From Bacteroidota bacterium (GTDB lineage: Bacteria; Bacteroidota; Bacteroidia; UKL13-3): a stretch of DNA of 64,000 nt. This document shows positions 1-64,000 of this stretch, piece after piece; within the stretch, counting starts at the first letter, position 1, and every line of letters starts with the position of its first letter. The notes beneath the pieces were generated by a model. That model had not been told where the DNA came from, made no database searches, and was given only the letters and a program-made list of their open reading frames with translations. The translations under genes and the position numbers were made by a program. The stretch is from contig JAIXSO010000053.1 of NCBI GenBank assembly GCA_027484685.1, positions 48,164 to 112,163 on the forward strand, written 5' to 3'.

Positions 1-8
1 TTGAAAAA

Positions 9-422
9 ATGAACGATAAAATTATGGAATACAATAACAAACAAACTTTAGACGATAAAGAAATTTGCAACCAACTGGCAACCATTATTTGTAATGAACT
101 AACCGATGCAGAAAATAAAATTTGGCATGGTCATCCAGTTTGGTTTTTAAATGGCAATCCTATTGTGGGATATAGCAAACAAAAAGCAGGTATCAGACTT
201 ATGTTTTGGAGCGGTGCAGACTTTGAAGAAGAACAATTAATAGTAAGGGGCGAAAAATTTAAAGACGCATCTGTTTTCATCAACAAAATTTCTGACATTA
301 ACGTAAATGATTTGAACCGTTGGCTTAAAAAATCAAGGAAAATTCAATGGGACTACAAAAACATAGTGAAAAGAAAAGGGAAATTAGAAAAAATAAATTT
401 AGTAAATAATCAAAGCTTATGA
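9..422 (+). CDS. DUF1801 (YdhG-like) domain protein
   Basis: 137 aa with no signal peptide. Motif pattern (WHGHPVW...GYSKQKAGIRLMFWSG) resembles DUF1801/YdhG family proteins. Its stop overlaps the next start (ATGA). Confidence 0.5.
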   Translation: MNDKIMEYNNKQTLDDKEICNQLATIICNELTDAENKIWHGHPVWFLNGNPIVGYSKQKAGIRLMFWSGADFEEEQLIVRGEKFKDASVFINKISDINVNDLNRWLKKSRKIQWDYKNIVKRKGKLEKINLVNNQSL

Positions 423-877
423 AAAGAGTACAATTCATTGTAAAAATAAATGCCCCTGCAAACAAAGTATATGATTTAATGCTAGGCATTAGCAAAAAAC
501 TAACTTATGAACAATGGACTGCTTTGTTCAATCCTACATCTAGCTACGAAGGGAATTGGAATAAGGGCAGCAAAATGTTATTTGTAGGAACTGATGAAAA
601 TGGAGAAAAGGGTGGAATGGTTTCGGAAATAATGGAAAACATACCTAACCAATTTATTTCTATTCGCCATTACGGACTTGTAAAAGCAAATGAAGAAATA
701 ACAGAAGGAACAGAGGTAGAAAAATGGGCAAATGGTTTTGAAAACTATATGTTTGAAGAAAATAACGAAACTACCACCGTAACTGTTGACCTAGACACAT
801 CAGAAGATTTTTTAGATTATATGAACGAAACCTACCCTAAAGCACTCGAAAAGTTGAAAGAAATATGTGAAGAGTAG
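419..877 (+). CDS. SRPBCC/AHSA1-like domain protein
   Basis: 152 aa. Translationally coupled to the upstream ORF. The N-terminus (FIVKINAPANKVYDLM) is typical of SRPBCC ligand-binding folds. Confidence 0.45.
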   Translation: MKRVQFIVKINAPANKVYDLMLGISKKLTYEQWTALFNPTSSYEGNWNKGSKMLFVGTDENGEKGGMVSEIMENIPNQFISIRHYGLVKANEEITEGTEVEKWANGFENYMFEENNETTTVTVDLDTSEDFLDYMNETYPKALEKLKEICEE

Positions 878-1023
878 AATAACTAAACAACTAACATTTA
901 AAAGTATTGAAATATAATTACGGGCAAATTGAAATAGTATAAATACAATATTATTGGTGTCGCTTCGTTATAACACTAACAGCGGCAGGAAGTCATTCAT
1001 TTTTATAAATAGGCAGAAACATT

Positions 1024-2628
1024 ATGAACAAAACGACTTTGAGGAAATTAACAATTATAATATTCGGATTCCTGACTTGTTTAACCACTTATGGGCAAAC
1101 AATTTCTGAACGAATAATTCTAACTGATACTAAAGACTCGTTGTACTTAAATGCAAGTGAAAAATCTTTTGACGAGAAAGGAAATTACTGTTTTATAATC
1201 AAACAAAACGACAAGAAATATTTTGTTACTTCTAAAGAAAAAATTGGCGGCTTTGAATCTATTGGTTCTACTTGGGGAAAGAATGGTAAAATATTTTACA
1301 CAAACTCATATTCTGAACCGAAATACAAACCTTTTTATTATAAAAACGCAGAAGGTACAAAAGTATATGGAACAGCAATAGGAAAGATAGAAGGCTATCA
1401 GACAAGTAGAACCAAGGAAAATATAGCTATTGTTACTTCTTTAAATGATTCTGTTTATTATTATGTTAATGGCAAGTTACTTTTAAAAAAATTGAAAGAC
1501 CCTAATAAGTATTATGGTTTAGATGATGATTGGGTTTCGTTTAGTGAAAATGGTAATGTAATTTACTACCTTTATCAAGAAAATAATTACAAACTTTATG
1601 TAAATAAAATATTAATTGATAGTTCTGAATTTAGTTATACTCAGCTTGCTATCAACGATAATGGAAATTTTGTTTTTGCTAAAGGCAACAATCCAAAACA
1701 AAAAATTGGCAATTATGATTATATGTTTTTTATTCATACCAAGGATACCGTTCTTAATTACGTTAGGACAGTATGGGACTATGAGTTAAAAGAAAATGGT
1801 GCATACTATTACAGTGGAGACGATAATGGTCCAGCTTATATTGCTATAAATAACAAACTTTATAAGAACATAAATCATATTTCAAACATAACATTAATTG
1901 ACTGGAAAAATTTTATGTTCACCTATAGTGAAAATGGGAAAAACAAAATTAATGTAAGTGACAAAATATACTCATACGACTGTGATGAAATATTTTACCC
2001 AACACTTGATAAGGAAGGAAACTTTGCATTTTATGGACAGAAGAATTATTACATATTTAAATATATATATGGTAAAAAAGAAGATAAGCCTATTTCAAAA
2101 TATGGAGTTCGCCCAACACCACTTTACATAAGTCCAAAAGGTGAATCAATTCATTACTTTAAAACTGCCGATTCAATTTATATTCATCAAGACGATAAAC
2201 TTCTATTTAAAACCATTTCAAAAAAATCAAATTTCAAACTTCTACCACAAGATAAAATAATACCAAACAATTTTATTGGAAATAAAGCTGAAAATGGGAA
2301 CTCACTATTTTATATTGAATTTGATTCAAATGGTTACATAGTATTTAACGGTGCTTTTTCAAGGCCAATGATTCCAGCTAAAAATAGCTCTTACTCTGAA
2401 ACAAAAAAAATAGGTGAAATTGTGGCAGGAGAATTTAGCCACAATGGATTTTTTACAATCCAAAAAACAGGCAGTTCAAAATTCTTAATTAACGTAAACA
2501 ATCAAATTTTTAAAGAACTTGAAAATGTTGACGGTATTTTCAAAGACAATTGTTTTTTTAATGGCAAAGAATTGATTTTTTATGGGGTTAAAGGTTTATC
2601 TTTTTATCAATTTAAATTAACTATATGA
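1024..2628 (+). CDS. secreted repeat-rich hypothetical protein
   Basis: 534 aa. N-terminal signal peptide (LTIIIFGFLTCLTTYGQ). Periodic Y/F/G-rich beta-strand-like repeats. The stop overlaps the start of the next gene. Confidence 0.5.
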   Translation: MNKTTLRKLTIIIFGFLTCLTTYGQTISERIILTDTKDSLYLNASEKSFDEKGNYCFIIKQNDKKYFVTSKEKIGGFESIGSTWGKNGKIFYTNSYSEPKYKPFYYKNAEGTKVYGTAIGKIEGYQTSRTKENIAIVTSLNDSVYYYVNGKLLLKKLKDPNKYYGLDDDWVSFSENGNVIYYLYQENNYKLYVNKILIDSSEFSYTQLAINDNGNFVFAKGNNPKQKIGNYDYMFFIHTKDTVLNYVRTVWDYELKENGAYYYSGDDNGPAYIAINNKLYKNINHISNITLIDWKNFMFTYSENGKNKINVSDKIYSYDCDEIFYPTLDKEGNFAFYGQKNYYIFKYIYGKKEDKPISKYGVRPTPLYISPKGESIHYFKTADSIYIHQDDKLLFKTISKKSNFKLLPQDKIIPNNFIGNKAENGNSLFYIEFDSNGYIVFNGAFSRPMIPAKNSSYSETKKIGEIVAGEFSHNGFFTIQKTGSSKFLINVNNQIFKELENVDGIFKDNCFFNGKELIFYGVKGLSFYQFKLTI

Positions 2629-3293
2629 AAAAGCTACTCTTAATAATATTAACTCTAATTTGCTATTCTACAATAGCTCAAAAAATGCCCTCTGACTATT
2701 TTGACGAGTCAAGTAATTACTTTGAAAATGATAATTATGAAAAAGCACTTATAGGCTATCAATACATAATAGATAATTTCCCAAAAAATGAACTTTATCC
2801 AAAGTCTTATTACAATGTTGGATATATTTATTTCACCCAAAAGAAATTTGAAATGGCAATACCCGTATTCAAAACAATTCTTGAAAGTAACTTTAATGAA
2901 AAAGAAAATTTAGGTGGTAGCATTATGGAAGACCCTTACACGAATTATAGACACAAAGCAAGTGAAATTCTAAGTAACATTTATTACGAAAAAAAAATGT
3001 ATGATTCAGCTTTATTATTCTTGGCTTTGTCTGATACTGTATATCCTTATTTGAGTTTTTGTGGCAATGGATATGCTTCAAATTATATTCAAACAGCCTT
3101 GAAGTATTCTTCTATTTATCAAAAACTAAATCAGCCTGAAAAAGCAATTGAGTCATTGTTGCCAAATGTTTTTGCAACGCTCGCAAACAATACTAAAGTA
3201 ATTGAAGAGTTAAAGAAGTTGCTTGCAAACAAAAAGAATTTAAAGAAAGAACTTGATGAATCAATAAACAAAATATATTCAAAAAAATTATAA
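2625..3293 (+). CDS. secreted TPR-like protein
   Basis: 222 aa. Signal peptide (LLLIILTLICYSTIAQ). A/Y/L-rich helical repeats consistent with TPR. ATGA overlap with the upstream gene. Confidence 0.45.
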   Translation: MKKLLLIILTLICYSTIAQKMPSDYFDESSNYFENDNYEKALIGYQYIIDNFPKNELYPKSYYNVGYIYFTQKKFEMAIPVFKTILESNFNEKENLGGSIMEDPYTNYRHKASEILSNIYYEKKMYDSALLFLALSDTVYPYLSFCGNGYASNYIQTALKYSSIYQKLNQPEKAIESLLPNVFATLANNTKVIEELKKLLANKKNLKKELDESINKIYSKKL

Positions 3294-3592
3294 AAAACGA
3301 TTACTCATATACTAGGTATTATTTCAAGTTTCTTAATACCGAAATAACAGTTCCAAATAATTACGAAGACGAGAATAATAATTTCAAAAAAGAAAAAGCC
3401 ATTAAAGGTATTAGACAGACTGATTTTTATAAAATGATTCAAAAAATTTGAAAGCAAAAGTGAATGATATTGTTAACAAATCCCTTTCAGCGCTTACAAA
3501 TCAAAAGGTTTCTTCACATTCCGCTAATGCATGAGTTTATGGCTGGTAATAAAATAGCAAATAGTTAGCACTACAAAAAAATATCAAACAAC

Positions 3593-4222
3593 ATGTTGAA
3601 AACAATAACACTATTCATAACAATTACCATTGTGTTTAATTTAAATGGTCAAACGTTAGAAAAAGCAATCAAAGCCTTAAAGAATATAAACAATTTGAAT
3701 CAAATTGAAGCTTTGAAAAAAAAATATCCTAATTTGAATATTTACGTTGATAAAACAGTGTATTCTGATAGCATCAGATTTCCAGAAATCATAAAAGCTA
3801 AGGTGGGCGATGTTCTGCTTAAACAATATCATTCCGAGGAACCTACTTATGTAATAAAAATAGTAGCTGATAGAGATGAAGAATTTTGTAAACTAAAATA
3901 TATTTGCCTTAATTCAACGAAATTAACCAAAAAGGAGATTGATTCGTTAAGAACGGTAATAGAAAGTAAATATAAAAGTGGGATAGATTTTGATACACTT
4001 ATAAATGCATATAATATGGATAACTCCAGAGGGGAACTTGATTGGTTTTATACAGGAATGATGGTTGAAGAAATTGATAGTGCAGTTTTTAACAGAAAAA
4101 AGGGCGATATATTTACTGTTGACGTAAAAAAAACAAAATGGTTTTATATAATGCTAAAAACCCACGACAATAAAATGGAAAAAGCGAAAGTTGCTGTAAT
4201 GATTGAATATACTTTTAGTTAA
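3593..4222 (+). CDS. PpiC-type (parvulin) peptidyl-prolyl isomerase, secreted
   Basis: 209 aa with a signal peptide. The C-terminal motif GELDWFYTGMMVEEIDSAVFNRKKGDIFTV matches the parvulin PPIase signature. Confidence 0.5.
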   Translation: MLKTITLFITITIVFNLNGQTLEKAIKALKNINNLNQIEALKKKYPNLNIYVDKTVYSDSIRFPEIIKAKVGDVLLKQYHSEEPTYVIKIVADRDEEFCKLKYICLNSTKLTKKEIDSLRTVIESKYKSGIDFDTLINAYNMDNSRGELDWFYTGMMVEEIDSAVFNRKKGDIFTVDVKKTKWFYIMLKTHDNKMEKAKVAVMIEYTFS

Positions 4223-4380
4223 TTCCAATTCAGGAAATATTATTAGGATTCAAACCCCATAATTAAAGCAAGAAAATAAAATTGCAGTCAAGGAAAAATA
4301 TCGAAAACACATTGTTGGTATCATTTCTATAAAATAGAATCCCACACTCCACATTTTTGTCACTTCGAACTCCGAATTTA

Positions 4381-5619
4381 TTATTCCAAATCAGTATTCA
4401 GTTTGTAACGGCAAATACGGTTATTGCCTTTATCGGCTACATAAATCGTTTTACGGTTATAACAAATTCCCATTGGATCGTTAAAATTAAACGGACCATC
4501 AAGTGGTTTTCCATCGGCAGCTCTTCCGCCAAACGATACATTTACTTGCTTTCTAATGGTTGAATTTGCTGGAGGATTAACTCCTTCAAAACCTTGATTG
4601 GTAAATACATAAACCGAATCTGTTTCACTATCCACTACAAAAAAGTAGTTGGTAGCATCAGGAGCTATAAAACAATCTTCGGGTTTTTTAAACTTAAATG
4701 GCTCATACATAAAGCTATTGGCTTTCGAAATATCAAAATTCAATAAACTAGAAGTTTCGGTGTATTGTGTTCCTAAATCTGGATCGTCAACTACAGTAAT
4801 CAATAATGTTTTGTACTCTAAATTATTGGTTTGATTATTAGAGGTAATCATAAAGTTTTTAGAAGTACTCATACCTTGCAAACGCTGCGGAGGAGCCGAA
4901 AATGTGGCAATTCCTGAAATATCAATGGCTGTTTTTAAACCTGATTCTGTAGCATTTAATCCAATGGCATAACCAATATTGGTTCCTGTTGGGCTAAACA
5001 ATAAAACTGCATTATCTGGCCTAACAAATGTATTTTGCTGGTTACGAGGACCTTTTCTGGTAACATATAAAGTATTATCGCTTAAACAAGCTATACCCGT
5101 AAATTCAACTTCTTGGTCAGGTGCACCTCTAAACTGAGTACTTTGGCGCGATTCATCGCAAAACGGATGAATTAAAGTATCTACAAATTTATAGTTTCCT
5201 TGGCCTGTTCCTTCTAAATGGTAAACACAAGTTACAGTAGCATTTACAGTTGCATCAAACACTTTTCCAATTACATAAGTGTGTAATCTTCTGTCTTGTG
5301 TTACTTCTTTTGCGCCTGGTATGGCAATGGTATATGCCAATGTACCTTTTTGATCAAGCACATTTAGACCTTTGTCATCAACCACATATATCATCTCATC
5401 AAAACCCACATACACATCTACCGGATTTTGAAAACCTTTAAAAAACGGAAATACTGGTACATAACTAACTGCTTTTGGCACCAAGTTAGGATCAATTTGT
5501 CCTTGTTGTAATACTTCATCAACGGTATCATTTTGTTTGCTACCAAACACCGAACACGATGATATTAAACTAATTACAGCTACAGTTAAAAAAATATATT
5601 TTACAAAAGTTGATTTCAT
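4381..5619 (-). CDS. NHL-repeat lipoprotein
   Basis: 412 aa. Signal peptide plus lipobox (ISLISSCSV). The C-terminal NHL-like repeat (GICYNRKTIYVADKGNNRICRY) suggests a beta-propeller. There is a 7-nt gap to the upstream OM-protein gene, so they likely form an operon. Confidence 0.5.
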   Translation of the reverse strand: MKSTFVKYIFLTVAVISLISSCSVFGSKQNDTVDEVLQQGQIDPNLVPKAVSYVPVFPFFKGFQNPVDVYVGFDEMIYVVDDKGLNVLDQKGTLAYTIAIPGAKEVTQDRRLHTYVIGKVFDATVNATVTCVYHLEGTGQGNYKFVDTLIHPFCDESRQSTQFRGAPDQEVEFTGIACLSDNTLYVTRKGPRNQQNTFVRPDNAVLLFSPTGTNIGYAIGLNATESGLKTAIDISGIATFSAPPQRLQGMSTSKNFMITSNNQTNNLEYKTLLITVVDDPDLGTQYTETSSLLNFDISKANSFMYEPFKFKKPEDCFIAPDATNYFFVVDSETDSVYVFTNQGFEGVNPPANSTIRKQVNVSFGGRAADGKPLDGPFNFNDPMGICYNRKTIYVADKGNNRICRYKLNTDLE

Positions 5620-5626
5620 TTTTTAA

Positions 5627-6652
5627 TTATTTAATGGTAAATAATAAACCAATTCTATGAATATTGCCAATGCGCGATTTGCTCACCAAACCATAATCAA
5701 TACCAAAATTACCAAAACTACGAGGCAATTTAATTCCAAAACCTAAACTTGGAAAATTATTAGCTTCATCTAAGCCAAACTCCCAACCGCTGCGGCCATA
5801 AAGAATTTTTTTCCAGCTATACTCCACTCCTAGTCCTACTGTTTCGTTATTATCGGTTGGATGGTTTAATTGCGCAGCAGTAGTTAGTACGTGGGTTTTA
5901 TTGCTAATTGGGTCAATGGCAAAACCTAACCTAAATACAGCAGGTGCCGAAACTGGTGTAAAATCGTTTTTTTGAGTTTCGCCATTTAATTTTAAAATAG
6001 TAACACTTCCTGTTGGGGCCACATTCACGCCAAAATTAGAAAACGTAACTCCAAAACGTGAATTTTTGATACCAATATTATAAGTTAAACCTAAATCGAA
6101 AAGTACATTATTTACTGATACGTTTGCTATAACCTCTTGCGCAAATTTGGCTTGTAAACCAAAACTAAAACTATTGGTTAAAATTTTTGCAAAACTAACA
6201 CCTATAGAAGTGCTTCCCATCAAGACATTTCTGCCTGTTCCGTTTGGTTCAAACTCTGTTGTTTCTTTGGTATCGCCAAAGCCTAAACTCATTACATTTA
6301 CGCCCACATAACTTAATTTGCCAGCTTTAAAAGCCACCGCACCGTAATTTACTTGGCTATTGCCAAACCAACGTGTGTGCGAAAACTGCGCAGTTACTTT
6401 ACCTGTATCAATTCCGGTAATTCCCGCAGGATTCCAATACAAAGCGGCAGCATCGTTGGTTAACCCAACCACAGCACCACCCATTGCAGCCGAACGTGCA
6501 TCAGGAACAATTTTTAAAAACTGCATACCACTTCCTCCTGTGCGGCTATTACCAAAGGTTGGCAATATTTGTGCTTGCGCAAAAGAGGCAGTAATTAATA
6601 AAATATATAATAATTTGAATTTAAACTTCATTGTTTTATAAAAGCCGTGCAA
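5627..6652 (-). CDS. outer-membrane beta-barrel protein, PorV/PorQ (UPF0164-like) family, T9SS-associated
   Basis: 341 aa with a signal peptide. N-terminal motif FLKIVPDARSAAMGGAVVGLTNDAAALYWNPAGIT is characteristic of the PorV/PorQ family. Alternating hydrophobic beta-strands and a C-terminal aromatic residue. Confidence 0.5.
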   Translation of the reverse strand: MHGFYKTMKFKFKLLYILLITASFAQAQILPTFGNSRTGGSGMQFLKIVPDARSAAMGGAVVGLTNDAAALYWNPAGITGIDTGKVTAQFSHTRWFGNSQVNYGAVAFKAGKLSYVGVNVMSLGFGDTKETTEFEPNGTGRNVLMGSTSIGVSFAKILTNSFSFGLQAKFAQEVIANVSVNNVLFDLGLTYNIGIKNSRFGVTFSNFGVNVAPTGSVTILKLNGETQKNDFTPVSAPAVFRLGFAIDPISNKTHVLTTAAQLNHPTDNNETVGLGVEYSWKKILYGRSGWEFGLDEANNFPSLGFGIKLPRSFGNFGIDYGLVSKSRIGNIHRIGLLFTIK

Positions 6653-7000
6653 AATAAAACATTATTTTATATTCTAAAGGTTAATTGTTTGTGAAGTTAA
6701 TTTAGTTGTTAGTTGTTAGTTGATGGTTGTCGGTTGATAGACAATAGACGATAGACCATGGTTTTGGGTTTAAATCAATAGTGGTAATTATTTTTAATTG
6801 CAAAATATTGGCAATAAAATGCTTGAAAAGAAGATAGCTAAATTTAAAATATTTCATTTCAATATTTACTGAGTTCAATTGCTATTGGACTTCTCTTTCA
6901 CTAATATTTTTTTGCAAACTGATAAAATAAAGCAAATAGTCATTCAGTAGGAATCCCCTTAATATGGCAACCAAGTTAGCTAATGGATAAGTAATTTCTT

Positions 7001-7125
7001 TTTTTCTGCTTTCTTTTTCCTTAGATGAAAAAGAAACAAAAAATCAAGGCAAAAAAATGCTTCCACGCACGTGGCCTGGGCTGGCCCGCTTTTTTGCCAG
7101 CCCCACTCACATCGTTAATGGAATA
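7001..7125. repeat. ~125-bp GC-rich intergenic repeat, copy A (inverted partner at 19741-19867)
   Basis: The reverse complement of 7001-7125 aligns to 19741-19867 at roughly 88% identity. It contains a GC-rich hairpin, gggctggc-N10-gccagccc. Confidence 0.8.
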
Positions 7126-7310
7126 ATTATAATATAATTTGGTTTTCTTTAACACAACCCAAATTTTTAAATTCCGAAGGGTTTTTATTTTTTTGAAAAA
7201 AATTATTACATAAAAAATTCAATGGTTTTAAAGTTGACAACATTCTAATTTTTCTTGAACTTAAACTAACCTAAGCAACACAAAAGTTTTAAATTAAAAT
7301 AAAACAACTT

Positions 7311-7318
7311 ATGTTTGA
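7311..7318 (+). promoter_or_regulatory. candidate Bacteroidetes -7 box (TAtgTTTG) for the lipoprotein triplet
   Basis: TAnnTTTG motif about 40 nt upstream of the ATG at 7358. No comparable motif lies before the second or third gene, which suggests co-transcription. Confidence 0.3.
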
Positions 7319-7357
7319 ATTACACTTTCAATTAATTGAGAACCCAAAACAGCAAAC

Positions 7358-8005
7358 ATGAAAACCTTAAAGCAAACTTGCCAAATTATAAATACCAAAA
7401 AAATCAAAATTTTTGGGGTTTTGTTTATGGTGCTGTTTTTACAAAGCTGTATGAAAGAAGAATACGACAAGGTAGAACATAAAACCAATTATTATTACTT
7501 AACAGCAGCGCAGCTTAACCAAACACCTTATTTTACCAACCCAACCTTTGATACCATAAGTTTTGCTAGCGATAAAGGCGACACCTTAACCTTTGTAAAA
7601 ACCCAAACCGATGATACTACTTGGTATTGCGAAAATGGCTCTGGAAACCCTAATACAGGCTACGATAAAGATTGTTACCAAACCATACATAATACTTATG
7701 CTACTGTTAAAGGAAATGGGAGTTTTGATGTGAAGCATATAAAAGAAAACAACTATCTAAGTACATATTTACAAATAAAATTCTCTAACCTGATTTTTTA
7801 TTACGATGCTATAGCAATCGATGACGTTACATTTGGAAGATTTATAGGCGATTTTGTGAAAAACAATCAAACTTTTAGAAATACAATTTACACTTACAAT
7901 AATTATACTGATAGTTTAATAGCAATAAGTTATATCAATAAAGACTTTGGCTTGTTTTCAATAAATGATAAATCAACTAATACCCAATATTTAATACTTA
8001 AATAA
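7358..8005 (+). CDS. family-A variable lipoprotein, copy 1
   Basis: 215 aa. Lipobox LQSCM. The first ~120 aa and last ~10 aa are near-identical to the two downstream paralogs, at ~93% nt identity. The middle is divergent. Confidence 0.6.
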   Translation: MKTLKQTCQIINTKKIKIFGVLFMVLFLQSCMKEEYDKVEHKTNYYYLTAAQLNQTPYFTNPTFDTISFASDKGDTLTFVKTQTDDTTWYCENGSGNPNTGYDKDCYQTIHNTYATVKGNGSFDVKHIKENNYLSTYLQIKFSNLIFYYDAIAIDDVTFGRFIGDFVKNNQTFRNTIYTYNNYTDSLIAISYINKDFGLFSINDKSTNTQYLILK

Positions 8006-8029
8006 TTTTAGAAACCCAAAACAGCAAAC

Positions 8030-8677
8030 ATGAAAACCTTACAGCAAACTTGCCAAATTATAAACACCAAAAACTGCAAACTTTTTGGGGTTTTGTTTAT
8101 GGTGCTGTTTATACAAAGCTGTATGAAAGAAGAATACGACAAGTTAGAACATAAAACCAATTATTATTACTTAACAACAGCGCAACTTAACCAAACACCT
8201 TATTTTACCAACCCAACCTTTGATACCATAAGTTTTGCTAGCGATAAAGGCGACACCTTAACCTTTGTAAAAACCAAAACAGATACAAGTTGGTACTGCG
8301 AAAAAGGCTCAGGAAACCCAAACACCGGTTACGATAAAGATTGTTACCAAACCATACATAATACTTACATAACCACAAAAGGAAATGGGAGTTTTGATGT
8401 GAACTACAATTACTATACTTCTCAATATGGATTATTTAGAATTGAATTATTTTTTGGCAATGTACACTTTGTTATTTGTGAGTGTGTAATTAACGACAAA
8501 ACATATAAGAATTATGTTGGTGACTTTAAAATTGGTAACAATACTTTTTCTGATTCATTTTTTGAATTTCATAATTTAGTTGATGATTCAATAGCCAAAG
8601 GATATTTCAACAAGAATTATGGTCTATTTTACTTAAATGACAAATCAACCAATACTGAATATTTAATTCTTAAATAA
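8030..8677 (+). CDS. family-A variable lipoprotein, copy 2
   Basis: 215 aa. Same conserved N-terminal and C-terminal modules as copy 1, with an unrelated middle segment. Confidence 0.6.
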   Translation: MKTLQQTCQIINTKNCKLFGVLFMVLFIQSCMKEEYDKLEHKTNYYYLTTAQLNQTPYFTNPTFDTISFASDKGDTLTFVKTKTDTSWYCEKGSGNPNTGYDKDCYQTIHNTYITTKGNGSFDVNYNYYTSQYGLFRIELFFGNVHFVICECVINDKTYKNYVGDFKIGNNTFSDSFFEFHNLVDDSIAKGYFNKNYGLFYLNDKSTNTEYLILK

Positions 8678-8693
8678 TTTAAAAACAGCAAAC

Positions 8694-9353
8694 ATGAAAA
8701 CCTTACAGCAAACTTGCCAAATTATAAATACCAAAAACATCAAACTTTTTGGGGCATTGATTATGATACTGTTTATACAAAGCTGTATTAAAGAAGAATA
8801 CGATAAGGTAGAACATAAAACCAATTATTATTACTTAACGGCAGCGCAGCTTAACCAAACACCTTATTTTACCAACCCAACCTTTAATACCATAAGTTTT
8901 GCAAGCGATAAAGGCGACACCTTAACCTTTGTAAAAACCCAAACCGATACTACTTGGTATTGCGAAAATGGCTCAGGAAACCCAAATACTGGTTACGATA
9001 AAGATTGTTACCAAACCATACACAATACTTATGCTACTGTTAAAGGTAATGGGAGTTTTGAGGTGAAGCATGGTAATGTTAATTCCAATTTGTTCTTTTA
9101 TCGAACCACAGATATGATTAATTTTCAATTTAATGAATTAAATTTTTTTATTCGGGACTATAGAATTGGAACTAAAAATGGAACAATTTTTTATGATACA
9201 ATATTAGTAGGTAATAACACATTTAGCAATTCAATAAAAATATTTCATAATTTGAATGATTCTGTTTCAGGGGAAGCACTTATAAATAAAGATTTTGGCG
9301 TGTTTTCAATAAATGATAAGCTAAATGATACTGAATATTTTATTCTCAAATAA
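8694..9353 (+). CDS. family-A variable lipoprotein, copy 3
   Basis: 219 aa. Same architecture. Tandem with 16-24 nt spacers that repeat 'aacagcaaacATG'. Confidence 0.6.
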   Translation: MKTLQQTCQIINTKNIKLFGALIMILFIQSCIKEEYDKVEHKTNYYYLTAAQLNQTPYFTNPTFNTISFASDKGDTLTFVKTQTDTTWYCENGSGNPNTGYDKDCYQTIHNTYATVKGNGSFEVKHGNVNSNLFFYRTTDMINFQFNELNFFIRDYRIGTKNGTIFYDTILVGNNTFSNSIKIFHNLNDSVSGEALINKDFGVFSINDKLNDTEYFILK

Positions 9354-9452
9354 TTTCAAAGCGAATAATCCATTTAACCCATAAAACAAAAAAGGTCAGC
9401 TCACGCTAACCTTTTAAAAGTTTTATCTATGGTCCATAAACCATCAACTAAA

Positions 9453-9467
9453 TCACGCAAGGCGTGA
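9453..9467. repeat. 15-bp palindrome TCACGCAAGGCGTGA, copy 1
   Basis: Perfect 6-3-6 palindrome at the nfu stop codon. The same motif occurs at 14286 and 25038. Confidence 0.8.
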
Positions 9468-9468
9468 A

Positions 9469-9705
9469 TCAACTAACAGCCACCACTCGAGTAATTTCGG
9501 GCAAGGCACTTTTAATTCCATTTTCAATGCCTGCTTTCATAGTAATATGGCTAATATCGCAACTACTGCAATTGCCAATTAAACGCACATGCACTTCCAT
9601 TTCATCAGTTACATCAACCAATTCTACATCGCCACCATCGGCTTGTAAAAACGGACGCATGCTGTTTAAAGCAATTTCTATTTTATCTCTCAACGAATCT
9701 GTCAT
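9469..9705 (-). CDS. nfu: NifU-like Fe-S cluster scaffold/carrier (Nfu domain)
   Basis: 78 aa. LQADGGDVELVDV...GNCSSCDIS is the classic NifU C-terminal domain with its CxxC motif. Confidence 0.85.
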   Translation of the reverse strand: MTDSLRDKIEIALNSMRPFLQADGGDVELVDVTDEMEVHVRLIGNCSSCDISHITMKAGIENGIKSALPEITRVVAVS

Positions 9706-9744
9706 TCTTAATTTTTTGCTTTTTACAAATCTATTATAATAACA

Positions 9745-10833
9745 CTAATTAGCACCAACTGTTTTTTCTTCGGCAGGAGTTGAGTTAATAATGGATACCA
9801 ATTGTGCTACATTTTGAGCCACTTTTGAAAATGCTTTGTAAACTGGACTTGTTTGGTCTAAAGCAGCAGGTTTACCAGAATCGCCACCCTCGCGTACACT
9901 CATGTAAATAGGTATTTGACCCAACAAACTTACTTTTAACTCGCTAGCCATGCTTGCACCACCATCTTTACCAAATATATAATACTTATTATCAGGTAAT
10001 TCCTCTGGAGTAAAATAAGCCATATTTTCAACCACACCTAAAATTGGCACCTTAACGGGTGTCATGCTAAACATGGTTGCAGCTTTATAAGCATCGGCCA
10101 AGGCTACAGCTTGTGGCGTAGTAACCATTACAATTCCGGTTAAAGGAACTACTTGCAACATGGTTAAATGAATATCGCCTGTTCCAGGAGGTAAATCTAA
10201 AATTAAATAATCTAATTCGCCCCAATCGCAATCGTTTACAAATTGGCGTAAAGCCGATGAAATCATGGGACCACGCCAAACTACTGCTTGCTCTGGTTTT
10301 ATTAAAAATCCAATAGAAAGCAATTTGATACCGTATTTTTCAATTGGAATCATGTATTGTTTGCCATTGATATCTCGCATTTGTGGTTGGCTATCCATTT
10401 CGCCAAACATCATTGGCACACTTGGCCCATAAATATCAGCGTCCAACAAACCAACTTTAGCACCCGTAGCAGCCAAAGCAATGGCCAAATTACTCGATAC
10501 CGTTGATTTACCAACTCCACCTTTTCCACTTGCTACTGCAATGATATTTTTAACACCTGGAAGCGTTAATTTTTCGGCACGATTAGAGCTTACATTGGCA
10601 GTCATGGTAACAGTAATATTGGCTTTATCGTTTACCAACTTATGAATTGCTTCTTTGCAATCGGTTTCTATTTTTTCTTTTAAAGGACAAGCAGGAGTGG
10701 TTAATACAATGGTAAAACTAACATTTAAACCATCTACTACCACATCTTTAACCATATTTAAAGTAACCAAATCCTTACGTAAATCGGGCTCTTGAACGGT
10801 TGATAATGCTTTTATTATATCTTCTTTTGTCAT
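9745..10833 (-). CDS. apbC: Mrp/NBP35 (ApbC) Fe-S cluster carrier ATPase
   Basis: 362 aa. N-terminal DUF59-like domain plus P-loop GKGGVGKSTVSSNLAIALA. The C-terminal CxxC region is typical of Mrp/ApbC. Confidence 0.9.
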   Translation of the reverse strand: MTKEDIIKALSTVQEPDLRKDLVTLNMVKDVVVDGLNVSFTIVLTTPACPLKEKIETDCKEAIHKLVNDKANITVTMTANVSSNRAEKLTLPGVKNIIAVASGKGGVGKSTVSSNLAIALAATGAKVGLLDADIYGPSVPMMFGEMDSQPQMRDINGKQYMIPIEKYGIKLLSIGFLIKPEQAVVWRGPMISSALRQFVNDCDWGELDYLILDLPPGTGDIHLTMLQVVPLTGIVMVTTPQAVALADAYKAATMFSMTPVKVPILGVVENMAYFTPEELPDNKYYIFGKDGGASMASELKVSLLGQIPIYMSVREGGDSGKPAALDQTSPVYKAFSKVAQNVAQLVSIINSTPAEEKTVGAN

Positions 10834-10930
10834 TTTGTTTTTATGTATTACAAATAAAGGTTTTTGTACCTAATGTTGTTTGCTGATTTTTATGCGTTGG
10901 TTTTATGATTAAGCTAAAATCATTGACTGA

Positions 10931-12208
10931 TTACAAAAACTCAAAACCAATATCTCTGCGAAAATATTTGCCATCGTAATTAATTTTATTGGCGTTAGCC
11001 AATGAAGTTCTTACTGCTTCATTCACTGAATTACCAAACGAAGTAATAGCCAAAACCCTCCCTCCATTGGTAACTATTTCGTTATCAGTACTTAACGAAG
11101 TGCCTGCATGAAATAACAAAGAATCGGTAACTTGCTCAAAACCAGTCATTACTTTGCCTTTTTCATAATCGCCAGGATAACCAGCAGAAACCATCATTAC
11201 GGTGGCAGTGGTTTGTTCGTTAATTTTCAGGTCAATATTATGCAATTCACCTTTGGCGGCAGCCACCATTAACTCCACAAAATCGGTTTCAATTCTTGGT
11301 AAAACGGCTTCTGTTTCTGGGTCGCCCATTCGGCAATTGTACTCAATAACCATTGGCTCCTCGCCTACTTTTATTAAGCCAACAAAAATAAAACCAACGT
11401 ATTTTATGTTTTCGTTTTTTAAACCTTGAACGGTTGGTTCAATAATGTTATCAATTACTTTTTGCATAAAAACATCGTTGGCAAAAGGAACAGGCGAAAT
11501 TGCTCCCATTCCACCAGTGTTTAAACCCATTTCACCCTCGCCAATGCGTTTATAATCTTTTGCCGTTGGCAATATTTTATACGAGTTGCCATCGCTCAAT
11601 ACAAAAACCGAAAGTTCAATTCCGCTCAAAAACTCCTCAATAACTACTTTTGCGCTAGCAGCACCAAACTTTTTATCGTTTATCATTTGTTGCAATTCGC
11701 TGGTTGCTTCTTCTAAAGTTTGACAAATCAATACTCCTTTTCCAGCAGCCAATCCATCGGCTTTAAGCACAATTGGCATTTTTTGCGTTTTTAAATACTC
11801 CAATCCTTCTTCTAAATTTTGGCTGGTAAAAGTTTTATAGGCCGCGGTTGGAATATTGTTTTTATACATAAAAGCCTTGCTCCAATCTTTGCTGGCTTCC
11901 ATGGTAGCACCCATTTTATCGGGTCCCACAAATAAGGTATTTTTTAAATGTTCGTTTTCTTCAAAATAATTGCGCAAGCCCAAAACCAATGGTTCCTCCG
12001 GACCCACAATTACCAAATCAATTTTATTTTCAAGGCTAAATTGGCCAACAGCCGCAAAATCGTTAGGATTTATTTTTATATTCTGACCAAATTGGGTAGT
12101 TCCCGCATTGCCAGGCATAATAAATAATTGTTTACATAACTTACTTTGAGCTAATTTATAAGCAAATGCATGTTCGCGTCCGCCAGAACCAATTAATAAA
12201 ATATTCAT
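10931..12208 (-). CDS. purD: phosphoribosylamine--glycine ligase
   Basis: 425 aa. Begins MNILLIGSGGREHAFAYKL, with ATP-grasp motifs throughout. Confidence 0.9.
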   Translation of the reverse strand: MNILLIGSGGREHAFAYKLAQSKLCKQLFIMPGNAGTTQFGQNIKINPNDFAAVGQFSLENKIDLVIVGPEEPLVLGLRNYFEENEHLKNTLFVGPDKMGATMEASKDWSKAFMYKNNIPTAAYKTFTSQNLEEGLEYLKTQKMPIVLKADGLAAGKGVLICQTLEEATSELQQMINDKKFGAASAKVVIEEFLSGIELSVFVLSDGNSYKILPTAKDYKRIGEGEMGLNTGGMGAISPVPFANDVFMQKVIDNIIEPTVQGLKNENIKYVGFIFVGLIKVGEEPMVIEYNCRMGDPETEAVLPRIETDFVELMVAAAKGELHNIDLKINEQTTATVMMVSAGYPGDYEKGKVMTGFEQVTDSLLFHAGTSLSTDNEIVTNGGRVLAITSFGNSVNEAVRTSLANANKINYDGKYFRRDIGFEFL

Positions 12209-12359
12209 TGGGCAAATATACCAATTAAGGCAAGCAAAATTTATAAAACCTAATTGAGTTGATGAATATTAGTTAACCCTATTTGGTGTAAAATAAAATT
12301 TGAAATTGTAGCAAAAACAGATTTTTTATTTAAACTTGCCTTAAATTTTTAAATAATTT

Positions 12360-13595
12360 ATGAAAAAAATATTTACCATTATTGCTGCTTTAGCAGTATT
12401 TACTAATGTAAGCGCACAAAGGTACAAAGACAAAATTTTTACCGAAGTAGCCATGGATAGTGTAACTTATGGTTCTGCAAAAAACTATGCTGGCTCTACA
12501 CAAGACCTGAAAATGAATATTTTTCAACCAGTAGGCGATACTGCAACTAACAGACCTTTATTAATATTGGCTCATGGAGGTTCATTTGTTGGTGGAAATA
12601 GGTATTTACCAGATGTAACTTATTTATGTACCGAATTTGCAAAACGTGGCTATGTGTGTGTTTCAATTCAATACCGTTTAGGTGTTAATCCAATCGAAAT
12701 TGCTCTAGACCAAAGCCAAGCAGGACCTCAATTTGCTAACGCTTTGTGGCGTGGAACTTTAGATGGAAGAGCGGCTGTGAGGTATTTAAGAGCTAACGCA
12801 AATACTTATAAAGTTAGTTTAGGTCAAGTATATTTAGGTGGAGTTTCGGCAGGTGGTGTACTTGGATTACATGAAGCATTTTTAGATACAGAAGCCGAAA
12901 TTGGAACAGCAAACCCAAGAATGGACACTGCTGCTATTGGTGGTGGCATTGAAGGTTTAAGTGGCACACCAGGACAAAGCTGGAGAGTAAAAGGAGTTAT
13001 TAATTTATGTGGCGCTTTAGGCGATGTAAATTGGATGAGTAATAACAAAAATGTTTCTATATTTAGTGTGCATGGAACAAACGATGAAACGGTTCCATAT
13101 AAAACTAATTTCTTTTCTTATGCAGGTTTGCAAATTGGCCGTTTAAGTGGAAGTTTTGTGGTAGATTCAATGGCAAAAGTATTGGGTATGAAATCGGTAC
13201 TTTATACTTTTCAAGGTGCACCTCATGTGCCGTTTAGCCCAGGAGTAGGAACTACAGCAAGTAGTACTGCGTATATGGATACTACCGAAGGTTTGTTAAG
13301 AGAATTTTTATTTGATGATATTAAAACAGCAGGTGTAGGTGTAAATAATGTATTGGCTAATAGCGATGTAAAAGTTTATCCAAATCCAGCTAAAGAAAAT
13401 GTTTCGATTGAAACCAGTAAAGGTAACAACAATGTAATTACCATTTTAGACTTAAGTGGAAAAACCATTGAAACTGTAAATACTAGCAAAACAATTACTG
13501 TTTTAAATACTACTAACTTAACTTCAGGAATTTATTTTATACAAATAACCAATGAGTTTGGTAGCATTACTAAAAAATTAGTAATTGAAAACTAA
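12360..13595 (+). CDS. secreted alpha/beta-hydrolase esterase with T9SS C-terminal sorting domain
   Basis: 411 aa. Signal peptide, HGGSF oxyanion motif and GGVSAGG nucleophile elbow. The C-terminal ~80 aa (KVYPNPAKENVSIE...GIYFIQITNEFG) is a Por_Secre_tail. Confidence 0.8.
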   Translation: MKKIFTIIAALAVFTNVSAQRYKDKIFTEVAMDSVTYGSAKNYAGSTQDLKMNIFQPVGDTATNRPLLILAHGGSFVGGNRYLPDVTYLCTEFAKRGYVCVSIQYRLGVNPIEIALDQSQAGPQFANALWRGTLDGRAAVRYLRANANTYKVSLGQVYLGGVSAGGVLGLHEAFLDTEAEIGTANPRMDTAAIGGGIEGLSGTPGQSWRVKGVINLCGALGDVNWMSNNKNVSIFSVHGTNDETVPYKTNFFSYAGLQIGRLSGSFVVDSMAKVLGMKSVLYTFQGAPHVPFSPGVGTTASSTAYMDTTEGLLREFLFDDIKTAGVGVNNVLANSDVKVYPNPAKENVSIETSKGNNNVITILDLSGKTIETVNTSKTITVLNTTNLTSGIYFIQITNEFGSITKKLVIEN

Positions 13596-13620
13596 ATTTT
13601 AAAAAACTAAACCCTTTAAA

Positions 13621-13660
13621 AAGCCGCTAATCACTAAAATTAGCGGCTTTCTTTATTTTT
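13621..13660 (+). terminator. intrinsic terminator after the esterase gene
   Basis: aagccgctaat-cactaaa-attagcggctt followed by ctttattttt. Confidence 0.6.
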
Positions 13661-13726
13661 GGGTTTAAAATATTGGGGTGGCAAGGTTGTTGTAAATAGG
13701 GTTTTTAACTTAAACCACATACATTT

Positions 13727-14269
13727 ATGAAAACCAAACACTTTATTTTATTCCTAGTTATTGCAGCTTGTTTTTCGGCCTGTACTCCTAAAATTATTTT
13801 TAACGAAGCACTTAGAAATAACCTTGACCTCAAGCAAATTAAACCTGAAAAACTCCAATTTTATATTGATAGAAGTATTGATATGCGCAGAGAAATTGCC
13901 TCTAACAGCACTAAAATTTCAGGAGGAAAAATTGAATATTATAAAGGTAAAAATGTGCAGATTTTAAATATAAAAGAACTTACACCTGGTATTTGTTTGC
14001 GCAGCACCGATTCTACCTTAGATATTGCATTTGAAAGCAATAACGAATTGTATTTAACTTTTAAAAAAATAAAATCGCCTGATTTAGATGTAAAAATTTA
14101 CATGCTTGATGGTTTTAAAAATGAAGAAGGAAACTTTTTTGTAAATTATGGAGGTGTAAGTTACCAAATAGACGAAAAAGCAGCCGAAGCCAAAATTTTG
14201 ATAAAACGCAAAATTGCCAATAAAGAAAATGTGAACGTGAAGAAAATTAAAGGCAGAAAGGTGAGTTAG
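13727..14269 (+). CDS. hypothetical lipoprotein
   Basis: 180 aa. Signal peptide with lipobox FSACT. Confidence 0.45.
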   Translation: MKTKHFILFLVIAACFSACTPKIIFNEALRNNLDLKQIKPEKLQFYIDRSIDMRREIASNSTKISGGKIEYYKGKNVQILNIKELTPGICLRSTDSTLDIAFESNNELYLTFKKIKSPDLDVKIYMLDGFKNEEGNFFVNYGGVSYQIDEKAAEAKILIKRKIANKENVNVKKIKGRKVS

Positions 14270-14285
14270 GATTGTTGAATTGTTA

Positions 14286-14300
14286 TCACGCAAGGCGTGA
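14286..14300. repeat. 15-bp palindrome TCACGCAAGGCGTGA, copy 2
   Basis: Located 17 nt after the stop of the 13727-14269 CDS. Confidence 0.8.
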
Positions 14301-14319
14301 TTGAATTGTTATATTGATA

Positions 14320-14552
14320 AATTGTTAAATTGTCAATTGCTAATTGTCAATTATCCATTGCTAATTATCCATTGTCAACTATCCATTGTCAATTATCCAT
14401 TGTCAATTATCCATTGTCAATTATCCATTGTCAACTATCCATTGTCAATTATTCCATTGCTAATTATCCATTGTCAATTATCCATTGCTAATTATCCATT
14501 GTCAATTATCCATTGCTAATTATCCATTGCTAATTATCCATTGTCAATTGCC
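14320..14552. repeat. 14-bp tandem repeat array (CCATTGTCAATTAT / CCATTGCTAATTAT, ~16 units)
   Basis: Read directly from the sequence. There are two unit variants (TC/CT swap) plus occasional AACTAT. The array explains the artefactual ORF 14301-14519. It lies between convergent genes. Confidence 0.9.
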
Positions 14553-14565
14553 TATTAACAAAAAC

Positions 14566-14601
14566 GCCCGAAATCAAAAGTGATTTCGGGCGTTTTATTT
14601 T
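14566..14601. terminator. bidirectional intrinsic terminator (gcvT / lipoprotein gene)
   Basis: A 12-bp stem cgcccgaaatca/tgatttcgggcg with A-run on the 5' side and T-run on the 3' side. Confidence 0.75.
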
Positions 14602-14611
14602 AAATTATATA

Positions 14612-15688
14612 CTACAAAAACGGAATTTTTACCACTTTAGCTTTAATCATTTTTTCGCGAATTTCGATGAAAATTTCTGAATCAACTTTGCTATGCGAAG
14701 CTGCTACATAACCCATACCAATAGCTTTGTTTAAACTTGGCGATTGAGTTCCTGAAGTAACTTCACCAATGGTATTTCCTTCTGCATCTTTAATCATGTA
14801 ATGTTGACGAGGAATACCACGGTCAATTAATTCGAAACCAACTAATTTTTTAGTAGCACCATTTTCTTTAATGGCTTTGTGATGTTCGCTCATTATAAAT
14901 GGTTTGGTAAATTTGGTAATCCAACCTAAACCTGCTTCAATTGGGCTAGTTTCATCGTTGATATCGTTACCATACAAACAAAAACCTTTTTCTAAACGTA
15001 AAGTATCGCGCGCACCTAAACCAACTGGAATAATATCAAACTCTTTTCCTGCTTCAAAAATGGCATCCCACATTTTTTTAGCATCTTTATTCCAAACATA
15101 AATTTCAAATCCACCTGCACCGGTATAACCTGTGTTTGAAATAATTACATCATCGCAACCAGCCATGGTACCACCGCAAAAAGTGTAATATTCCATAGCG
15201 CTTAAGTTTACATCAGTTAATTTTTGTAAAGCCTTAATAGCATTAGGACCTTGAACTGCAAATAAACTCATGTCATCACTCATGTTTTTCATTTCTACAC
15301 CAAAAGTATTGTGTTGGCTAATCCAATTCCAATCTTTTTCAATGTTTGATGCATTTACTACTAAGTAATACTCATCGGCACTCCAACGGTATACCAATAA
15401 ATCATCTACAATTCCACCTTTATCGTTTGGTAAGCAGCTGTATTGAACTTTACCATCGGTTAATTTTGAAGCATCGTTGCTGGTAACTAATTGAATTAAT
15501 TCAAGCGCTTTTTCGCCTTTTAGCATAAACTCGCCCATGTGGCTAACATCAAACACACCTACCGAATTGCGAACAGCTAAATGTTCTTGAATTAAATTGG
15601 TGTATAATACAGGCATGTTATAACCTGCAAATTCAATCATTTTTGCACCCAAGCCAGCGTGCAAATCATTTAAAGCAACGTATTTCAT
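14612..15688 (-). CDS. gcvT: glycine cleavage system aminomethyltransferase T
   Basis: 358 aa. [29 protein letters not shown] is the canonical GcvT N-terminus. Confidence 0.9.
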
Positions 15689-15810
15689 TTGTTAAAATAT
15701 TATTTTAGTTTTTATAAAGGCGAAAGTAATATAATACTTTAAAAAATTGCCATGTTGTAAATTTGATAAAAATTTGTTGATTAGTTAATTGAGTTGTTTA
15801 AGTTAATAGT

Positions 15811-16884
15811 TTAAAATTTTCGTGCGTAAATATTTGTGCTAGTTAATATGTAAAGTGTATTATCAATGACCCAATTACACTTTATTTCTTCATTTTCTGC
15901 AAAAGGTGTTGTAATACTTTCAACCTTTCCACTTTCAATATTTAATAAAGTTAGCTCGTTAAACAAATATTTATTATCATTACTATAGCTTAAAATCAGC
16001 ATGTACTTTTCATTAAAGTATGGAAGAACATTACCTAATAACTTATATTTATATACAACTGCAAAATCTGAAAAATTAGTTGTTTTGTATATTTCACGTG
16101 TGATGAAGTTATGAAAGTAAGCATAATTGTTAAAAGTCCCTATAAAAGTATAATCTTTTGAAATACTTTGATTGGTTTGAACCAGCATTGACTTGGTATT
16201 TATTGTGGCAAATTCATTTTCAAAATATTTCCAAAACACAATATTATCTCTTAATCTAAAAGTTGTATTGAAACCAGTTTTAGAAAAAATTGAGATGGTA
16301 GTATCTATTTTTTTGTTATTATGTCTATAATTAAATAAATAATTATAGCCTAATGCATTATTATAATTGTAGTAGGCGAAATAATCATATCCATAGCCAA
16401 TAAAGTTATATAAATTAGTTTCATTTGTATCTTTTATAAAGTAACTACGCGCAAAAAAATTGGTAATTATTTCTGTTCCATATAAATTATTTTCAATAAT
16501 TACTTGACTGCTTTTACCTGGTCCAGCTTGTGGGTTAATAATATAATAAAAAGTGTTTTTGAAATTAGGAAAGCCAGCAACTGATTGAAACTTAATAGCA
16601 GAATTTCCCGAGTTTAATATAAAATTGGGTGAGATTGTAAGATTGAAATTAGAGTCAATAAAAAAAACTTTATTATAACTTAACAACGCCATGCTTTTGT
16701 TTGGTTGGTAAGATACATCTGTTATATTGTTACCAACTTTATATGGAACTTTGTTCATCTTTGTCCATTTATTATAATAAACAATTGAATCAATTTCTTG
16801 GTTGTTGCTAACTGTGTTATTGTTTTCTTTTTTACAGGCAAAAAAGGAAAGTATTAACAAGGCAAAAAATATTCTTTTAATCAT
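15811..16884 (-). CDS. family-B lipoprotein, copy 1
   Basis: 357 aa. Lipobox SFFACKKENNNTVSN. The C-terminus ends ..NIYARKF. Paralogous to the two upstream genes. Confidence 0.55.
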   Translation of the reverse strand: MIKRIFFALLILSFFACKKENNNTVSNNQEIDSIVYYNKWTKMNKVPYKVGNNITDVSYQPNKSMALLSYNKVFFIDSNFNLTISPNFILNSGNSAIKFQSVAGFPNFKNTFYYIINPQAGPGKSSQVIIENNLYGTEIITNFFARSYFIKDTNETNLYNFIGYGYDYFAYYNYNNALGYNYLFNYRHNNKKIDTTISIFSKTGFNTTFRLRDNIVFWKYFENEFATINTKSMLVQTNQSISKDYTFIGTFNNYAYFHNFITREIYKTTNFSDFAVVYKYKLLGNVLPYFNEKYMLILSYSNDNKYLFNELTLLNIESGKVESITTPFAENEEIKCNWVIDNTLYILTSTNIYARKF

Positions 16885-16890
16885 GTCCTT

Positions 16891-17970
16891 TTAAAATTTT
16901 CGTGCGTAAATATTATCTTCAGTTAAAACATACAAAACATTGTCAATAATCCAATTACATCTTACCTTTTCGTAACGTTCTAATGGCATTGATAAAATTT
17001 GAGAGGATTTATTTTCTAGATTCAATAGTATAAATTCTGTTTCTTGGTCATTATAAGTGCTTAGGTATTTCACAATTAATAAATATTTTTCGTTAAAATA
17101 AGGTACTGGATTATTAATTAAATCATTCTTATAAACCATTTCAAAATCCGTAAAATTATTTGACTTATATATGCCTTGATTAAAAAATTTATTATTATAA
17201 AAGTAAGCACTATTATTAAAAGTACCTATAAAACTAAAGTTTTTTGGAACGCTTTGATTTTCTTGAACAGACATTGTTCGAATATTTATTGTAGTAAAAA
17301 CATTATTGTAATATTTCCAGAAAACCACTTTGTCTCCAAGTCTAAATGTAGTATTATAGCCTTCACCAGTAAAAGAAATTGTAGTATCTATTCTTTTTTG
17401 GTTGTTAAAATAGCGTAATTGATAGTTATCTAAATTAGGTAACGCTTTGTAAATGTAATATGCATAATAGTCTTCTCCATAACCCATATAATTGTAGGAA
17501 TTATTCTGGTTCGTGTCTTTTACGAAAAAATTTCTTGAATAAATTTGTGTATTAACTTCAGAACCATAAATAGTATTTTCAATAATTAGCTGATTGGACT
17601 TACCAGAAGACGAAATGGCATCAGTTAAATAAAAAAATCTATCTTTTATATTTGGAAAATCATTATAAGTTTGGAATTTCATGTAAAAAATACCAGAATT
17701 ACTAAAAAACCTTGGTGATAGATTTACTTTATAATTGGAATCTATAAAATACACCCTAGAATTAGTTAGCAAAGCAATGGCTTTATTTGGAAGATAAGAT
17801 ATGTCTGTAACGTAATCTGTCAGTCTTAATGGAACTTTGTTCATCTTTGTCCATTTATTATAATAAACAATTGAATCAATTTCTTGAGCGTTGCTAACTG
17901 TGTTATTGTTCTCTTTTTTACAAGCAAAAAAGGAAAGCATTAACAAGGAAAAAAATATTCTTTTATTCAT
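16891..17970 (-). CDS. family-B lipoprotein, copy 2
   Basis: 359 aa. The same N-terminal 45 aa are nearly identical to copy 1. Conserved motifs include VFWKY, IGTFNN, PYFNEKY and CNW. Confidence 0.55.
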   Translation of the reverse strand: MNKRIFFSLLMLSFFACKKENNNTVSNAQEIDSIVYYNKWTKMNKVPLRLTDYVTDISYLPNKAIALLTNSRVYFIDSNYKVNLSPRFFSNSGIFYMKFQTYNDFPNIKDRFFYLTDAISSSGKSNQLIIENTIYGSEVNTQIYSRNFFVKDTNQNNSYNYMGYGEDYYAYYIYKALPNLDNYQLRYFNNQKRIDTTISFTGEGYNTTFRLGDKVVFWKYYNNVFTTINIRTMSVQENQSVPKNFSFIGTFNNSAYFYNNKFFNQGIYKSNNFTDFEMVYKNDLINNPVPYFNEKYLLIVKYLSTYNDQETEFILLNLENKSSQILSMPLERYEKVRCNWIIDNVLYVLTEDNIYARKF

Positions 17971-17985
17971 AACTATATTTTAAGT

Positions 17986-19065
17986 TTAATAAAACTTTCT
18001 ACCATAAACATTATTACTCGTTAGCAAATATAAATTATCACCAATTACCCAATAGCATTGGGCTTCTCCATCCCAAGAATCCCAAGTAAAAGTAACCACT
18101 TTTAAGGTTTCAATATTAAGTAAACAAATGTTATGTGTTCTAATTGTATTTTGTTCAAACTGTTGAGAATACATGATGTACTTTCCTTTGTGATAAGCCC
18201 AAACTTTATCCATAATTAAATCTGTATATATTTTTTTGAAGTCTTTTAAATTGGAGCTTGAGTAAATTGATCCATCTGCTTTTTTCTCAAAATAAGCGGT
18301 GTTATTATAAATACCAATCAATTTGAAATCGGCTGAAAAAGTTTGGTTTGAATCAAGTTGGTTTGTAGCAAAATCAAAATACCTAAAATTATTTCCTGTT
18401 TCATTTAAAAAGCAAAGCTTGTTATTGAATTCAAATGCTTTTGTATAAAGCTGATTGATATTTAATTTTATTGATTTGGTAAGTATATTATTGCTAAAAT
18501 AATTAATAGAATACCCCATTGCTTTTGTTTTATCAATACCAAACCAAAACACCTTATAATCATCATTTTCCAACATGATATCGTAAATAATATTTGATGA
18601 GGTGTCATCAATAAAATAATTTTTATTGAAATACTCAAAACGTAAACTTTTTTCTGATGTTAAGTTATAAGAAACAAAAAATTGACTAAAAGATTTATCA
18701 TTGTTTCTAAATGTATTTAAATACAAAAAATAAGCATATAAAGAATCTGTAGTTTTAGACTCTGCAAAGCGTGATTGAATATTTGTTCCTGATTGTAAAC
18801 TTCTATATTGAAAAGGTTTACTTAATACTTTATTTTCATCAATAAAGTAAACATCATTATCACCTAATATGCATAAAATACTGTTATTATTAATTAATCG
18901 AATATCTTTAATGTACAAATAATCAATGAACTGATTGTCCATAAATTTAGTCCATTTATAATTCGTCAAAGTGGTATCCAGTTGACTTGTATTAACTGTA
19001 GTATTTTCTTCTTTTTTACAGGCAAAAAATGATACAAGCAGAAATAGCACAATAATTTTATTCAT
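17986..19065 (-). CDS. family-B lipoprotein, copy 3 (more divergent)
   Basis: 359 aa. Lipobox FFACKKEEN. Shares motifs YKWTKF, YFID, CYWVI and LYLLTSNNVYGRKF. Confidence 0.5.
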   Translation of the reverse strand: MNKIIVLFLLVSFFACKKEENTTVNTSQLDTTLTNYKWTKFMDNQFIDYLYIKDIRLINNNSILCILGDNDVYFIDENKVLSKPFQYRSLQSGTNIQSRFAESKTTDSLYAYFLYLNTFRNNDKSFSQFFVSYNLTSEKSLRFEYFNKNYFIDDTSSNIIYDIMLENDDYKVFWFGIDKTKAMGYSINYFSNNILTKSIKLNINQLYTKAFEFNNKLCFLNETGNNFRYFDFATNQLDSNQTFSADFKLIGIYNNTAYFEKKADGSIYSSSNLKDFKKIYTDLIMDKVWAYHKGKYIMYSQQFEQNTIRTHNICLLNIETLKVVTFTWDSWDGEAQCYWVIGDNLYLLTSNNVYGRKFY

Positions 19066-19193
19066 GAATTATAATTTTACAATTGCAATATAAAATTTAT
19101 TTATAAACTTGCAATTAACCTTGATTAACGAAATAAAATTTACTCAATTTTTAAGTATTCCTATCTTCGTATTTAACTCAAACCCCAAAAAAC

Positions 19194-19610
19194 ATGAAAA
19201 CAATTTTACGAAACGTATTAGCCGTTATAGTTGGCATACTAGTTGGTTCAGCAGTAAACATGGTGCTTATTAACTTAAGTAGTTTTATAATTCCACCTCC
19301 ACTTGGCGTAGATGTAACCACTGAAGAAGGTTTAAAAGCTGGCATACATTTATTTGAACCCAAACATTTTATCATGCCATTTTTAGCGCATGCATTGGGG
19401 ACCTTAGTTGGTGCGTTGTTAACAGTGTTAATAGCTGCCAATAATAAAATGAGGCTCGCTTTAACCATTAGTATGGTATTTTTTATTAGTGGAGCCATAA
19501 TGATTAATTTAGTTCCTGGTCCTATTTGGTTTGCAATAGTTGATTTGGTTTTTGCTTATATACCAATGGGTTTGTTAGCTGCAAAAATTGCTACTAAAAA
19601 AGAAATTTAA
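19194..19610 (+). CDS. small integral membrane protein (hypothetical)
   Basis: 138 aa with 3-4 predicted TM helices. Confidence 0.45.
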   Translation: MKTILRNVLAVIVGILVGSAVNMVLINLSSFIIPPPLGVDVTTEEGLKAGIHLFEPKHFIMPFLAHALGTLVGALLTVLIAANNKMRLALTISMVFFISGAIMINLVPGPIWFAIVDLVFAYIPMGLLAAKIATKKEI

Positions 19611-19740
19611 AGTAATTTAAAATAATATAAAACAAAAAAGACTTTTAGGAAATATTTAAATACAAATAGAAACTATAAATTCTAAAAAAAGTCTTTAGAT
19701 ATTCTAAAAAAACTGTAGATACTAAATTATAAAAATTTAT

Positions 19741-19867
19741 ATTCCATTAGCAACGTGCGTTGGGTCGGCAAAAAAGCGGGCCAGCCCAGGCCTGTGGGCA
19801 GAAGCATTTTTTTGCCTTGATTTTTTGTTTCTTTTTCATCTAAGGAAAAAGAAAGAAAGAAAAAGTG
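19741..19867. repeat. ~125-bp GC-rich intergenic repeat, copy B (inverted relative to 7001-7125)
   Basis: See copy A. It lies in the convergent gap between the 19194 CDS and hflX. Confidence 0.8.
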
Positions 19868-19964
19868 CTTTTGTTAGTTGACAAAAAAGACTCCTAGAAA
19901 AAAAGATAAACCTTGAAATCTATGAGTCTTTTTGTTTTAATAAATTATAAATCTTTAGCTACAA

Positions 19965-21119
19965 CTAGCTAATCGATTCAACAATTTTTTTCCTTAATTC
20001 ATCAATATTTACTTTTTTGGTAGCCGATATAAAAATTACTTGTCCATTTTCTTTTGCCATCCAAGTATTTTTAAGTTTCTCTATGTAAGGCAAATGCTCA
20101 GTTTCCTCGCCAAAAGGATCATCTGGCTCCAAAGGTTCTTTCAGTTGATCTATTTTATTAAAAATAAGTAATTGTTTTTTATTGCTAGCACCAATTTCTA
20201 ATAAAGTACTGTTTACCAAGTTTAATTGGTCTTCAAAATTTTCGTGGCTAATATCTACCACATGTAGCAACAAATCAGCCTCGCGCACTTCATCTAAGGT
20301 TGATTTAAAACTTTCTACCAATTGATGTGGTAATTTACGAATAAACCCAACGGTATCGCTCAATAAAAAAGGTACGTTATCAAAAACTACTTTGCGCACC
20401 GTACTATCCAAAGTTGCAAACAATTTATTTTCAACCAAAACTTCGCTTTTGCTTAATAAATTCATGATGGTTGATTTGCCCACATTGGTATAACCCACCA
20501 AAGCCACACGTTTTTTCTCATCTCGATTTTGCCTGCGTGTAGCCGATTGTTTATCAATATGGCTTAAGCGTTCTTTTAGTTTGCTTATTTCATCGCGCAA
20601 TAAACGTCTATCGGTTTCAATTTCGGTTTCACCCGGACCACGCATACCAATTCCACCTTTTTGCTTGGTTAAGTGGGTCCACATACGCGTTAAACGAGGC
20701 AATAAATATTGGGCTTGCGCCAATTCTACTTGATACTTAGCCTGAGCTGTACTGGCTCTATTAGCAAAAATATCCAATATCAAATTGCTTCTATCTAAAA
20801 TTTTTATTTTTAGCTCATTTTGGATATTACGCAATTGCGATGGACTCAACTCATCGTCAAAAATCACTATATCAATTTCACGGACAGTAATGTATTCTTT
20901 TATTTCTTCTAACTTTCCTTCGCCCACATAAGTGCGCGAGCTAGGATGAGGCAAGCGTTGTAAAAACTGCTTTTCTACAGCAGCACCCGCGGTTTGCGCC
21001 AAAAAAGCCAATTCGTCAATATACTCTTGCGCCTTTTCTATTTTTAAATTTGGAGTAACCACTCCTACCAAAACCGCACGTTCTTGCGGTTTAGCGGTAT
21101 CATATAATTTTTTTGCCAT
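19965..21119 (-). CDS. hflX: GTPase HflX
   Basis: 384 aa. N-terminal HflX domain followed by G-domain motifs GYTNVGKST, DTVGF and NKID. Confidence 0.9.
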   Translation of the reverse strand: MAKKLYDTAKPQERAVLVGVVTPNLKIEKAQEYIDELAFLAQTAGAAVEKQFLQRLPHPSSRTYVGEGKLEEIKEYITVREIDIVIFDDELSPSQLRNIQNELKIKILDRSNLILDIFANRASTAQAKYQVELAQAQYLLPRLTRMWTHLTKQKGGIGMRGPGETEIETDRRLLRDEISKLKERLSHIDKQSATRRQNRDEKKRVALVGYTNVGKSTIMNLLSKSEVLVENKLFATLDSTVRKVVFDNVPFLLSDTVGFIRKLPHQLVESFKSTLDEVREADLLLHVVDISHENFEDQLNLVNSTLLEIGASNKKQLLIFNKIDQLKEPLEPDDPFGEETEHLPYIEKLKNTWMAKENGQVIFISATKKVNIDELRKKIVESIS

Positions 21120-21152
21120 TTAAGTAATCAATCATTTTTAAAACGAGCTAAA

Positions 21153-22664
21153 TTGTTAATTTGCCAACTCATTTTAAACCTTCGCAAAATAATGTATAAA
21201 CATAAGCTGCTAAGCATTTTTGTTATTTTTATTTTTTCAATAAAATTAAAAGCGCAAACTATAGAGTTTGGACAGCCAATAAAAGTAAAAAGTAAAATAA
21301 ATTACACCCAAATTATTGGCAGCAATGAGCAAGGTTCATTTTTAATACGCTGCCGCGATAATAGCTTTAAAAAAGAAGTAGTTATTGAAAAATACAACTC
21401 AAAACTTACTTTAGATTTGAGTAAAGACATGCCTTTGAGCATACCTGCTTATGTAGAAAAAGTAATGCTAGTTGGACAAAATATATACGTTTTTGTATCG
21501 GCTAAAAATAATACCACCAACAAAATTGATTTTTTGGTTCAAAAATTAGATATGAACCTGAACATAGCCGGAGGCATGGTACTTTTAACCTCTATTGATG
21601 AGTTTTTATTAAACGATAATGTTAACCTTTCCATAAAAAGTAGCATCAATAAAAAGTTTTTTAGCCTAAGCTTAGTAGCCAAATCTAGTCAAAACAATAA
21701 GGAAAAATCGGCTTTATACCTTTTTGGTTTTGACCAAGGTTTAACCCAAATATATGGCAAAACCTTTGAAATAAGCGAAAACATTAACAATATAGAAACT
21801 ACCAATTCAGACATAGATAATGAAGGTAATTTTTGCACCTTATTAGATTTTCCTAAAAACACCAAAAGCCGCAGAAAAAATACAAGTCGTAAGTTTGTAA
21901 TGTATGTGTTTTACAACGCAACTCAAACCATGTTGGAGTACGATATAGCAAAGCCCGAAATAGAAATTGATGATATTGGTTTTGTGGTAAATAATATTAA
22001 GAAACAAATTAACTTAATTGGATTTTATGCCGAAAATGAAAGCAACGACAACAAAGGCTACTTTTTTGAAACCATTGATTTACAAACAACTGCTATTAAA
22101 AATAATATTTTAGATACGGCTTCATTAATCAATTTAAAAAGTAAAATTTCTTTTAGCAAAACCATTGATTTAAACGATTTATACATAAGGAAAATAATAC
22201 CCAAAAGCGATGGTGGCTTATTTTTAATAGCCGAAAAATACTTTTTAACCCGTCAATCTTACACCTATTATGTAAATGGATTTCCGCAAACCAATACCCG
22301 TACTGTTTATAACTATAACGATATTATGCTTTTAAGCATAAATGCTGACGGCTTGTTAGAAAATGGTGATGTAATTAATAAAGAACAACAATCCATAAGC
22401 GATGGTGGTTACTATTCATCAATTTGTAGTTATATAAATAACGATGCCATTTATACAATGTACAATGCTGATGTAAGCCAAGAAGGCGATGTGTTGATGA
22501 ACAAATTTGATGTAAAGGGAAAAAGCGAAAACAAAATTTTGGTTAAAGCCATCAATGCAAGCTTATTGATTATTCCAACCGATTGCAAACAAATTTCGGC
22601 CAATTCGCTTTTGGCTTGCACCATTCGCGATAAACGATTTACTTTGATGCGTATTACTTTTTAA
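21153..22664 (+). CDS. secreted hypothetical protein (start probably Met at 21192)
   Basis: ~490 aa with a signal peptide (LLSIFVIFIFSIKLKAQ). It is the first gene of a tightly packed three-gene + strand cluster. Confidence 0.45.
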   Translation: MLICQLILNLRKIMYKHKLLSIFVIFIFSIKLKAQTIEFGQPIKVKSKINYTQIIGSNEQGSFLIRCRDNSFKKEVVIEKYNSKLTLDLSKDMPLSIPAYVEKVMLVGQNIYVFVSAKNNTTNKIDFLVQKLDMNLNIAGGMVLLTSIDEFLLNDNVNLSIKSSINKKFFSLSLVAKSSQNNKEKSALYLFGFDQGLTQIYGKTFEISENINNIETTNSDIDNEGNFCTLLDFPKNTKSRRKNTSRKFVMYVFYNATQTMLEYDIAKPEIEIDDIGFVVNNIKKQINLIGFYAENESNDNKGYFFETIDLQTTAIKNNILDTASLINLKSKISFSKTIDLNDLYIRKIIPKSDGGLFLIAEKYFLTRQSYTYYVNGFPQTNTRTVYNYNDIMLLSINADGLLENGDVINKEQQSISDGGYYSSICSYINNDAIYTMYNADVSQEGDVLMNKFDVKGKSENKILVKAINASLLIIPTDCKQISANSLLACTIRDKRFTLMRITF

Positions 22665-22674
22665 GTTTATTACC

Positions 22675-23658
22675 TTGCTTAATCTATTTAGAAACAACAA
22701 TATTCTCTCGTTTGTATTTGTAATTGTATTTGCAGTTTTAATACGACTACTCCCCTTTTTAGTCAATGTGCCAATTGATTTAAATATCAATGCGCCTTTA
22801 GCTCAGTTTACTTTTAACTGGATTACCTCATTTGACGATTATTACTACTTTAGTGCTGTAAGTGCTAGCTTTTTTGTGCTTTTAGAAGCTTATTTGGTTA
22901 CACATATTGTAACCAAACACAGCATTTTAAATAAAGATAGTTTTTTGCCCGGTTTGTTTTTTGTATTGCTCAATAGCCTTTACCCTCAGCAATTATTTTT
23001 AAGCCCGCAATTAATAGGTAACTTATTTGTTATACTCATGTATCAACGTTTGTGTAATTTGTATGAATCGGAAAAGCCTTTGTATATAGTGCTTGATAGT
23101 GGCTTATACCTTGGCTTAGCAGTACTTTTTAATTACGATACTCTGGTGTATTTACCTTTCATATTAATTAGTGTGGTACTTATGACATACTTCAATATCA
23201 GGTTTCTCTTGGCTTCTATTTTTGGTATTTTATTGCCTGTATATTTATTAGGCGTTATGTTCTTTTTAAACGATAACTTAAACGATTTGATAATTATAGT
23301 TAACAAAAGTTTGGCGCGAACTTACCTAAACCAAATTAATATTAATTGGATAAAACTATTACCCTGGTTATTAATATCCATTATTGTATTGGTTTCAGGC
23401 ATTTCGCTGCAAGCCAATTATTTTAAAAACAAGGTAAAAACCCGCAGGATTTTATTTACCATAGCTTTGTTTATTGCTGTTTCTATTCTTTTGGTACTTA
23501 TCGAAGATCAAAATATAATTTTTGCTATTTGTTATTTATCTGTTCCTGTTTCTATTGTTATGGCCAATTATTTTGTAAGCACTAGGTTAGCCATACTAAA
23601 AGAAACTTTTTTTGTTTTACTAATTGCTTCGGCAATTATTTACCAATATTTTATTTAA
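22675..23658 (+). CDS. polytopic membrane protein (hypothetical)
   Basis: 327 aa with ~8 hydrophobic helices. It is 10 nt downstream of the preceding gene. Confidence 0.45.
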   Translation: MLNLFRNNNILSFVFVIVFAVLIRLLPFLVNVPIDLNINAPLAQFTFNWITSFDDYYYFSAVSASFFVLLEAYLVTHIVTKHSILNKDSFLPGLFFVLLNSLYPQQLFLSPQLIGNLFVILMYQRLCNLYESEKPLYIVLDSGLYLGLAVLFNYDTLVYLPFILISVVLMTYFNIRFLLASIFGILLPVYLLGVMFFLNDNLNDLIIIVNKSLARTYLNQININWIKLLPWLLISIIVLVSGISLQANYFKNKVKTRRILFTIALFIAVSILLVLIEDQNIIFAICYLSVPVSIVMANYFVSTRLAILKETFFVLLIASAIIYQYFI

Positions 23659-23669
23659 AAATTATTTTC

Positions 23670-25016
23670 ATGAAATCAATTTGTACCTTTTTATTCTTTT
23701 TACTTTCATTTCTATTTTCGGTAAATGCATTTGCTCAAAAAAATGAAGCATTAGCTGTTCAAAAAGCACTCGAAATAATTGATTTGTTTAAAACAGAGCA
23801 ATATGAAAAGGCTTATTCGTTAGGCGATGAAATATTACAAAGAAGAATTACCCCTGATAGATTACAAAGCATTTGGGAAAGTTTAGCTACTATCAATGGC
23901 GAGTTAAGAGAAGTTGGAAGCACAGCTTATTTATTTTTAGATACAGCGCACATAACCACTACCAAATTAAAGTATAAAAATGGCTCTGTTGGCTTGCGTT
24001 TAAGTTTTAATCAGAACTGGAAACTGGTAGGTTTATTTATAGTTGATGCTGAGCCCATGTACAATATTCCTGATTATGTAAATACGTTTGGGTTTTATGA
24101 AATAAAAATTCCTTTTGGACCAGCTGGTTTTGAAGGCGAAGCTATTTTGACCGTTCCTATTCAACAGAAAAAATATCCTTGTGTAATTATTATTGGTGGC
24201 AGCGGACCAATAGATAAAGATGCTACCATTGGACCAAATAAAATGTATAAAGATTTTAGTTGGGGCCTTGCTAATAAAGGAATTGCAACAGTTCGATTTG
24301 ATAAAAGAACCAAAGCCTATTTTGGTAAAATAATGGAAGCGCATAAAAATGGTAATTATTATACCATTGAACAAGAATATTTAGAAGATGTAAAAGAATT
24401 GGTTAAAAAAGTAAGTAAAAAAGAAGCCATTGATGCCAATAGAATTTACTTAATGGGCCATAGCCAAGGAGCAGGATTAATGCCATTATTTTTAAAACAA
24501 AACAAATTAGTAGCTGGCGCAATAATGGCAGCTGGTAATTATACCACCATGCCTAATTTAATGCAGTATCAGTTTGACTATTTAATGCCTATGCAAGTTA
24601 AAACCAAAACTGACACTGCCGTTTTTGACAAGTTAAGAGCTCAGGCTAAAAACGCTACCAAAAGTAATTTACCAAGTACTTTTCCTAATGATAGTTTGCC
24701 AGCCATGTATCCGTTTAGCTACTGGAATTTTATGAATAAAATTGATTTTATAAAATTGGCTAAAACCAATAAAAAACCAGTATTAATTATTCAGGGAGAA
24801 CGCGATTATCAAGTGCCAATTAGTGAATATAAATTATGGAAAGATGCTTTAGTGGAGCATAATAATTACATGTTTACCTCTTTTACTAAATTAAACCATT
24901 TGTTTATGGAGGGCGAAGGAAAATCAACACCTGACGAATATTCGAAACGAAGCAATGTACCCGAATATGTAATAGACGAAATTGCTAAATGGATTAAAGC
25001 TCAACCAAGAAAATAA
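23670..25016 (+). CDS. secreted alpha/beta-hydrolase (S9/dienelactone-hydrolase-like)
   Basis: 448 aa. Signal peptide. GHSQGAG nucleophile elbow, and an N-terminal ~130 aa extra domain. Confidence 0.6.
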   Translation: MKSICTFLFFLLSFLFSVNAFAQKNEALAVQKALEIIDLFKTEQYEKAYSLGDEILQRRITPDRLQSIWESLATINGELREVGSTAYLFLDTAHITTTKLKYKNGSVGLRLSFNQNWKLVGLFIVDAEPMYNIPDYVNTFGFYEIKIPFGPAGFEGEAILTVPIQQKKYPCVIIIGGSGPIDKDATIGPNKMYKDFSWGLANKGIATVRFDKRTKAYFGKIMEAHKNGNYYTIEQEYLEDVKELVKKVSKKEAIDANRIYLMGHSQGAGLMPLFLKQNKLVAGAIMAAGNYTTMPNLMQYQFDYLMPMQVKTKTDTAVFDKLRAQAKNATKSNLPSTFPNDSLPAMYPFSYWNFMNKIDFIKLAKTNKKPVLIIQGERDYQVPISEYKLWKDALVEHNNYMFTSFTKLNHLFMEGEGKSTPDEYSKRSNVPEYVIDEIAKWIKAQPRK

Positions 25017-25037
25017 TGTCCTCAATTTGCCATTCAT

Positions 25038-25052
25038 TCACGCCTTGCGTGA
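25038..25052. repeat. 15-bp palindrome (TCACGCCTTGCGTGA), copy 3, opposite orientation
   Basis: Located 22 nt after the stop at 25016. The flanks (aatcacgcaaggcgtgaat) match copy 1. Confidence 0.8.
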
Positions 25053-25087
25053 TTATAATTTAATATTCAACATTCATAATTTTAAAA

Positions 25088-25492
25088 ATGATAACAGTAT
25101 CAATAAAAATAAATGCCTCAGTGGAAAAGGTTTGGAATTATTTTACCCAACCTGAACATATTGTAAATTGGAACTTTGCAAACGATGATTGGCATGCACC
25201 CTATGCCGAAAACGACTTAACTGTAAACGGACTTTTTAAATACACCATGGCCGCCAAAGATGGTAGTTTTAGTTTTGATTTTTGGGGTAATTATACCCAA
25301 ATTGAAACCCACAAAACCATAGCTTATACTATGGGTGATGGAAGAAAAGCCATTCTTCATTTCACAGAAAATGATAATCAAACCGAAGTAGTTGAAATGT
25401 TTGAACCTGAAAGTCAAAATCCTGAAGAGATGCAACAAATGGGTTGGCAAGCCATTTTAAATAACTTTAAAAAATACGTAGAGCAGAAATAA
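25088..25492 (+). CDS. SRPBCC/AHSA1-family protein
   Basis: 134 aa. ISIKINASVEKVWNYFTQPEHIVNW is an Activator-of-Hsp90-ATPase-like N-terminus. Confidence 0.55.
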   Translation: MITVSIKINASVEKVWNYFTQPEHIVNWNFANDDWHAPYAENDLTVNGLFKYTMAAKDGSFSFDFWGNYTQIETHKTIAYTMGDGRKAILHFTENDNQTEVVEMFEPESQNPEEMQQMGWQAILNNFKKYVEQK

Positions 25493-25975
25493 ATGACTCC
25501 TTCCATTCAAGTTATTGAGCCTAAAAAACTAATAGGCATAAGCCAAAGCATGAATTTAATTAATAACAAAACTGCCATGCTTTGGCAAACTTTTATGCCC
25601 AAACGCCATCAAATTACTAATGCAATTGGCAGCCATCTTATCTCCATGCAAATTTATAGTAATGAACATTTTGTGGCATTTAATCTTCATAACGAATTTA
25701 CCAAATGGGCTTGCCTTGAGGTAACTGATTTTGATTTTATTCCAACTGGAATGCAAACTATTATTTTACCTGCCGGTAAATATGCCGTTTTTAACTACAA
25801 AGGATTGGCTAGCAATGCAGCGCCTTTCTTTAGCTATATATTTACAGAGTGGATTCCAAATTCTATTTATGAATTAGATAATAGGCCGCATTTTGAAATT
25901 TTAGGCGAAAAATATAGTAATACAAGCCACGAATCGGAAGAAGAAGTTTGGATTCCGATTAAGAATAAAAACTAA
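25493..25975 (+). CDS. GyrI-like small-molecule-binding domain protein
   Basis: 160 aa. The start overlaps the stop of the upstream gene. Pattern is consistent with a GyrI-like/AraC effector-binding fold. Weak. Confidence 0.4.
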   Translation: MTPSIQVIEPKKLIGISQSMNLINNKTAMLWQTFMPKRHQITNAIGSHLISMQIYSNEHFVAFNLHNEFTKWACLEVTDFDFIPTGMQTIILPAGKYAVFNYKGLASNAAPFFSYIFTEWIPNSIYELDNRPHFEILGEKYSNTSHESEEEVWIPIKNKN

Positions 25976-26076
25976 TACAAACTATAAAAAGTCTATATTA
26001 ATATTGACTGACATCATTATTTGGGTTTAACCTTAATGACATATTTGTTGCTTAGCATAAATAAAAAAATAGCAAC

Positions 26077-26955
26077 ATGACTTCAAATCCAATTATTGAT
26101 AAAATTAATGATAAGTACCAAAACCTAGGTGAAAACCCTGAAACTTATTTGAAAGGTTTATTACACGCAAAACCTATTAATTATTGGGATTACATAGAAG
26201 TTGATACTTTACTTTCGTTACAAAAACCTCGTACAGATTTTAAAGATGAGGAAATTTTTATAATGTACCATCAGGTAACTGAATTGTTTTTAAAACTGAT
26301 GTTGCACGAGGTAAAACAAGTAGCCGCAGAACCTGAATTAACCGAAAGTTTTTTATTGAATAAATTCACGCGTATAATTCGCTACACCCAAATGCTTATT
26401 AACTCTTTCGATATAATGAAAGATGGCATGGATTACGATGATTACAATACTTTTAGAGCTACTTTAGCACCTGCAAGTGGTTTTCAAAGTGCGCAGTTTA
26501 GGTTTATAGAACTGCACTGCACAGGCCTTGAAAACTTGATTAACGAAGCGGGAAAAGAGCGATTAAAAACCATTTCAAACCCAAGTATTACAGATTATTT
26601 TGACCATATTTATTGGAAAGATGCAGGGTTAAATAGAAAAACTGGAAATAAAACATTAACACTTACTTTGTTTGAAGAAAAATATTTAGCACAGTTTATT
26701 GGTTTAGCTACCACCATGAAAGGCAAAACCATAGCTGACAGAATTAGTCAAATGCCAAATTTATCGAACGAGTTATTAGCCAAGCTAAAAGAGTTTGATA
26801 ACTTATACAATGTAGTTTGGCCAATGACACATTTAAATACGGCTAAACATTTTTTAGATAGCAAAAACGAGAATCAGCAAGCAACAGGAGGTTCTGAATG
26901 GAAAAAATATTTACATCCACAATTTCAGCAGCGTAAATTTTTTCCAAACCTTTGA
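26077..26955 (+). CDS. kynA: tryptophan 2,3-dioxygenase
   Basis: 292 aa. YWDYIEVDTLLSLQKP...EIFIMYHQVTELFLKLMLHEV matches the TDO haem-pocket helix (H..ELW.K..LHE). Confidence 0.8.
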   Translation: MTSNPIIDKINDKYQNLGENPETYLKGLLHAKPINYWDYIEVDTLLSLQKPRTDFKDEEIFIMYHQVTELFLKLMLHEVKQVAAEPELTESFLLNKFTRIIRYTQMLINSFDIMKDGMDYDDYNTFRATLAPASGFQSAQFRFIELHCTGLENLINEAGKERLKTISNPSITDYFDHIYWKDAGLNRKTGNKTLTLTLFEEKYLAQFIGLATTMKGKTIADRISQMPNLSNELLAKLKEFDNLYNVVWPMTHLNTAKHFLDSKNENQQATGGSEWKKYLHPQFQQRKFFPNL

Positions 26956-27146
26956 AACGAAAACGAAAAACAAAATTGGGGAGTGGAATAAAAATATGTT
27001 GTCCCAAAATCTTTAAAAGGCACGTCATTTCGAGCGGAGTCGAGAAGTTAACACTCTCGTTTTCAAAACATTTCTACCGATAGCTATCGGTATTCGCTCA
27101 ATGTGACAAAATGTATAAGGCTGGCCTTTTGAAATAGTCTTTTCAT

Positions 27147-27500
27147 CTAAAACGAATCAATTTGCTTTAAAAATGGTGCTGAAAGTTTTGGTGGAGCCGC
27201 ATTGCAGTAGGCTGCGGTTAACACTTCCATCAATAATTCTTCATTAACTAATTTTAGGTTTACCAATGTCCAACCATGTTTCCCCCATTTGTTTGGAACC
27301 GGAAAAATAATTTCTTTATCAATCATACAAAACAAAGGTTGTTCTTCGGCACTAAGCTTGGCGCAACACCTATTTTCTTTGGCATTATGTGTTACAAATA
27401 TTTTGTTCTTGACTTTAAACGATACATTTTCAAAATGTGCGGCTTCCACAGTTTCAGGAAACGATAAGGGATATTGCTTAAAATCTTTGTTGGGTATCAT
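27147..27500 (-). CDS. MmcQ/YjbR-family protein
   Basis: 117 aa. Pattern SFKV.NKIF......C.KL......IFPVPNKWGKHGWTLV resembles YjbR/DUF419. Confidence 0.45.
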   Translation of the reverse strand: MIPNKDFKQYPLSFPETVEAAHFENVSFKVKNKIFVTHNAKENRCCAKLSAEEQPLFCMIDKEIIFPVPNKWGKHGWTLVNLKLVNEELLMEVLTAAYCNAAPPKLSAPFLKQIDSF

Positions 27501-27544
27501 TTTAAAAAACTTTGTAATGGCAAGATAACTTAAAAGTATTATAA

Positions 27545-27580
27545 AATGAAAAAACGAGGCCTCCTTGCGGAAACCTCGTT
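27545..27580 (-). terminator. intrinsic terminator of the RND efflux operon
   Basis: aacgagg-N13-cctcgtt hairpin with a T-run on the minus strand, just after the RND permease stop. Confidence 0.55.
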
Positions 27581-27641
27581 TAGCCTATGAAACAAATTAC
27601 ACCTCTACCCCTAAGTGTAATAATATTAATATAACGTAGTA

Positions 27642-30600
27642 TTAGTGAACTTTGTTTGCCCTTTTAGGAAAAACTTTCTTTTTGATTGATTCTGAGAGCA
27701 ATAACATTACTGGAACCAAAACTAAAGTTAAAACTGTGGCAAATAATAATCCAAAAATCATAGTCCAAGATAAAGGCCCCCAGAAAGCAACACTATCGCC
27801 ACCAAAGAAAATATGAGGATTTCCATGGGTAAATAATGTTACGAAATCGATATTTAAACCAACTGCTAATGGAATTAAACCTAACATGGTAGCCGAAGCT
27901 GTTAAAATTACTGGAGTCATACGGGTTTTACCAGCTTCAATAATTGCTTCTTTTACTTCCATACCATTTTCAATTAATATGTCGGTAAACTCAACCAATA
28001 AAATTCCATTTCGCACCACAATACCTGCTAGTGCTACAATTCCAATACCTGTCATTAAAATAGACATATCCATTTTAAAGATTGAAAATCCTAACAACAC
28101 ACCAATAATACTAAAAATAATTTCACTTAAAATAATAATTGGTTTTGAAATAGAATTGAATTGTGTAACCAAAATTAAGAAAATTAAACCCAACGAAACT
28201 AGCAAGGCATTAACTAAGAAAGCACCTGTTTCAGCTTGTTGCTCTTGTTCACCTGTCATATCAACAGTAACTGTTGGAGGTAAATTAAATTTGGCAACGG
28301 CTTTTTTAACCGCATCAACTACTTCGTTGGCATTATAACCGGTTAATACATTTGAACCTAAAGTAACCAAACGTTTTTGATTTTTACGTTTAATACCACC
28401 ATAAGTTTGGCTGTATTTTAGCTTAGCTACCGATGATAATGGAACAGAACGTAACATGCCACCCATATTCATATCGCGGTAAGTAATTTTTAAATTCATC
28501 AAAGCATCAATATTATTGCGTTGGCTTTCGTTATAGCGCACTTGAATTGGATAATCATCGTTGGCATCTTTAAATTTAGATACCTCAATACCAAAAATAG
28601 CACCACGTAAAGCTTGTCCAATTTGAGCAGAAGTAATGCCTTCGCGGTTAGCGCGTTCTCTATCAATTTCAATTAATATTTCTGGCTTGTTAGTAATCAA
28701 ATCTGATTTTAACTCTTCAATACCTGAAATTTGCAACGAATCTAAGTAACGTTTTAAATCTTTAGAAACGGTGGTTAACTCATTAAAATCATCACCAATA
28801 ATTTCAATATTAACTGGCTTACCAGTTGGAGGCCCATTACTTTCTTGTTCCACTGTTATTTGTGCACCAGGAATATCATTTACTGCCTTTCTAATTTTAT
28901 CTAAATAATCTAATGTTTCTTCACCATTACGTTTACCAAATTCAACAAAAGCCACAGTAACTTTACCTAAATGCGATTGGGCTCCTGCTTCAAACTGACT
29001 TGGATCGCCAGCCCCAATTGCCACATTTGAAATAACCGATTCTACAATTTTATTACTATCACCAATAGTTTTGTAAATTCTTTCTTCTACAATTTTGGTA
29101 ATAGAGTCAGTTTTAACTTGATCAGTACCAACAGGCATTTGAATATAAGTATAAACAAAATTAGGTGATGCTTGAGGGAAGAAAACTATTTTAGGAGTGC
29201 GAACTGATACTAAGAAAAAACTAAAAAACAATAATCCAATTGTTCCTAATAAAATAAAAACAGGACGATTTTTAGCTAAGCACCAAGTAATTAATTTTTT
29301 ATATTTTTCTTGAATACTAGGCCAAGTTTTATTTTGGAATTTTCCAATTGTTTTATACAACACAAAACGATTTAAGCAATACAATAAGTAAATAACAACT
29401 GTAAAATTACCTAAACCAAAATTACCTGATAAATAAGAAACCAAAGCAATTACAGCAAATACTACTGAAGTAATTTTAAATCCTTTGGTGTTTTTACGTT
29501 CCTCTGCTTCTTCCTCGTGGGTTTTCATAAAATCAACCGCAAATACAGGATTGATGATGTATGCTACCAATAATGAAGCTAATAAGGTAATGATTAACGT
29601 TACAGGTAAAAAGAACATGAATTTACCAATCACGCCTTGCCAAAATGCCAATGGAATAAATGGAGCTAAGGTAGTTAAGGTTCCTGAAAGTACTGGTAAA
29701 AATACCTCTCCTGCCGCTAGTTTGGCCGCCTTTTTAATTGGCACTTTTCCATTTTCAAAAATACGATGCGTATTTTCAATTACCACAATGGCATCATCCA
29801 CCACAATACCCAAGGCGAGTAAAAAAGCAAATAATACAATCATATTTAAAGTAAAACCTAAACTAGGTAATACTAAAAACGCAACCGCCATTGATAAAGG
29901 CACTGACATAGCCACAAATAAGGCATTGGTAGCACCCATAAAAAACATTAGAATTACAGTTACTAATATGAATCCAATAATAATTGTATTAATTAAATCA
30001 TGCAAAGTAACACGGGTGGTTTCAGATTGATCGCCAGTAATGGTAATTTTTAAACCTTTAGGAAAATGACTTTCTTTTAACTCTTCAGTTAATTTTCTAA
30101 TTTTATCACTTGCATCAATTAAGTTTTGACCACTCTTTTTTACAATATTTAATGTAATTACATTTTTATGTTCTAATCGAGCAAAACTTTCTTGTTCTTT
30201 AAAACCATCTTTAACTTCTGCAATATCGCGTAAATAAACTATAGCTCCGCTAGCCGAACGAATGGTTAAATCGCCTATTTTTTTAGGATCGGCATACTGA
30301 CCAATCACGTTAATTTCACGTAACAAACCATCCATTTTTACAGAACCACCGCTAATAGTTACGTTTTCATTACCAATAGCTTGCATAACATCGTACATAG
30401 CAACATCAGCCGATTGCATTTTATACATATCAAGGTTAATTTGAACCTCTCTATCTAATGCTCCAACTATATCGGCACGTGTAATTTCTTTTAAACCTTC
30501 AATTCTATCTTGTAAATCTTCGGCATAAACTTTTAACTTATCTAAAGGATAATCGCCCGATAAATGCACAAACATAATAGGCATTTGCGATACATCAATT

Positions 30601-31013
30601 TCCATTACCGAAGGTTCGCTAGTAAGTACTTGAGGTAAATCTTTGCGTGCTTTATCTACTTGATCTTTTACCCTTTGCTTTGCAATTGGAATTTGCACAT
30701 CGGTGTTAAATTCAACAGTAATTAAACTGATGTTTTGTATGGTATTACTTGTAATTTTTTTAACACCTGAAATAGATTTCAAACTCTTTTCTAAATGTTT
30801 AGTTACAATGTTTTCCATATCCTTAGGCGATGTTCCAGCTTGAACAGTACTAACAATAATTTGCGGAAATACTACCTCCGGAAATTGTTCTTTTGGCAAG
30901 CTATTATAACTCATTAAACCAGCTAAGGTTATAATAATGGTCATAATATAAATGCTTGTTTTGTTATCTATAGCCCAACTCGAGGGCTTAAATTCTTTTA
31001 TTTTATCTAACAT
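27642..31013 (-). CDS. RND efflux permease (AcrB/CzcA family)
   Basis: 1123 aa with 12 TM helices plus large periplasmic loops, typical of AcrB-family proteins. Confidence 0.9.
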   Translation of the reverse strand: MLDKIKEFKPSSWAIDNKTSIYIMTIIITLAGLMSYNSLPKEQFPEVVFPQIIVSTVQAGTSPKDMENIVTKHLEKSLKSISGVKKITSNTIQNISLITVEFNTDVQIPIAKQRVKDQVDKARKDLPQVLTSEPSVMEIDVSQMPIMFVHLSGDYPLDKLKVYAEDLQDRIEGLKEITRADIVGALDREVQINLDMYKMQSADVAMYDVMQAIGNENVTISGGSVKMDGLLREINVIGQYADPKKIGDLTIRSASGAIVYLRDIAEVKDGFKEQESFARLEHKNVITLNIVKKSGQNLIDASDKIRKLTEELKESHFPKGLKITITGDQSETTRVTLHDLINTIIIGFILVTVILMFFMGATNALFVAMSVPLSMAVAFLVLPSLGFTLNMIVLFAFLLALGIVVDDAIVVIENTHRIFENGKVPIKKAAKLAAGEVFLPVLSGTLTTLAPFIPLAFWQGVIGKFMFFLPVTLIITLLASLLVAYIINPVFAVDFMKTHEEEAEERKNTKGFKITSVVFAVIALVSYLSGNFGLGNFTVVIYLLYCLNRFVLYKTIGKFQNKTWPSIQEKYKKLITWCLAKNRPVFILLGTIGLLFFSFFLVSVRTPKIVFFPQASPNFVYTYIQMPVGTDQVKTDSITKIVEERIYKTIGDSNKIVESVISNVAIGAGDPSQFEAGAQSHLGKVTVAFVEFGKRNGEETLDYLDKIRKAVNDIPGAQITVEQESNGPPTGKPVNIEIIGDDFNELTTVSKDLKRYLDSLQISGIEELKSDLITNKPEILIEIDRERANREGITSAQIGQALRGAIFGIEVSKFKDANDDYPIQVRYNESQRNNIDALMNLKITYRDMNMGGMLRSVPLSSVAKLKYSQTYGGIKRKNQKRLVTLGSNVLTGYNANEVVDAVKKAVAKFNLPPTVTVDMTGEQEQQAETGAFLVNALLVSLGLIFLILVTQFNSISKPIIILSEIIFSIIGVLLGFSIFKMDMSILMTGIGIVALAGIVVRNGILLVEFTDILIENGMEVKEAIIEAGKTRMTPVILTASATMLGLIPLAVGLNIDFVTLFTHGNPHIFFGGDSVAFWGPLSWTMIFGLLFATVLTLVLVPVMLLLSESIKKKVFPKRANKVH

Positions 31014-31126
31014 AATTTTTTTAATTAAGGCTTTTGGATTTCACTAACTATATTGCCTTTGGCTATAATTTTTTACAATTTAATTTTTGGTAATTAATAG
31101 CTAAGGGCTAGTTGCCAGAAGCTATT

Positions 31127-32260
31127 CTAGAATTTAATTAGCTCACCATCATTTAAGTCACTATATCCTTCGGTAATTAATTGATCGCCTTTAGCTAAAC
31201 CACCAATAATTTCAGCTTTATCATTGTAAGTAACACCAACATTTACCACACGTTTTTTTGCAATGGTTCTGCTACCTTCTTTAACTGCTACGTATACAAA
31301 GTTTTCGTCATCCGCATTTTGAATACAATTTACAGGAATTACTATCACATCATTTTTAGCATAATCAATAATTTTAACTACTGCAATCATATTTGGCAAA
31401 TAGCTATCATCGCTTGGTAAAGCTACTTCTACACCAAAAGTTCTGTTTAAAGCGCTAATACCTTTTCCACTATAAGTAATTTTGGTATTAATAGTTTTGT
31501 TAATATCAGGGAAAGTAATAATGACATCGTTTCCTTGTTTAATTTTATTAGCATAACTCTCAGCTACATCGGCCTTTACTTTTAATTTATTAAAGTTAAC
31601 TATTGAAAAATATGGCATTCCAGGGGCAGCAGTTTGACCTACTTTTAAATTTACAACATCAATAGTTCCGTTAACTGGAGAAGTTATTTTGTACATGGCT
31701 AATTGCTCACGCATAGAAGCAATTTGTTGCTCTAACGATTCTTTGTTGGTTTTGGCCTGTTTGTATTGAATTTCTGAACCAACTTGTTTTTCCCATAAAG
31801 CTTTTTGTTTGTTGTACAATTCAGTTACCAAACTTAAGTTAGTTTCCATTGATTGAATTTGTTTGCGAATTGCATTGCCATCTAACTCAGCTAATACTTG
31901 TCCAGCTTTAACTACCGAACCTGGTTGAGCCAATACTTTTAAAACCAATCCAGGAACTTTAGCACTAATAGTAGTGTTTTCATCTCCATCTACTCTTCCT
32001 TGCACATCAATAAAATGTTTGAAGTTGGATGTTTCAACACTGGTAACAGCTACGTTAACTATTTTTTCGCGTTTTTCTGTGGTAACTCCACCAGCTTTTA
32101 CTTCATCTTCCAAATTTTTGATTTTAATAGCCAATTCAGCTTGCTCAGCCTTTAATTTTTCAAGCTTAGCTTGTTTCTTTTCAATTGTATTGCCACCACA
32201 TGAGGTCATAATGATGCTTATAACTGATAAAATGGCAATTATTACTTTTCCGTTTTTCAT
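31127..32260 (-). CDS. RND efflux periplasmic adaptor (MFP/HlyD family) lipoprotein
   Basis: 377 aa. Lipobox IMTSCGG, coiled-coil region and beta-barrel domain. Confidence 0.85.
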   Translation of the reverse strand: MKNGKVIIAILSVISIIMTSCGGNTIEKKQAKLEKLKAEQAELAIKIKNLEDEVKAGGVTTEKREKIVNVAVTSVETSNFKHFIDVQGRVDGDENTTISAKVPGLVLKVLAQPGSVVKAGQVLAELDGNAIRKQIQSMETNLSLVTELYNKQKALWEKQVGSEIQYKQAKTNKESLEQQIASMREQLAMYKITSPVNGTIDVVNLKVGQTAAPGMPYFSIVNFNKLKVKADVAESYANKIKQGNDVIITFPDINKTINTKITYSGKGISALNRTFGVEVALPSDDSYLPNMIAVVKIIDYAKNDVIVIPVNCIQNADDENFVYVAVKEGSRTIAKKRVVNVGVTYNDKAEIIGGLAKGDQLITEGYSDLNDGELIKF

Positions 32261-32295
32261 TGTTTGTATATTTTAATTTTTTTATGTTTTAATTA

Positions 32296-33636
32296 TTATT
32301 TGCCTATGGCTCTTTTCAATTCAATTTGAGCATTTAACCAATTGTAAATAGAAGTAAGGTAATTGGTTTGAGCTTGTTTCAAATCGTTATCAGCATTGGT
32401 TAACTCTAAAGTTGAGCCAACACCTTCTTTTAGTTTAAGACTTGATTTATTATAGATATCTTGTGCTAAGTTAAAGTTGTCTTTTTGAATTACTAGTTGT
32501 TCTTTAGCTCTTTCATAGCGGCTTTGCGCATTGGTTCTATCTAAATCAATTAAGTTTTCTACCATTTTTTTAGTGTTAGATAACTTTTGCGCATTTAATT
32601 TAACTTGCTGAATTTGAGCTGATTTGCGCAAACCATCAAAAATGGGTAAACTTAACTGGGCGCCAACCAAAGTACCATCAAAAAACTTATTACCTAAATT
32701 ACTAAACTCCACCCCAAAGGTATTATAAGTATAATTTCCAAATGCTGCCAAACTTGGTAAATAACCATATTGGTAGCGTTTTTTATCTAAGTTGTTTAGT
32801 TTTTCGGCTAGTAATAACTTACGGTATTCAATGCGGTTTTCGTAGTTTGCTTTTTCGTTATTAGCAGTTCCATTATCGGTTACCATTAATTGGTTTAACT
32901 TATCGGTTAACTCTATTTTATCGTTAACTCTTAAGCCCATTTGCATTTTTAAACTGTAGTAAACCAATTCTTTTTGGTCTTTTAATTGACTAAATTGGGT
33001 TTGTGTATTGGCTAAAATTAATCTTAGTCTATCAGCTTCAATTTTTTCAACTAAACCATTTTTATATAGTTCGTTAATATCAAAATATGTTTTTTCAATA
33101 CGTTTAAGCGTGTTTTCAAACAATTGAATATTTTCGTCAATAATTAATGCTGCGTAATAACCTTTAGTTACATTGTTTTCTACATCAATTTCTGAACGTT
33201 TAATATCAATTTTGCTCATTTCAACAAACTCTTTTGCGGCTTTTAAACCTAAAAAGAAAGTTCCATCAAAAAGTAATTGACTGGCCTGAATAGTGTTATT
33301 CCATGAGTATGGAATACCTTGAGGAAATGACAAAGTAGGACTTGGATTTGCAGGCGATAGAAACGGGTTAGGAATTTCTACCGAAGGAACTTTAATAAAA
33401 TGATTTAAGCTCGATGTTGCATTAATTTGTGGCAAACCATTGGCTGTAATCTCTTTTACTTTTTTTTGTGCTATTTGTTCATCAAGCACTGCATTTTTGA
33501 GTGAGTCGTTGTTTTTGAGTGCAAAGCTAACTGCCTCATTTAACGAGAACTTTTTGGTTTCGTTATTTTGCTGCGCAATAGCCAAATTTACTCCTAATAA
33601 AACGCTTACTATTACGATAATACTTCTAGTAATCAT
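32296..33636 (-). CDS. TolC-family outer-membrane efflux protein
   Basis: 446 aa. Signal peptide and duplicated TolC helical repeats. Confidence 0.85.
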   Translation of the reverse strand: MITRSIIVIVSVLLGVNLAIAQQNNETKKFSLNEAVSFALKNNDSLKNAVLDEQIAQKKVKEITANGLPQINATSSLNHFIKVPSVEIPNPFLSPANPSPTLSFPQGIPYSWNNTIQASQLLFDGTFFLGLKAAKEFVEMSKIDIKRSEIDVENNVTKGYYAALIIDENIQLFENTLKRIEKTYFDINELYKNGLVEKIEADRLRLILANTQTQFSQLKDQKELVYYSLKMQMGLRVNDKIELTDKLNQLMVTDNGTANNEKANYENRIEYRKLLLAEKLNNLDKKRYQYGYLPSLAAFGNYTYNTFGVEFSNLGNKFFDGTLVGAQLSLPIFDGLRKSAQIQQVKLNAQKLSNTKKMVENLIDLDRTNAQSRYERAKEQLVIQKDNFNLAQDIYNKSSLKLKEGVGSTLELTNADNDLKQAQTNYLTSIYNWLNAQIELKRAIGK

Positions 33637-33642
33637 ACTTAT

Positions 33643-34263
33643 TTATTTTATGTTATTGTGTTGGTTTTCTATTAATTTATCTAATTTTTTCAATCCTTTT
33701 TCGGTACAAATACCGCGTAAGTGGTATTTTACAATTTCTTGGTGGATGTACTGAAAATCGGTGCTTATTTCTTGGTAAAGTTCTGGCCTTAAAATAAACT
33801 CAACGCTATGAACGTATAATTTTGCTGTTAACTCTGAGTTAATTTCGGCTCTATACAAACCTATTTCTTTACCCATATTTATATTTACAACCATTTGATT
33901 ATAAATGAATTCCGACTTAAATCTTTCTAATTTATCCCAAGCTGGTTTAAAATATTTTTTCAAATCGAACAAAACAGAAACATTTACTTTTCGATGATTT
34001 TCAGTTATTGATTTACTTACTTCAAACAAAAACTCAATTGGATCATGCCCCTCCTCCACTAATTTGTAGCAATTTTGCATATCGCAATTAATGTGTGTTT
34101 CAATAGTCTGGTTTACTAAATCGTTTTTATCTTCAAAAAACTGATAAAGCGTTTTTTTAGAAACACCTAACTCTCTGGCAATGTCATCCATGGTGATGCT
34201 TTTGAAGCCATATTTCATAAATAAAGCTTCGGCACCTTGTAATATTTTATCCTTGGGTTCCAT
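33643..34263 (-). CDS. TetR/AcrR-family transcriptional regulator
   Basis: 206 aa. N-terminal HTH ITMDDIARELGVSKKTLYQFF. It is the first gene of the efflux operon. Confidence 0.85.
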   Translation of the reverse strand: MEPKDKILQGAEALFMKYGFKSITMDDIARELGVSKKTLYQFFEDKNDLVNQTIETHINCDMQNCYKLVEEGHDPIEFLFEVSKSITENHRKVNVSVLFDLKKYFKPAWDKLERFKSEFIYNQMVVNINMGKEIGLYRAEINSELTAKLYVHSVEFILRPELYQEISTDFQYIHQEIVKYHLRGICTEKGLKKLDKLIENQHNNIK

Positions 34264-34579
34264 TTTTTATACTAATTATCGGGTGCAAATGTGAGAAACT
34301 TTCTGAACTTTGGAAACTTTTTTTATAAAAAAAGTTTCCAAATTATTTTTCGTTTCCATTAATCACTTGATTTTCATGATAGTATTAATTTTGAAGAGTA
34401 TTTAATTTGACATATCTCAATAAAAAAACAATTTGTAAAGTTTTGTAAACACTGTTAACTGTAATTTATTTTTTTTGTTATAAATTCATGAAGATATGAA
34501 AAGAAAGTGTTTAATTTGCTCACTAGAGGCATGTAACACATAAAATTTAAATTGTTTACGTGTAATTTTTAGACTTAAG

Positions 34580-35317
34580 ATGAAAAATATTAGAGCAGTT
34601 TTAGTAGATGATGTGGAAGTAATGCGTATTACTTTAAAAAAAGTATTAGAACAATTTCCGCATATAGAATTAGTAGGCGAAGCTTCCACTTTTGATGAAG
34701 CTAAAGATATCATTAACTTATTACAGCCCGATTTACTATTTTTAGATATTGACTTGAATGGATTAACATCAATTGATTTAATTGGTGAAATTAACTGTAC
34801 GCCTAAAATTATATTCATTACCTCGCACGAAAATTTTGCTATTAAAGCTTTTGAATTAAATGCTGTTGATTATATCATTAAACCAGTTAGTTCAAAACGC
34901 ATAAGTAAAGCCATTGAACGTATTACCACACCGGCAGATGAAACTGCTGAAAATGGCAGTGAAAACGATGAAACTTTCCAATCAGACCAAATCATTTTAT
35001 TAAATTTTGATAATAAAATGAATTTTATAAAAATAAGCGATATTAATTACATAGAAGCTTATGGAAACTACACTAAAGTGTATATGACTGATGGAAAACT
35101 AAGTATTACCTATAATTCAATTAAGAATTGGGATGCCAAATTACCAGTTGATGTGTTTATACAAATACATCGCTCTACCATTGTAAATTTATTGAATGTT
35201 CAAAAAATTGAAAAATGGACCAACGATACAGGCCGCTTACACTTAAAAGGTGTTGAAAAACCTTTCGAAATAAGCCGCAGTTATTTCTTCCAAATTAAGA
35301 AAAAATACAAAATGTAA
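34580..35317 (+). CDS. LytTR-family response regulator
   Basis: 245 aa. Receiver domain (VLVDD...DLLFLDIDLNG) plus a C-terminal LytTR DNA-binding domain (FIQIHRSTIVN). No adjacent histidine kinase. Confidence 0.85.
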   Translation: MKNIRAVLVDDVEVMRITLKKVLEQFPHIELVGEASTFDEAKDIINLLQPDLLFLDIDLNGLTSIDLIGEINCTPKIIFITSHENFAIKAFELNAVDYIIKPVSSKRISKAIERITTPADETAENGSENDETFQSDQIILLNFDNKMNFIKISDINYIEAYGNYTKVYMTDGKLSITYNSIKNWDAKLPVDVFIQIHRSTIVNLLNVQKIEKWTNDTGRLHLKGVEKPFEISRSYFFQIKKKYKM

Positions 35318-35325
35318 TAATCAAA

Positions 35326-35358
35326 AATCCGAAGCCAAAAACTTCGGATTTTTTTTGC
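35326..35358 (+). terminator. intrinsic terminator after the LytTR regulator
   Basis: aaaatccgaag-ccaaaaa-cttcggatttt followed by ttttttgc. Confidence 0.7.
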
Positions 35359-35412
35359 TAACAATATTTATTTTTTAATAAAAAAACTAAGTTTGAATAA
35401 TAAATAACCCCT

Positions 35413-35991
35413 ATGAACCCAAAGTTTGATTTTTATTTTACTAAAGAACAAAAATGGCAGCAAGAAATTACGAAAATGCGAGCCATAGCCTTAAGCTGCA
35501 ATTTAACCGAAGAGTTAAAATGGGGAACACCATGTTATACTTTAAACGGAAATAACATAGTGCTTATTCATACTTTTAAAGAGTATTGTGCATTTTTATT
35601 TTTTAAAGGTGCGTTGCTTAATGATACCCAAGATATTTTAATTCAACAATCGAAAAATGTACAAGCTACACGCCAAATTAGGTTTACCAATTTAGCCCAA
35701 ATTGATGAACAAGAAGCTATCATCAAAACACATATTTTCGAAGCCATTGAAGTAGAAAAAGCTGGATTAAAAGTAACACTTAAAAAAACTACTGAGTATG
35801 AAATTCCTGAAGAGTTTCAACTAAAGCTAAACGAAAGTACTGAACTGAAAATTGCTTTTGAAGCATTAACTCCCGGCAGGCAACGAGGTTATTTATTACA
35901 TTTTACTCAACCCAAACAAGCTAAAACGCGTGAGGCGAGAATTGAAAAATGTATTCCTCAAATTTTTGAAGGCAAAGGCCTAAACGACTAA
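35413..35991 (+). CDS. YdeI/OmpD-associated family protein (DUF1801-containing)
   Basis: 192 aa. MNPKFDFYFTKEQKWQQEI...ELKWGTPCY matches the YdeI family N-terminus. Confidence 0.55.
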   Translation: MNPKFDFYFTKEQKWQQEITKMRAIALSCNLTEELKWGTPCYTLNGNNIVLIHTFKEYCAFLFFKGALLNDTQDILIQQSKNVQATRQIRFTNLAQIDEQEAIIKTHIFEAIEVEKAGLKVTLKKTTEYEIPEEFQLKLNESTELKIAFEALTPGRQRGYLLHFTQPKQAKTREARIEKCIPQIFEGKGLND

Positions 35992-36015
35992 ACATATTTG
36001 GACTAAATACATTTT

Positions 36016-36579
36016 ATGAAAAAAGAATTATCCGCTGCAGCTGCTAAAAAGTTAATAGAAACTTTGAAAAACCGTTTCGAAAAATATACCAATCGCCACT
36101 CAAATATAGATTGGGCAAAGGTGCAAGCCAAGTTAGAGTTGAGTGAGAATAAACAAAAACTATGGTCGCTTAACCAAATGGAAATTACCGGAGGTGAACC
36201 TGATGTAATAGACTTTGATGCTCAAACAAACGAATTTATTTTTGTAGATTGTTCGGCCGAAAGCCCAAGCGGACGCAGAAGTTTATGTTTTGACAACGAA
36301 GCTTTAGAAGCCCGAAAAGAAAATAAACCTGCGGGTAGCGCATTAAATATGGCAGCAGAAATGGGCATCGCTATTTTAAACGAAACGCAATACCGAAACT
36401 TATTGCAATTAGGAAATTTTGATGCAAAAACATCGAGTTGGATAGAAACCCCTGCCCCCATAAGAAAACTGGGTGGAGCCTTGTTTGCCGATTTTAGGTA
36501 TAACCATGTGTTTGTATATCATAATGGCGCACAATCATACTACGCAGTCAGAGGATTTAGAGGCATGTTGAAGGTTTAG
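36016..36579 (+). CDS. DUF4256-like hypothetical protein
   Basis: 187 aa. The family assignment comes from memory of the N-terminal pattern only. Confidence 0.35.
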   Translation: MKKELSAAAAKKLIETLKNRFEKYTNRHSNIDWAKVQAKLELSENKQKLWSLNQMEITGGEPDVIDFDAQTNEFIFVDCSAESPSGRRSLCFDNEALEARKENKPAGSALNMAAEMGIAILNETQYRNLLQLGNFDAKTSSWIETPAPIRKLGGALFADFRYNHVFVYHNGAQSYYAVRGFRGMLKV

Positions 36580-36617
36580 ATTAATTACAAAGTTGAAAGA
36601 TTAGAAAGATTACAAGG

Positions 36618-37034
36618 TTGATTTGGGGTAATAAAACTATGAAAACAATATTATTTCTGTTGTTTAATTTAATTTCTATTTTAGGATATTGCGATCATGT
36701 GGACTTTTTTACAATAAAAGTAAATGATTCAATTATCTATGATTCAAGAGTAAATATCAGAAAAGTACATACACTAAAGCTATCTACTTTAAAACTGTCA
36801 AAAAAAGACACTATAACTATACATTACAGAACCGACACGCCATGTCCAGTTTGCAAGTATTGTTTGTTTTTTACCAACTCAGAAAAAGAAAAGATTGGCT
36901 TATTTAGAAAAACGGGAAATAGCGAATTTAAATTTTGTAGAAAAGAATTTAAAAAGCTAACCAAATTCAAGACAGAAATTTATTATTTCCGCGAACAACA
37001 AGATATTATGAAGAAAATATTAATTATTGAATAA
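36618..37034 (+). CDS. hypothetical protein with N-terminal hydrophobic segment
   Basis: 138 aa. An ORF with signal peptide/TM, in an AT-rich region. Confidence 0.3.
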   Translation: MIWGNKTMKTILFLLFNLISILGYCDHVDFFTIKVNDSIIYDSRVNIRKVHTLKLSTLKLSKKDTITIHYRTDTPCPVCKYCLFFTNSEKEKIGLFRKTGNSEFKFCRKEFKKLTKFKTEIYYFREQQDIMKKILIIE

Positions 37035-37048
37035 ACTCAATAAAATCC

Positions 37049-37927
37049 TTACAACAAACTATACCTACCAACTATTCCCAAAGGCAATTGAATGCCCGAT
37101 TTTCCTTGTAAATACAATTCGCCAAAGTCTAGGTTTTTGGTTTGTTTAAAATTACTTTCAATTAAATTTTGAACCACTAGGGCACTTAAACCTAATGAGT
37201 AAACATTCAAAATCAAAAAATGATTATTGGGCTCTAAAATTTTGGCCACATCTTGCAGCAATTCGTTGATGCTATTTTCCAACTGCCAACGCTCGCCATT
37301 GGCACCAATTCCGTAAGCAGGAGGATCTAAAATAATTCCATGGTAAGTTTTACCGCGTTTTACTTCACGTTTTACAAATTTCATGGCATCTTCCACCACC
37401 CAACGTATATCGCTTAAGCCTGAAGATTCCATGTTTTCTTTACTCCAAGTAATTACTTGTTTTACACTATCAACATGGGTAACATCGGCACCTGCTGCTT
37501 TAGCAGCTATGCTTGCACCACCTGTGTAAGCAAACAAATTTAAAAACCTTGGTTGCTCACCTTTTACTTTTTTCAAGTTTTGAAAAATATAATCCCAATT
37601 AGCGGCTTGTTCTGGAAATATGCCCACATGCTTAAACGAAGTAAGTGCCAAATTAAAGTTCAGGTTCAAATCGTTGTGTTTGTAATTCATTTTCCAACGT
37701 TCGCCTGCTGCTTTGTTCTTTTTTATCCATTCGCCACTATGGCTAGTGCGAGGTTTAAAAGTAATATCGGTTAATTTTTGCCACTCTTGTTCGCTCCATT
37801 TTTTACTCCATAAAGCTTGAGGTTCAGGTCTGCGTAAAACCAAAGAACCAAATTTTTCTAGCTTTTCAAAATCGCCACAATCTAAAAGTTCGTATTGTTG
37901 CCAATTGGTAGGTGTAAATGTTTGCAT
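37049..37927 (-). CDS. class I SAM-dependent (rRNA-type, RlmI-like) methyltransferase
   Basis: 292 aa. The FAYTGGASIAAKAAGA motif (SAM-binding GxGxG-like) lies in a Rossmann region. Confidence 0.55.
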   Translation of the reverse strand: MQTFTPTNWQQYELLDCGDFEKLEKFGSLVLRRPEPQALWSKKWSEQEWQKLTDITFKPRTSHSGEWIKKNKAAGERWKMNYKHNDLNLNFNLALTSFKHVGIFPEQAANWDYIFQNLKKVKGEQPRFLNLFAYTGGASIAAKAAGADVTHVDSVKQVITWSKENMESSGLSDIRWVVEDAMKFVKREVKRGKTYHGIILDPPAYGIGANGERWQLENSINELLQDVAKILEPNNHFLILNVYSLGLSALVVQNLIESNFKQTKNLDFGELYLQGKSGIQLPLGIVGRYSLL

Positions 37928-37984
37928 GTAATTTATAAAAGGGCAAATATAAGGCTAATGATTTGCTAAAACAGCATTCAGTAA

Positions 37985-38902
37985 TTATTCCATAATAAAA
38001 GTGCGTCCTTCATCAGCTATATCTGTATTGGCAAACTCAGTTCTAGCCTCGGCTAACAAAGGTTGCAAATCATCGTAACGCGCGCTAAAATGGCCAATAA
38101 TTAATTTTTCTACATTGGCCTTGCTAGCTACTATTCCAGCTTGTTTGGCAGTAGTATGCATGGTATCAATGGCTCTTGCCAATTTATCGTGCATAAAAGT
38201 AGCTTCATGGTAAAGTATATCAGCTTCTTGCACTGATTGAATTACCCTTTCGTCAAAAATGGTATCGCTGCAATAAGCATAGGTGATTGGTTTTCCTGGA
38301 TCAAAAGTCAATAATTCGTTTTTGATGTGGGTCTTTCCATCTGGACTTAAATAATCGCGTCCACGTTTTAAATCGTTAAAATGAGTAAATGGAACTTTCG
38401 TTTTTTCACATGCTTCCACATTTAACTTGCGTAATTTGCTGCGTTCTTGAAACAAAAAACCAGCAGTTGGAACCCGATGAAACAATGGAAAGGATATTAC
38501 TTTGTAATAAATATTTTCGAAGATAACTTCGGTTTTGTTGGGGTCAACTGTGTGATAATTTAATTCAAAGCTAAAACGGGTATCGCTGTATTTAAAAAAT
38601 ACATTTAAAATTTCGAACAATTCTTTTGGACCATAAATATGAACAGGCGCTTCTCTACCCATTAAATTCATGCTGAGTAACAAACCGGGTAAACCTAAAA
38701 TATGATCGCCATGAACATGGCTAATAAAAATTTGATTAATGCGCGATTTTTTAATTTTATAGCGTTGCAATTGCATTTGAGTTCCTTCGCCACAATCAAT
38801 AAGAATATGATGGTCCAATATATTTAAATACTGGCCACTTGGATGCCGATTGGGTGCTGGCGATGCACTGCTATTGCCTAAAATTGTTACTTCAAAAGCC
38901 AT
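37985..38902 (-). CDS. rnz: ribonuclease Z
   Basis: 305 aa. Metallo-beta-lactamase HxHxDH motif (ISHVHGDHILGLPGLL), on an RNase Z-like backbone. Confidence 0.85.
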   Translation of the reverse strand: MAFEVTILGNSSASPAPNRHPSGQYLNILDHHILIDCGEGTQMQLQRYKIKKSRINQIFISHVHGDHILGLPGLLLSMNLMGREAPVHIYGPKELFEILNVFFKYSDTRFSFELNYHTVDPNKTEVIFENIYYKVISFPLFHRVPTAGFLFQERSKLRKLNVEACEKTKVPFTHFNDLKRGRDYLSPDGKTHIKNELLTFDPGKPITYAYCSDTIFDERVIQSVQEADILYHEATFMHDKLARAIDTMHTTAKQAGIVASKANVEKLIIGHFSARYDDLQPLLAEARTEFANTDIADEGRTFIME

Positions 38903-38933
38903 TTTACAACATTACAAAATTTTAAATATAAAC

Positions 38934-40019
38934 CTAATTGATTTTTACCGTTGCACTCAGCATTTTATGATCGCTAAAGTTTAATTGGTAAGGTTTATAA
39001 TTTACTATTTCAAAACTTTTATCGGCCAAAATATAATCAATTCTGAAAGACGGCATTTTACCTGTATAAGTTGAGCTAAAGCCTGAACCACTTTCAATAA
39101 AAGCATCCTTCATATCGCCTTTAATAATGTTATAAGCATAGCTAGCTGGCGAGTCGTTAAAATCGCCTGTTAATATAATTTTGTGCTTACTTTTTTCAAT
39201 AAATTTCTGGATGGCTTCTGCTTGTTTCGACCGATTGATAAAGGCACGTTTTAACTTACCTGCAATACTTTTTATATCAAGCAAACCAACTTCTTTTTCG
39301 TTTTTATCTGCCTCAATTTCGGCCACCGTTTGAAAATCTTTTTTATCAAAAGCAATTGATTTTAAATGTGTATTGATAATCCTAATGGTGTCGTTTTTAT
39401 ATTTTATATCGGCAAAAATAGTGGCATTTCCATTAGAGTTCACACGCTCCACAAAACCTGAATTTACTATAGGATACCTACTTAAAATACTAATGCTATA
39501 GCCTGTAATTTTATCTTCATTAGCTTGCATATTATGCGTATAAAAATCTTTGTATTCAGTAACCAATTGTTTAAACATGGCTTTGTCTTTTTTGGTATCG
39601 TACGACACAAATTCCTGAAAACACATAATGTCTGGTTTTATGTTTTGCAAAGTTTCAAAAAATAGTTGCCCATTGTACTCAGTCTTTTCGAAGGCATCAA
39701 AAGAATGTGTATTAAAATCAATGACGTTTAAATAATTACTTGTTACTACCTCTTTTTTAGTTCCAAACTGAATGAAACGCTGAATGGTAGCAATACCTAT
39801 TAAAAGGGCCACTAATGAGTATATAAAATTCCAATTTAAAGTAACCATCCAATAAATTACAAAAACTGCATTTGCAATAAAAATAACAGGAAAAGCCAAA
39901 CCCAAAAACGCTATAAACCAAACCATTACTGGGCTAATAAATGCCGCTAAATAAGCACCCAATAGCAGTAAAATGGCTACCCAATTAAAAAATAAAACTA
40001 TTTTGTTAAATACTTTCAT
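38934..40019 (-). CDS. endonuclease/exonuclease/phosphatase-family protein with N-terminal TM helices
   Basis: 361 aa. Two or three N-terminal TM helices. The C-terminal ..SDH motif is typical of the EEP fold. Confidence 0.6.
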   Translation of the reverse strand: MKVFNKIVLFFNWVAILLLLGAYLAAFISPVMVWFIAFLGLAFPVIFIANAVFVIYWMVTLNWNFIYSLVALLIGIATIQRFIQFGTKKEVVTSNYLNVIDFNTHSFDAFEKTEYNGQLFFETLQNIKPDIMCFQEFVSYDTKKDKAMFKQLVTEYKDFYTHNMQANEDKITGYSISILSRYPIVNSGFVERVNSNGNATIFADIKYKNDTIRIINTHLKSIAFDKKDFQTVAEIEADKNEKEVGLLDIKSIAGKLKRAFINRSKQAEAIQKFIEKSKHKIILTGDFNDSPASYAYNIIKGDMKDAFIESGSGFSSTYTGKMPSFRIDYILADKSFEIVNYKPYQLNFSDHKMLSATVKIN

Positions 40020-40336
40020 AATAAGGGTTCAAATTAAACAATTTAAATTTGGTTATCCATTCAAAGATTAACTTATTATCAATACCAATCAACAAACAAG
40101 GCTATTTATTTAAAAATAAATCAATTACATTTTTCACTTAATTGTTAAAAATAATTTAGCCGTGATAATCATTTAGTTATAACACACTATTTACAAAACG
40201 CTTTAAAACCATACTATTTTAAAATACATTTCGTTCCTAATAAGGTTTGTAATTTTATGGTGTAGTAAAAAAATAACATAATAAACACCAAGCCAAAGAT
40301 TATATTTGCTCACTTAAATAACAGCATTTTACCCAT

Positions 40337-42298
40337 TTGAAACTTTCAGTTGTAATAGTAAACTATAATGTAAAATATTTTTTAGAACAAGCCCTTTATT
40401 CGGTTAGAAAGGCTTGTAATGGAATAAGTGCAGAAATTATAGTAGTAGATAACAACTCGGTAGATGGCAGCTGCGAGATGGTAAAACACAAGTTTGCCAA
40501 CGATGTAATTTTAATTGAAAACAAAGAAAATGTAGGTTTTAGCAAAGCCAATAATCAAGCTATAAAAATAGCAAAAGGCGAATACATTTTACTTTTAAAC
40601 CCCGATACCGTAGTCGAAGAAGCATGCTTTAACAAAGTAGTTTCATTTATGGACCAAACGCCCGATGCTGGCGCTGTTGGTGTAAAAATGATTGATGGTT
40701 CAGGTAAGTTTTTACCTGAAAGCAAACGCGGTTTACCTACGCCTGATGTAGCTTTTTATAAGATATTTGGTTTAGCGGCTCTTTTTCCAAAATCAAAACG
40801 ATTTGGCAAATACCACCTTGGATTTTTAGATAAAAACGAAACCCATAAAGTAGATGTACTAGCAGGTGCATTTATGATGCTGCGCAAAACAGTTATCGAA
40901 AAAATTGGCATGCTTGATGAAGATTATTTTATGTATGGCGAAGACATAGATTTAAGCTATAGAGTAACCAAGGCAGGCTATTTTAACTACTATTTTCACG
41001 ATACAACCATTATACATTACAAAGGCGAAAGCACTAAAAAAACCAGTGTAAACTTTGTATTTACGTTTTATCGTGCCATGATAATTTTTGCGCAAAAACA
41101 TTATTCGCAAAAACATGCTCGCACATTTGGCTTACTCATAAATTTTGCCATTTATTTACGAGCTACAGCAGCCATAATTTTGCGCTTTTTAAATGCCGTT
41201 TATTTACCCATAATCGACTTTTTATTGATATTGGTAAGTATGCTTTTTATAAGCAAAGGTTACTCTATTTTTAAATACGATACCGATTCAGCTTATAGCA
41301 ATAACGTGGTTTTAGCAAACAGTTGTATTTATGGTGCACTTTGGATGGCAGGCCTTTACCTTGCAGGCGCTTATAATAAACGTAAAACATTTTTAAGTGT
41401 AACCAAAGGCGTTTTGGCAGGTTCGTTAGCCATAGCAGTTTTTTATGCTTTCCTAAACGATTCTTATCGTTTTAGCCGTGCCATTATAGTTTTAGGAACT
41501 TTAAGCACCATTGTGATGGCCTATTTCGATAGGTTTTTATTGTTTTGGTTAAAAAATGGTAAGTTAAGTTTTAGCTTTAGTACTCACTTACGCACCGCCA
41601 TAGTTGGTAATTACAATGAAGTAAATCGTGTGCAAGATTTATTAATCAAATCAAAAGCCAAAGCCGACTATTTTGGTTTTATTGCTATTGATGATAAAAG
41701 TGTAACTGACAACCAATATTTAGGCAATGTTAATCAACTGAGCGAAATAGTGGATGTACTTAAAATTGAAGAAATAATTTTTTGTTCAAAAGATTTGGCT
41801 GCTTCGCAAATTATAGAATGGATGGGCCGCATGAAACAGCAAGAATTACTGTTTAAAATTGTACCCGAAGAAAGTTTATTTATAATTGGAAGTAACAATA
41901 AAAACACACCTGGCGACTTTTACACCATAGAGTTAAACTTATCGTTAAGCAAAGCTTGGGAGCAACAAAAGAAACGTGTTTTCGATATATTATTCGCCAT
42001 TTTTATATTACCGTTTATTCCTTTTGTAAGTTTAATTATTAAAAATAAAACACAGTTTTTCAAAAATTGGATTCAGGTGCTTTTAGGCGAAAAAACATGG
42101 GTTGGTTATGCCAAAGCCGATAATATAAAACTATTACCCAATTTACGCCAAGGCGTATTAAACCCAATTGATAACCTTACAGGCAAAAGCTATAACCCCA
42201 TTACCATTCAAAAATTAAACTTTTTATACGCCAAAGATTATTCGGTAGAAAAAGACTTTTTGATATTGATTCGCTCATTGAGAAGTTGGGGCAATTAA
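40337..42298 (+). CDS. family 2 glycosyltransferase fused to a polytopic membrane / sugar-transferase-like C-terminal domain
   Basis: 653 aa. The N-terminal SVVIVNYNVKYFLEQ...DNNSVDGS is the GT2 signature (VDN/S.DGS, DED). Multiple TM helices follow, and a C-terminal KRVFDILFAIFILP segment resembles a sugar phosphotransferase. Confidence 0.7.
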   Translation: MKLSVVIVNYNVKYFLEQALYSVRKACNGISAEIIVVDNNSVDGSCEMVKHKFANDVILIENKENVGFSKANNQAIKIAKGEYILLLNPDTVVEEACFNKVVSFMDQTPDAGAVGVKMIDGSGKFLPESKRGLPTPDVAFYKIFGLAALFPKSKRFGKYHLGFLDKNETHKVDVLAGAFMMLRKTVIEKIGMLDEDYFMYGEDIDLSYRVTKAGYFNYYFHDTTIIHYKGESTKKTSVNFVFTFYRAMIIFAQKHYSQKHARTFGLLINFAIYLRATAAIILRFLNAVYLPIIDFLLILVSMLFISKGYSIFKYDTDSAYSNNVVLANSCIYGALWMAGLYLAGAYNKRKTFLSVTKGVLAGSLAIAVFYAFLNDSYRFSRAIIVLGTLSTIVMAYFDRFLLFWLKNGKLSFSFSTHLRTAIVGNYNEVNRVQDLLIKSKAKADYFGFIAIDDKSVTDNQYLGNVNQLSEIVDVLKIEEIIFCSKDLAASQIIEWMGRMKQQELLFKIVPEESLFIIGSNNKNTPGDFYTIELNLSLSKAWEQQKKRVFDILFAIFILPFIPFVSLIIKNKTQFFKNWIQVLLGEKTWVGYAKADNIKLLPNLRQGVLNPIDNLTGKSYNPITIQKLNFLYAKDYSVEKDFLILIRSLRSWGN

Positions 42299-42391
42299 GA
42301 AAATTCGAATAAATAATATCGAAATTCGAAAGAACAATAGTTGGAATAAAACAGCATTTAAATATTGTATAGAGTTTAACTTACCCTCTTA

Positions 42392-42862
42392 ATGAAATTC
42401 CTACCTATTGAAAATATAGTTTTTAAAAGTAATTTGAATGAGGACGAAATAATAGCACGTCTTACAGACGAGGTAGAATTTGAAAACACTTATATTAATT
42501 ACGTTTCTGGAAAACTTTTTGATGGTGAAATAACAGATAATAAATTTAAGATTACACGAAAAATAAACTATAGAAATTCATGTTTGCCGAAAATTATTGG
42601 TATTATTGAAAAAGATACAGATGAAACCAAAATAACTGTGCAAATGAAATTGCACAAAGGTGTTACCATATTTTCGTATATTTGGTTTGGCTCTTTGATA
42701 TTTATGTGTATTCTGTTTTTAAGTATTGGTTTTTATGAATTCAATCCATTTGAAATGATAATTTTCGGCTACATATTCATCATGTTATCTTTTAAATATG
42801 AGTCTTATAAATCAAAAAAGTTACTGAAAGATATTTTTAAAGCTGAAATAATTTCAGAGTAA
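42392..42862 (+). CDS. small two-TM membrane protein, paralog 1
   Basis: 156 aa. The N-terminal ~55 aa and C-terminal ~25 aa are near-identical (>90% nt) to the downstream paralog. The middle is divergent. Confidence 0.5.
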   Translation: MKFLPIENIVFKSNLNEDEIIARLTDEVEFENTYINYVSGKLFDGEITDNKFKITRKINYRNSCLPKIIGIIEKDTDETKITVQMKLHKGVTIFSYIWFGSLIFMCILFLSIGFYEFNPFEMIIFGYIFIMLSFKYESYKSKKLLKDIFKAEIISE

Positions 42863-42983
42863 TATTTTAGTGAGTAATTATTTGTCCTTAATGTCATTTC
42901 TAAATTCTTGTTTTGTTAATTAATAAATTTGATTTTATTATGCTACCAAATATTTGCTATCAAATAATAAGTCAATGAATTTA

Positions 42984-43454
42984 ATGAAATTCCTACCAAT
43001 TGAAAATATTGTTTTTAAAAGCAAATTGAATGAAGACGAAATAATAGAACGTCTTACAGACGAGGTAGAATTTGAAAACACTTATATTAATTACGTTTCT
43101 GCAAAACTTTTTGATGGTGAAATAACAGATAATAAATTTGAAATCACACGAAAAATATATAACAGCAATTCCTACAATATTAAAGCAATTGGTACTATTG
43201 AAGAAGATACAGATGGAACTAAAATAAATGTAAAAATCAAATTCCGAAAAGGTGTAACCATATTTTTGTGTTTTGGGTTTGGCTTTGCTTTTCTTATCAG
43301 TATTATGTTTTTAACTAATGGTGTCTGGAAACTCCAACCATTAGGAATGCTACTTTTCTTCTATTTATTTATAATGTTATCTTTTAAATATGAGTCTTAT
43401 AAATCAAAAAAGTTATTGAAAAATATTTTTAAAGCTGAAATAATTTCGGAGTAA
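42984..43454 (+). CDS. small two-TM membrane protein, paralog 2 (alternative starts 42954/42975)
   Basis: Start chosen to align MKFLPIEN with paralog 1. Same architecture. Confidence 0.5.
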   Translation: MKFLPIENIVFKSKLNEDEIIERLTDEVEFENTYINYVSAKLFDGEITDNKFEITRKIYNSNSYNIKAIGTIEEDTDGTKINVKIKFRKGVTIFLCFGFGFAFLISIMFLTNGVWKLQPLGMLLFFYLFIMLSFKYESYKSKKLLKNIFKAEIISE

Positions 43455-43497
43455 GATTTTATATTCTTTAATTAACATAATTAAATCAACTTTCAAC

Positions 43498-44127
43498 TTG
43501 AAAACATATAAAAACATAAAAAACATTTTAAGTACTATAATTATTGCAGCGCTTTTAAATTCTTGCGAATATGGCAAGAATGAAAAGCAAATACATAAGA
43601 AAATTGATAGCAGTAATAATAACGCAATAAACACGAACGAAGAAGTGTTAATATATGAAAGTGACTGTGTTAAGGTATTTGCAGATTCTTCGTTTTGCAA
43701 AGGCAAAATTTCATATTCATCAATAAAATTTGAACCATATATTAACTTCAAAGATTTTAAAACAACAGAGATTTATAGAGGAAATAAGGCTAAAATTGAT
43801 TACACAAGTAATAGTTTAGCAAAAGAATACAAAACATTATTAACTGAAGAATACGCAAAAGAAAATTTGAATTTTGGCGGACATTATTGTTTCATTTCTT
43901 GGGATTGTGGTGCTCCTTGTATGATGTCTACAGTTATTGATTTAAAAGACGGCAAAGTTTATAATGGATTAACTGCTCCTCTTGGGTTTAAGTTTGAGAA
44001 AGATAGCAGAATGGTAATTGCTAATCCACCTGATTCTGCTAGTTTTTATGACGATTGCGAGTATTGCCATCCAGAAATTTGGATTTGGGATGAACAAGCT
44101 AAAAAGTTTAATGAAATAAAACCTTGA
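43498..44127 (+). CDS. Cys-rich hypothetical lipoprotein
   Basis: 209 aa. Lipobox LLNSCEY. Several Cys pairs (CFISWDCGAPC, CEYC). Confidence 0.45.
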   Translation: MKTYKNIKNILSTIIIAALLNSCEYGKNEKQIHKKIDSSNNNAINTNEEVLIYESDCVKVFADSSFCKGKISYSSIKFEPYINFKDFKTTEIYRGNKAKIDYTSNSLAKEYKTLLTEEYAKENLNFGGHYCFISWDCGAPCMMSTVIDLKDGKVYNGLTAPLGFKFEKDSRMVIANPPDSASFYDDCEYCHPEIWIWDEQAKKFNEIKP

Positions 44128-44273
44128 TAATAGATTTTAAAATCAAGAAAATTTCAACCCTAAAAACTTCCCTCCGCTCCTCCCAAAGGTTTTATTTTAA
44201 AATCAGTAACCTCAGCTTTATTTGTTTTAAAACTATTTTATTTCACTATTATTGTTTTATTTTTTTTTATTAA

Positions 44274-45368
44274 ATGAAAACAACTAAACTAATAATTATA
44301 ATATCTCTTTTATTATTTAGCCTAAATGCAGCCTGCCAAATAAGTAGTTTATTTCATGTACCGCCAATTATGGGTCAAGTTTCTAGCTATAAAAGGTTTC
44401 TATTAAATGGAGATAAGGAAACGCTAATTGAAGAGGCTCAATACGATAACAAAAATCGCGTGATAAGGAAAAAAGAATATAGTTTTGATTTGGGTTTTAG
44501 AACTTCAGAGCAACAAATTTATAAAACAATTTATAAAGCAGATAGCATTTATGAATTTAGCTGTAATTGCGAAAATATTGAAGAATTTGTAAAAAGATTT
44601 AAGATTGGAAAATACAAAGAAGATGCTGATGAAGAAGTCACTGCTGAGCTCAGCCAATTTGGATTAGCAACAATTTCTAAACTAAACAATAAAGGTTTAG
44701 TTATTTCTAAAATTTACTATACAGAAAATGGTTATCCAACGAAAACTATTATTTATCAATATGATAATTTTGGGAAATTAACTTTTGAGTCGAGTAAAAG
44801 TAATGAGTATGGGACAAAGGAAACTCAAATAACATATAATAACAAAGGAGAATATACTGGTAAAATTGAAACAATTTTACGCGAATATAAAGCTACTGGT
44901 AATCGTATTGAAAAAGATATTACTACTTACGACAAAAATAATGTTGAGGTTAATATAAAAAAGTTTGTAAATGGGGAATTATATTCAGAAACAATTTGTT
45001 CCGACAGCAACTCAAATTCAAAAAAATTCTTATATAGAGGACAAGAAAGTCCACAAGGATACATAAATAAAATCATTACTTACAATACTAAAGGTTCAGA
45101 AATAACAATCAGTAGCTTAAACGAAAAAAAGAACGAAACCAGAAGAATTCAAAAAACCTATGATAGTAGCAACAATTTATTATCTGTCAGCTATTACAAT
45201 GAAGAAAACAAGCTTTTCCTATCCTATGATTTTCAATATGATACTCAAAACAATTGGACTAGTTTAACACACAAACAGTTAATAATAAACACAACTAAAG
45301 GAGAAGAAAAGGAAACTTATGAAACAACGGTTTTTAAGCAGATAATAACTTATTTGCCTAAAAAGTAA
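44274..45368 (+). CDS. secreted hypothetical protein
   Basis: 364 aa with a signal peptide (LLLFSLNAACQ). Confidence 0.45.
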   Translation: MKTTKLIIIISLLLFSLNAACQISSLFHVPPIMGQVSSYKRFLLNGDKETLIEEAQYDNKNRVIRKKEYSFDLGFRTSEQQIYKTIYKADSIYEFSCNCENIEEFVKRFKIGKYKEDADEEVTAELSQFGLATISKLNNKGLVISKIYYTENGYPTKTIIYQYDNFGKLTFESSKSNEYGTKETQITYNNKGEYTGKIETILREYKATGNRIEKDITTYDKNNVEVNIKKFVNGELYSETICSDSNSNSKKFLYRGQESPQGYINKIITYNTKGSEITISSLNEKKNETRRIQKTYDSSNNLLSVSYYNEENKLFLSYDFQYDTQNNWTSLTHKQLIINTTKGEEKETYETTVFKQIITYLPKK

Positions 45369-45394
45369 AAAACAAAATTCTATAAACTTAATAA

Positions 45395-45435
45395 TAAAAA
45401 ATAGGCTGCATTCAAAATTAAATGCAGCCTATTTT
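45395..45435. terminator. bidirectional terminator between convergent genes
   Basis: aataggctgcatt-N8-aatgcagcctatt, with a T-run on the minus strand. Confidence 0.6.
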
Positions 45436-45479
45436 ACAAACTAGCCAATATTCATTTTCAATTTTATTGATTAACTTTT

Positions 45480-47207
45480 TTATTCTCCTAAAACCGGAAT
45501 TCTTATTTTGTTAAAAGTATAATAATACTTTACCATTTTTTTCTCCGATTTATCTAACTTAGCTTTCTTACCATCTACTTTAGTTTTATAGGATACCTCA
45601 ACTGAACAACCTTGGTAGTAATAATTATCCTTATACCAAAGTTTAGGCATTCCTAATTGCCAGTTGTAATCAAATTTATCTTCATCGCCATTTCTTATAC
45701 CTAATGGTTGGCTAAATTCAGAAAGTAATGGAGTGCTGTTATCACTAAGGAAACTATACACATGCGGTATATTATTTTTATCAACATACACTGAAGTATA
45801 CTGCTCATCTCCAGTTTGGTAAAAATCTGCTCTTGAAGCCAGTTTGAAACTTATATTACCATAATATTCATGTGCATTTTCCCATAACAAATTTCCTTCA
45901 GAATTTACACCAAAACTAATTAAACCTATTACTTGAATTCCATCATAATAAGTTTCTGTTCTTGTAGACTGTCTTCCTTTGCTATCGGTAATAGTAGTTG
46001 TATAATAATAATATCTTGGTTTTGTAATTTCTCCTAAAAAAACATACTCACCATCTTTTATTATAATTTTACTAAATGTTACATCAAATTCCACATCTGC
46101 ATCACTTTTTTTATATTTTTTATCGTCATCAAACGAATTGCTTCCAATTAAAGTAGTGATGGTATTATCAAATTTTTTCCATGGAATTCGCACCAAATTT
46201 AATTTGTTGTTATTTTCAATTAATCCTACACAAATACCCTCCGTTTTATGATCCATTACTGAAAATTTACCACCCCATTTTTCACCATAGGTGGCAACAA
46301 AAACTTTTTTATTATCCTTTTCTTCCATTTTAGCTCGAAACATTTCCATATTTTCGGGAAAATCAATATTGATATTACTTTTAAGAACGCCCTCTTCGGT
46401 ATTTCGTAAAAAATACTTTGATTTTTTCTTTACCTTATGCTTAATTATTGCTGAGAAATCTCCATTTTTTTCGTTATAACTTGCAGCTAAAACACCAGCA
46501 TCACCTCTAAAATAATCATTTAAAGCAACTTGTTTCATTACATTTTTACTCTTCATATCAATGGTAATAATAGCAGGATCGTAATTAGGTGAATAAAATA
46601 TAGCTGGCACAAATAACAAAGCTACTGATGCTGTTTGCACTGTATTTATTTTTTTTTCAGATGCTCCTTTTTTTCCTATTAAAATTACTTTGCCATCAAC
46701 TACCTTCATTTCGGTTAAAAATAAAGCTCTGTTATTTGTACCATTATAAGTGGTTAGTTTATTAGTATTCAAATCAATTTTTATAATAGTGTAATCAAAA
46801 AAGTAACTACGTTGAAAAATTGGTTTTCTTTTTCCAGGTCTAGGGTGATCCAATAAATCTTTTGCTAAAAGAATATAACCACATTCTTTTTCGTTTAAAT
46901 ATTCTACAATAGTGAATTCTTTCGGCACTTGCACACTGTATTTAGCAACCTCATTAAATGCTGTATCATAATTAGTTATATTAAAATCATAAAAGCCACC
47001 TTTTTTCTTCTCAGCCGATTTATAAGTTAATAAAGCACCTTTATTCCCAATTGGAAATGAGTTGTAACCATCTAAAGATTTTTCAACTTCAATTTCTATA
47101 TGTCCGGCATCTGCATTAGCAATAGTTTCTTTTTCAGGCACCAATACTTGAGCATTTAATAACATAGATAATTGAGCAGCAAAAGCTAATAAGAGTATTT
47201 TCTTCAT
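45480..47207 (-). CDS. secreted hypothetical protein
   Basis: 575 aa with a signal peptide (LLLAFAAQLSMLLNAQ). Confidence 0.45.
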   Translation of the reverse strand: MKKILLLAFAAQLSMLLNAQVLVPEKETIANADAGHIEIEVEKSLDGYNSFPIGNKGALLTYKSAEKKKGGFYDFNITNYDTAFNEVAKYSVQVPKEFTIVEYLNEKECGYILLAKDLLDHPRPGKRKPIFQRSYFFDYTIIKIDLNTNKLTTYNGTNNRALFLTEMKVVDGKVILIGKKGASEKKINTVQTASVALLFVPAIFYSPNYDPAIITIDMKSKNVMKQVALNDYFRGDAGVLAASYNEKNGDFSAIIKHKVKKKSKYFLRNTEEGVLKSNINIDFPENMEMFRAKMEEKDNKKVFVATYGEKWGGKFSVMDHKTEGICVGLIENNNKLNLVRIPWKKFDNTITTLIGSNSFDDDKKYKKSDADVEFDVTFSKIIIKDGEYVFLGEITKPRYYYYTTTITDSKGRQSTRTETYYDGIQVIGLISFGVNSEGNLLWENAHEYYGNISFKLASRADFYQTGDEQYTSVYVDKNNIPHVYSFLSDNSTPLLSEFSQPLGIRNGDEDKFDYNWQLGMPKLWYKDNYYYQGCSVEVSYKTKVDGKKAKLDKSEKKMVKYYYTFNKIRIPVLGE

Positions 47208-47312
47208 GTTTATTTTTTGTAATTAATCACAATGAAAAGAAATTGCATTAATATTAAAAATATGATAATTAACAAGAATTCATTTAGAAAAAGATAAAAG
47301 CAATAATTTTAA

Positions 47313-48035
47313 CTACTGACTAAATTTACCAACTACTAACCATCTAAATGCCCAAGCCCAAATAATTTTTACATTACTCAAAAGAACGCCACTTTGTTGC
47401 AAAATTTGTTGCCAATCATGTTTAATAAAACCACGTGCTACCGAAAGCTTTGCATCGTTTTTTACTAAGTACGATTTACTAAAAATAGCGGTTAACCAAG
47501 CTATGGAATAATAAGCCAAAATATTTCGGTGCAAATCGTTGATTACAAAACCCAAGTTGGCATTATTGCCGCACCAATTTAATAGCTCACTTATTTCTTC
47601 GTTTTTTAAATGATGGGTAAATAAACATGCCAATGCTATATCGAACTGAATATTTAAATCAGGAAGGTTTCTATAATCGCTACACACAAAACTAATTTCA
47701 GGAAAATTTTGGCATTGCTCTTTTGCATAAGTTATGCAATCTTCTTTTAAATCAACTCCAATTAATTTAAATGTTAAACCTTTATTTTTGGCCCATTTAG
47801 CCACATATATTAAGTTATCGCCTCCTCCACACCCAATATCAATAATGGTATATTCTTTATCTTTTTCAAACTTAAATTGATTTAAACCTTTAGTGGTTAC
47901 TTGATGTCCGCCAAGCCAAGTATTAATAAAATTTAGTTCTTTTAAATTTTGATACAAATCTAATTTAGGAATTGAATCATTATCTAATAACTCTTTTAAT
48001 AGTGAACGGTATTTTAAATCAATCATCAACCACAA
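47313..48035 (-). CDS. class I SAM-dependent methyltransferase
   Basis: 240 aa. IIDIGCGGGDN is SAM-binding motif I. Confidence 0.65.
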   Translation of the reverse strand: MWLMIDLKYRSLLKELLDNDSIPKLDLYQNLKELNFINTWLGGHQVTTKGLNQFKFEKDKEYTIIDIGCGGGDNLIYVAKWAKNKGLTFKLIGVDLKEDCITYAKEQCQNFPEISFVCSDYRNLPDLNIQFDIALACLFTHHLKNEEISELLNWCGNNANLGFVINDLHRNILAYYSIAWLTAIFSKSYLVKNDAKLSVARGFIKHDWQQILQQSGVLLSNVKIIWAWAFRWLVVGKFSQ

Positions 48036-48112
48036 ATCAAGTATTTTTTACTAGCATTTCATAAATACATTTTTTAGGTTTAATTCGCAGTCAAATCAAA
48101 ATATTACAAAAA

Positions 48113-48916
48113 ATGAAAAAACAACTTTTTACTATTTTAAGCTTACTTATTGGCACTGCAAGCAGTTATGCTACCATTCTTGTAACACCAATTAATACCA
48201 CAGTTGATAGTATAAACTCAAAATACCAACTAGATGTAACGGGCGATGGTGCTTACGATATAACTTTTAACCATTTTGCAAATGGGTCTATTACCATTAC
48301 GGGCAGAGTTGGAAACGGTAGTAACTTTTATTTAGCTACAGGAACTATTAGTGGAAGCAATAATTATCCAGTAAAAATTAAAAATAATAAAACATTTACC
48401 AACGAAACTACTTGGAAATCAAACAGCATATTTATTCAAAGCCCAAACTTAAACTATACTGATTTTAAAGGCAAAGGAAATAAATACATTGGTGGCCGAA
48501 TGACTTTAACGGGCATGCCTGAGTTTTATTATTTTTGGATTTTGGTAAATGTAAGTGCAGATGGAAGCCAATTAAATATTATTAAATGTGCTTTCGAAAC
48601 AGAAGCTGATTTGGCTTTAGCTACCGAAAGCGAGGGAGTTGATGAAAATCCAAATACATCAATTAACAATTTAAATAAACAACCTGCTTTTTCAGTTTTT
48701 CCAAATCCAGCTAATACTGAATTTGAAATTGCATCTAACATAGATATTAATGCTTATAAAATTTATAGTCTAAGTGGTGCAATTGTTAGCGAATCAAAAG
48801 AATTTACCACCAATAAAATAAATGTAGCCAATTTGCAAAAAGGTATTTACTTGTTGCAAATTTCAGATAGAAACAATAACATTTATACCCAAAAGTTAAT
48901 AATTGAAAATAACTAA
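48113..48916 (+). CDS. T9SS C-terminal-sorting-domain secreted protein
   Basis: 267 aa. Signal peptide. The C-terminal FSVFPNPANTEFEIAS...GIYLLQISDRNN is a Por_Secre_tail. There is a 3-nt gap to the downstream peptidase. Confidence 0.75.
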   Translation: MKKQLFTILSLLIGTASSYATILVTPINTTVDSINSKYQLDVTGDGAYDITFNHFANGSITITGRVGNGSNFYLATGTISGSNNYPVKIKNNKTFTNETTWKSNSIFIQSPNLNYTDFKGKGNKYIGGRMTLTGMPEFYYFWILVNVSADGSQLNIIKCAFETEADLALATESEGVDENPNTSINNLNKQPAFSVFPNPANTEFEIASNIDINAYKIYSLSGAIVSESKEFTTNKINVANLQKGIYLLQISDRNNNIYTQKLIIENN

Positions 48917-48918
48917 AA

Positions 48919-50994
48919 ATGAAAATCAAAACCATTATTGCTACCATAGCTACAAGTTCAAGCCTTGTGCTAACTGGCTATGCACAAAACTATCAAGATA
49001 AAATGATTGAATCAAAAAATGCTCATGCCGAAAATGGATTTGAAGTAGAATGCGATCGATTTGCCGATTTACAAATTTTGCGTTATCAAATTGAAGGTTT
49101 TAGCGAATTAACTCCCCAACAAAAAGAATTAGCTTATTATTTGTACGAAGCTGCTAATGCTGGTAGAGATATTATTTACGACCAAAAATACCGTTATAAC
49201 TTAACAGTTAGAAAAACACTAGAAACCATTTTGCAAAGCTACCGTGGTGATAAGCAAAATGCCAATTATAAAAAGTTTGAAACTTATGCTAAACGTGTTT
49301 TCTTTTCAAATGGAATACACCACCATTACTCCAATTTAAAATTTGTGCCTGAATGCACATTTGAATATTTTTCAGGTTTAGTAAAATCATGCAATTCAAA
49401 AGATTTACCGCTAAACGGTAAATCAGTTGATGATTTCCTGAAATTTATCAAACCTATTATGTTTGATATAAAATTCGAAAATAAAACTGTTGATTTAGCC
49501 TCAGGAATTGACAATGTTAAAGCATCGTCAAATAATTTTTATGAAGGTGTTTCTCAAAAAGAAGTAGAAGCATTTTATGCCACTAAAATTAGTAAAGACG
49601 ACCCAACACCTGTTTCTTGGGGGTTGAACAGTAAAATGGTTAAAGAAAATGGGCAAATTACCGAAAAAATATGGCGCGTTGGAGGCATGTACACTAGTGC
49701 TATTGAAAAAATTGTTTATTGGTTAGAAAAAGCCGTAACTGTTGCTGAAAACGAAAATCAAAGAAATGCATTAATACTATTAATTGAATTTTATAGAACA
49801 GGAGAACTTAAACTTTGGGATGATTATAACATTGCTTGGGTTCAGGATGTAGATAGTAGAATAGATGTAGTAAATGGATTTATTGAAGTTTATGGTGATG
49901 CTATTGGCAAACGTGCAAGTTTTGAAAGTGTCGTTTCAATGAAAGATATGGAAGCTACCAAACGTATTGCTGCTATTGCGGAGCAAGCTCAATGGTTTGA
50001 AGATAATTCGCCAATAGCTAACGAACATAAAAAAAGAGAAGTAAGAGGAATTACGGCTAAAGTAATTACTGTTATTCAAGAAAGTGGCGATGCAGCTCCT
50101 TCAACCCCAATTGGAATTAACCTTCCAAATGCTAATTGGATTCGTCAAAAACATGGTAGTAAATCAGTTTCATTAAGCAATATTGTACATAGCTATAATA
50201 TTGTAGGTGCTAAAAGTCCAATGTTAAAAGAATTTGCAGAAAATGAAGCACAAATGAATCGAGCCAGAGAATTTGGTTCGCTAGCTGGCGATTTACATAC
50301 CGATATGCATGAAGTGATTGGGCACGCAAGTGGACAAATAAACCCTGGTATTGGCGACCCTGACCAAACACTTAAAAACTATGCAAGCACATTAGAAGAG
50401 GCAAGAGCTGATTTAGTGGCATTATATTATGTAATGGATCCCAAATTAGTTGAAATGGGTGTTATGCCAAATTTAGAAGTAGGTAAAGCCGAGTACGATA
50501 ATTACATTATGAATGGCTTAATTACTCAGTTAACACGTTTAAATATTGGCGAAAATTTAGAAGAAGCTCACATGCGTAACCGCCAATTAAATGCTAAATG
50601 GGCTTATGAAATGGGTAAAAAAGACAATGTAATTGAATTTGTAAAAAGAGATGGAAAAACTTATGTTAAAATAAATGATTACGATAAATTACGTAGTTTA
50701 TTTGGCCAATTGTTAAAAGAAATTCAACGCATAAAATCTGAAGGCGACTATAAATCAGCTACAGCTTTGGTTGAAACCTATGGTGTAAAAGTTGACCAAG
50801 TATTACTAAAAGAAGTAAAAGCTCGTTTTAACAAATTAAATGTGGCTCCTTACAAAGGATTTATTCAACCAAAATTAATTCCAACTATGAACGGTGATAA
50901 AGTAATTGATGTAGTAGTTGAATATCCAAACGACTTTTTAAAAAATCAATTAGATTTAGGAAAACGTTATGGCTTCCTACCAATAATGAACTAA
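48919..50994 (+). CDS. dipeptidyl-peptidase III (peptidase family M49)
   Basis: 691 aa. Signal peptide. Zinc motifs HEVIGH and EEARAD correspond to M49 HExxGH / EExRAE. Confidence 0.8.
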   Translation: MKIKTIIATIATSSSLVLTGYAQNYQDKMIESKNAHAENGFEVECDRFADLQILRYQIEGFSELTPQQKELAYYLYEAANAGRDIIYDQKYRYNLTVRKTLETILQSYRGDKQNANYKKFETYAKRVFFSNGIHHHYSNLKFVPECTFEYFSGLVKSCNSKDLPLNGKSVDDFLKFIKPIMFDIKFENKTVDLASGIDNVKASSNNFYEGVSQKEVEAFYATKISKDDPTPVSWGLNSKMVKENGQITEKIWRVGGMYTSAIEKIVYWLEKAVTVAENENQRNALILLIEFYRTGELKLWDDYNIAWVQDVDSRIDVVNGFIEVYGDAIGKRASFESVVSMKDMEATKRIAAIAEQAQWFEDNSPIANEHKKREVRGITAKVITVIQESGDAAPSTPIGINLPNANWIRQKHGSKSVSLSNIVHSYNIVGAKSPMLKEFAENEAQMNRAREFGSLAGDLHTDMHEVIGHASGQINPGIGDPDQTLKNYASTLEEARADLVALYYVMDPKLVEMGVMPNLEVGKAEYDNYIMNGLITQLTRLNIGENLEEAHMRNRQLNAKWAYEMGKKDNVIEFVKRDGKTYVKINDYDKLRSLFGQLLKEIQRIKSEGDYKSATALVETYGVKVDQVLLKEVKARFNKLNVAPYKGFIQPKLIPTMNGDKVIDVVVEYPNDFLKNQLDLGKRYGFLPIMN

Positions 50995-51018
50995 TATTTT
51001 AAATAATTTTTCATATTA

Positions 51019-51059
51019 AAGCCAAAACAAATTTTAGGTTTGTTTTGGCTTTATTTTTT
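51019..51059 (+). terminator. intrinsic terminator after the M49 peptidase gene
   Basis: aagccaaaacaaa-ttttagg-tttgttttggctt followed by tatttttt. Confidence 0.7.
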
Positions 51060-51620
51060 ATAATTATGATAAACTTAACATTTGAAACCCTTGCCACAAT
51101 TGAAACCAATAGACTTCAATTAAGGCCCGTAAATAAATTAGACGTAGAAAGTATTTTTGAAATACGTTCTAACCCGCGAACCATGCATTTTATCCCGAGG
51201 CCCATGACCCAAAACCTGGATGATGCCATGGATGTAATTAATCAAATAGAAGAAGGCATTGCTACCAAAACTAAAATAAATTGGGCCATAACCATGAAAA
51301 AAAATACCACACAGCTTATTGGGGTTATAGGTTACGTATCCATTAACCCAAACAACCATAGAGCGGAAATAGGTTATGTATTAAACGAAAAATTTCATGG
51401 AAAGGGAATCATGACCGAAGCTGTTAATGCCGTTGTTGATTTTGGGTTTAAAGAGTTTAACTTTCACTCTATTGAAGCTGTAATTAACCCTAAAAACCAA
51501 CCATCTATAAACGTAGTAACCCAATGTGGTTTTACCAAAGATGCTTTATTTAAAGACTATAATTTCCATAAAGAAAAATATGAAGATGCATTCATTTTCT
51601 CAAAGGTGGTTACATCATAA
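51045..51620 (+). CDS. GNAT-family N-acetyltransferase (RimJ/RimL-like). The start is possibly 51066.
   Basis: 191 aa. TNRLQLRPV and HGKGIMTEAV are acetyl-CoA-binding motifs. Confidence 0.75.
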   Translation: MALFFIIMINLTFETLATIETNRLQLRPVNKLDVESIFEIRSNPRTMHFIPRPMTQNLDDAMDVINQIEEGIATKTKINWAITMKKNTTQLIGVIGYVSINPNNHRAEIGYVLNEKFHGKGIMTEAVNAVVDFGFKEFNFHSIEAVINPKNQPSINVVTQCGFTKDALFKDYNFHKEKYEDAFIFSKVVTS

Positions 51621-51636
51621 CCGCAATGGTTGTAAC

Positions 51637-51680
51637 AAAAACAGGCCAATAAGTTAATCTTATTGGCCTGTTTATATAAA
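51637..51680. terminator. bidirectional terminator (GNAT / atpG)
   Basis: aacaggccaataag-ttaatc-ttattggcctgtt, with a T-run on the minus strand. Confidence 0.65.
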
Positions 51681-51693
51681 AGGTTATTATTGT

Positions 51694-52575
51694 TTAAGCG
51701 CTTAAAGCAGCAGCTCCACCAACAATTTCCGAAATTTCAGTTGTAATAGCCGCTTGACGAACTCTATTGTATTCAATTTTTAATGATTTCAATAATTCAC
51801 CAGCGTTATCAGTAGCTTTATCCATAGCAATCATGCGGGCGCCATGTTCTGAAGCTAATGAATCTAACATACATCTAAAGACTTGAGTTTTTAAAATGCG
51901 AGGAATCAATTCTAATAAGATTTCTTCTTTGTTAGGTTCAAAAATATAATCATTTTTCTTAACACTTTCAGTAGCTAAGCTAGCAGTGTCAATTGGTAAA
52001 AATTGCTCAGCACTTAAAATTTGAGTAGCAGCATTTTTAAATTGATTATAAACTATTTCTACAGCATCAAATTTACCTGATGTGTAACCATTTAAAATAT
52101 ATTCGCCAATAGCAAATCCAGTTTCAGCATTAGCAGTTAACAATGAATCTTTAAAATTATCAATGTAATTAACGGCTTGTTTTGAAAAATACTCATGACC
52201 TTTTTTACCAATACCAATTACACTAACACCACCGTTAGCTTTTTGCTCAGCATATTTTTCGTTAATGGTTTTATTGGCCATTTTTATAACATTTGCGTTA
52301 AATGAACCACATAAACCTCTATCGCTAGTAATAACAACTAGTAACACGTTTTTTACTGGACGTGCATCAAAATATACCTTTAAAGAATCAACATCAATGC
52401 TATCAGACAAATTGCTTAAAATGCCATTCAACTTTGCAGCATAAGGGCGCATTAAAGTAATCGCATTTTGTGCTCTACGCAGTTTAGTAGCCGAAACTAA
52501 TTTCATAGCTTTGGTAATTTGTTGCGTTGAAGTAACCGATGTAATTCTTATTCTAACTTCTTTTAAATTTGCCAT
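51694..52575 (-). CDS. atpG: ATP synthase F1 gamma subunit
   Basis: 293 aa. MANLKEVRIRITSVTSTQQITKAMKLVSATKLRRAQ is the AtpG N-terminus. Confidence 0.9.
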   Translation of the reverse strand: MANLKEVRIRITSVTSTQQITKAMKLVSATKLRRAQNAITLMRPYAAKLNGILSNLSDSIDVDSLKVYFDARPVKNVLLVVITSDRGLCGSFNANVIKMANKTINEKYAEQKANGGVSVIGIGKKGHEYFSKQAVNYIDNFKDSLLTANAETGFAIGEYILNGYTSGKFDAVEIVYNQFKNAATQILSAEQFLPIDTASLATESVKKNDYIFEPNKEEILLELIPRILKTQVFRCMLDSLASEHGARMIAMDKATDNAGELLKSLKIEYNRVRQAAITTEISEIVGGAAALSA

Positions 52576-52661
52576 TTTTTAATTAGTTGATTGGTTAATA
52601 AGTTGATTAGAAATAAAATAGTAACTTATTTACTAATCAACCTATCAACTTTTTACTATTA

Positions 52662-54239
52662 TTAACCTAAATATTTTGCTGATAATTCTTTACAAACTTT
52701 TTCAAGTGTTGCAGCTGCTTCGTCAGATAATCCCTTTTTCAAATCATCTAAAGTGTTTTTATGTTTATTTTCCATATAACTTAAAAACTCAGCTTCGAAC
52801 TCACGTATTTTATTTACAGGAACATTGCTTAATAAACCTTTTGTTCCTAAGTAAATAATAGCTACTTGTTGATCAACACGTAATGGCGAGAATTGACCTT
52901 GTTTCAAAATCTCTACGTTACGAGCACCTTTTGCCAATACAGCTTTAGTTGCTGCATCTAAGTCAGAACCAAATTTAGAGAAAGCCTCTAACTCACGGTA
53001 TTGAGCTTGATCTAATTTTAAAGTACCAGCAACTTTTTTCATTGATTTAATTTGAGCATTACCACCCACACGCGATACCGAGATACCCACGTTAATAGCA
53101 GGACGGATACCAGAGTTAAATAAATTTGACTCTAAGAAAATTTGTCCATCAGTAATTGAAATTACGTTAGTTGGAATGTATGCAGATACGTCACCAGCTT
53201 GCGTTTCAATAATTGGTAAAGCTGTTAATGATCCTCCACCTTTAACCAAATGTTTGATTGAATCTGGAATATCATTCATTGCTTGTGCAATAGAATCGGT
53301 AGCGTTAATTTTAGCAGCACGTTCTAATAAACGGCTATGTAAGTAAAATACGTCACCTGGGTATGCCTCACGTCCTGGAGGTCTACGTAATAATAATGAA
53401 ACCTCACGGTAAGCCACCGCTTGTTTTGATAAATCATCATAAACAACTAAAGCTGGTCTTCCTGAATCGCGGAAAAACTCACCTATAGCAGCACCAGCCA
53501 TTGGAGCATAAAACTGCATTGGAGCTGGATCAGATGAAGTAGCAGCAACTACAGTAGTATATTTCATAGCACCATTAGCTTCTAAAGTACTTACAATTTG
53601 TGCAACTGTAGAAGCTTTTTGACCAATAGCAACATAAATACAATAAACTGGGTTACCAGCTTCATAAAATTCTTTTTGGTTGATAATGGTATCAATACAA
53701 ACTGCTGTTTTTCCAGTTTGACGATCGCCAATAACTAACTCACGTTGACCACGTCCAATTGGAATCATCGCATCAATAGCTTTAATACCAGTTTGTAAAG
53801 GTTCTTTTACAGGCTCACGGTAAATTACCCCTGGAGCTTTGCGCTCTAAAGGCATGTCGTATAAATCGCCAGCAATTGGACCTTTTCCATCAATAGGATT
53901 TCCAATTGTGTTAACTACACGGCCAACCATTCCCTCACCTACTTTGATAGATGCAATTCTACCGGTTCTTTTAACGGTATCACCTTCTATAATTGAATCG
54001 CTTGAGCCTAATAATACAGCTCCAACGTTATCTTCTTCCAAATTTAATACAATTGCTTGTACACCATTTGCAAATTCGATTAACTCTCCAGATTGAACTT
54101 TAGTTAATCCATAAATACGGGCAATACCATCGCCCACTTGAAGTACCGTTCCTACTTCTTGTAATTCAGCATCCGATTTAAAGTTGCTTAATTGCTCTCT
54201 GATAATTGCTGATACTTCGTCAGGTCTAATCTCTACCAT
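52662..54239 (-). CDS. atpA: ATP synthase F1 alpha subunit
   Basis: 525 aa. Walker A GDRQTGKT plus alpha-subunit signature motifs. Confidence 0.95.
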
Positions 54240-54252
54240 AATTAATTTTTGT

Positions 54253-54804
54253 TTATTTTGAGATATATGTGTTTAATAACTGTTGTTTGGCTTTACGTAA
54301 GCTACCCGAAATACTTGCATCATACAAACGGTCTTCCATTTGTATCATAATTCCACCAATTAATGATGGATCAACATGCATTTTAAGTTCTACGTTTTTA
54401 CCACTTTGTTGTTGTAAAAAGTTTTGAATTTCAGCTTTAATTTCAGCTGAAGCTTCCACTGCGGTTTTAACCGAAGCAGTAGCAATTTTATTTATTTCAT
54501 TATATTGAGCTATAACTGCTTCGCAAATTGATACCAATATCATTTCGCGTTGTTTGCGCACTATAATGGCAATAAACGAAAAAGTTAATTTATTAAATGA
54601 ACTAGCAAAAATTTGAGTAATAACTGCTAACTTTTTATCACCTTTAATAACAGGGCTTTTAAGCAAGTTTTCAAGTGATTGATTTTGTTCAATAGTTTGT
54701 TTAAATAATTTCATATCCGCACAAACTACCTCTAGCAGGTTTTGTTCAATAGCTAAATCAACTAATGACTTTGCATAACGACTGGCTACTCTAAAATCCG
54801 ACAT
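54253..54804 (-). CDS. atpH: ATP synthase F1 delta subunit (OSCP)
   Basis: 183 aa. Assigned by position in the operon and by its OSCP-like helical composition. Confidence 0.8.
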
Positions 54805-54805
54805 A

Positions 54806-55300
54806 CTAGTTCAGTGTTATATTTTTTAAACTTTCATTTACAAAAACCTCTTGTTGGCTTCTGTCTTCCATTTTGTTACGCAATATTTTTTCAGCTAAAT
54901 CAACTGAAAGGTTTGCAACTTGGGTTTTCAATTGGTTCATGGCATTTACTTTCTCCATTTCAATTGCCTCTTTAGCCGCAGTTATCATTTTGTCGCCTTC
55001 GTTTTTAGCATCGCTTTTAGCTTTAGCTAAAATTTGATCCTTAATTTCGTTAGCTTCTTTTAATAACTTATCACGCTCAGCACGTGCTTCGTTTAATAAA
55101 CGTTGGTTATCAGTTTTTAAACTTTCCAACTGTAAACGAGCAGTTTCTGCCGATTTTAAAGCCTCATCAATACTATCTTCTCTTTCTTTAAGGGTTTTGG
55201 TAATTGGTTTCCAAGCAAATTTTGTTAATACAAAAAATAGTATAAAAAATGCTATCGAACTCCAAAAAATCAAACCAATACTTGGGGTTACTAAATCCAT
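54806..55300 (-). CDS. atpF: ATP synthase F0 subunit b
   Basis: 164 aa. Single N-terminal TM helix followed by a long charged helix. Confidence 0.8.
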   Translation of the reverse strand: MDLVTPSIGLIFWSSIAFFILFFVLTKFAWKPITKTLKEREDSIDEALKSAETARLQLESLKTDNQRLLNEARAERDKLLKEANEIKDQILAKAKSDAKNEGDKMITAAKEAIEMEKVNAMNQLKTQVANLSVDLAEKILRNKMEDRSQQEVFVNESLKNITLN

Positions 55301-55382
55301 TGTATATATAATTTTATAAAAGTTTTTTCAAATAAAATAAAGCCCGATTTAAAACAACCGGGCTTTTTGGGGTACTAATTAA

Positions 55383-55610
<228 letters not shown>

Positions 55611-55649
55611 TTAGTTTAGTTTGAAATTTTTAAAATTTATTTTTATTGA

Positions 55650-56810
55650 TTAGTGGTGTGCTTCCTCGCCATGTTCAGGTTCTTGAACGGCCATTCCAAT
55701 AAATAAAGCCGACAAAATAGTGAATATAAATGCTTGGATAAAAGCAACCAATAATTCAATAGCGCTAATAAATACGATAAGAGGAGTTGCTACTGCACCT
55801 ACTGCATACGATTTAAAGATAAATGCTAAACAAACCAAGCTTAGCACTAAAATATGTCCTGCTGTAATGTTTGCGAACAAACGAATCATTAAAGCGAAAG
55901 GTTTTGTGAAGATACCAATAATTTCTACTGGAATCATTAATGGGTATAACCAAAGTGGTACGTGAGGTGTAAAAATGTGTCCCCAGTAGTTTTTGTTACC
56001 GTTAAAGTTAGTTATTAGAAAAGTAATTACCGCTAACACTAAAGTTACTGCAATATTACCTGTTACGTTAGCTCCTCCAGGGAAAAACGGAATTAAACCA
56101 ATTACGTTAATGAACCAAATAAAGAAGAATACAGTTAACAAATATGGCATAAACTTTTGGTACTTGTCACCTAAGTTTGGCTTAGCAATATCGTCACGAA
56201 CAAAAATAATGATTGGTTCAATCCAGCTTTGTAATCCTTTAGGAGCACCAATTCCTCTTTTGCTGTAACCTTTAGCTACAGTTAAGAATATTAATAATAA
56301 ACCAATTACAGCTATAAATAAAGTTGCAACATTTTTTGTAATAGAAAAGTCTAATACTTTTTTGCTAGCTTCTTCATCTATTTCGCCAGCTTCGTTTACA
56401 ACTTTAATTTTTTCGTGAACTAATTTATAAGTGTAGTTACCTTTAAAGGCATCATGTCCATGGTTAAATTTACCACTTGAAAAAGTTTCTAATCCTTTAT
56501 CAGTGTAAATAATTACTGGTAAATGAATGCTGGTATGTCCAAATAAATGCCAATCGTGTGCATCGGCAATATGCTCCATTATAGTTTTGTTGGCATCAAA
56601 TTTTTCTTCACCATGATTTTCCTCATGTGAACCTTCAGCGTGAGTAGCAGTTGCATGTTCGTTTTCAACGGTAGCAGCTGCCGAATCAGTATGTTCGCTA
56701 GTTACAGGTTGATTTGCGAAAGAAATGACTGAAACGATAGAAAACACTATCGTTAAAAGGGCAGTTTTAATGGTGTAGTTTATTGATTTCAAATTGTTTA
56801 AATGAGTCAT
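55650..56810 (-). CDS. atpB: ATP synthase F0 subunit a (start set at internal Met; ORF extends to 56957)
   Basis: The C-terminal TM helices carry the conserved Arg region (ANITAGHIL). There is a long N-terminal periplasmic extension, as in Bacteroidetes AtpB. The upstream-most 49 codons overlap the neighbouring gene and are probably not translated. Confidence 0.8.
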   Translation of the reverse strand: MTHLNNLKSINYTIKTALLTIVFSIVSVISFANQPVTSEHTDSAAATVENEHATATHAEGSHEENHGEEKFDANKTIMEHIADAHDWHLFGHTSIHLPVIIYTDKGLETFSSGKFNHGHDAFKGNYTYKLVHEKIKVVNEAGEIDEEASKKVLDFSITKNVATLFIAVIGLLLIFLTVAKGYSKRGIGAPKGLQSWIEPIIIFVRDDIAKPNLGDKYQKFMPYLLTVFFFIWFINVIGLIPFFPGGANVTGNIAVTLVLAVITFLITNFNGNKNYWGHIFTPHVPLWLYPLMIPVEIIGIFTKPFALMIRLFANITAGHILVLSLVCLAFIFKSYAVGAVATPLIVFISAIELLVAFIQAFIFTILSALFIGMAVQEPEHGEEAHH

Positions 56811-56829
56811 TTGGTTCTTCGTTTCGTCC

Positions 56830-57210
56830 TTAATCGAGGCGCAATTTAGTTGTAAGGATATAAATTTCAAACACAATAAATAAAATAAAAAGCAGCATAA
56901 AGTAAAAAATGAAGGATAATTGATACGTTTTATGGGTTTGTGCGTAATACAAAACATAGAACAAACTGCTTATAAATCTGACTGCTAGGGCTGCATAAGA
57001 GTGCATCACAAAATTTTGTGGGCCTTTTTTTAATCCCAAATAACTGATATAAAACACTAAACAAGTTACAATGCAGTAAAAAGTTAAACAAATCATAGCA
57101 TCGTTAAAATTTAAATTGATTTTCAATGAGTTGATGCTCCAAAAAGTAGCCAAGCCTATAAAAATGCTCAATCCTATGCTCAGTAAAAAAAATTGAATAA
57201 TTGTTTTCAT
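56830..57210 (-). CDS. 4-TM small membrane protein (possible ATP synthase protein I-like)
   Basis: 126 aa with four hydrophobic helices. It lies between the atpZ-like gene and atpB. Confidence 0.4.
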   Translation of the reverse strand: MKTIIQFFLLSIGLSIFIGLATFWSINSLKINLNFNDAMICLTFYCIVTCLVFYISYLGLKKGPQNFVMHSYAALAVRFISSLFYVLYYAQTHKTYQLSFIFYFMLLFILFIVFEIYILTTKLRLD

Positions 57211-57218
57211 AGTATCAG

Positions 57219-57452
57219 TTACTTTTCTTTCATAAAGTTTTTTATCAAATTATAAAAACCAATTGCCATTCCAATAAAAACGCCAATTATAGTTAAATAT
57301 GGAACTTTATGGGCAAAGTGTTTATCAACCCAATTACCCAAAAAGGTAAAAATAAGCATGAAAATAATAAGCTGAACCAATAAGCCAAATACTTTACTAT
57401 ATTTAGCATAGCTGCTAGTTAATTCTTCTTTATCGAGTTTAGGGTCGGTCAT
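57219..57452 (-). CDS. AtpZ/AtpI-family small membrane protein
   Basis: 77 aa with two TM helices. It is the first gene of the atp operon. Confidence 0.55.
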   Translation of the reverse strand: MTDPKLDKEELTSSYAKYSKVFGLLVQLIIFMLIFTFLGNWVDKHFAHKVPYLTIIGVFIGMAIGFYNLIKNFMKEK

Positions 57453-57512
57453 TTTTTATGACCGCAAAAGTAATTTATTATGGCAAAACAATTATTTTTT
57501 TAATTTGCAGGC

Positions 57513-57635
57513 ATGAAAACTACTAAAATTATCGCTTTTATACTGATAGGCATTTCGCTTTTAAGCGCAGTTAGTGCTTGTGGAAGCAAAAAAGGAATTG
57601 CACGAAACAAAAAATGTAATTGCCCTAAATTTTAG
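57513..57635 (+). CDS. candidate 40-aa lipoprotein (not in ORF track)
   Basis: Translates to MKTTKIIAFILIGISLLSAVSACGSKKGIARNKKCNCPKF. Signal peptide with lipobox VSAC. It sits directly upstream of the GT2 gene. Confidence 0.3.
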   Translation: MKTTKIIAFILIGISLLSAVSACGSKKGIARNKKCNCPKF

Positions 57636-57646
57636 TTAATCAAAAC

Positions 57647-58456
57647 ATGCAAAATCCTTTAGTAAGCTTAATTACAGTTACTTATAATGCAGAAGCACTT
57701 CTTTACGATACATGGCAATCGGCTATTAACCAATCATTTAAAGATTTTGAACTCATTTTAGTAGATGGTGGCTCAAAAGATAGTACCTTAAAAATTGCTC
57801 AACAATTTACCAGTAATATAGGAACCATTATTTCGGAACCCGATAAAGGGATTTACGATGCCATGAATAAAGGCATAAAAGCAGCAAAAGGACAATGGGT
57901 TTATTTTTTAAATGCAGGCGATTCGTTTTACAATAACGAAGTGCTTGCTGATATTTTTAAAAACAATACTTTTAAAAACTGTGAACTTATTTATGCCAAA
58001 GTGCAAACGGTAAATGAACCAACTGGGGTCAACTATATAAATGGCAAACCAGTAAAATACAGCGATTTCTTTTCGCATTACCCTATTTGTCATCAAGCTA
58101 CCTTTACTCATAAAAATGCTTTTGAAAAAATAGGCTATTATAATACTAACTATAAATTGGTAGCTGATACTACTTGGTTTGCTTCATTTTTTAAAACTCA
58201 GCCTGAGAAAGCTTTTTATATAGATAAGGTTATTGCTTTTTACGATATTCAAGGTACCACTTACCATAAGCGTATGCTCGGATATAAGGAGTATATTCAT
58301 TATGGATGGAGCAATTTTCCACTAACAATTGCCATCAAAAATTGGTTGATGTATCCGGTAATTTGGCTAAAAGTAAAACTGATAAGAACTTTAACCAATA
58401 CTGCTATTTTTAAAGTTTATAGAAAGTTAAAGTTTGGGATAAAATTGGCTCAGTAA
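57647..58456 (+). CDS. family 2 glycosyltransferase
   Basis: 269 aa. SLITVTYNAEALL...VDGGSKDST is the GT2 signature. Confidence 0.85.
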   Translation: MQNPLVSLITVTYNAEALLYDTWQSAINQSFKDFELILVDGGSKDSTLKIAQQFTSNIGTIISEPDKGIYDAMNKGIKAAKGQWVYFLNAGDSFYNNEVLADIFKNNTFKNCELIYAKVQTVNEPTGVNYINGKPVKYSDFFSHYPICHQATFTHKNAFEKIGYYNTNYKLVADTTWFASFFKTQPEKAFYIDKVIAFYDIQGTTYHKRMLGYKEYIHYGWSNFPLTIAIKNWLMYPVIWLKVKLIRTLTNTAIFKVYRKLKFGIKLAQ

Positions 58457-58516
58457 ATTCGAAACAATAAACTCGAAGGCATGCTAGTTTAAATATTTGA
58501 TATTTAGAAATATGTA

Positions 58517-58563
58517 AAAAATTAAGTTCGCCAAAACTAGTAAAAAAAGTGAGTTTTGGCGAA
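58517..58563. repeat. 46-bp direct repeat with 13-bp hairpin, copy 1 (downstream of the ATPase gene)
   Basis: aaaattaagttcgccaaaactagtaaaaaaagtgagttttggcgaact is identical to 59994-60040. The internal stem is gttcgccaaaact/agttttggcgaac. Confidence 0.9.
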
Positions 58564-58577
58564 CTATACAAATTTTA

Positions 58578-59990
58578 TCACTCAAATAAACAACTGATTT
58601 GTAAAGCGTTTTGAACCAGCTCAGCACTGTATTCATTTGGTTTAAGTCCAAAGGTAGTTAGCATTATTAAGTGTATATTTTTTCTTGTATCTGTTTCTTT
58701 TTGAAATTCATCTATTTTGTTTTTTAAGTTTAAATAATATTGTTTATCGATTGTAAAAGTTGAATTATAAAACTTCATTTCACACAGGTTTATAATGTTA
58801 TCATCTCTATCTATGAGTAAATCAATCTGTGCATTTTTATTAAACCAACTGCTGCTGGTTGAATAAACAGCATCAATGCGAAGCGCTTTTTTAATTTGAT
58901 AAATGTGTTTTAAGCAAATAGTTTCAAAACTAAAACCTGACCATGACGTATAAGTTTGTTTTTTAAATAATCGCTGCCAAGTTCCAACGCCTTCGGCTTT
59001 ATTAGGTTGTATAAACTTTAAATAAAAAAGCGAATATTCATCAGAAAGCCTGTAGAGTATCAACTGCTTTTTATTTTTATAATAAGCGTATTCACTTACA
59101 AAACCTGAAGCGATGAGTTCTTCTAGTTTTAGTGAAAAATCACCACCACTTGGAATACCACTTTGAGTTATCAAATCTTGTCGTGTAATGCCCTTTTTGC
59201 ATTTGGCCAAAGTTTTAACAATTATTCTGTGCTTTTCTGAATTATCAAACAAGGAAGTAAAAAGTTGATTGAACTCATTGTGTAAAACACCATCTTTATC
59301 AAAACACAATTGATCAATATTTTGAGCCACACTTAATCCTTTTTGAAGCTTATCAAGGTAATGCGGAACACCACCCATGGTCATATAAATTTGCAAAACA
59401 TCGTAATGCGAATATCGAATTCCTCTACTCTTTAAAAACGCATCGGTTTCGTTTAAATCAAAAGGTAATAGCCTAATTTTACGTGTAATTCTATTATGCA
59501 GTCCACCTTTATTATTCAAAATTTCTTTTACCATGTATGAAGCAGCCGAGCCACAAATTACCACAATTAAATCATCTCGTTTTGATGCATATTGGTTCCA
59601 AAAATTTTCAAATGCCATCAAAAATTTTGACCGTGGTGAAGCAAGCCAAGGAAACTCATCTATAAAAATTACTTTCTTTTTATTAGAGATTAGTTTGTTT
59701 AAATAATTTTCTAATTGTGTAAAAGCTGCTAACCAATTTTTGGGCGTATCAAAATTTGCTTTTTTATTTCGGGTGTTTAGCTCCTTTGTAAAATTTTGAA
59801 GTTGACTATTAGTAGTACCATGAAATAATCCTGCAATTTCAAAAACCAATTCTTTTTTAAAATATTCTCGAATAAGAAAAGTTTTACCAACTCGTCTTCT
59901 TCCATACACAGCAATTAACTCCGACTTATTATTTTGTTTTGCTGCTTCAAGAATATTAATCTCTGATATTCTGCCAATTAGTTTACTCAT
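58578..59990 (-). CDS. AAA+ ATP-binding protein (archaeal-ATPase/DUF234 family). The ORF extends to 60059 through the repeat.
   Basis: Walker A GRRRVGKTF and Walker B VIFIDEF, plus a C-terminal DUF234-like region. Start set at MSKLIG (59990). The preceding in-frame codons are the direct repeat. Confidence 0.7.
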   Translation of the reverse strand: MSKLIGRISEINILEAAKQNNKSELIAVYGRRRVGKTFLIREYFKKELVFEIAGLFHGTTNSQLQNFTKELNTRNKKANFDTPKNWLAAFTQLENYLNKLISNKKKVIFIDEFPWLASPRSKFLMAFENFWNQYASKRDDLIVVICGSAASYMVKEILNNKGGLHNRITRKIRLLPFDLNETDAFLKSRGIRYSHYDVLQIYMTMGGVPHYLDKLQKGLSVAQNIDQLCFDKDGVLHNEFNQLFTSLFDNSEKHRIIVKTLAKCKKGITRQDLITQSGIPSGGDFSLKLEELIASGFVSEYAYYKNKKQLILYRLSDEYSLFYLKFIQPNKAEGVGTWQRLFKKQTYTSWSGFSFETICLKHIYQIKKALRIDAVYSTSSSWFNKNAQIDLLIDRDDNIINLCEMKFYNSTFTIDKQYYLNLKNKIDEFQKETDTRKNIHLIMLTTFGLKPNEYSAELVQNALQISCLFE

Positions 59991-59993
59991 AAT

Positions 59994-60040
59994 AAAATTA
60001 AGTTCGCCAAAACTAGTAAAAAAAGTGAGTTTTGGCGAAC
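59994..60040. repeat. 46-bp direct repeat with 13-bp hairpin, copy 2 (upstream of the ATPase gene)
   Basis: Identical to copy 1. Confidence 0.9.
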
Positions 60041-60064
60041 TTAATTTTAAAAAAGACACTTTAA

Positions 60065-60583
60065 TTAACGACTTTTTTGCCTTTCGGCTTCTTTAAAAAT
60101 TTGTTTTAAAACTTCAAGTGATGCATTGAAATCTCTTATAAAAAACCAAGACATCGAATAAAAAGTAATAGTTAATGAGACTATAAAAATTGGAAACTTT
60201 GCGATAATTTCATATTGAATAGGTATTTTATTGAAAGGAAAAAGTACAGTAAAAAAAACAAACAACATGATTGTTCCTGCAATTAAACCAAATAAAATAC
60301 TAGGATAAGGATAGCAACTAATTTCAATTTCAGTATATCCATTCTCCAATTCTGTTGTTTCGCCATGAAAAAATATTTGCCCCTGCTTGTTCATAGATTT
60401 TTCATAGGTAAAATTTACATCAAATTGTTTTCCAGATGTATTGCCTTCTAGTCTTTTGCTATTAAAAATTGTCTTTAAAAATGAAGTTTCATGATTGATA
60501 TTATCATGAATGGCCTGCATAATTTGCGGAGAAGTTAAATTAACTTCGAAAACAACAATTCGGGGAAATAGATTGAAAAACAT
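60065..60583 (-). CDS. hypothetical membrane protein (soluble N-domain plus three C-terminal TM helices)
   Basis: 172 aa. It lies immediately upstream of the ATPase on the same strand. Confidence 0.4.
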   Translation of the reverse strand: MFFNLFPRIVVFEVNLTSPQIMQAIHDNINHETSFLKTIFNSKRLEGNTSGKQFDVNFTYEKSMNKQGQIFFHGETTELENGYTEIEISCYPYPSILFGLIAGTIMLFVFFTVLFPFNKIPIQYEIIAKFPIFIVSLTITFYSMSWFFIRDFNASLEVLKQIFKEAERQKSR

Positions 60584-60611
60584 AACTCAAAAATAAACTT
60601 TTAAGGCATAA

Positions 60612-60645
60612 AAAAACCGAAGCTTTTTAAACTTCGGTTTTTTAT
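60612..60645. terminator. bidirectional terminator after the dienelactone hydrolase gene
   Basis: aaaccgaagc-tttttaaa-cttcggttt, with A/T runs on both sides. Confidence 0.65.
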
Positions 60646-60658
60646 TATTTGGTAATTA

Positions 60659-61495
60659 TTATTTCAACTTCAATTTTAAAAATGCCAAAGCTTTTGCATG
60701 CGCATCGGCCGAAAACTCTTTATTAAACTTAGGATTACTAGGATTAGCAAAAGCATGGTCAGCATCGTAATTGTAAACAGTTAATTTCTTTTTAGCTTTT
60801 TTCATATTAGCTTCAAATGCTTTAACTAAATCAGCATTGATAAATTGGTCTTGTTTAGCAAAAATACCTAACACATCGCAATTCAAAGTTTTTAAACGCT
60901 CAATGCTTTTTTCTGGCATTCCGTAATACATTACACAAGCTTTTGCTTGTTTACTTTCTAATAAAGTACTTTGCAAACTCCAAGCGCCACCCATACACCA
61001 TCCAATTGTAGCAATGGCTTTATCGGTTCCAACTTTGGCTATTATTCCGTTTACTATAGCAGTAGCACGTTCTTGTTTTAAGCCCATCATTAATTTTTGT
61101 GCAGTTGGTACATCAGTAGCTAATTCACCATCATATAAATCAACAGCGTAAACGTCTACATCGCCCATTTCGGCAGCAAAAGTTTCAGCTTCTTGTTTAA
61201 TATAATCGTTTAATCCCCACCATTCATGAAAAACAAACAACACCTTTTTAGTTGGCTTACTTGCTTTTATATAATAAGCATTTCCATTTGAACCTTCTTT
61301 GGTGGCAAACGTAATCATTTCACCTTTTGGTTTTTCTAACTTAAAAGGTAAAGGTACTTCATGTTTAGATGCAAATTTTTCGTTCATGGCTAAGGCTGCA
61401 TTTTGACTGCTAACGGTTATTGCGCAACAGCTATTTTGTGATTTTGCAATAGTTACAGAAACAACTAATGCCATTGCTAATAATATTCTTTTCAT
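60659..61495 (-). CDS. dienelactone hydrolase-family protein, secreted
   Basis: 278 aa with a signal peptide. FHEWWGLNDY and GWCMGG are DLH motifs. Confidence 0.7.
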   Translation of the reverse strand: MKRILLAMALVVSVTIAKSQNSCCAITVSSQNAALAMNEKFASKHEVPLPFKLEKPKGEMITFATKEGSNGNAYYIKASKPTKKVLFVFHEWWGLNDYIKQEAETFAAEMGDVDVYAVDLYDGELATDVPTAQKLMMGLKQERATAIVNGIIAKVGTDKAIATIGWCMGGAWSLQSTLLESKQAKACVMYYGMPEKSIERLKTLNCDVLGIFAKQDQFINADLVKAFEANMKKAKKKLTVYNYDADHAFANPSNPKFNKEFSADAHAKALAFLKLKLK

Positions 61496-61550
61496 AATTA
61501 TTTTTTGAGTTTGTTATAATTTGAAACTTCAATTATTCTAAATTGTTTCA

Positions 61551-63029
61551 CTACTCTTTTCTTATTTTATACTTTAACTCTTGCAATTTTTGCTCAAAAT
61601 AACTTGGTTGCCTCAATTTAAACCAACTTGGTTTTAAATAATGCTTAGGATTTAAAAATACATTTACATAAACTGCCCCATTTTCATAACTATTTCCATA
61701 CCAATTATTGTATAAAAAATCACGCTGAGGCTTTGTAAATTCAGCATTTACGTTTGATTGTAATAAAGCAGGAATGGTGTCTAAATTCAAATCGTTTAAC
61801 GAGCTAATTTTTAAACCTTTGTCCAAATCCAAATAGCGAATATCAGCGCTTGAACTAATGGGAGCATAAGAATAAAATTGAATCGAATCGAAATTACTTT
61901 TTACTTGTTGTTCTAATTTAAAAAAATTACGGTATTGCAAATTGGTATCTGCTATTACCTTACCCGGGTAATACATAATATTTCCAATACCTAAACTAAC
62001 CAAAACCAAACTTACAATCCATTTGAGTTGCTTTTTATTACTTGCTTCAATTAATAAAATAACAAATAAAAATTGGCTAATCATAAAATACCTATGGCCA
62101 ATGGTGTTGTATAAAAATATTGCCATGCAAAGGCTATTTACTATTAATATAATTGAGCTAAAAATAAACAATTCCTTATTTAACTTTTGTTTGAAAAACA
62201 AATAAATAAGCAACCCATAAACAGTTAACATCCCATTATCAACCAAACGCCAAACAATTAAAAACACACTTTGAACAAACTGCTTCATTCCTTTTATATC
62301 ATTATGTTCGGTATAATTGGGCGATAAAAAAGCCCATCCAAAATGCTGTTGATGTACATACAACCAAATACTTAAAACTGTAACAGCTGGTAGAAAAAGT
62401 AACAATCCATTTTTAAAAAATTGTGCAATGGTTTCTTTGTTTTTAAATACTTGGTAACAATAAATAATGCCAAATGCCAATAAGAAAAAATTGGCTTGTA
62501 AATGGGTTAATTCCATTAATACAGTGCTGATTATAAAACCTGCTTTTTGTTGTTTTATTAAATAATAAAATGACAATAATACAAACAAGTAAAACAATGG
62601 CGTATTAAGTAATAATGCTTGCTGAGCTACAAATATTGAATAACAACCGGCTAATAAAGTGGCTAAATTAGCTTTGGTTTCGTGGCAATAATGCAAGGCA
62701 ATTTTTCTAGTTATAAAAAGAATAAAAAAAGAAATAAGTATGATTATAAAATGACTAATAACCAACGACTTTCCAAAAACCATCCAACTACAAGCTAGTA
62801 AGAATGGAAATAACGAAGGATGCCCAGGATCAAAATTTGCGGGATACCAAATAGTTTGTAAATTATTATTATAAATATTAAGTGCGGCTCTGGCAGTAGA
62901 TGTAACTGCATCGCCATGAAAAGGATCGTTTTTAATTACAAAAAACAAAACCAATTGCAAACCAGCAATAATTACTAAAATATACTTGTTAATCAGTTTT
63001 TCCATTAAATAAATACTATAAATTATCAA
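61551..63029 (-). CDS. polytopic membrane glycosyltransferase-like protein (GT39/ArnT-like)
   Basis: 492 aa with ~11 TM helices. Architecture resembles the PMT/ArnT family. Confidence 0.45.
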   Translation of the reverse strand: MIIYSIYLMEKLINKYILVIIAGLQLVLFFVIKNDPFHGDAVTSTARAALNIYNNNLQTIWYPANFDPGHPSLFPFLLACSWMVFGKSLVISHFIIILISFFILFITRKIALHYCHETKANLATLLAGCYSIFVAQQALLLNTPLFYLFVLLSFYYLIKQQKAGFIISTVLMELTHLQANFFLLAFGIIYCYQVFKNKETIAQFFKNGLLLFLPAVTVLSIWLYVHQQHFGWAFLSPNYTEHNDIKGMKQFVQSVFLIVWRLVDNGMLTVYGLLIYLFFKQKLNKELFIFSSIILIVNSLCMAIFLYNTIGHRYFMISQFLFVILLIEASNKKQLKWIVSLVLVSLGIGNIMYYPGKVIADTNLQYRNFFKLEQQVKSNFDSIQFYSYAPISSSADIRYLDLDKGLKISSLNDLNLDTIPALLQSNVNAEFTKPQRDFLYNNWYGNSYENGAVYVNVFLNPKHYLKPSWFKLRQPSYFEQKLQELKYKIRKE

Positions 63030-63052
63030 TTGTAAAATAATAATTTCGCAAT

Positions 63053-64000
63053 GTGATAAAAACCCTACAACAATATAAATTTTTAAGCATATTTATTGTT
63101 TCAATTCATTTGGTGTACTTTTTAGTGGCACTTTATTTTAACGGAATTTATACTGTTGACTCGCCAGGATATTTATTTCAGGCACAAAATTTATTAAAAT
63201 ACCATAGTTTGTATGCAGGCGATTTATTGCCACCTATTCAAAATGATTATTTTGCATTACGCCCACCTTTTTATGCTTTTTTTATTATTGCTTGTAAATC
63301 CATTTATCATTCAGACTATTCTGTTTTATTTATTCAAAATATAATAGCCATTATACTTATTCTAAATGTGCTCAAAACAGCTTCTGAATTGAGAGTAAAG
63401 GCCAAAATATTAAATTTTATCTTACCCATTTGTTTGGTATTTTATCCTGCCCATTTTGTATATGCCAATACCATTATGAGCGACACCATTTTTGAAGTAA
63501 TGGTGTTTTTACTTTTTAAAACTACTTATTTATTTTATCAAAACCCAACACTTAAAAAGGCTTTGAGCATTGGATTAATTATAGCCATAGCCTTAATTAC
63601 CAAACCAGTAAGTATTTTAATAGGTTTATTGGTATGTGGCGTTATGTTATTTATAAAAAACTACCCCAAAATTTACATTGCCTACTTACTTGTTTTTCCT
63701 GCAATTGCATACTTAAGTTTAAGTTTTGCGGTGCAACAAGAAACAGGATATTTTCAGTTTACCAGCATGAAATCGTTTGCAGCAGTGCGCTGTTTGGTAA
63801 AATATTCTGCTGCCAATGCTTATGGACCTGATTATGCCGATAGCATTGCATCTGCCATTGTAAGCCAATCAGAGCAGCAAGCCACGTTAGCGCAACGTTA
63901 TCAATATATAGACAGCAGTTGCAATCATTTTTTGGTAAATCATAAAATGGCATTTTTAAAAGTGTATGTAAAAGGTTGTTTAACTTTTATGTTTGACCCA
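63053..64000 (+). CDS. partial polytopic membrane protein (GT39/ArnT-like), truncated by window end
   Basis: Open frame from 63044 to the window end with no stop. The start codon is uncertain (GTG 63053 or TTG ~63107). Multi-TM. It is divergent from, and resembles, the 61551-63029 gene. Confidence 0.4.
   Translation, partial: MIKTLQQYKFLSIFIVSIHLVYFLVALYFNGIYTVDSPGYLFQAQNLLKYHSLYAGDLLPPIQNDYFALRPPFYAFFIIACKSIYHSDYSVLFIQNIIAIILILNVLKTASELRVKAKILNFILPICLVFYPAHFVYANTIMSDTIFEVMVFLLFKTTYLFYQNPTLKKALSIGLIIAIALITKPVSILIGLLVCGVMLFIKNYPKIYIAYLLVFPAIAYLSLSFAVQQETGYFQFTSMKSFAAVRCLVKYSAANAYGPDYADSIASAIVSQSEQQATLAQRYQYIDSSCNHFLVNHKMAFLKVYVKGCLTFMFDP

Follow-up and report, generated by a model that had tools for sequence, protein, structure and literature searches.

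The window analysed here is a 64-kb stretch of Bacteroidota DNA containing a block of 12.7 kb bounded by two inverted copies of a short repeat, referred to as copy A and copy B. According to Pfam, the block carries genes on the reverse strand encoding a NifU-like protein (9469-9705), Mrp/ApbC (9745-10833), PurD (10931-12208), and GcvT (14612-15688), together with a forward-strand gene for a T9SS-tailed esterase (12360-13595); the gene encoding HflX is located beyond copy B (19965-21119, reverse strand). Additionally, two arrays of three paralogous lipoprotein genes, each encoding a signal peptide followed by cysteine, form part of the context outside the element, namely array 1 (7358..9353, forward strand; lipobox LQSC) and array 2 (15811..19065, reverse strand; lipobox FFAC). 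This gene content (nfu-mrp-purD, the esterase, gcvT, and two triplicated lipoprotein families) had been given correctly in the original prediction, as had the position of copy A in a gap between divergent genes and of copy B in a convergent gap between hflX (-) and an ORF for a 138-aa membrane-like protein (19194-19610, +). The arrays do lie at the ends of the block, as had been pointed out, but their placement looks coincidental: the neighbours of the repeat elsewhere in the family are unrelated housekeeping genes. Between hflX and copy B, a terminator-like hairpin can be read from the sequence (AAGACTCATAGA...TCTAGGAGTCTT followed by T6; 19883..19930, reverse strand), which suggests that hflX termination is independent of the element.

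Covariance model R1 placed the repeat core of copy A at 6998..7125 on the forward strand (128 nt; 148.8 bits; nhmmer E=5.7e-38) and that of copy B at 19740..19866 on the reverse strand (127 nt; 146.1 bits), and a global alignment of these hits gave 113 identical columns out of 129 (87.6%). By MAFFT and direct reading, 7000-7125 pairs with the reverse complement of 19740-19867, and a repeat search resolved two arms, I1 (7000-7070 with 19794-19864; 71 nt, 92%) and I2 (7073-7125 with 19740-19792; 53 nt, 87%). The copies share a perfect run of 55 nt (7009-7063, +; 19801-19855, -), to which 100 dinucleotide shuffles produced no comparable match, so the predicted inverted pair of about 125 bp at about 88% identity is real. 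Its G+C content also lies above the background, as had been claimed, at 0.42 in both copies versus 0.31 in the window. Neither nhmmer nor the covariance model found further copies within the window. Copy A is preceded by a left flanking module of the long form (GTCATTCAGTAGGAATC...AACCAAGTTAGCTAATGGATAAGT; 6939..6997, +), common to the orthologous loci L010, L015, and L032 and to a different locus, L022/L044, and is followed by a right extension (7126..7148, +) that travels with the core, the segment reversed in L034 matching window positions 6972-7146. Copy B has an AT-rich right-hand flank of uncertain limits (19622..19739, -), ending about 15 nt from the stop of the ORF at 19194-19610. This flank shows a weak similarity to the L023, L028, and L042 right modules, the module profile gave no match to it, and it may be part of a larger subfamily-2 unit.

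When a 25-mer from the core was searched for exactly, 17 Bacteroidota genome records yielded 50 loci, with 4-8 such copies per MAG, a low copy number that speaks against a classical REP. The covariance model gave 55 matches over the window and these 50 loci (431 kb of DNA, 17 genome records), a sample of copies with the exact 25-mer, which in part inflates the apparent invariance of the family. The main family is hosted by low-GC freshwater Bacteroidota, and diverged copies were found in the Cytophagales, in Dyadobacter and on the Marivirga plasmid NZ_CP129969.1, where two to three stand in tandem within a non-coding stretch of about 1 kb. Membership in a dispersed REP/MITE-like family, raised in the original prediction as a possibility, is borne out by the 50 loci in 17 records and the plasmid copies. 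The core of about 128 nt sits inside variable units of about 220-340 nt. Flanking proteins read from the sequence include DnaJ and other unrelated proteins, with no fixed partner; transcription of the right-hand gene is directed at the element in 24 of 31 cases (32 de-duplicated locus groups; binomial p=0.003), and the stop of the left-hand gene is often 9-35 nt ahead of it. Rfam 15 returned nothing at the gathering threshold across the whole window and, up to E=10, only chance matches over the element, the best being Phe_leader with 26 bits against a threshold of 55; tRNA and tmRNA genes were absent too, and a known RNA was rejected as its identity. Literature searches, based on sequence strings as well as on topic, gave no account of the element and no comparable Bacteroidota repeat, and it is apparently a small repeat new to description. 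Work on small structured intergenic repeats of the REP, ERIC, and Correia types has centred on Proteobacteria and Firmicutes.

As RNA or single-stranded DNA, the core folds into a hairpin (P1) joined by a conserved A-rich linker, AAAAAUCAAGG, to a long-range helix (P2) around a variable GC-rich region. In copy A, P1 consists of TTTCTTTTTC, the loop CTTAGAT, and GAAAAAGAAA (7010..7036, +), with changes to both partners in 5 of its 10 pairs family-wide and 98.6% of cells paired, and compensatory variants are present in the Dyadobacter, JBGCFA, and Marivirga copies; P1 of copy B (19828..19854, -) falls inside the 55-nt run identical to copy A. The single-stranded linker CAAAAAATCAA (7037..7047, +), followed by the GG that opens P2, is near-invariant: it does not vary in alignments A3 and A5 and is mostly retained in copies lacking the exact 25-mer, its invariance stemming in part from the selection of copies by that 25-mer. 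The loops and linker AAUCAAGG, AUGCUUCC, and CUGGCCCGC are retained across orders, again partly through this selection, a retention that a terminator role leaves unexplained. P2 pairs GGCAAAAAA with UUUUUUGCC; in copy A (7048..7098, +) it is composed of GGCAAAAAA..GC (7048-7060) and GC.TTTTTTGCC (7088-7098), and in copy B (19767..19816, -) it is followed on the forward strand by TTGATTTTTTGTTTC, with a terminator-like site in the scan at 19796-19817 (+). Compensatory variants of P2 include GGCGAAAAA/TTTTTCGCC in L003, GACAAAAA/TTTTTGTC in L007, and GGUGAAAAG/CUUUUCACC in Marivirga. Overall (98.6% of cells paired), both partners have changed in 8 of 21 pairs, whereas shuffles gave 0.8 such pairs and slid controls 1-3; P1 and P2 are conserved helices supported by compensatory change. 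Minimum-free-energy folding of the forward strand recovered P2 in about half of the copies, but folding of the reverse strand seldom did so, and P2 accommodates indels as well as 18-bp palindrome insertions. Wobble pairs were balanced (4 G-T versus 5 A-C) and showed no strand preference, so these counts do not distinguish RNA from DNA structure.

Regarding the GC-rich hairpin gggctggc/gccagccc, highlighted in the original prediction as a structure shared by both copies (GGGCTGGC...GCCAGCCC; 7078..7103, +), it is perfect solely in copy A and its orthologues, and it competes with the 3' arm of P2. Most copies have gccgaccc (GCCGACCC) as the 3' arm, including copy B, where this leaves one mismatch and one wobble. 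No covariation across the family supports the hairpin, and it is not the conserved structure, the covariation backing P1 and P2 instead. Two extra helices seen in some folds, TTGGG/CCCAA and TTCCA/TGGAA, were rejected on account of having no compensatory change and being missing from diverged copies. A small protein was likewise discarded, as 1-nt indels between copies and palindrome insertions disrupt the ORF MKKKQKIKAKKCFH..., which is absent in Dyadobacter.

When orthologous loci were compared (34 pairs), core identity was 97% in the 5' half and 91% in the 3' half versus 76-82% in the flanks; the core evolves more slowly than its flanks, coding DNA included. Its position and orientation vary: flanked by the same genes, the element points the opposite way in L034 from the window and in L029 from L037; L004 and L039 have it on opposite sides of one gene, with a 9-bp tandem duplication at the empty site of L039; and copy B is absent 3' of hflX in the relatives L053-L055. 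Copy A is common to several species, and copy B was found solely in the lineage of the window and one relative of about 85% identity. The flanking modules are mosaic and thereby define subfamilies, and some copies carry nested palindromes. The 55 small, dispersed, non-coding copies, with frames broken by indels, and the differences in presence and position between related genomes are both as seen in MITEs. The core itself has no terminal inverted repeats, and none is consistent across the family; the imperfect ends of about 20 nt in subfamily 2 (AGTYGAMC.TCAAAAAGTCTT) scored 9-10 versus a shuffle mean of 6.4-7.5, with 20-50 of 500 shuffles equal (p ~0.04-0.1). Flanking direct repeats vary in length, from 9 bp (L020) to 11 bp (L026) and 14 bp (L001), and no general target-site duplication was apparent, a perfect flanking 9-mer occurring in 10 of 47 copies versus 8 of 47 controls. 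No transposase or recombinase genes, RAYT-like neighbours included, were present among the flanking proteins inspected, the fetched loci yielded no autonomous insertion sequence whose ends match those of the element, and the fetched DNA no core-less copies of the subfamily-2 right module. That a transposase, consistent terminal inverted repeats, and consistent target-site duplications were all unseen at the examined loci counts against a MITE-like origin. Around flipped copies, the only inverted repeats were low-complexity, AT-rich, and different from locus to locus, and indels ranging from tens to hundreds of bp separate the flanks; a clean inversion of the element in place was rejected on these grounds. 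Within the element and its near flanks, the motif TAnnTTTG keeps to no fixed position on either strand, and neither the conserved flanking inverted repeats nor the internal promoter of an inverton was found. A dedicated promoter was also discarded: this motif is not enriched at any fixed position, and sigma-70-type matches at the right end, a promoter type other than that known in Bacteroidota, were no commoner than in shuffles.

The original prediction regarded the pair as a substrate for inversion by homologous recombination, of which one part stands, the 55-nt run being long enough for RecA-type recombination, but no inversion isomer was found. That the pair is a working recombination substrate, with a flip of the block altering the context or expression of the lipoprotein arrays, we regard as highly improbable. 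The perfect run, the 87.6% identity over 128 nt, and the inverted orientation would suit this role, the synteny break among relatives coincides with the copy B side, and the changes in the element's own orientation point to a recombinationally active region. However, across the copy A junction the arrangement in L010, L015, L032, and L034 follows that of the window, in relatives whose HflX is 94-95% identical the element is missing after hflX and unrelated genes lie downstream in place of array 1, no obvious promoter would be moved, and the same element adjoins unrelated genes at other loci. An hflX anchor search returned no relative with a reversed block, nor a close copy-B relative on a long contig; the same-strain short-read contigs stop inside the repeat, two Logan contigs ending there, and thus give no linkage across it. 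Inversion of the block is possible in principle yet unsupported; most likely, the inverted pair arose incidentally from a dispersed repeat and not as a device for flipping the lipoprotein genes.

Other roles can be weighed for the core itself. It is unlikely that the copies are independently transcribed sRNA genes, or another trans-acting structured RNA with linker and loops serving as a seed or protein-binding surface, since the Bacteroidetes -7 motif TAnnTTTG occurs at no fixed distance on either strand, the forward-strand structure is not followed by a canonical terminator, upstream genes often stop just 9-35 nt ahead, no Rfam family matches, and P2 tolerates the indels and 18-bp palindrome insertions described above. 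This role would nevertheless fit a core far more conserved than the flanking DNA, coding DNA included, the covariation of both helices, the retention of the motif across orders, and the several paralogous copies per genome, which some sRNA families also have. An action as double-stranded or cruciform DNA, that is, as a protein-binding or recombination site and possibly a small invertible switch, seems to us quite unlikely, despite the flipping of the element at 2 of about 15 orthologous locus sets, improbable for independent insertions at about 10 copies per genome, a flipped P1 loop in L044, a head-to-head palindromic form in L002, wobble pairs without strand bias, and the tandem array in the non-coding stretch of about 1 kb on the plasmid; conserved inverted repeats are missing around the flipped segments, the flanks of these segments also show the large indels described above, no recombinase gene adjoins the copies, and GC skew indicates no origin or terminus at the block. 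A replication terminus or fork trap was rejected, with GC skew negative throughout the window and without a turning point at the block, as was a phage origin, for which IMG/VR gave one chance 19-mer match and none to the gapped pattern, and INPHARED none. A broader reading, tentative and on balance doubtful, is that the P1-AAUCAAGG-P2 core is more than a mobile element in decay, namely a selectively maintained Bacteroidota-wide module, possibly re-orientable in place, with a specific partner reading its invariant linker and loops; if true, it could represent, e.g., a new 3'-end or insulator RNA class or a protein-bound DNA site. The copies concerned span freshwater-lineage chromosomes, Dyadobacter, and the tandem array on the Marivirga plasmid.

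The explanation that we favour, and consider probable, is that both sequences belong to a MITE/ERIC-like structured intergenic repeat kept as a 3'-end or terminator module, and that the pair is not a dedicated switch. It builds on the family, the two helices, the slow evolution, and the variable position and orientation described above. As with ERIC or Correia-type MITEs, transposition or recombination would have dispersed the element, which would then have been retained as a 3'-end module transcribed at gene ends. On the reverse strand, P2 is followed by UUGAUUUUUU in all copies, and P2 ahead of a U-rich tract would suit termination or stabilisation of a transcript from the right-hand gene. 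In L031, an inserted perfect palindrome directly adjoins the T-run. Against this reading, a terminator consensus scan flagged a single site in copy B (+ strand) but nothing in copy A, and the rare recovery of P2 in reverse-strand folds points the same way. The spacing of 12.7 kb would be an accident of two separate insertions, between which recombination could occur in principle. With two covarying helices and 91-97% identity versus about 80% in the flanks, the core of about 128 nt is a candidate regulatory or architectural module of gene ends; the repeat also breaks short-read assemblies and coincides with synteny breaks, making it a marker of gaps and rearrangement sites in freshwater Bacteroidota MAGs.

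When compared to known systems, the element resembles an intrinsic terminator in that reverse-strand P2 closes with G-C pairs followed by UUGAUUUUUUGUUUCUUUUU, with the incoming gene on that side in 24 of 31 cases, but it differs in that its A-run and U-run pair with each other; to our knowledge, the sequences of ordinary intrinsic terminators are not conserved between loci or genera. It shares with REP, BIME, and REPIN elements the extragenic hairpins, often at gene 3' ends or between convergent genes, the mosaic modules, and the compensatory change. REPs are, according to PMC3733652, GC-rich palindromes of 20-40 nt with a GTAG or CGTC tag and hundreds of copies, whereas the core described here has 128 nt, AT-rich P1 and P2, no tagged GC palindrome, and a low copy number. 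The likeness to Correia/NEMIS and to MITEs such as RUP and RPE lies in the small size (100-200 bp), the dispersed and non-autonomous nature, the block-defined subfamilies, and the filled and empty sites, and Correia-type MITEs have been proposed as terminators, promoters, and RNase targets (PMC2229807). In contrast, Correia elements have clear terminal inverted repeats of 24-26 bp, TA duplications, and about 100 or more copies; in the present family, just one subfamily shows terminal repeats, which are weak at best, direct repeats are inconsistent in length (9, 11, or 14 bp), and there are 4-8 copies per MAG. Likewise, ERIC, whose effects on mRNA stability depend on orientation (PMC2229807), forms one long imperfect palindrome in hosts of another phylum, in contrast to the two separate helices P1 and P2 found here, and neither a TA duplication nor a 7-bp terminal inverted repeat was seen in our element. 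As no resemblance to the ERIC consensus is apparent, ERIC/IRU serves as a working analogy and not as a statement of membership. The analogy is close in other respects: both are non-coding, stably stemmed sequences of about 127-128 nt, intergenic in transcribed regions and in either orientation, with internal-insertion variants, a low to moderate copy number, and conservation exceeding that of their surroundings. ERIC was reportedly found by Wilson and Sharp in 2006 to be conserved across species beyond its surroundings, and the present element behaves in the same manner, being intergenic, placed in either orientation, and 97%/91% identical in its core against 76-82% in the flanks.

The segment 7000-7125 aligned to the reverse complement of 19740-19867, both on direct reading and by alignment, and the inverted pair described in the original prediction is therefore genuine. 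A repeat search split the pair into two abutting arms, one of 71 nt (92%) and one of 53 nt (87%), and the two covariance-model hits, 6998-7125(+) for copy A and 19740-19866(-) for copy B, were identical in 113 of 129 aligned columns (87.6%). The copies have in common a 55-nt perfect run (7009-7063 and 19801-19855), the like of which was found in 0 of 100 dinucleotide-preserving shuffles, and both have a G+C content of 0.42, compared with 0.31 in the window. A profile HMM and the covariance model detected no third copy within the 64-kb window. Among other genomes, the suspected dispersed family was confirmed: in a collection holding one genome per species, the core 25-mer AAAAATCAAGGCAAAAAAATGCTTC hit 50 stretches spread over 17 genome records, most carriers being freshwater Bacteroidota MAGs, some of them misnamed but nevertheless with flanks orthologous to those of other carriers. 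Matches per record peaked at 8, in JAIXWW01 and CANHVU01; JBIIBC01 and JBGSBN01 had 6 each, and three Dyadobacter species had single matches. The profile and the covariance model, both built from the 25-mer copies, confirmed 55 copies, including diverged neighbouring copies at loci L003, L007, and L048 that lack the exact 25-mer. The simplest explanation of the inverted pair is that its two copies are independent. A BLAST search against PLSDB added two to three further copies, arranged in tandem on the Marivirga sp. BKB1-2 plasmid p1, and the element was not found in the phage collections searched. The Marivirga array (L135, NZ_CP129969.1, 24570-24979) comprises two clear tandem copies and one degenerate copy in a ~1-kb non-coding stretch directly after a hypothetical gene; p1 is a 25-kb plasmid that carries phage-like genes and lacks an annotated replication gene.

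The conserved core spans ~128 nt, from a T-rich lead-in through to ...TAATGGAATA. The lead-in is followed by the P1 hairpin (TTTCTTTTTC, loop CTTAGAT, GAAAAAGAAA), a nearly invariant linker (CAAAAAATCAA), the long-range helix P2, in which GGCAAAAAA..GC pairs with GC.TTTTTTGCC ~30-45 nt downstream around a variable GC-rich stretch, and the tail GACCCAACGCAC...TAATGGAATA. In a model-guided alignment of 53 distinct copies, which leans toward the model but agrees with the raw sequences, 98.6% of the P1/P2 cells were paired, and 8 of the 21 pairs had changed on both sides, compared with 0.8 in column shuffles and 1-3 with slid partners. Compensatory variants were also read in raw sequence, for P1 in Dyadobacter (GTTCTTTTGT/ACAAAAGAAC) and JBGCFA01 (GTTCTTTTC/GAAAAGAAC), and for P2 in L003 (GGCGAAAAA/TTTTTCGCC), L007 (GACAAAAA/TTTTTGTC), and Marivirga (GGUGAAAAG/CUUUUCACC). 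Pair counts and raw variants together give strong support to P1 and P2 as real helices. The GC hairpin singled out previously (GGGCTGGC/GCCAGCCC) is perfect in copy A and its orthologues, but only there; its formation would exclude that of the 3′ arm of P2, and covariation does not support it. Two further helices from energy folding were rejected as unsupported across copies. Wobble pairs are balanced between the strands (4 vs. 5) and so favor neither strand as the one that folds, nor an RNA over a DNA fold. A protein-coding element was likewise rejected because its sole ORF is disrupted by indels, and no Rfam family reached threshold over the element.

The gene map predicted for the block was correct, with NifU-like, mrp/apbC, purD, esterase, and gcvT genes inside it, the esterase bearing a T9SS sorting tail. 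Three lipoprotein paralogues lie at 7358-9353(+) and three at 15811-19065(-), each with a signal peptide ending in Cys. The placement of the two copies also held: copy A occupies the divergent gap between a PorV-like gene (-) and the first paralogue array (+), and copy B the convergent gap between hflX (-) and a 138-aa membrane-like ORF (19194-19610, +), where a terminator-like hairpin of hflX, read from sequence, is located ahead of it (19930-19883). Inside the block, a 14-nt unit, ATTGTCAATTATCC, is also tandemly repeated (14343-14549; 14.7 copies, 88% matches) between a 180-aa ORF (13727-14269) and gcvT. Elsewhere in the window, paralogues are duplicated locally once more, as two tandem ~590-bp units of 82-92% identity (42389-43461), and a 48-bp perfect direct repeat (58518-58565 and 59994-60041), within which a hairpin lies (AGTTCGCCAAAAC...GTTTTGGCGAACT), flanks one 493-aa ORF (58578-60059, -), which looks like a possible inserted gene with duplicated ends.

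Across copies, the neighboring genes, as read from sequence, are not related to one another; they encode DnaJ and other proteins of housekeeping type, and none of the flanking proteins inspected was transposase-like. When orthologues were collapsed to 32 locus groups, the right-hand gene, on the TAATGGAATA side, pointed toward the element in 24 of 31 groups (p=0.003), and the left-hand gene was unbiased in strand, its stop often lying just 9-35 nt ahead of the element. Given this bias and the close left-gene stops, the element would usually be transcribed as the tail of a neighboring gene, mostly on the reverse strand, on which UUGAUUUUUUGUUUCUUUUU comes after P2. Copy B is arranged in this typical way; copy A belongs to the small minority that lie in divergent gaps. 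On neither side of the element did the Bacteroidetes -7 promoter motif show a fixed distance. A putative role as a 3′-end or terminator module is probable.

The possibility that the 12.7-kb block inverts was sound in one respect, since a perfect run of 55 nt is of sufficient length for homologous recombination, which makes inversion of 7126-19739 possible, but there was no sign of it happening. Window gene order is kept across copy A in L010, L015, L032, and L034, among them the window's closest relative, L015 (JAIXWW01), where the orthologue of copy A is found. At the other end, an HflX-anchored search yielded L053-L055 (HflX protein 94-95% identical), in which no element follows hflX and the downstream genes differ, those in L055 being homologues of window 42.3 to 33 kb; copy B thus marks a synteny break, not the predicted isomer. 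Two Logan contigs with identical HflX stop inside the repeat (window match 100% for the one from SRR16126889 and ~85% for the one from SRR14578347), as expected of a multi-copy sequence, and therefore provide no linkage. GC skew indicated no special replication landmark at the block. In L055, the region homologous to the window from ~42.3 kb downward follows hflX after a ~2.4-kb gap. In L010 (JBIIBC01 contig 6, 6166-8000), collinearity with the block ends at the esterase (window 13610), past which lies sequence homologous to window 47278-46739, reversed; this junction is a putative further rearrangement breakpoint near the block.

Turnover of the element itself was evident at several loci. In L034 (CANHVU01, copy A orthologue), the genes on both sides keep the window's order and the segment matching 6972-7146 is reversed; L029 and L037 likewise carry the element in opposite orientation between collinear flanks, and L004 and L039 carry the same subfamily copy on different sides of a single 174-aa gene. 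Where L004 has the element, L039 has an empty junction between segments X and Y that bears a perfect tandem 9-bp duplication, CACAGATTA CACAGATTA, which could be an excision footprint. The flanks are mosaic: a ~60-nt left module is common to copy A and the L022/L044 locus, and members of another subfamily have in common a right module (100-220 nt) and weak ~20-nt inverted ends. Three units are flanked by direct repeats of 9, 11, and 14 bp, and flanking 9-mers were not enriched over controls. The flips, position shifts, and mosaic flanks fit a mobile or recombining repeat, without defining a transposition mechanism. An 18-bp perfect palindrome, TCCCGAWAGCTWTCGGGA, is nested in five copies (L002, L030, L031 (twice), L038, and L043). 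Its sites include the variable region of the element as well as intergenic DNA at unrelated positions, and it appears to be a mini hairpin repeat in its own right. It occurs elsewhere at window 27075-27092 (variant TACCGATAGCTATCGGTA), L030 7369, L036 6546, L044 6871, and L054 17052, and one copy in L031 directly abuts the T-run, giving a canonical terminator shape. In L044 (3453-3579, -), the P1 loop is reverse-complemented (ATCTAAG vs. CTTAGAT) with the stem unchanged, and in L002 (1-112, -) the 5′ half of the core stands head-to-head with its own reverse complement around the palindrome; these two forms suggest possible hairpin-mediated template switching.

Over seven orthologous locus sets (34 pairs), core identity was 97% in the 5′ half and 91% in the 3′ half, compared with 76-82% in the two 300-nt flanks, a good part of which is coding. 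The 5′ half is near base-for-base identical even where copies come from unrelated loci and from different species, partly because copies were chosen by the exact 25-mer, yet the P2 partner arm and all of P1, which lie outside that selection, are equally well kept. Such undrifted old orthologous copies argue for purifying selection or continual homogenisation, not neutral decay. Conservation of the linker and loop across orders is the sole feature that no ordinary explanation covers.

In its behavior the element comes closest to ERIC/IRU and to Correia-type MITEs, as these are reviewed in PMC2229807. The likeness lies in small size, structure, intergenic location, occurrence in both orientations, and variants that carry insertions; effects on neighboring transcripts that depend on orientation are possible. 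It departs from the REP definition in size, tag, and copy number, and does not clearly match the MITE definition in terminal repeats and duplications. We therefore filed it as a new family among the small structured intergenic repeats of known type.

Follow-up and report, generated by a model that had tools for sequence, protein, structure and literature searches.

A lineage-specific tandem array of compound 14-bp units in the 3' spacer between a putative lipoprotein gene and gcvT of a Bacteroidota bacterium

The spacer between two convergent genes, one for a putative lipoprotein and the other for the aminomethyltransferase of the glycine cleavage system (gcvT), carries a head-to-tail array of 15 compound heptamer units in the window (the whole stretch of 64,000 nucleotides that was analysed). 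The array is a lineage-specific expansion at a site that is hypervariable among near-conspecific genomes and that is followed by a terminator of conserved position. It is probably a recently expanded and hypermutable minisatellite, or variable-number tandem repeat (VNTR), of heptanucleotide origin, which slippage or unequal recombination would have generated in a tolerant 3' spacer. The locus provides a clean allelic series, going from no repeat to two heptamers, to a heptamer mosaic, to a single 14-mer and finally to the 15-unit array, that shows how heptamer repeats in the 3' spacer of a bacterial gene give rise to a compound minisatellite.

Anatomy of the array and of its spacer

The array was found where it had originally been reported. 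TRF places it at 14343-14549 with a period of 14, 14.7 copies, 88% matches and a score of 321, the runner-up score in the 64-kb window being 80, and a search with CCATTGTCAATTAT, allowing up to two mismatches, resolves it into 15 in-register units at 14341-14551, instead of the 16 units of the original prediction. By chance, this search is expected to yield 1.66 matches in the whole window, and none out of 100 shuffles reaches 17; outside the array, it only retrieves two chance-level singletons in the window, each with two mismatches. A period scan, based on period-7/14 autocorrelation, also indicates the array as the sole strongly periodic stretch of the 64 kb, and further arrays of the same unit, for which a search had been proposed, are absent from the 64-kb window.

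The units are 88-100% identical, and each one pairs two heptamers related to each other, ATTGTCA + ATTATCC, with ATTGTCA or ATTGCTA in the first position and ATTATCC or ACTATCC in the second. End to end, eight units are of TC type (the two boundary units included), five are of CT type (CCATTGCTAATTAT) and two contain AACTAT, in agreement with the variants described beforehand, while one of the units has an extra T and extends to 15 bp (14439-14453). Their order is a*, B, A', A, A, A, A', A(+T), B, A, B, A, B, B, A-term, A being CCATTGTCAATTAT, B being CCATTGCTAATTAT and A' being CCATTGTCAACTAT. The alternation of the TC and CT variants had been regarded as non-random, a view that the runs test does not sustain (nBnnnnnnBnBnBBn, 9 runs, permutation P=0.32), and the B-A-B-A-B-B-A succession in the right half of the array is compatible with the copying of two-unit blocks.

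On the + strand the array comprises 28% A, 22% C, 7.6% G and 42% T. As a single strand it folds no better than shuffled sequences, with z=-1.3 as DNA and z=-1.8 as RNA; hairpin-assisted slippage is accordingly unsupported, the array not being a strong hairpin former. The + strand of the consensus unit is free of stop codons, which explains that ORFs of 72 and 53 aa run across the array on that strand, while its reverse strand (GGATAATTGACAAT) has stop codons in all three. A coding reading of both ORFs was rejected, relatives being without the sequence.

Regarding known classes of repeats, the units are contiguous and devoid of spacers, a feature that separates them from CRISPR, and the window shows no heptamer run in reverse orientation, which sets them apart from REP/BIME or MITE-like elements. 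Neither does the array have the placement of a phase-variation contingency repeat, since it is located 3' of a stop codon and upstream of a terminator, between convergent genes. On the contrary, its uninterrupted short units arranged head-to-tail, with a 7-nt sub-period, are those of a simple sequence repeat.

Table 1. Features of the lipoprotein-gcvT locus, in positions of the window.
Feature	Position	Strand	Basis or remark
Putative lipoprotein gene, 180 aa, convergent with gcvT	13727..14269	+	ORF list
Degenerate octamer/heptamer zone (ATTGTTGA, ATTGTTAT, ATTGATAA, ATTGTTAA ...)	14271..14328	+	ATTG spacing of 7-8 nt
Small hairpin ATCACGC-AAG-GCGTGAT inside the degenerate zone	14285..14301	+	Sequence reading and minimum-free-energy folds
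Lead-in heptamers ATTGTCA ATTGCTA, common to the window and L145	14329..14340	+	Heptamer parse of all alleles
Tandem array, 15 units of 14 bp (one of 15 bp)	14341..14551	+	TRF and unit search
Right boundary heptamers ATTGCCT ATTAACA	14547..14560	+	Relatives: ATTGCCT ATTAA(A/T/C)
Bidirectional intrinsic terminator of the lipoprotein gene and gcvT	14561..14596	.	Terminator scan and folds, both strands
gcvT, glycine cleavage system aminomethyltransferase	14612..15688	-	ORF; Pfam GCV_T and GCV_T_C on identical product

The two flanking genes (Table 1) are convergent, as ORFs and Pfam domains confirm for the arrangement originally proposed, and they keep this disposition in every relative that retains the pair. 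The product of the upstream gene is putatively a lipoprotein, to judge from its N-terminus (MKTKHFILFLVIAACFSAC), which is signal-peptide-like and contains a lipobox-like Cys. Its homologues, approximately 20, all belong to uncultured Bacteroidota/Bacteroidia, and no Pfam domain was detected either in this protein or in any of them. The host has a G+C content of 31%, and its membership in Bacteroidota is borne out by a T9SS Por_Secre_tail protein encoded nearby and by relatives that are named Bacteroidota/Bacteroidia.

Repeats had been thought to start some 50 nt after the lipoprotein stop codon (TAG, 14267-14269). Nonetheless, a degenerate tract phased by ATTG every 7/8 nt already begins 1 nt after the TAG (14271) and continues into the array, and therefore repeats occupy the whole spacer from the stop codon to the terminator. 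The degenerate zone, in which TRF detects a period of 8 at 14304-14333, is found in all relatives with at least 93% lipoprotein identity. The small hairpin within it is bordered by a 12-bp direct repeat (TTGAATTGTTAT) and is lineage-specific: it is missing in L123, L124, L145 and L147, and L140 displays another hairpin at its place, CCCGA-TAAA-TCGGG.

The terminator hairpin consists of 16 pairs (7 of them G-C pairs) with a 12-bp G+C-rich core, CGCCCGAAATCA/TGATTTCGGGCG, and an AAAG loop, has an A-run on its 5' side and a T-run on its 3' side, folds identically on both strands and lies 15 nt from the gcvT stop codon. A hairpin is present at this position in all relatives keeping the gene pair, although the stem sequence differs in the 75%-identity group, and the consensus fold shows double-sided changes in 4/14 pairs. 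As the hairpin forms on either strand and its place is maintained in relatives, the strong bidirectional terminator with a 12-bp stem that had been suggested at this site is confirmed. The G+C-rich stem-loop, the U-run, the placement at a gene 3' end and the conserved position of 14561-14596 are all those of an intrinsic terminator. An Rfam scan of 13000-16000 (E<=1) produced no family at its gathering score, the sub-threshold matches being driven by the terminator hairpin.

Orthologous loci and the expansion of the array

Ten orthologous loci, gathered through lipoprotein homologues and cluster members, were compared with the window, their spacers being measured from stop codon to stop codon (Table 2).

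Table 2. Spacers at the orthologous loci, with lipoprotein identity to the window.
Locus	Lipoprotein identity	Spacer (nt)	Spacer content
L125-L131, L137	69-75%	104-105	Unique sequence and terminator
L132/L133	65%	115	ATTGCCT ATTGCCT only, then terminator
L124	88% over a partial product of 105 aa	173	ATTGCYN heptamer mosaic
L123	93%	249	ATTGCYN heptamer mosaic; extra ~100 nt past the terminator
L147-L150	94%	204	ATTGCYN heptamer mosaic
L145	96%	177	Heptamer mosaic, single ATTGTCA-ATTATCC unit
L140	99%	213	No 14-mer unit; extra ~100 nt past the terminator included
Window	100% (reference)	342	15-unit array

The gcvT genes of L123, L124, L140, L145 and L147 are 94.6-96.0% identical to that of the window at the DNA level, as corresponds to near-conspecific genomes, and their spacers measure 173-249 nt versus 342 nt in the window. 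This length polymorphism at the same locus in close relatives is that of a VNTR and upholds the minisatellite reading that had initially been offered. Each one of these five loci has its own ATTG-phased 7/8-mer mosaic, none of them contains a homogeneous 14-mer array, and the more distant relatives (104-115 nt) are array-free, with no more than two ATTGCCT heptamers side by side. In all tracts of the cluster, octamers (ATTGTTNN) make up the 5' part and heptamers the 3' part, which closes with ATTGCCT ATTAA plus the terminator, and some ATTG-phased repeat tract is kept in all six cluster lineages. In a multiple alignment of the spacers, the flanks align and the array stands as a window-specific block. 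A metagenome scan anchored on the terminator hairpin yielded one orthologous contig without array, together with one unrelated match. The comparison of orthologous spacers therefore establishes the array as a recent lineage-specific expansion within an older, fast-changing repeat tract.

The L145 locus is of particular relevance, as its only unit has ATTGTCA ATTGCTA ATTGTCA ATTATCC on the left and ATTGCCT ATTAAC plus the terminator on the right, just as in the window. Because it contains one unit in the same left and right context, this allele looks like a pre-expansion one. The differences between lineages suggest, in addition, that the copy number of the array may still be changing.

These data can be accommodated in a simple scheme. 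ATTG-phased 7/8-nt repeats would have filled the spacer from the stop codon to the terminator since the common ancestor of the species-level cluster. In the lineage of the window, one adjacent pair of heptamers (ATTGTCA + ATTATCC) would then have become a 14-bp unit, and replication slippage or unequal recombination would have amplified it to 15 copies, the point variants (TC>CT, T>C, +T) being co-copied, some of them presumably in two-unit blocks. The tract is most likely transcribed as ~290 nt of the lipoprotein 3'UTR, given that it is situated upstream of the sole terminator after this gene, and gcvT transcripts would stop before reaching the array. No sequence-specific function would be needed, and the array would persist since the spacer tolerates insertions.

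Consistent with such neutrality, no column of the heptamer is significantly constrained when the 23 heptamer types of the cluster are connected in a minimum spanning tree (2,2,2,4,3,6,4 changes, chi-square P=0.66). The ATT core has undergone slightly fewer changes than expected, 6/23 vs 9.9, a difference that is not significant (one-sided P=0.076). Nevertheless, a repeat tract is present in all six lineages, and weak selection for a spacer of repeat type could be behind this, and not just mutational persistence. For the host genome, the array means little: it is a good marker to separate lineages of an uncultured Bacteroidota species that are very close to one another, it will interrupt short-read assemblies and it likely makes a difference of 200 nt in the length of one 3'UTR.

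Alternative readings of the array

An array that was collapsed, expanded or chimeric in the assembly had been considered as the finding that would dismiss it, and it deserves next to no credence. The Logan short-read assembly SRR16126889 contains two contigs with identical lipoprotein and gcvT genes that stop inside the array, one per side, and the copy number is known from one assembly, which might point to an artefact; nonetheless, both junctions are matched base for base by these independent contigs. The longest exact repeat inside the array is of 49 bp, which accounts for the Logan breaks (k=31) and means that reads of at least 100 nt resolve it. Moreover, the irregular order of the variants and the 15-bp unit are unlike the output of a collapsed or looped assembly graph, and related alleles share the architecture of the tract. 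Among functional readings, a 3'UTR element that would act in RNA seems improbable, though less so than the others examined here: the array would be a long, unstructured loading platform, richer in C than in G, for an RNA-binding protein, and its length would tune the fate of the mRNA. Rho, through a rut-like site, or an S1/Csp-type protein could be the binder. The location between the stop codon and the sole terminator, the excess of C over G on the + strand (22% vs 7.6%) with regular YC dinucleotides and no significant fold, and the repeat tract that each cluster lineage keeps are in line with this proposal, and binding of S1, Csp or CsrA has been put forward for TAACTGA repeats (MacGregor 2015, PMC4679880). 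On the contrary, a strong intrinsic terminator follows directly after the array, so that a Rho site would be redundant, and L140, whose lipoprotein is 99% identical, is without the unit. Furthermore, the sense strand in the wider family of these heptamers is usually the opposite one, G-rich and stop-rich (61 vs 11 among the arrays listed), and therefore the orientation found in the window is the minority one.

Readings that act at the DNA level find even less room. Iterated binding sites, either an iteron/DnaA-box-like cluster or transcription-factor half-sites that would titrate or position a protein, had also been envisaged for the array, and we regard them as very improbable. Like iterons and DnaA-box clusters of the datA type, the array consists of evenly spaced direct repeats with TTATCCA, whose 14 copies at regular 14-bp spacing reproduce the first 7/9 bases of the DnaA box TTATCCACA, and ATTGTCAAT forms a 4-1-4 palindrome. 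Nevertheless, TTATCCATT lacks the last two positions of the DnaA box, and TTATCCACA occurs 0 times in the 64 kb. Neither are there replication genes or origin signals nearby, and the cumulative GC skew does not turn anywhere in the window. Relatives do not conserve the unit at the orthologous place, the motif being missing from the tracts of L140, L147, L123 and L124 and appearing once in that of L145. No heptamer position is significantly constrained, and the CT variant breaks the palindrome in 5/15 units. Slightly less credible still is an array of minus-strand promoters firing antisense transcription into the lipoprotein gene. The minus strand does read TTGACA-N17-GATAAT at each pair of units, and 13600-15000 holds 20 sigma-70-like sites vs 7.0 +/- 2.8 in shuffles, 15/20 of them on the minus strand in the array or at its edge and eight with 11/12 matches, but the sequence of the unit yields these matches automatically. 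The TTGACA/TATAAT consensus is, besides, not that of the host phylum, since the primary sigma factor of Bacteroidota uses TTTG / TAnnTTTG; no TAnnTTTG is found in or near the array (14201-14650, both strands), and no minus-strand gene lies downstream. Weighed against all of them, the expanded heptamer repeat remains the preferred explanation.

Known heptamer repeats and the wider ATTRTYM family

The array belongs with the heptanucleotide repeats known from Bacteroidetes and Cyanobacteria, which are its closest precedent. TAACTGA heptamer repeats are reported in Beggiatoaceae, Cyanobacteria and five Bacteroidetes, where one strand reads LITDN-stop and can overlap gene ends by no more than a few codons, the other strand being open; they are missing in close relatives that share the gene neighbourhood, and contigs end within them (MacGregor 2015, PMC4679880). 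The window array resembles them in being composed of heptamers, in the phyla concerned, in having one strand that closes all three frames (TAA + TGA) and an open consensus strand on the other side, in the ..LTMDN-stop that the closed strand reads, where theirs reads LITDN-stop, in the relatives with the same neighbourhood that are without repeats, and in the draft contigs that break. The reverse strand of its unit even includes TAATTGA, one mismatch away from TAACTGA. It differs in that its heptamers are ATTGTCA/ATTATCC, not TAACTGA, and in that it follows a stop codon and is not upstream of a start codon, none of which comes after it. Its sense strand is the mostly stop-free one, not the stop-rich one of the TAACTGA type. 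Its 15 compound units are at the long end of the range. All in all, nothing sets the window array apart except its length, its compound 14-bp unit and the fact that its mostly stop-free strand is in the sense of the gene which it follows.

According to Mrazek et al. 2007, as cited in PMC4679880, heptanucleotides are the commonest units of long simple sequence repeats in most genomes, an excess possibly derived from the manner in which the polymerase slips. As far as the heptanucleotide repeats and VNTR loci of Mrazek et al. 2007 are portrayed there, the window array shares with them the short head-to-tail units, the 7-nt sub-period, the intergenic location, the fast turnover in close relatives and the presumed slippage. 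Relative to that same account, its unit is on the contrary a compound of two diverged heptamers (14 bp), and its place is a 3' spacer between convergent genes instead of a promoter or coding sequence, a position that consequently offers no obvious phase-variation read-out. A literature search for 21-mers of the window unit gave no match among the papers covered.

Heptamers of this kind extend well beyond the cluster. When one genome per species was scanned with CCATTGNNAAYTATCCATTGNNAA, at least 120 stretches were retrieved, and in most of them NN is TC, which is the exact 24-mer of the window, CCATTGTCAATTATCCATTGTCAA. Pure local slippage alone does not explain that this 24-mer occurs in several phyla, in the genomes of at least 120 species. 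Among the first 80 loci listed, 55 are from Bacteroidota, 7 from cyanobacteria, 5 from Clostridia and 13 from other groups. The arrays listed are mosaics of ATTGTCA, ATTATCC, ATTGTCC, ATTATCA and ATTGTTA (consensus ATTRTYM) with 2-21 heptamers each, and that of the window, with 30 heptamers, is the longest among the matches listed.

Arrays in reverse orientation start at, or a few codons into, a natural gene end in 61 of the 125 arrays listed, compared with 11 in forward orientation; gene calling was crude, with ORFs taken from 100 aa upwards, and these distances may be blurred where the edges of an array are degenerate. The ORFs that run into reverse-orientation arrays often end in ...LTMDN-stop. 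Ten of them were checked against Pfam and all proved to be genuine genes, among them those of MIP, ferritin, SDR, TruA and an ABC transporter, and in most cases their domains extend nearly to the C-terminus. An inverted partner array is present within 300 nt on the 5' side in 22 of the 125 arrays listed and on the 3' side in 1, so that these pairs are strongly polar, the reverse array preceding the forward one. Terminator-like sites are not enriched after the arrays, 9/61 vs 10.7% of random 150-nt windows, and for this reason a layout of stop codon, array and terminator was rejected as a family-wide rule. Viral contigs contain 1 match to the exact 24-mer and 0 to two composition-matched control repeats, counts too low to judge enrichment that nonetheless show the ATTRTYM repeat not to be phage-borne.

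It is conceivable, albeit unlikely, that the ATTRTYM heptamers are not just another product of slippage but constitute a specific, recurrent and polar element of 3' ends, which a conserved factor would recognise on DNA or RNA or produce, or a dedicated mechanism would lay down. The spread of the 24-mer over species, the 61 vs 11 arrays whose stop-rich strand starts at the natural stop codon of unrelated housekeeping genes, and the polarity of the inverted pairs speak for this reading. If that were true, the window array would be a hyper-expanded copy in an unusual orientation. Being found across phyla with a fixed polarity to stop codons, the heptamers extend the report on TAACTGA repeats. Heterocystous cyanobacteria, for their part, reportedly possess tandem intergenic heptamers known as STRR (short tandemly repeated repetitive) sequences, described by Mazel et al. 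in 1990. Their host phylum and unit differ from those considered here, and one of them, STRR2, which we take to be TTGGTCA, presumably resembles the TTGTCAA of the window unit.

The heptamer family and its inverted pairs

The exact 24-mer CCATTGTCAATTATCCATTGTCAA, which the array in the window contains, is found in the searched genome contigs of at least 120 species genomes (loci L003-L122), with Bacteroidota forming the majority of the carriers among the matches listed, and cyanobacteria, Clostridia, Planctomycetota and others being represented too. The arrays at these loci are mosaic in structure, with ATTRTYM heptamers as their pieces. Among the matches listed, 61 arrays have their stop-rich reverse strand beginning where a real gene has its natural stop codon, compared with 11 for the forward strand.

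A partner array in reverse orientation lies within 300 nt on the 5' side of 22 of the 125 arrays parsed from the family, and on the 3' side of only one, among the matches listed. Loci with such inverted partners include L020, L027, L036, L041, L072, L083, L092, L099, L101 and L121, besides others, the pairs of L027 and L101 being placed between two convergent gene ends. These polar inverted pairs of heptamer arrays could form long intergenic hairpins.

On the minus strand of the array region in the window, TTGACA-N17-GATAAT recurs at each unit pair, resulting in eight sigma-70-type promoter matches of 11/12. These matches probably have no meaning in a Bacteroidota host; they could be relevant where Clostridia, cyanobacteria or proteobacteria share these heptamers.

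Possible composite and dispersed elements in other genomes

A conserved segment of ~40 nt (TTTTTCTCCTTAAAAGGAGAGGCTTTAAACC...ATTAATTA) adjoins the forward array at L023 and L065, the loci from Caldora and Okeania, as well as at two more loci with the same element, L097 and L100, and all four display a reverse heptamer array ~90-145 nt upstream. The element looks like a dispersed, MITE-like one having heptamer arrays as its arms.

Composite repeat regions, made of ATTGTCA/ATTATCC runs together with CATCAACC heptamers, are common to L029, L048, L062, L078 and L093, the flanks of L029 and L093 being identical. The first four loci are all on the Bacteroidales MAG chromosome OY782677.1, and the regions resemble a composite intergenic element present there in multiple copies.

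Allele differences and other features of the window

Inside the degenerate repeat zone between the lipoprotein gene and the array, the window holds a small G+C-rich hairpin flanked by a 12-bp direct repeat, TTGAATTGTTAT. Regarding the orthologous spacers of near-identical relatives, L140 shows another hairpin at this place and the remaining alleles are without one. An extra segment of ~100 nt (AACTATGATGGTG...TTTCGTTTCGACTCCGCTCAACGACC...) lies between the terminator and the gcvT stop in L123 and L140; the window lacks it, as do L124, L145 and L147.

The window also contains two groups of paralogues, each with three genes in tandem whose products have lipoprotein-like N-termini; in L124, only one of the ~359-aa genes follows gcvT. 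A second, short heptamer repeat, with units that differ from those of the 14341-14551 array and without an inverted partner, lies in the intergenic region that separates two divergent genes, of 341 aa and 215 aa. A perfect tandem duplication, CTAGTCCAGCTCCGATTGCGG, has the second-highest TRF score of the window.

Coordinates of the features in the window and in two related alleles
Sequence	Feature	Position	Strand	Details
Window	341-aa gene	5627-6652	minus	
Window	Short heptamer repeat	6702-6756		TTAGTTG (three times), ATGGTTG, TCGGTTG, then ATAGACA, ATAGACG, ATAGACC
Window	Paralogue set 2	7358-9353	plus	215-219 aa proteins
Window	215-aa gene	7358-8005	plus	
Window	Hairpin	14285-14301		ATCACGC-AAG-GCGTGAT
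Window	Sigma-70-type matches	14321-14561	minus	
Window	Paralogue set 1	15811-19065	minus	357-359 aa proteins; adjoins gcvT
Window	Tandem duplication	55541-55580		21 bp; TRF: 1.9 copies, 100% matches
L123	Extra segment	~1052-1150		
L140	Hairpin	2074-2092		CCCGA-TAAA-TCGGG
L140	Extra segment	~2150-2250

Follow-up and report, generated by a model that had tools for sequence, protein, structure and literature searches.

A tandem array of predicted seven-bladed β-propeller lipoproteins in a variable slot upstream of gcvT in a freshwater Bacteroidia genus

The window, which is the whole 64,000-nt stretch of DNA analyzed here, contains an array of three related lipoprotein genes in an interval of changing content upstream of gcvT. 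It is slightly more likely than not that the products are binding proteins of the outer membrane, probably exposed at the cell surface and built on a β-propeller, and that the genes occupy a replacement-type flexible slot in which 5′ modules recombine.

Organization of the array

The array consists of three intact open reading frames on the minus strand, encoding 357, 359, and 359 amino acids, exactly where a preliminary description of this DNA had placed a tandem set of 357–359-residue lipoprotein genes. Copy 3 (17986–19065; 359 residues) is the first gene, copy 2 (16891–17970; 359 residues) starts 15 nt past the copy 3 stop codon, and copy 1 (15811–16884; 357 residues) starts 6 nt past that of copy 2. 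Homology extends over the full length of the proteins. Copies 1 and 2 share 56% identity and copy 3 is ~30% identical to either (30% to copy 1), in keeping with its earlier portrayal as more diverged. Matches of the copies to the family HMM have E-values of 1e-139 to 1e-155, which are partly self-matches given that the underlying alignment contained all three copies. The signal peptide of every copy closes with the lipobox SFFA-C, which on direct reading fits the PROSITE PS51257 pattern. The motifs previously listed as shared by the set, FFACKKENNNTVSN, VFWKY, IGTFNN, PYFNEKY, and NIYARKF, are exact in copies 1 and 2, but copy 3 has only loose counterparts (FFACKKEENTTVN, IGIYNN, CYWVIGD, and NVYGRKFY).

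The genes are co-oriented and tightly packed, and their spacing and conservation suggest an operon, probably transcribed from a single promoter upstream of copy 3. The divergent intergenic region there (19066–19193) contains a conserved block, AAATTTTATATTGCAAT (19082–19098, minus strand), whose conservation and spacing make it a candidate promoter. In a 5′ alignment of the window with the related loci L008, L014, L016, L002, and L006, this block precedes the first array gene despite differing upstream neighbors. No comparable 5′ region stands before copies 2 and 1, where the gaps are just 15 and 6 nt. A sigma-70 promoter scan was dominated by a 14-nt tandem repeat and is unsuited to Bacteroidota promoters. 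A terminator scan of 15689–19065 found no terminator-like hairpin on the minus strand. An inversion-type shufflon was rejected on direct reading, as the array comprises three complete co-oriented genes, each with its own start codon and signal peptide.

Predicted fold

The preliminary description saw no recognizable domain in these proteins and proposed profile searches and structure prediction as checks. For sequence searches its view stands. The three proteins have no match in Pfam, NCBIfam, PADLOC, or PDB sequences; no Pfam-A propeller family, PQQ/BamB included, is found for any copy even at E ≤ 10; PDB searches with 3- and 19-sequence profiles are empty; and a PHROGs scan returns one insignificant match (E 0.025). 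The named propeller families WD40, Kelch, NHL, YVTN, PQQ/BamB, FG-GAP, DUF4374/XusB, TolB-like, and DUF5128 were rejected, with no profile match in Pfam-A, NCBIfam, or the PDB profiles.

The fold itself, however, is recognizable. AlphaFold models of copies 1 and 3 (pTM 0.77 and 0.76) are generic seven-bladed β-propellers, each predicted to stand behind a lipidated, flexible N-terminal tether; the AF2 model of copy 3 is all-beta with a pLDDT of 79.4. A seven-bladed propeller was defined by about 28 β-strands, arranged as seven four-stranded sheets around an axis, together with structural matches to known propellers, and both modeled copies fall within this definition. The structural matches are generic (TM about 0.45–0.5), the best bacterial ones from Foldseek being E. 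coli YncE and the virginiamycin B lyase type (E about 1e-7, TM 0.47–0.56). YncE and virginiamycin B lyase are soluble proteins with no lipid anchor. They share 8–13% identity with the array family, in which the sequence motifs of their own families are not detected.

Lipidation and predicted location

Lipoproteins were recognized by a basic n-region, a hydrophobic core, and a lipobox ending in Cys within residues 15–35, read as a pattern. All 19 full-length family members have K/R among their first residues, a hydrophobic run, and the sequence [FILV][FILVA]A-C with the Cys at 16–17 (Cys16 in copy 3, Cys17 in copies 1 and 2). They are read as bacterial lipoproteins that signal peptidase II would process.

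The optimal lipoprotein export signal (LES) of Bacteroidota is C-X-K-(D/E)2-X, directly after the lipidated Cys, and in a SiaC reporter K-D alone is insufficient for surface exposure (PMC5080379). The Lys at +3 and the Glu at +4 never vary among the 19 full-length members. The motif CKKEE, which matches the LES, occurs in 13 of the 19, copy 3 included; CKKEN, with one acidic residue only after the Lys, occurs in 6, copies 1 and 2 included. Given this single acidic residue and the behavior of the SiaC reporter, copies 1 and 2 may face the periplasm. The three lipoproteins would sit on the outer membrane, most likely at the cell surface, and we infer that they act as non-enzymatic binding modules.

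Type IX secretion, which had been raised as an export route, was rejected. A Pfam scan finds no C-terminal sorting domain (Por_Secre_tail or similar) in the three proteins, and their C-terminus is the conserved last propeller strand, NIYARKF. As a positive control, a true CTD protein in the same window (12360–13595) was detected at E 1e-15.

A periplasmic location would accord with a structural or envelope-assembly role like that of BamB, with the tandem copies as ordinary redundant paralogues, but such a role is fairly unlikely. BamB is likewise an outer-membrane lipoprotein with a β-propeller of similar size. All copies of the array carry a lipobox, and copies 1 and 2 have one acidic residue where the minimal export signal calls for two. 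In relatives the genes are spaced 2–14 nt apart, and their neighbors encode small lipoproteins and 217-aa proteins whose last residues are an OMP-like GYQF. However, BamB is a periplasm-facing, widely conserved single-copy protein with eight blades and PQQ-like repeats, whereas the array family has seven modeled blades, no PQQ-type match, a lineage-restricted distribution, and a variable copy number. Occurrence in a handful of MAGs, with changing copy number and lineage, is unlike core envelope machinery, and the invariant K and E after the Cys, with the full K-E-E in most members, also speak against this role.

The slot upstream of gcvT

In all complete loci of the genus the fixed downstream anchor is gcvT, the gene of the glycine-cleavage aminomethyltransferase (14612–15688, minus strand; PF01571 on relatives' orthologues), whose product is 98–99% identical to those of L008 and L014–16. 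The synteny comparison that had been suggested earlier gives a constant gcvT preceded by variable content. The intergenic region between copy 1 and gcvT (15689–15810, minus strand) is kept in relatives whichever cassette precedes it, with blastn homology to L014–L016 reaching up to 15807–15809. The upstream anchor in the window, L001, L011, and L014–16 is an HflX-type GTPase gene (19965–21119, minus strand; 99% amino acid identity), with Pfam GTP-bdg_N/M and MMR_HSR1 on the L001 orthologue. Divergent to the array lies the gene of a 138-aa hydrophobic protein (19194–19610, plus strand), the usual upstream neighbor in the HflX-type slot. This protein has no match in Pfam, NCBIfam, or PADLOC; it is 84–90% identical in L001, L008, and L014–16, with a dN/dS of 0.13–0.18. 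Upstream neighbors of the gcvT-linked loci are of four kinds: HflX/138-aa protein, GroEL, YitT, and M20 peptidase.

Related species hold one to three propeller genes per slot, drawn from three old lineages of the family, alpha, beta, and gamma, and some slots add pairs in which a gene for a 144-aa lipoprotein accompanies one for a 217-aa barrel-like protein. The window array runs gamma, alpha2, alpha1 (copies 3, 2, and 1). Copies 1 and 2 form a 2.2-kb indel (about 15808–17984): L015 and L016 lack this segment, and L014 has a different cassette in its place. The interval is interpreted as a replacement-type flexible slot because the gcvT and HflX flanks are 98–99% identical in amino acids, the content between them differs, L008 holds a mosaic gene, and the L010 array is closer to that of the window than its flanks are; the interpretation draws on short metagenomic contigs. 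Conserved gcvT synteny may merely reflect shared descent, as all gcvT-context loci come from one genus. A scan of metagenome contigs gave one more locus only, with the architecture of L002.

In a distant clade the homologues P0049, P0051, and P0053 are single-copy and lie 30–59 nt upstream of an APC-family amino-acid permease gene. P0049 and P0053 are also downstream of a PF02574 S-methyltransferase gene; the P0051 contig (2.4 kb) ends short of that region. Flanking genes of this clade are 85–93% identical (permease 86–93%), whereas the lipoproteins between them are 22–32% identical, which repeats the pattern of the gcvT slot.

These neighborhoods could mean that the propellers serve amino-acid and one-carbon metabolism as capture or escort proteins. 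The small substrate bound at the outer membrane would be glycine or a methylated amine or sulfonium compound, and it would be fed to the neighboring pathway, represented by gcvT in the genus and by the permease and a homocysteine S-methyltransferase in the distant clade. In every locus reaching gcvT a family gene lies upstream on the same strand, despite the four kinds of upstream neighbor, and directly adjoins gcvT except where small cassette pairs intervene. The stretch between copy 1 and gcvT is free of terminator-like hairpins, the distant homologues lie near the permease and, for two of them, the methyltransferase, and BtuG and XusB are precedents of propeller lipoproteins that capture small molecules. 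Metabolic capture is nevertheless unlikely. The kept intergenic region and the intervening 144/217 pairs suggest that gcvT has its own promoter, and the occupants change in copy number and lineage beside a nearly invariant gcvT. The divergence of the distant occupant next to a well-conserved permease is unlike that of a co-evolving metabolic partner; moreover, the gcvT-linked loci represent a single genus, and no TonB-dependent transporter lies alongside. The window gave no hits in Rfam and tRNA scans, and gcvT is not preceded by a glycine riboswitch.

Transport partners of the SusD or outer-membrane-protein kind, considered in the preliminary description, did not emerge: no SusC/SusD or TonB-dependent gene was found in or beside the HflX–gcvT slot of the window, and no TonB-dependent or SusC-like gene in the relatives' slots. 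The arrangement typical of BtuG/XusB-type ligand-capture lipoproteins, a gene beside that of its partner TonB-dependent transporter, is therefore absent from the window's slot and flanks and from the relatives' slots. In the distant clade a transporter does occur, but it is not adjacent: it lies about 3 kb downstream, beyond an ECF sigma/FecR pair. The nearest large open reading frame encodes an AcrB-type efflux pump.

The inverted repeat and the family-A array

An inverted repeat (7000–7125 against 19740–19864, 87–92% complementary) lies outside both the present array and the family-A array (7358–9353), and the window contains exactly two occurrences of its 26-nt core, against 0 expected by chance. 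The earlier account of a repeat-bounded block is right about the repeat, but the block that it bounds carries housekeeping genes (purD, Mrp, gcvT, and the like) and is neither a functional nor a mobile unit. Relatives without the repeat arm have a collinear block in the same orientation, and the arm, present twice in the window, is absent from both the relatives' loci and viral contigs. The repeat was accordingly rejected as a mark of inversion or of a mobile element. Family A is unrelated to the family studied here, as had been proposed; the hhalign probability is 10% and the two are alike in the signal peptide only. The relatives' 217/221-aa genes were rejected as homologues of the family-A array.

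Distribution, age, and selection

The family amounts to 15 clusters among 5.77e9 proteins and 10 matches among 1.84e9 representatives, and searching with a wider profile for annotated distant relatives brought up no new or annotated members. All its members belong to one low-GC freshwater Bacteroidia genus or to a few distant relatives, and the family has no functional name in any source and no Pfam or NCBIfam model. P0050 joins an integrase N-terminus to a family fragment on a 2-kb contig without further support, and is treated as a remnant or an assembly chimera.

Each copy has separate orthologues, which means that the duplications predate the species. Orthologues of copy 3 in L001 and L014–L016 (other MAGs) are 88–91% identical in amino acids (dN/dS 0.12–0.19), that of copy 2 is P0003 in L010 (78%, dN/dS 0.30), and that of copy 1 is P0006 (71%). 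The tandem triplication proposed in the preliminary description therefore did not happen in this genome; its copies come from old lineages, each with orthologues elsewhere. All family lineages are under purifying selection, with dN/dS of 0.12–0.30 against orthologues in every lineage and no sliding window above 1. Positive selection in the gamma lineage was rejected, as no window has pN/pS >1. Copy 3 is no more diverged than its surroundings (89% nucleotide identity to relatives against 87–95% for the surrounding region). Given purifying selection on gamma and this ordinary divergence, the "hypervariability" of the locus is one of gene content and lineage replacement, not of fast sequence evolution.

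The same measurements bear on whether the genes are decaying, functionless duplicates with long reading frames kept by AT-rich composition. Their GC content is low (0.255–0.274, below most of the window, which averages 0.313), and searches found no domain or annotation for them. Against decay stand three intact frames with lengths as in homologues, the low dN/dS against orthologues, two models that fold confidently, and termini and about 30 alignment columns that are invariant across the lineages. Decay is extremely improbable.

Recombination among family genes

Copies 1 and 2 have an identical-codon fraction of 0.92 over their first ~45 codons, against about 0.5 elsewhere, and dS is 0.13 in this 5′ module and saturated over the rest of the gene. 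The near-identity described earlier for these N-terminal codons holds, with 142 nt at 94% DNA identity (16743–16884 in copy 1 and 17829–17970 in copy 2, both minus strand). The module covers the signal peptide, lipobox, export-signal-like motif, tether, and first β-strand, and the two 5′ ends have been homogenized by gene conversion. A 40-nt block encoding the lipobox (18993–19032, 16809–16848, and 17895–17934, minus strand) is common to all three copies at 88–95% identity in a repeat search. By 5′ alignment and sliding identity, this block is the crossover point in the L008 mosaic gene, which has three parts: copy 3-like from −54 to +53, copies 1/2-like from +34 to +133, and then alpha3. Array genes of L010 differ from those of the window by dS of 0.38–0.40, and the adjoining gcvT by 1.23. 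This difference between array and flank suggests exchange between lineages, as read from metagenomic contigs of 3–4 kb that are possibly chimeric.

Diverged lipoprotein paralogues that differ in content by strain and species and are exchanged between lineages might also confer immunity to, or act as decoys for, phage or antibacterial toxins that are secreted or delivered by contact. Their build-up as orphan paralogues would parallel that of tandem T6SS immunity genes, and immunity lipoproteins are known to occur in tandem arrays. This origin is very unlikely here. No toxin/effector, T6SS, or defense gene lies nearby; at E ≤ 0.1 PADLOC has no hit for the three proteins, their two conserved neighbors, or the relatives' 144/217-aa proteins; the lone PHROGs match is insignificant; and the distant clade is single-copy in a housekeeping context. 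Known anti-phage defense systems were rejected on the same PADLOC result.

Proposed mechanism and related systems

For surface-exposed binding propellers, the favored reading, the signal peptide of about 16 residues would end in SFFA-C; the Cys would be lipidated, and signal peptidase II would release the protein. The K-K-E-(E/N) after the Cys resembles the export signal C-X-K-(D/E)2, and a disordered tether of about 20 residues would separate this motif from the propeller. The models predict a closed propeller, with the last blade apparently completed by the conserved N-terminal strand YNKWTKM packed against the likewise conserved C-terminus LYxLTxxNIYARKF. New array combinations would arise via homologous recombination, for which the conserved 5′ module (promoter-proximal DNA, signal peptide, lipobox, tether, and first strand) may serve as the homology handle. 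Variability may be favored by phage, predator, or toxin pressure, or by niche-specific ligands.

The closest known systems include BtuG and XusB. BtuG (PDB 3DSM) is a vitamin B12-capturing surface lipoprotein of Bacteroides with a non-enzymatic seven-bladed β-propeller (PMC6143338). The array proteins resemble it as Bacteroidota lipoproteins with a seven-bladed propeller, their fold and exposure being predicted; XusB (DUF4374) is a xenosiderophore-binding surface lipoprotein. For the slot, the parallel is with the replacement flexible genomic islands of aquatic bacteria, exchanged by homologous recombination (Lopez-Perez, Martin-Cuadrado, Rodriguez-Valera 2014; PMC4033161). Both place different genes for a similar kind of product (envelope proteins) at the same position, with signs of recombination through conserved flanks. 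Classical islands, however, are large clusters (O-antigen, flagellar glycosylation, pili), whereas this slot spans 1–4 kb of modular single-gene cassettes. A link to phage pressure has been proposed for such islands and, by extension, may apply to this slot.

Biological meaning

Bacteroidota commonly have tandem paralogous lipoproteins of unknown function, and the array opens no long-standing question and overturns no expectation. One tentative possibility goes further: the family as a whole may be a surface-variation cassette system, in which the portable 5′ module is the recombination handle and propeller bodies are swapped, fused, added, and deleted between paralogues and species. If so, each strain of these abundant freshwater Bacteroidia would carry a different surface repertoire, kept by frequency-dependent pressure from phages, grazers, or toxins. 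Like behavior at a second, unrelated locus in the distant clade would make variation a property of the family and not of the locus.

If the reading of binding propellers in a flexible slot is right, it would add an unannotated, lineage-restricted family to the propeller lipoproteins of Bacteroidota, beside BtuG and XusB. It would also describe a compact (1–4 kb) replacement-type slot in a genome-reduced freshwater lineage, where recombination has left clear footprints in the form of gene conversion, a mosaic gene of three parts, and array genes closer than their flanks. The occurrence of K-E-E and K-E-N within one family would help refine the rules of the lipoprotein export signal, and the slot would be useful for studies of lake microdiversity and phage–host dynamics.

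Three intact lipoprotein genes

The array, here called family B, consists of three tandem lipoprotein genes on the minus strand, as the preliminary description held: copy 1 (15811-16884, 357 aa), copy 2 (16891-17970, 359 aa), and copy 3 (17986-19065, 359 aa). All three are intact ORFs, homologous from end to end and separated by 6 nt (copies 1/2) and 15 nt (copies 2/3). In full-length alignment, copies 1 and 2 share 56% identity and copy 3 shares ~30% with either; the motifs quoted earlier as common to the set are exact in copies 1 and 2, but only approximate in copy 3. The array's GC content, 0.255-0.274, is below that of most of the window (0.313 overall). Each protein begins with a signal peptide, basic and then hydrophobic, that ends in SFFA before the cysteine (Cys16 or Cys17), on direct reading a standard lipobox.

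A ~17-nt block, AAATTTTATATTGCAAT, lies 17-33 nt upstream of the copy 3 start codon. It is kept before the first array gene despite quite different upstream neighbours, is absent before internal genes, and is a candidate for the array's promoter region. From copy 3 to gcvT, a terminator scan found no terminator-like hairpin; a single strong hairpin, 16 bp and bidirectional, is 3′ of gcvT at 14561-14596. The array would probably be transcribed as an operon.

Two repeats were observed nearby. A poly-A tract ~85-90 nt upstream of the copy 3 start (window ~19150-19160) varies in length, with A5 in the window and A8 and A9 in two relatives' loci, L014 and L016; the difference may be neutral or may affect promoter spacing. 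At 14278-14589, a 14-nt unit is repeated in tandem (consensus ATTGTCAATTATCC; ~15 copies by TRF, up to ~22 registers by repeat search) between a convergent 180-aa lipoprotein gene and the gcvT 3′ end, followed by the hairpin. Every unit mimics a TTGACA/GATAAT promoter pair in a sigma-70 scan.

A small family with a predicted propeller fold

A Pfam-A scan of copies 1-3 at E<=10 returns noise only, scans against NCBIfam, PADLOC, and PHROGs give no usable match, and sequence profile searches of the PDB with the family find no match. At this level the earlier statement that there is no recognisable domain is true, but AlphaFold models are beta-propellers. A profile search of 5.77 billion proteins found 15 clusters, all of 350-400 aa or fragments, all without Pfam domains, and all from assemblies, either MAGs or raw metagenomes, that are labelled Bacteroidia or Bacteroidota. 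When 1.84 billion representatives at 50% identity were searched exhaustively with HMMER, 10 proteins matched at E<=0.001. Three of these (P0049, P0051, and P0053) are distant relatives at 18-23% identity, with lipobox, C-terminal signature, and length as in the array proteins. A wider profile search added no new or annotated member.

Two other sequences touch on the family. Directly 3′ of the gene for family protein P0047, locus L020 encodes at 1151-2218 a 355-aa lipoprotein (LLIS followed by CKKE; end VYLATTGGIFKKS) that the family HMM missed; its length, lipobox style, and C-terminal pattern match the family, of which it may be a very diverged paralogue. On a 2-kb contig (L025, ENA ERZ28573520, 1436-1858), a 140-aa ORF joins 43 residues like a XerD-type integrase N-terminus to family residues ~28-85 and then to unrelated sequence. 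The join falls just past the conserved 5′ module, which in copies 1 and 2 comprises signal peptide, lipobox, tether, and first strand, and the ORF is probably a gene remnant or assembly chimera.

Structure prediction, which the preliminary description had named as a next step, gives a seven-bladed beta-propeller for copies 1 and 3. The copy 1 model (15-sequence family alignment) has pLDDT 76.8 and pTM 0.77, and the independent copy 3 model (own alignment) has pLDDT 79.4 and pTM 0.76. Both are all-beta, with ~26-28 strands in seven four-stranded blades, and are disordered up to residue ~30, over the signal peptide and tether. Blade 1 follows a short N-terminal strand near YNKWTKM (residues 36-43), and the C-terminus is the end of the last three strands. 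Conservation across the family is highest in the N-terminal strand and blade 7, with W40, Y353, R355, K356, and F357 invariant, which in the models would fit closure of the propeller by “velcro”. Foldseek matches in the PDB are propellers only (YncE, virginiamycin B lyase, and WD40 proteins; TM 0.45-0.56), and those among viral models are unspecific, generic propellers (WD40, Kelch, and uncharacterised phage proteins). With identities of 4-13%, no match stands out, and none points to a catalytic family. The role of the propeller would be binding rather than catalytic.

Export signal and surface location

The Bacteroidota lipoprotein export signal has been defined by experiment as C-X-K-(D/E)2-X, with K-D alone insufficient in a reporter (PMC5080379). 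After the cysteine, copy 3 and 12 of the 18 other full-length family members carry K-K-E-E, and copies 1 and 2 carry K-K-E-N together with four others. By the reporter rule, copy 3 is therefore likely to be exposed on the surface; for copies 1 and 2 this is uncertain. A structural role in the periplasm is rather unlikely beside the reading as outer-membrane, probably surface-exposed propellers. Export by the type IX secretion system (T9SS), raised earlier as a point to check in homologues, is not borne out: the array proteins have no T9SS C-terminal domain, and a genuine one was detected elsewhere in the window, at 12360-13595.

Old paralogues under purifying selection

A neighbour-joining tree of the family resolves three deep lineages, alpha, beta, and gamma. 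Copy 3 belongs to gamma, with orthologues at 88-91% identity, and copies 1 and 2 group with P0006 (71%) and P0003 (78%), respectively. Since the copies fall in lineages with separate orthologues, they are old paralogues and not, as first described, a triplication in this genome.

For gcvT and HflX, protein identity between the window and L014-L016 is 98-99% and dN/dS 0.01-0.04. Copy-3 orthologues have dS of 0.28-0.36 and dN/dS of 0.12-0.19, similar to several ordinary neighbour genes, and no sliding window within gamma has pN/pS above 1. For copy 2 versus P0003, dN/dS is 0.30, and for copy 1 versus P0007, 0.23. By these values, all three copies are functional and under purifying selection. That they are decaying duplicates is extremely improbable, being rejected by this selection and by the fold models.

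A probable flexible slot beside gcvT

The interval between the HflX side and gcvT, here called the slot, differs in content among relatives. Every locus of the genus that reaches gcvT has the family 5′ of gcvT on the same strand, directly adjoining it except where small cassette pairs intervene, and on the far side of gcvT there is usually a conserved gene for a 180-aa lipoprotein. In the orientation that has HflX forward, the window reads HflX, a 138-aa membrane protein (opposite strand), gamma, alpha2, alpha1, gcvT. L015 and L016 read HflX, a 143+218-aa pair, membrane protein, gamma, gcvT; L014 reads HflX, membrane protein, gamma, a 151+219 pair, gcvT. Three contigs are partial: L001 (HflX, membrane protein, gamma, alpha, contig end), L011 (HflX, a 147+218 pair, alpha, contig end), and L010, which starts in gamma and continues with alpha2 and gcvT. 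Upstream neighbours other than HflX are M20 peptidase and the membrane protein in L008 (alpha3, gcvT), GroEL in L002-5 and L017 (alpha3, 144+217, 148+221, gcvT), and YitT in L006 (beta, alpha3, 146+217, 148+221, gcvT).

Copies 1 and 2 (~2.17 kb) are a clean indel relative to L015/L016, because blastn homology spans gcvT and the intergenic region upstream of it, stops at 15807-15809, and resumes at 17980-17985; L014 holds a different cassette at this position. DNA identity of the slot flanks between the window and L014-L016 is ~87-95% (blastn), and these are therefore related species rather than strains. Replacement-type flexible islands have been described, with a proposed link to phage pressure (PMC4033161), and the array would occupy a small slot of this type. 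That it serves immunity, or acts as an array of decoys, is improbable.

Several features of the relatives' loci were observed alongside. The cassette pairs, a second cassette type, join a gene for a 143-151-aa lipoprotein (lipobox SCC) to a 217-221-aa gene whose product has a GYQF end resembling an outer-membrane beta-barrel terminus; neither protein has a family match. They occur at L002 11085-13298, L006 12156-14374, L014 11239-12355, L015/L016 8350-9439, and L011 895-1996, zero to two per slot, before or after the propeller genes; the window has none. Another slot of variable content separates the 180-aa lipoprotein gene from the T9SS esterase gene: here relatives have 4-5 kb of extra genes (L014 14778-18695; L015 12690-17325) that are missing from the window (equivalent ~13600-13730). 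The L001/L013 MAG (GCA_041730515.1, JBGSBN010000023.1) is labelled “Candidatus Methylacidiphilales bacterium” (Verrucomicrobiota). Gene order on its contig follows that of the window, with HflX at 99% identity, and the contig or its label is probably misassigned.

Signs of recombination at the 5′ module

The near identity of copies 1 and 2 at their 5′ ends, noted earlier, extends over 142 nt at 94% (16743-16884 versus 17829-17970), and beyond it DNA identity is ~60%. Across codons 1-47, 92% of codons are identical and dS is 0.13, whereas in the rest of the gene the same codon is used at ~50% of conserved residues and dS is saturated. This difference points to a recent gene conversion that covered the 5′ module.

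L008 has a single gene, a mosaic in three parts, with 86-97% identity to copy 3 promoter and signal-peptide DNA from -54 to +53, 90-97% to copies 1 and 2 from +34 to +133, and 80-97% to the alpha3 genes of L002 and L006 from +134 on. The first switch lies inside a 40-nt lipobox-coding block that copies 1-3 of the window have all conserved. In L010, dS relative to the window copies is 0.38-0.40 for the gamma fragment and alpha2 gene, against 1.23 for the adjoining gcvT and 2.2 for HflX of the same MAG; these values suggest that array genes have been exchanged between lineages, though the L010 contigs are only 3-4 kb and chimeric assembly is possible. Slot content would be reshuffled by homologous recombination via the conserved 5′ module and conserved flanks.

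A second locus in the distant clade

In the distant clade, P0049 and P0053 are encoded by single-copy genes downstream of ftsZ, between genes for a PF02574 S-methyltransferase and an APC-family amino-acid permease (gap to the permease ~55-60 nt). The P0051 gene is 30 nt upstream of an APC-family permease gene, on a 2.4-kb contig that ends before further upstream genes. Among these loci, identity is 86-93% for the permease, 92% for the methyltransferase, and 85% for FtsZ, but only 22-32% for the lipoprotein. The pattern of a diverged lipoprotein between conserved flanks therefore recurs at a second locus, which suggests that replacement or very fast divergence is a property of the family.

Neighbours of this kind, gcvT at one locus and the permease/methyltransferase pair at the other, would suit a capture function linked to amino-acid or one-carbon metabolism. 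Such a role is unlikely, however: the occupant is variable, gcvT has its own conserved leader, and the loci are of common ancestry.

The inverted repeat and family A

The inverted repeat (7000-7125 versus 19740-19864) is confirmed as ~125 nt, 87-92% complementary, with a GC-rich core, GGCCTGGGCTGGCCCGCTTTTTTGCC, and exactly two copies in the window. The preliminary description took it to bound a block containing the array. The repeat exists, but it marks no unit: the 12.6-kb block carries housekeeping content (purD, a Mrp/ApbC-type ATPase, the T9SS esterase, and gcvT) and matches L014 and L015 in both gene order and orientation; the window segment with the arm near HflX (~19620-19940) has no counterpart in L014-L016; and no further copies occur in relatives' loci or viral contigs. 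Rfam has no match for the element. We interpret the arms as a small repeat element, specific to this genome and present twice.

Family A, at 7358-9353, encodes on the plus strand three lipoproteins of 215-219 aa that share 68-70% identity and have no match in Pfam or NCBIfam. As described earlier, it is unrelated to family B; comparison also rejects homology to the relatives' 217/221-aa genes. After the lipobox (LQS before C) comes M-K-E-E, which fits the export signal C-X-K-(D/E)2 perfectly. Just outside the left arm, 4381-6652 encodes an outer-membrane protein resembling PorV, whose score of 20.7 bits falls short of the Pfam cut-off of 27, and a lipoprotein of 412 aa that contains an NHL repeat. 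Together with the C-terminal domain of the esterase at 12360-13595, these point to a type IX secretion system in the organism.

Relation to known systems

The original observation thus stands, and its interpretation is supported in part. Taken jointly, the best-supported reading is a probable operon of three old paralogues for outer-membrane, probably surface-exposed, binding propeller lipoproteins in a recombining flexible slot. The closest known kinds are BtuG (PMC6143338) and XusB, Bacteroidota propeller surface lipoproteins that share with the array proteins the modelled fold class and predicted lipid anchor. Unlike them, the array proteins fall outside their sequence families and lack the defining TonB-dependent transporter neighbour. 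The propeller lipoprotein family is undescribed, but both its type of protein and its type of locus are already known.

What the first reader, a model, noticed from the sequence alone, without database searches (positions are those of the whole stretch)
58517..60583. AAA+ (DUF234-type) ATPase gene precisely bracketed by identical 46-bp direct repeats that each carry a 13-bp hairpin, with an upstream small membrane protein
The repeat aaaattaagttcgccaaaactagtaaaaaaagtgagttttggcgaact occurs 13 nt after the ATPase stop and immediately before its likely start codon (MSKLIG at 59990). The annotated longer ORF simply reads through the repeat. Each copy contains a perfect 13-bp stem. Identical direct repeats flanking one 1.4-kb gene suggest a cassette insertion, an att-like duplication, or duplicated terminators. 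The 172-aa three-TM protein just upstream on the same strand makes an ATPase + membrane protein pair, a common layout for conflict or defence modules. The ATPase family itself has no established function in bacteria.
Basis: partly seen in the sequence, partly recalled or inferred. Interest (0 to 1): 0.55.

Follow-up and report, generated by a model that had tools for sequence, protein, structure and literature searches.

The report
Hairpin-bounded defence-candidate ATPase cassette
The repeats are real and are the two end-palindromes of a compact 1.5-kb cassette carrying a candidate anti-phage ATPase-nuclease gene (PDC-S27) that inserted between two resident genes; matching palindromes accompany this gene family in many bacteria and I found no description of them.

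Summary
An exact 48-nt (not 46-nt) direct repeat lies at 58518-58565 and 59994-60041. The upstream copy is a perfect 22-bp-stem palindrome; the downstream copy has a 14-bp stem.

The gene is a full-length PADLOC PDC-S27 member. It combines an ORC/Cdc6-like AAA+ domain, a winged helix and a PD-(D/E)xK nuclease.

It is an insertion. Two sets of relatives carry the 172-aa gene directly next to the GT2 gene, with neither ATPase nor hairpin. A 90% nt-identical copy sits in an unrelated context, and homology stops at the hairpins.

The hairpins are not generic terminators or dispersed repeats.
- 128 of 146 homologous loci have an upstream palindrome.
- In the close subfamily most also have one just after the stop codon.
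- Consensus arm is TTTATAAnTCGCCAAAACT.
- The arms co-vary, differ between paralogues in one locus, and overlap a Bacteroidota-type -7 promoter box.

The membrane protein is a resident neighbour, not a partner.

Best reading: a self-contained cassette bounded by its protein's own cognate DNA sites, a promoter/operator upstream and a second site downstream. How it moves is unresolved. This is a new variant of a known kind.

The parts
59993..60049 (.). Upstream terminal palindrome: 22-bp perfect arms (TAAAATTAAGTTCGCCAAAACT) and a 13-nt loop that is T-rich on the gene strand. It ends 2 nt before the ATG.
   Evidence: (I4); family-wide counterpart
60008..60015 (-). TAGTTTTG at the loop/right-arm junction. 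It matches the Bacteroidota -7 promoter consensus TAnnTTTG (consensus recalled from my own knowledge). A TTCG lies 20 nt upstream in the left arm. This is a putative cassette promoter.
   Evidence: Read. The motif is present in nearly all close-subfamily upstream hairpins. Across the family it occurs on the sense strand in 64 of 128 and on the antisense strand in 23 of 128. Promoter function is inferred, not shown.
58578..59990 (-). PDC-S27 / DUF234 ATPase gene, 470 aa. It has an AAA+ domain (Walker A GRRRVGKT, Walker B FIDEF), a winged helix, and a C-terminal PD-(D/E)xK-like domain (D390, E404-x-K406).
58518..58568 (.). Downstream terminal palindrome. Paired part is 58525-58565 (14-bp arms, same 13-nt loop). 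In gene orientation it starts TATAGTTCGCC as in relatives, and it lies 12 nt after the stop. Positions 58518-58565 are the 48 nt identical to the upstream copy.
58518..60054 (-). The inserted cassette as a whole, about 1.53 kb. It equals the segment homologous to L086 (90% nt) and is absent from the empty sites. The exact ends are uncertain by a few bases.
60065..60583 (-). Resident 172-aa membrane-protein gene. It is not part of the cassette and is present in relatives that lack the ATPase.
57647..58456 (+). Resident GT2 glycosyltransferase gene, convergent with the cassette. In the empty sites it lies 61-86 nt from the 172-aa gene.

Best explanation
The two 48-nt repeats are the upstream and downstream terminal palindromes of a compact cassette of about 1.53 kb. 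Its only gene is a PDC-S27-family protein: an ORC/Cdc6-like AAA+ ATPase, a winged helix and a PD-(D/E)xK nuclease.

Shown: the cassette was inserted into the short spacer between the convergent 172-aa membrane-protein gene and the GT2 gene.

Shown: the palindromes are family-specific cis elements that travel with the gene. Arms are 17-22 bp with consensus TTTATAAnTCGCCAAAACT, and the spacer is 11-23 nt.

Inferred:
- They are the cognate double-stranded DNA sites of the cassette's own winged-helix/AAA+ protein.
- The upstream site overlaps the cassette's promoter (-7 box TAnnTTTG at the loop/right-arm junction) and acts as an autoregulatory operator.
- The downstream site, 0-12 nt after the stop, is a second binding site that also insulates the cassette.
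- The perfect 48/48 identity in this genome reflects strong conservation, or homogenisation between the two ends, in this lineage. It is not a duplication of target DNA.

How the cassette is moved is not resolved. The confidence of 0.6 is for the whole statement: about 0.9 for the inserted-cassette part and about 0.5 for the binding-site/operator part.
For: Family assignment:
- PADLOC PDC-S27, E 6.9e-194 over residues 1-469.
- Pfam ATPase_2 plus DUF234.
- AlphaFold model with pLDDT 81. Best fold matches are the PF01637 ATPase 2qen, archaeal Orc1/Cdc6 including the origin-DNA complex 2qby, and STAND NTPases.
- Conserved D390 and E404-x-K406 sit on consecutive strands of an alpha-beta-beta-beta-alpha-beta unit.

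Insertion:
- Empty sites L166/L167 have 61 nt between the 171-aa gene and GT2.
- Empty sites L170-L175 have 86 nt between them, and their GT2 is 93% nt-identical to the window. No hairpin is present in either set.
- L168 and L169 are occupied at the same site.

Discrete unit:
- L086 (93% aa) matches the window only over 60054-58525 at 90% nt. Several kb of flank on each side are unrelated.
- In many other 80-95% identical pairs, homology stops about 55-70 nt before the ATG and 45-60 nt after the stop.

Family-wide element:
- An upstream hairpin of at least 11 pairs is present in 128 of 146 loci, and a downstream one in 72 of 148.
- In the close subfamily nearly all loci have both.
- In about 1 Mb of fetched DNA, motif-bearing hairpins lie almost only at ATPase gene ends. 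The window has only these two.
- The element is present in an isolate plasmid, Emticicia pEMTOL01.

Sequence-specific and cognate:
- Arms are more conserved than loops.
- Compensatory co-variation: 81.7% of cells are paired against 68.6% when shuffled and about 40% when slid. There are 202 double-change cells against 89, with 0 of 500 shuffles reaching the observed value.
- Two tandem paralogues in L125 are each flanked on both sides by their own arm type. Paralogues in one genome have different arms.

DNA-level rather than RNA-level element: there is no G-T versus A-C strand bias in stem mismatches.

Promoter overlap.
Against: - No binding, transcription-start or expression data exist. The operator role is inferred from position, symmetry, co-variation and the ORC-like fold.
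- Co-variation of arms with the protein could be simple co-inheritance.
- The downstream palindrome is absent from about half of the wider family. Any role it has is therefore dispensable or specific to the subfamily.
- The coincidence of cassette ends with the palindromes fits a role in mobility at least as well as a role in regulation.
- The -7 box is seen in only half of all upstream hairpins across the family.
Confidence: 0.6

Rival explanations
1. The cassette is an autonomous selfish element. The ATPase-nuclease recognises the terminal palindromes, which also form 17-22-bp terminal inverted repeats of the unit, and itself catalyses excision/insertion or homing.
For: - Homology between cassettes in unrelated contexts ends at the outer edges of the palindromes.
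- The empty sites lack any hairpin.
- Arms are specific to each paralogue.
- Tandem cassettes, truncated copies and multiplied hairpins occur.
- Many homologues sit on 1.7-3-kb contigs, and assemblies break at the hairpin.
- The closest solved sequence relative of the AAA+ core is the transposition ATPase TnsC, E 1.4e-5.
- A nuclease is on board.
- PDCs were defined by being found embedded inside other operons.
Against: - There is no consistent target-site duplication.
- No near-identical multi-copy cassettes were seen within one genome.
- The downstream palindrome is missing in about half of the wider family.
- As far as I know, no PD-(D/E)xK-plus-AAA+ single protein is a known transposase.
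- ORC/STAND-like folds are typical of sensors and initiators.
Confidence: 0.15
2. The palindromes are simply strong bidirectional terminators or insulators carried with a potentially toxic gene. Their similarity across loci reflects shared descent of a horizontally spread cassette, not recognition by a protein.
For: - The stems are stable.
- One lies directly after the stop codon, and the other lies after the upstream gene's stop.
- In the window both are followed by T-rich sequence.
Against: - The terminator scan does not call them.
- Their loops are 11-23 nt, whereas the window's ordinary terminators have 3-8-nt loops and GC-rich stems.
- The arm sequence, not only the pairing, is conserved at 60-70% protein identity, while the loops drift.
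- The upstream element carries an oriented -7 box.
- Other loci use ordinary GC-rich terminators in addition to these elements.
- There is no sense-strand G-U bias.
Confidence: 0.12
3. The hairpins are recombination sites used in trans by a host enzyme. Candidates are an integron-integrase/attC-like system, Xer, or an IS200/IS605-type HUH transposase acting on folded single strands. The ATPase would then be passive cargo.
For: - The layout is hairpin-gene-hairpin, with both hairpins in the same orientation in this lineage.
- There is no clear target duplication.
- Cassette arrays exist.
- GCCAAAAC/GTTTTGGC faintly recalls the attC consensus as I recall it (R''/R' boxes RYYYAAC/GTTRRRY).
Against: - Arm type follows the ATPase paralogue, not the host. 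Two types sit side by side in L125, and different types occur within one genome.
- The stems are perfect and lack extrahelical bases. The outer ends are TATAA, not R'/R'' boxes.
- Only ATPase genes were seen between such hairpins.
- No recombinase gene is called within about 5 kb in the window.
- Loop orientation flips between loci.
Confidence: 0.08
4. The ATPase and the upstream 172-aa membrane protein form a two-gene conflict or defence module.
For: The two genes are on the same strand and 74 nt apart. There is a weak PADLOC hit, PDC-M39A at E 6e-4.
Against: - The 172-aa gene is kept with DLH and GT2 in relatives that lack the ATPase.
- The ATPase cassette has unrelated neighbours elsewhere.
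- A 22-bp-stem hairpin and a putative promoter separate the two genes.
Confidence: 0.02

Closest known systems
PADLOC phage-defence candidate PDC-S27 (Pfam ATPase_2 PF01637 + DUF234 PF03008; COG1672)
   Same: There is a full-length HMM match. The domain make-up is the one described for the family: an ATPase fused to a PD-(D/E)xK nuclease (PMC12988326; PMC3424549). It is single-gene and patchily distributed, and occurs on plasmids and a few phages.
   Different: The papers I could search do not mention flanking palindromes or a discrete cassette structure. Defence activity of PDC-S27 is still untested according to PMC12988326.
Archaeal Orc1/Cdc6 initiators and their origin recognition boxes
   Same: Both have an AAA+ plus winged-helix fold. 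Inverted repeats flanking an A/T-rich spacer lie next to the protein's own gene. The archaeal origin layout is from my own knowledge.
   Different: This protein has a C-terminal nuclease. The spacer is only 11-23 nt, with no plausible unwinding element. The gene is accessory and mobile, so nothing suggests replication.
Autoregulated defence operons with a winged-helix repressor binding an upstream inverted repeat (BrxR/CapW type)
   Same: A dyad-symmetric site overlaps the promoter of a defence (candidate) gene.
   Different: Here the putative DNA-binding domain is part of the effector protein itself. A second copy of the site also follows the stop codon. This comparison rests on my own knowledge and was not tested here.
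Integron gene cassettes (ORF + attC hairpin) and IS200/IS605 elements (subterminal hairpins)
   Same: Both are compact, hairpin-delimited units that are inserted without an obvious target duplication and can form arrays.
   Different: These hairpins have no attC-type boxes or extrahelical bases. The unit carries no integrase or HUH transposase. The hairpin sequence is tied to one cargo family.

Membership tests
PDC-S27 (PADLOC) | Full-length match to the PDC-S27 profile | tested here: met
   PDLC04984, E 6.9e-194, residues 1-469 against profile positions 1-473 of 474
PDC-S27 (PADLOC) | P-loop ATPase fused to a PD-(D/E)xK nuclease, with catalytic motifs intact | tested here: met
   Walker A G30-T37, Walker B D111/E112, and D390, E404, K406 are invariant in 33 homologues. 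The alpha-beta-beta-beta-alpha-beta topology is present in the model.
PDC-S27 (PADLOC) | Protects against phage | not testable with these tools
   Needs phage challenge assays. The literature states that validation is pending.
Integron cassette / attC | Outer R''/R' boxes (RYYYAAC ... GTTRRRY; consensus recalled from my own knowledge), imperfect stem with extrahelical bases | tested here: not met
   The outer arms are TTTATAA/TTATAAA and the stems are perfect in the window. No attC covariance model was available.
Integron cassette / attC | Diverse cargo genes between sites; integrase nearby | tested here: not met
   Only ATPase genes lie between such hairpins in about 1 Mb of loci. The neighbours in the window are GT2, DLH, ATP synthase genes and membrane proteins.
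IS200/IS605-type element | Encodes a HUH (Y1) transposase and/or TnpB | tested here: not met
   The single ORF is the AAA+/nuclease protein.
IS200/IS605-type element | Subterminal hairpins at both ends and no target duplication | tested here: inconclusive
   Hairpins at both ends are present. There is no general duplication. T-runs on both sides in the window and in L168 leave a duplication of about 8 bp possible.
REP/BIME or MITE-type dispersed repeat | Many copies at unrelated intergenic sites | tested here: not met
   There are 2 copies in 64 kb. The hairpins are confined to ATPase gene ends in the fetched loci. The whole source genome could not be scanned.
Intrinsic (rho-independent) terminator | Short GC-rich stem, 3-8-nt loop, U-tract | tested here: not met
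   The scan does not call them. Their loop is 13 nt, and the window's own terminators look different.
Orc1/Cdc6-type initiator with origin boxes | AAA+ plus winged-helix fold | tested here: met
   Foldseek hits 2qby, 1w5t and 1fnn at E 1e-8 to 3e-7
Orc1/Cdc6-type initiator with origin boxes | Binds its repeats and initiates replication | not testable with these tools
The accessory distribution argues against it.

The most novel reading that the evidence does not exclude
PDC-S27 cassettes are a previously unrecognised kind of autonomous single-gene mobile element. An ORC-like AAA+/winged-helix protein with a PD-(D/E)xK nuclease recognises its own palindromic ends and moves, or homes, the 1.5-kb unit. 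This would explain why the family is found 'embedded' inside other defence operons, and it would question part of its 'defence' label.
Probability: 0.15. Interest if true: 0.85.

Novelty: new variant of a known kind. Interest (0 to 1): 0.6.

Why it matters
PDC-S27 is reported as one of the most prevalent candidate defence genes in bacteria and archaea (PMC12988326), yet its mechanism is unknown.

A conserved, paralogue-specific palindrome at one or both ends of the gene gives three things:
- a concrete, testable DNA ligand for the protein;
- a likely promoter/operator;
- exact cassette borders.

It also offers a mechanistic reason for the 'embedding' that led to the family being called a defence candidate. 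It raises the question of whether these genes are defence genes, selfish elements, or both.

On the practical side, the palindromes explain why gene callers over-extend the ORF and why assemblies break at these loci.

Tried and rejected
- Exact-protein look-ups of the ATPase (470-aa and 493-aa versions) found nothing.
- P0001, the 94% identical homologue, had no retrievable DNA.
- Rfam at E <= 1 gave only sub-threshold chance hits on the hairpins.
- NCBIfam has no model for either protein.
- A viral-contig scan for TTCGCCAAAA-N(9-25)-TTTTGGCGA gave 17 unrelated hits and no ATPase.
- A general test for target-site duplication or inverted flanks at the hairpin borders did not differ from mismatched controls.
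- I tested for strand-biased G-T wobbles as a sign of an RNA structure and found none.
Genome-wide copy number of the hairpin and of paralogues therefore could not be determined.
- The word-start literature search for DUF234 was swamped by DUF2345. The whole-word search gave two papers.
- I considered type III toxin-antitoxin-like repeat RNA because of the three tandem hairpins in L149. I rejected it because single hairpins are the rule.
Full report
**1. Observation**

The repeat is real. An exact 48-nt direct repeat lies at 58518-58565 and 59994-60041, with a spacing of 1476 nt. No further copy exists in the window even at 3 mismatches, and none appears in 100 shuffles.

In fact the shared segment contains a 14-bp stem with a 13-nt loop. 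The upstream copy extends to a perfect 22-bp stem (59993-60049), with dG -29.6 kcal/mol and z -7.7. The downstream copy gives dG -21.8 and z -5.0.

The downstream copy ends 12 nt after the ATPase stop. The upstream copy ends 2-3 nt before the ATG at 59990. Homologues are 469-471 aa and start MxKLIGR. The 470-aa reading is therefore right, and the 493-aa ORF that runs through the hairpin is an over-extension.

**2. The gene**

Pfam finds ATPase_2 plus DUF234. PADLOC gives a full-length match to PDC-S27 at E 6.9e-194.

PDC-S27 is a single-gene phage-defence candidate described as an ATPase fused to a PD-(D/E)xK nuclease. It is abundant in bacteria and archaea, and experimental validation is still pending (PMC12988326). 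DUF234 is listed as PD-(D/E)xK in PMC3424549.

Walker A, Walker B and D390/E404-x-K406 are invariant in 33 homologues. An AlphaFold model (pLDDT 81, pTM 0.81) best matches three groups:
- the PF01637 ATPase 2qen;
- archaeal Orc1/Cdc6, including the origin-DNA complex 2qby;
- STAND NTPases.

The C-terminal part has the alpha-beta-beta-beta-alpha-beta order expected of the nuclease fold, with D390 and E404/K406 on adjacent strands. The nearest solved sequence relative of the AAA+ core is TnsC at E 1.4e-5. The 172-aa neighbour has no Pfam or NCBIfam match.

**3. It is an insertion**

Homologues of the 172-aa protein identify close relatives.
- In L166/L167 (89% aa), the 171-aa gene is followed after 61 nt by the convergent GT2 gene.
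- In L170-L175 (74% aa; GT2 93% nt-identical to the window), the gap is 86 nt.
- Neither set has an ATPase or any hairpin.
- L168 and L169 carry the ATPase at the same site.

Occupied and empty states are interleaved among relatives whose flanks are 80-93% identical.

The empty sequence reads TAA-TTAAATTGTTTTATTTTTTAATTAATTTCTAAATATCAA. In the window, the left flank ends ...GTGTCTTTTTT before the palindrome. The right flank resumes TAATTTTTTACATATTTCTAAATATCAA.

A T-run therefore sits on both sides, in the window and in L168. A T-rich duplication of about 8 bp cannot be excluded here. It is not seen in L086, and a general test is negative. The 7 nt (TAATTTT) that stretch the window's repeat beyond the hairpin core may come from this target.

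**4. A discrete unit**

L086 encodes a 93% identical protein on a 250-kb metagenome contig. It matches the window only from 60054 to 58525 at 90% nt, which is hairpin to hairpin. About 4-5.5 kb on each side is unrelated.

Among 165 loci with homologues, many pairs 80-95% identical in the gene lie in unrelated contexts. Their homology stops about 55-70 nt before the ATG and 45-60 nt after the stop.

Assemblies break here too. L001, which has an identical 172-aa gene, ends inside the hairpin loop. L002, L004 and L005 end 102 nt upstream of their gene. Many homologues sit on 1.7-3-kb contigs.

**5. The hairpins belong to the gene family**

An upstream hairpin of at least 11 pairs within 130 nt of the start occurs in 128 of 146 non-identical loci. 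A downstream one occurs in 72 of 148. In 34 of the 63 loci that have both, the two share an arm 9-mer.

In the close subfamily (60% aa identity or more) almost all loci have both. The upstream hairpin lies 2-17 nt before the ATG, and the downstream one 0-12 nt after the stop. Sometimes the TAA stop codon forms the first bases of the arm.

The anchored consensus is nnTTTATAATTCGCCAAAACT ... AnTTTTGGCGAnnTATAAnnn. In about 1 Mb of fetched DNA, motif-bearing hairpins are essentially confined to ATPase gene ends. The window holds only these two, and its ordinary terminators have 3-8-nt loops.

The element is also present upstream of the gene on an isolate plasmid, Emticicia pEMTOL01, so it is not a metagenome artefact. 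Rfam has no matching family.

**6. Sequence-specific and cognate**

Arms are better conserved than loops or spacers at 60-70% protein identity. At larger distances the arms change, but they stay complementary:
- 81.7% of cells are paired, against 68.6% in shuffles and about 40% when the partner is slid;
- there are 202 double-change cells against 89;
- 0 of 500 shuffles reach the observed value;
- pair 12/36 is CG 40, AU 16, UA 12 and never unpaired.

The CCAAA/TTTGG columns are invariant by construction of that alignment.

In L125, two tandem paralogues are each flanked on both sides by their own arm type, ACTACTTTAAC for one and CGCCAAAAGT for the other. Paralogues within one MAG also differ. 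Stem mismatches show no G-T versus A-C strand bias (43 vs 47). This argues for a DNA-level dyad, or either-strand hairpin, rather than an RNA structure.

**7. Promoter overlap**

In nearly every close-subfamily upstream element, the loop ends in TA just before nnTTTG of the right arm. That gives TAnnTTTG, which is the Bacteroidota -7 consensus (consensus recalled from my own knowledge). Examples are TAGTTTTG in the window at 60008-60015, and TAATTTTG, TACTTTTG and TACATTTG elsewhere.

Across the family the motif is on the sense strand in 64 of 128 and on the antisense strand in 23 of 128. Downstream elements mostly lack the TA. A transcript starting a few bases further on would not contain the hairpin. 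Promoter function is inferred, not shown.

In the window lineage (window, L168, L086), the upstream and downstream elements are nearly identical, loop included. They are more conserved between genomes than the gene is: 0-1 change in 44-48 nt, against 90% identity in the gene.

**8. Interpretation**

Shown:
- the ATPase is a mobile accessory cassette bounded by family-specific palindromes;
- the membrane protein and GT2 are resident genes.

Inferred: the palindromes are the cognate sites of the cassette's ORC-like winged-helix/AAA+ protein. The upstream site would be a promoter/operator and the downstream site a second binding site and insulator.

Rivals are listed with their tests:
- self-mobilisation by the ATPase-nuclease;
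- trans-acting recombination (attC- or IS200-like);
- plain terminators;
- a two-gene module with the membrane protein, which the synteny contradicts.

**9. What is known**

The gene family is known as a candidate. The literature I could search says nothing about flanking palindromes or cassette borders.

PDCs were nominated because they are found embedded in RM, BREX or DISARM operons (bioRxiv 10.1101/2024.01.29.577857). A discrete, insertable cassette gives that embedding a physical basis.

**10. Verdict**

- Observation: confirmed.
It is a cassette insertion. It is not a target duplication, not generic terminators, and not a pair with the membrane protein.
- Novelty: a new variant of a known kind.
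- Interest: 0.6. The most novel reading that remains open is an autonomous hairpin-ended single-gene element (probability about 0.15).

Noticed in passing
L125 2180-5520: Two tandem PDC-S27 paralogues (2337-3740 and 4001-5407). Each is flanked on both sides by its own palindrome type (ACTACTTTAAC vs CGCCAAAAGT), forming a small cassette array.
   Followed up: partly
L123 1764-2183; L122 4617-4847: Truncated second copies of the ATPase (C-terminal or middle fragments, 38-51% identity to the query) lie just downstream of a full-length cassette.
   Followed up: no
L149 3793-4000; also L019 2715-2765, L022 2813-2874, L116 3718-3766, L156 3793-3844: Extra copies of the cognate hairpin lie upstream of the gene. 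L149 has three tandem copies about 80 nt apart. The other loci have a second copy about 100-290 nt upstream, with no ORF between the two.
   Followed up: partly
L187 4943-4976 and ORF 4986-6122: A viral contig has a similar-looking hairpin (TTCGCCAAAA...TTTTGGCGAA) directly upstream of a 378-aa ORF that, by eye, looks like a TnpB/IS605 OrfB protein with a CPKCGH zinc finger. This is probably a coincidental sequence match.
   Followed up: no
L194 (Wolbachia phage WO, MN180249.1) 2220-2490: A 40% identical homologue sits among phage head genes. It is preceded by two direct repeats, each containing ACCGCGG...CCGCGGT inverted arms.
   Followed up: no
window 60611-60643: An ordinary bidirectional terminator (aaaaaaccgaagctt-TTT-aaacttcggtttttt) lies between the DLH gene and the 172-aa gene. 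It drew sub-threshold Rfam sRNA hits (STnc240, 39.6 bits against a cutoff of 55).
   Followed up: partly
window 58578-60059: The longest ORF (493 aa, GTG start) translates through the upstream palindrome. A gene caller that picks this longest ORF would over-extend the gene by 23 codons.
   Followed up: yes
L166 5740-5937 vs window 60659-61495: The closest empty-site relative (L166/L167) has Por_Secre_tail and PID_CTERM genes upstream of the 171-aa gene, instead of the DLH gene seen in the window, L168 and L170. The left flank is therefore also rearranged among relatives.
   Followed up: no
window 60065-60583: By eye, the 172-aa protein has two C-terminal hydrophobic helices (about residues 93-115 and 129-148) after a soluble N-terminal half of about 90 aa. 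It is restricted to a few close relatives (12 database hits).
   Followed up: partly
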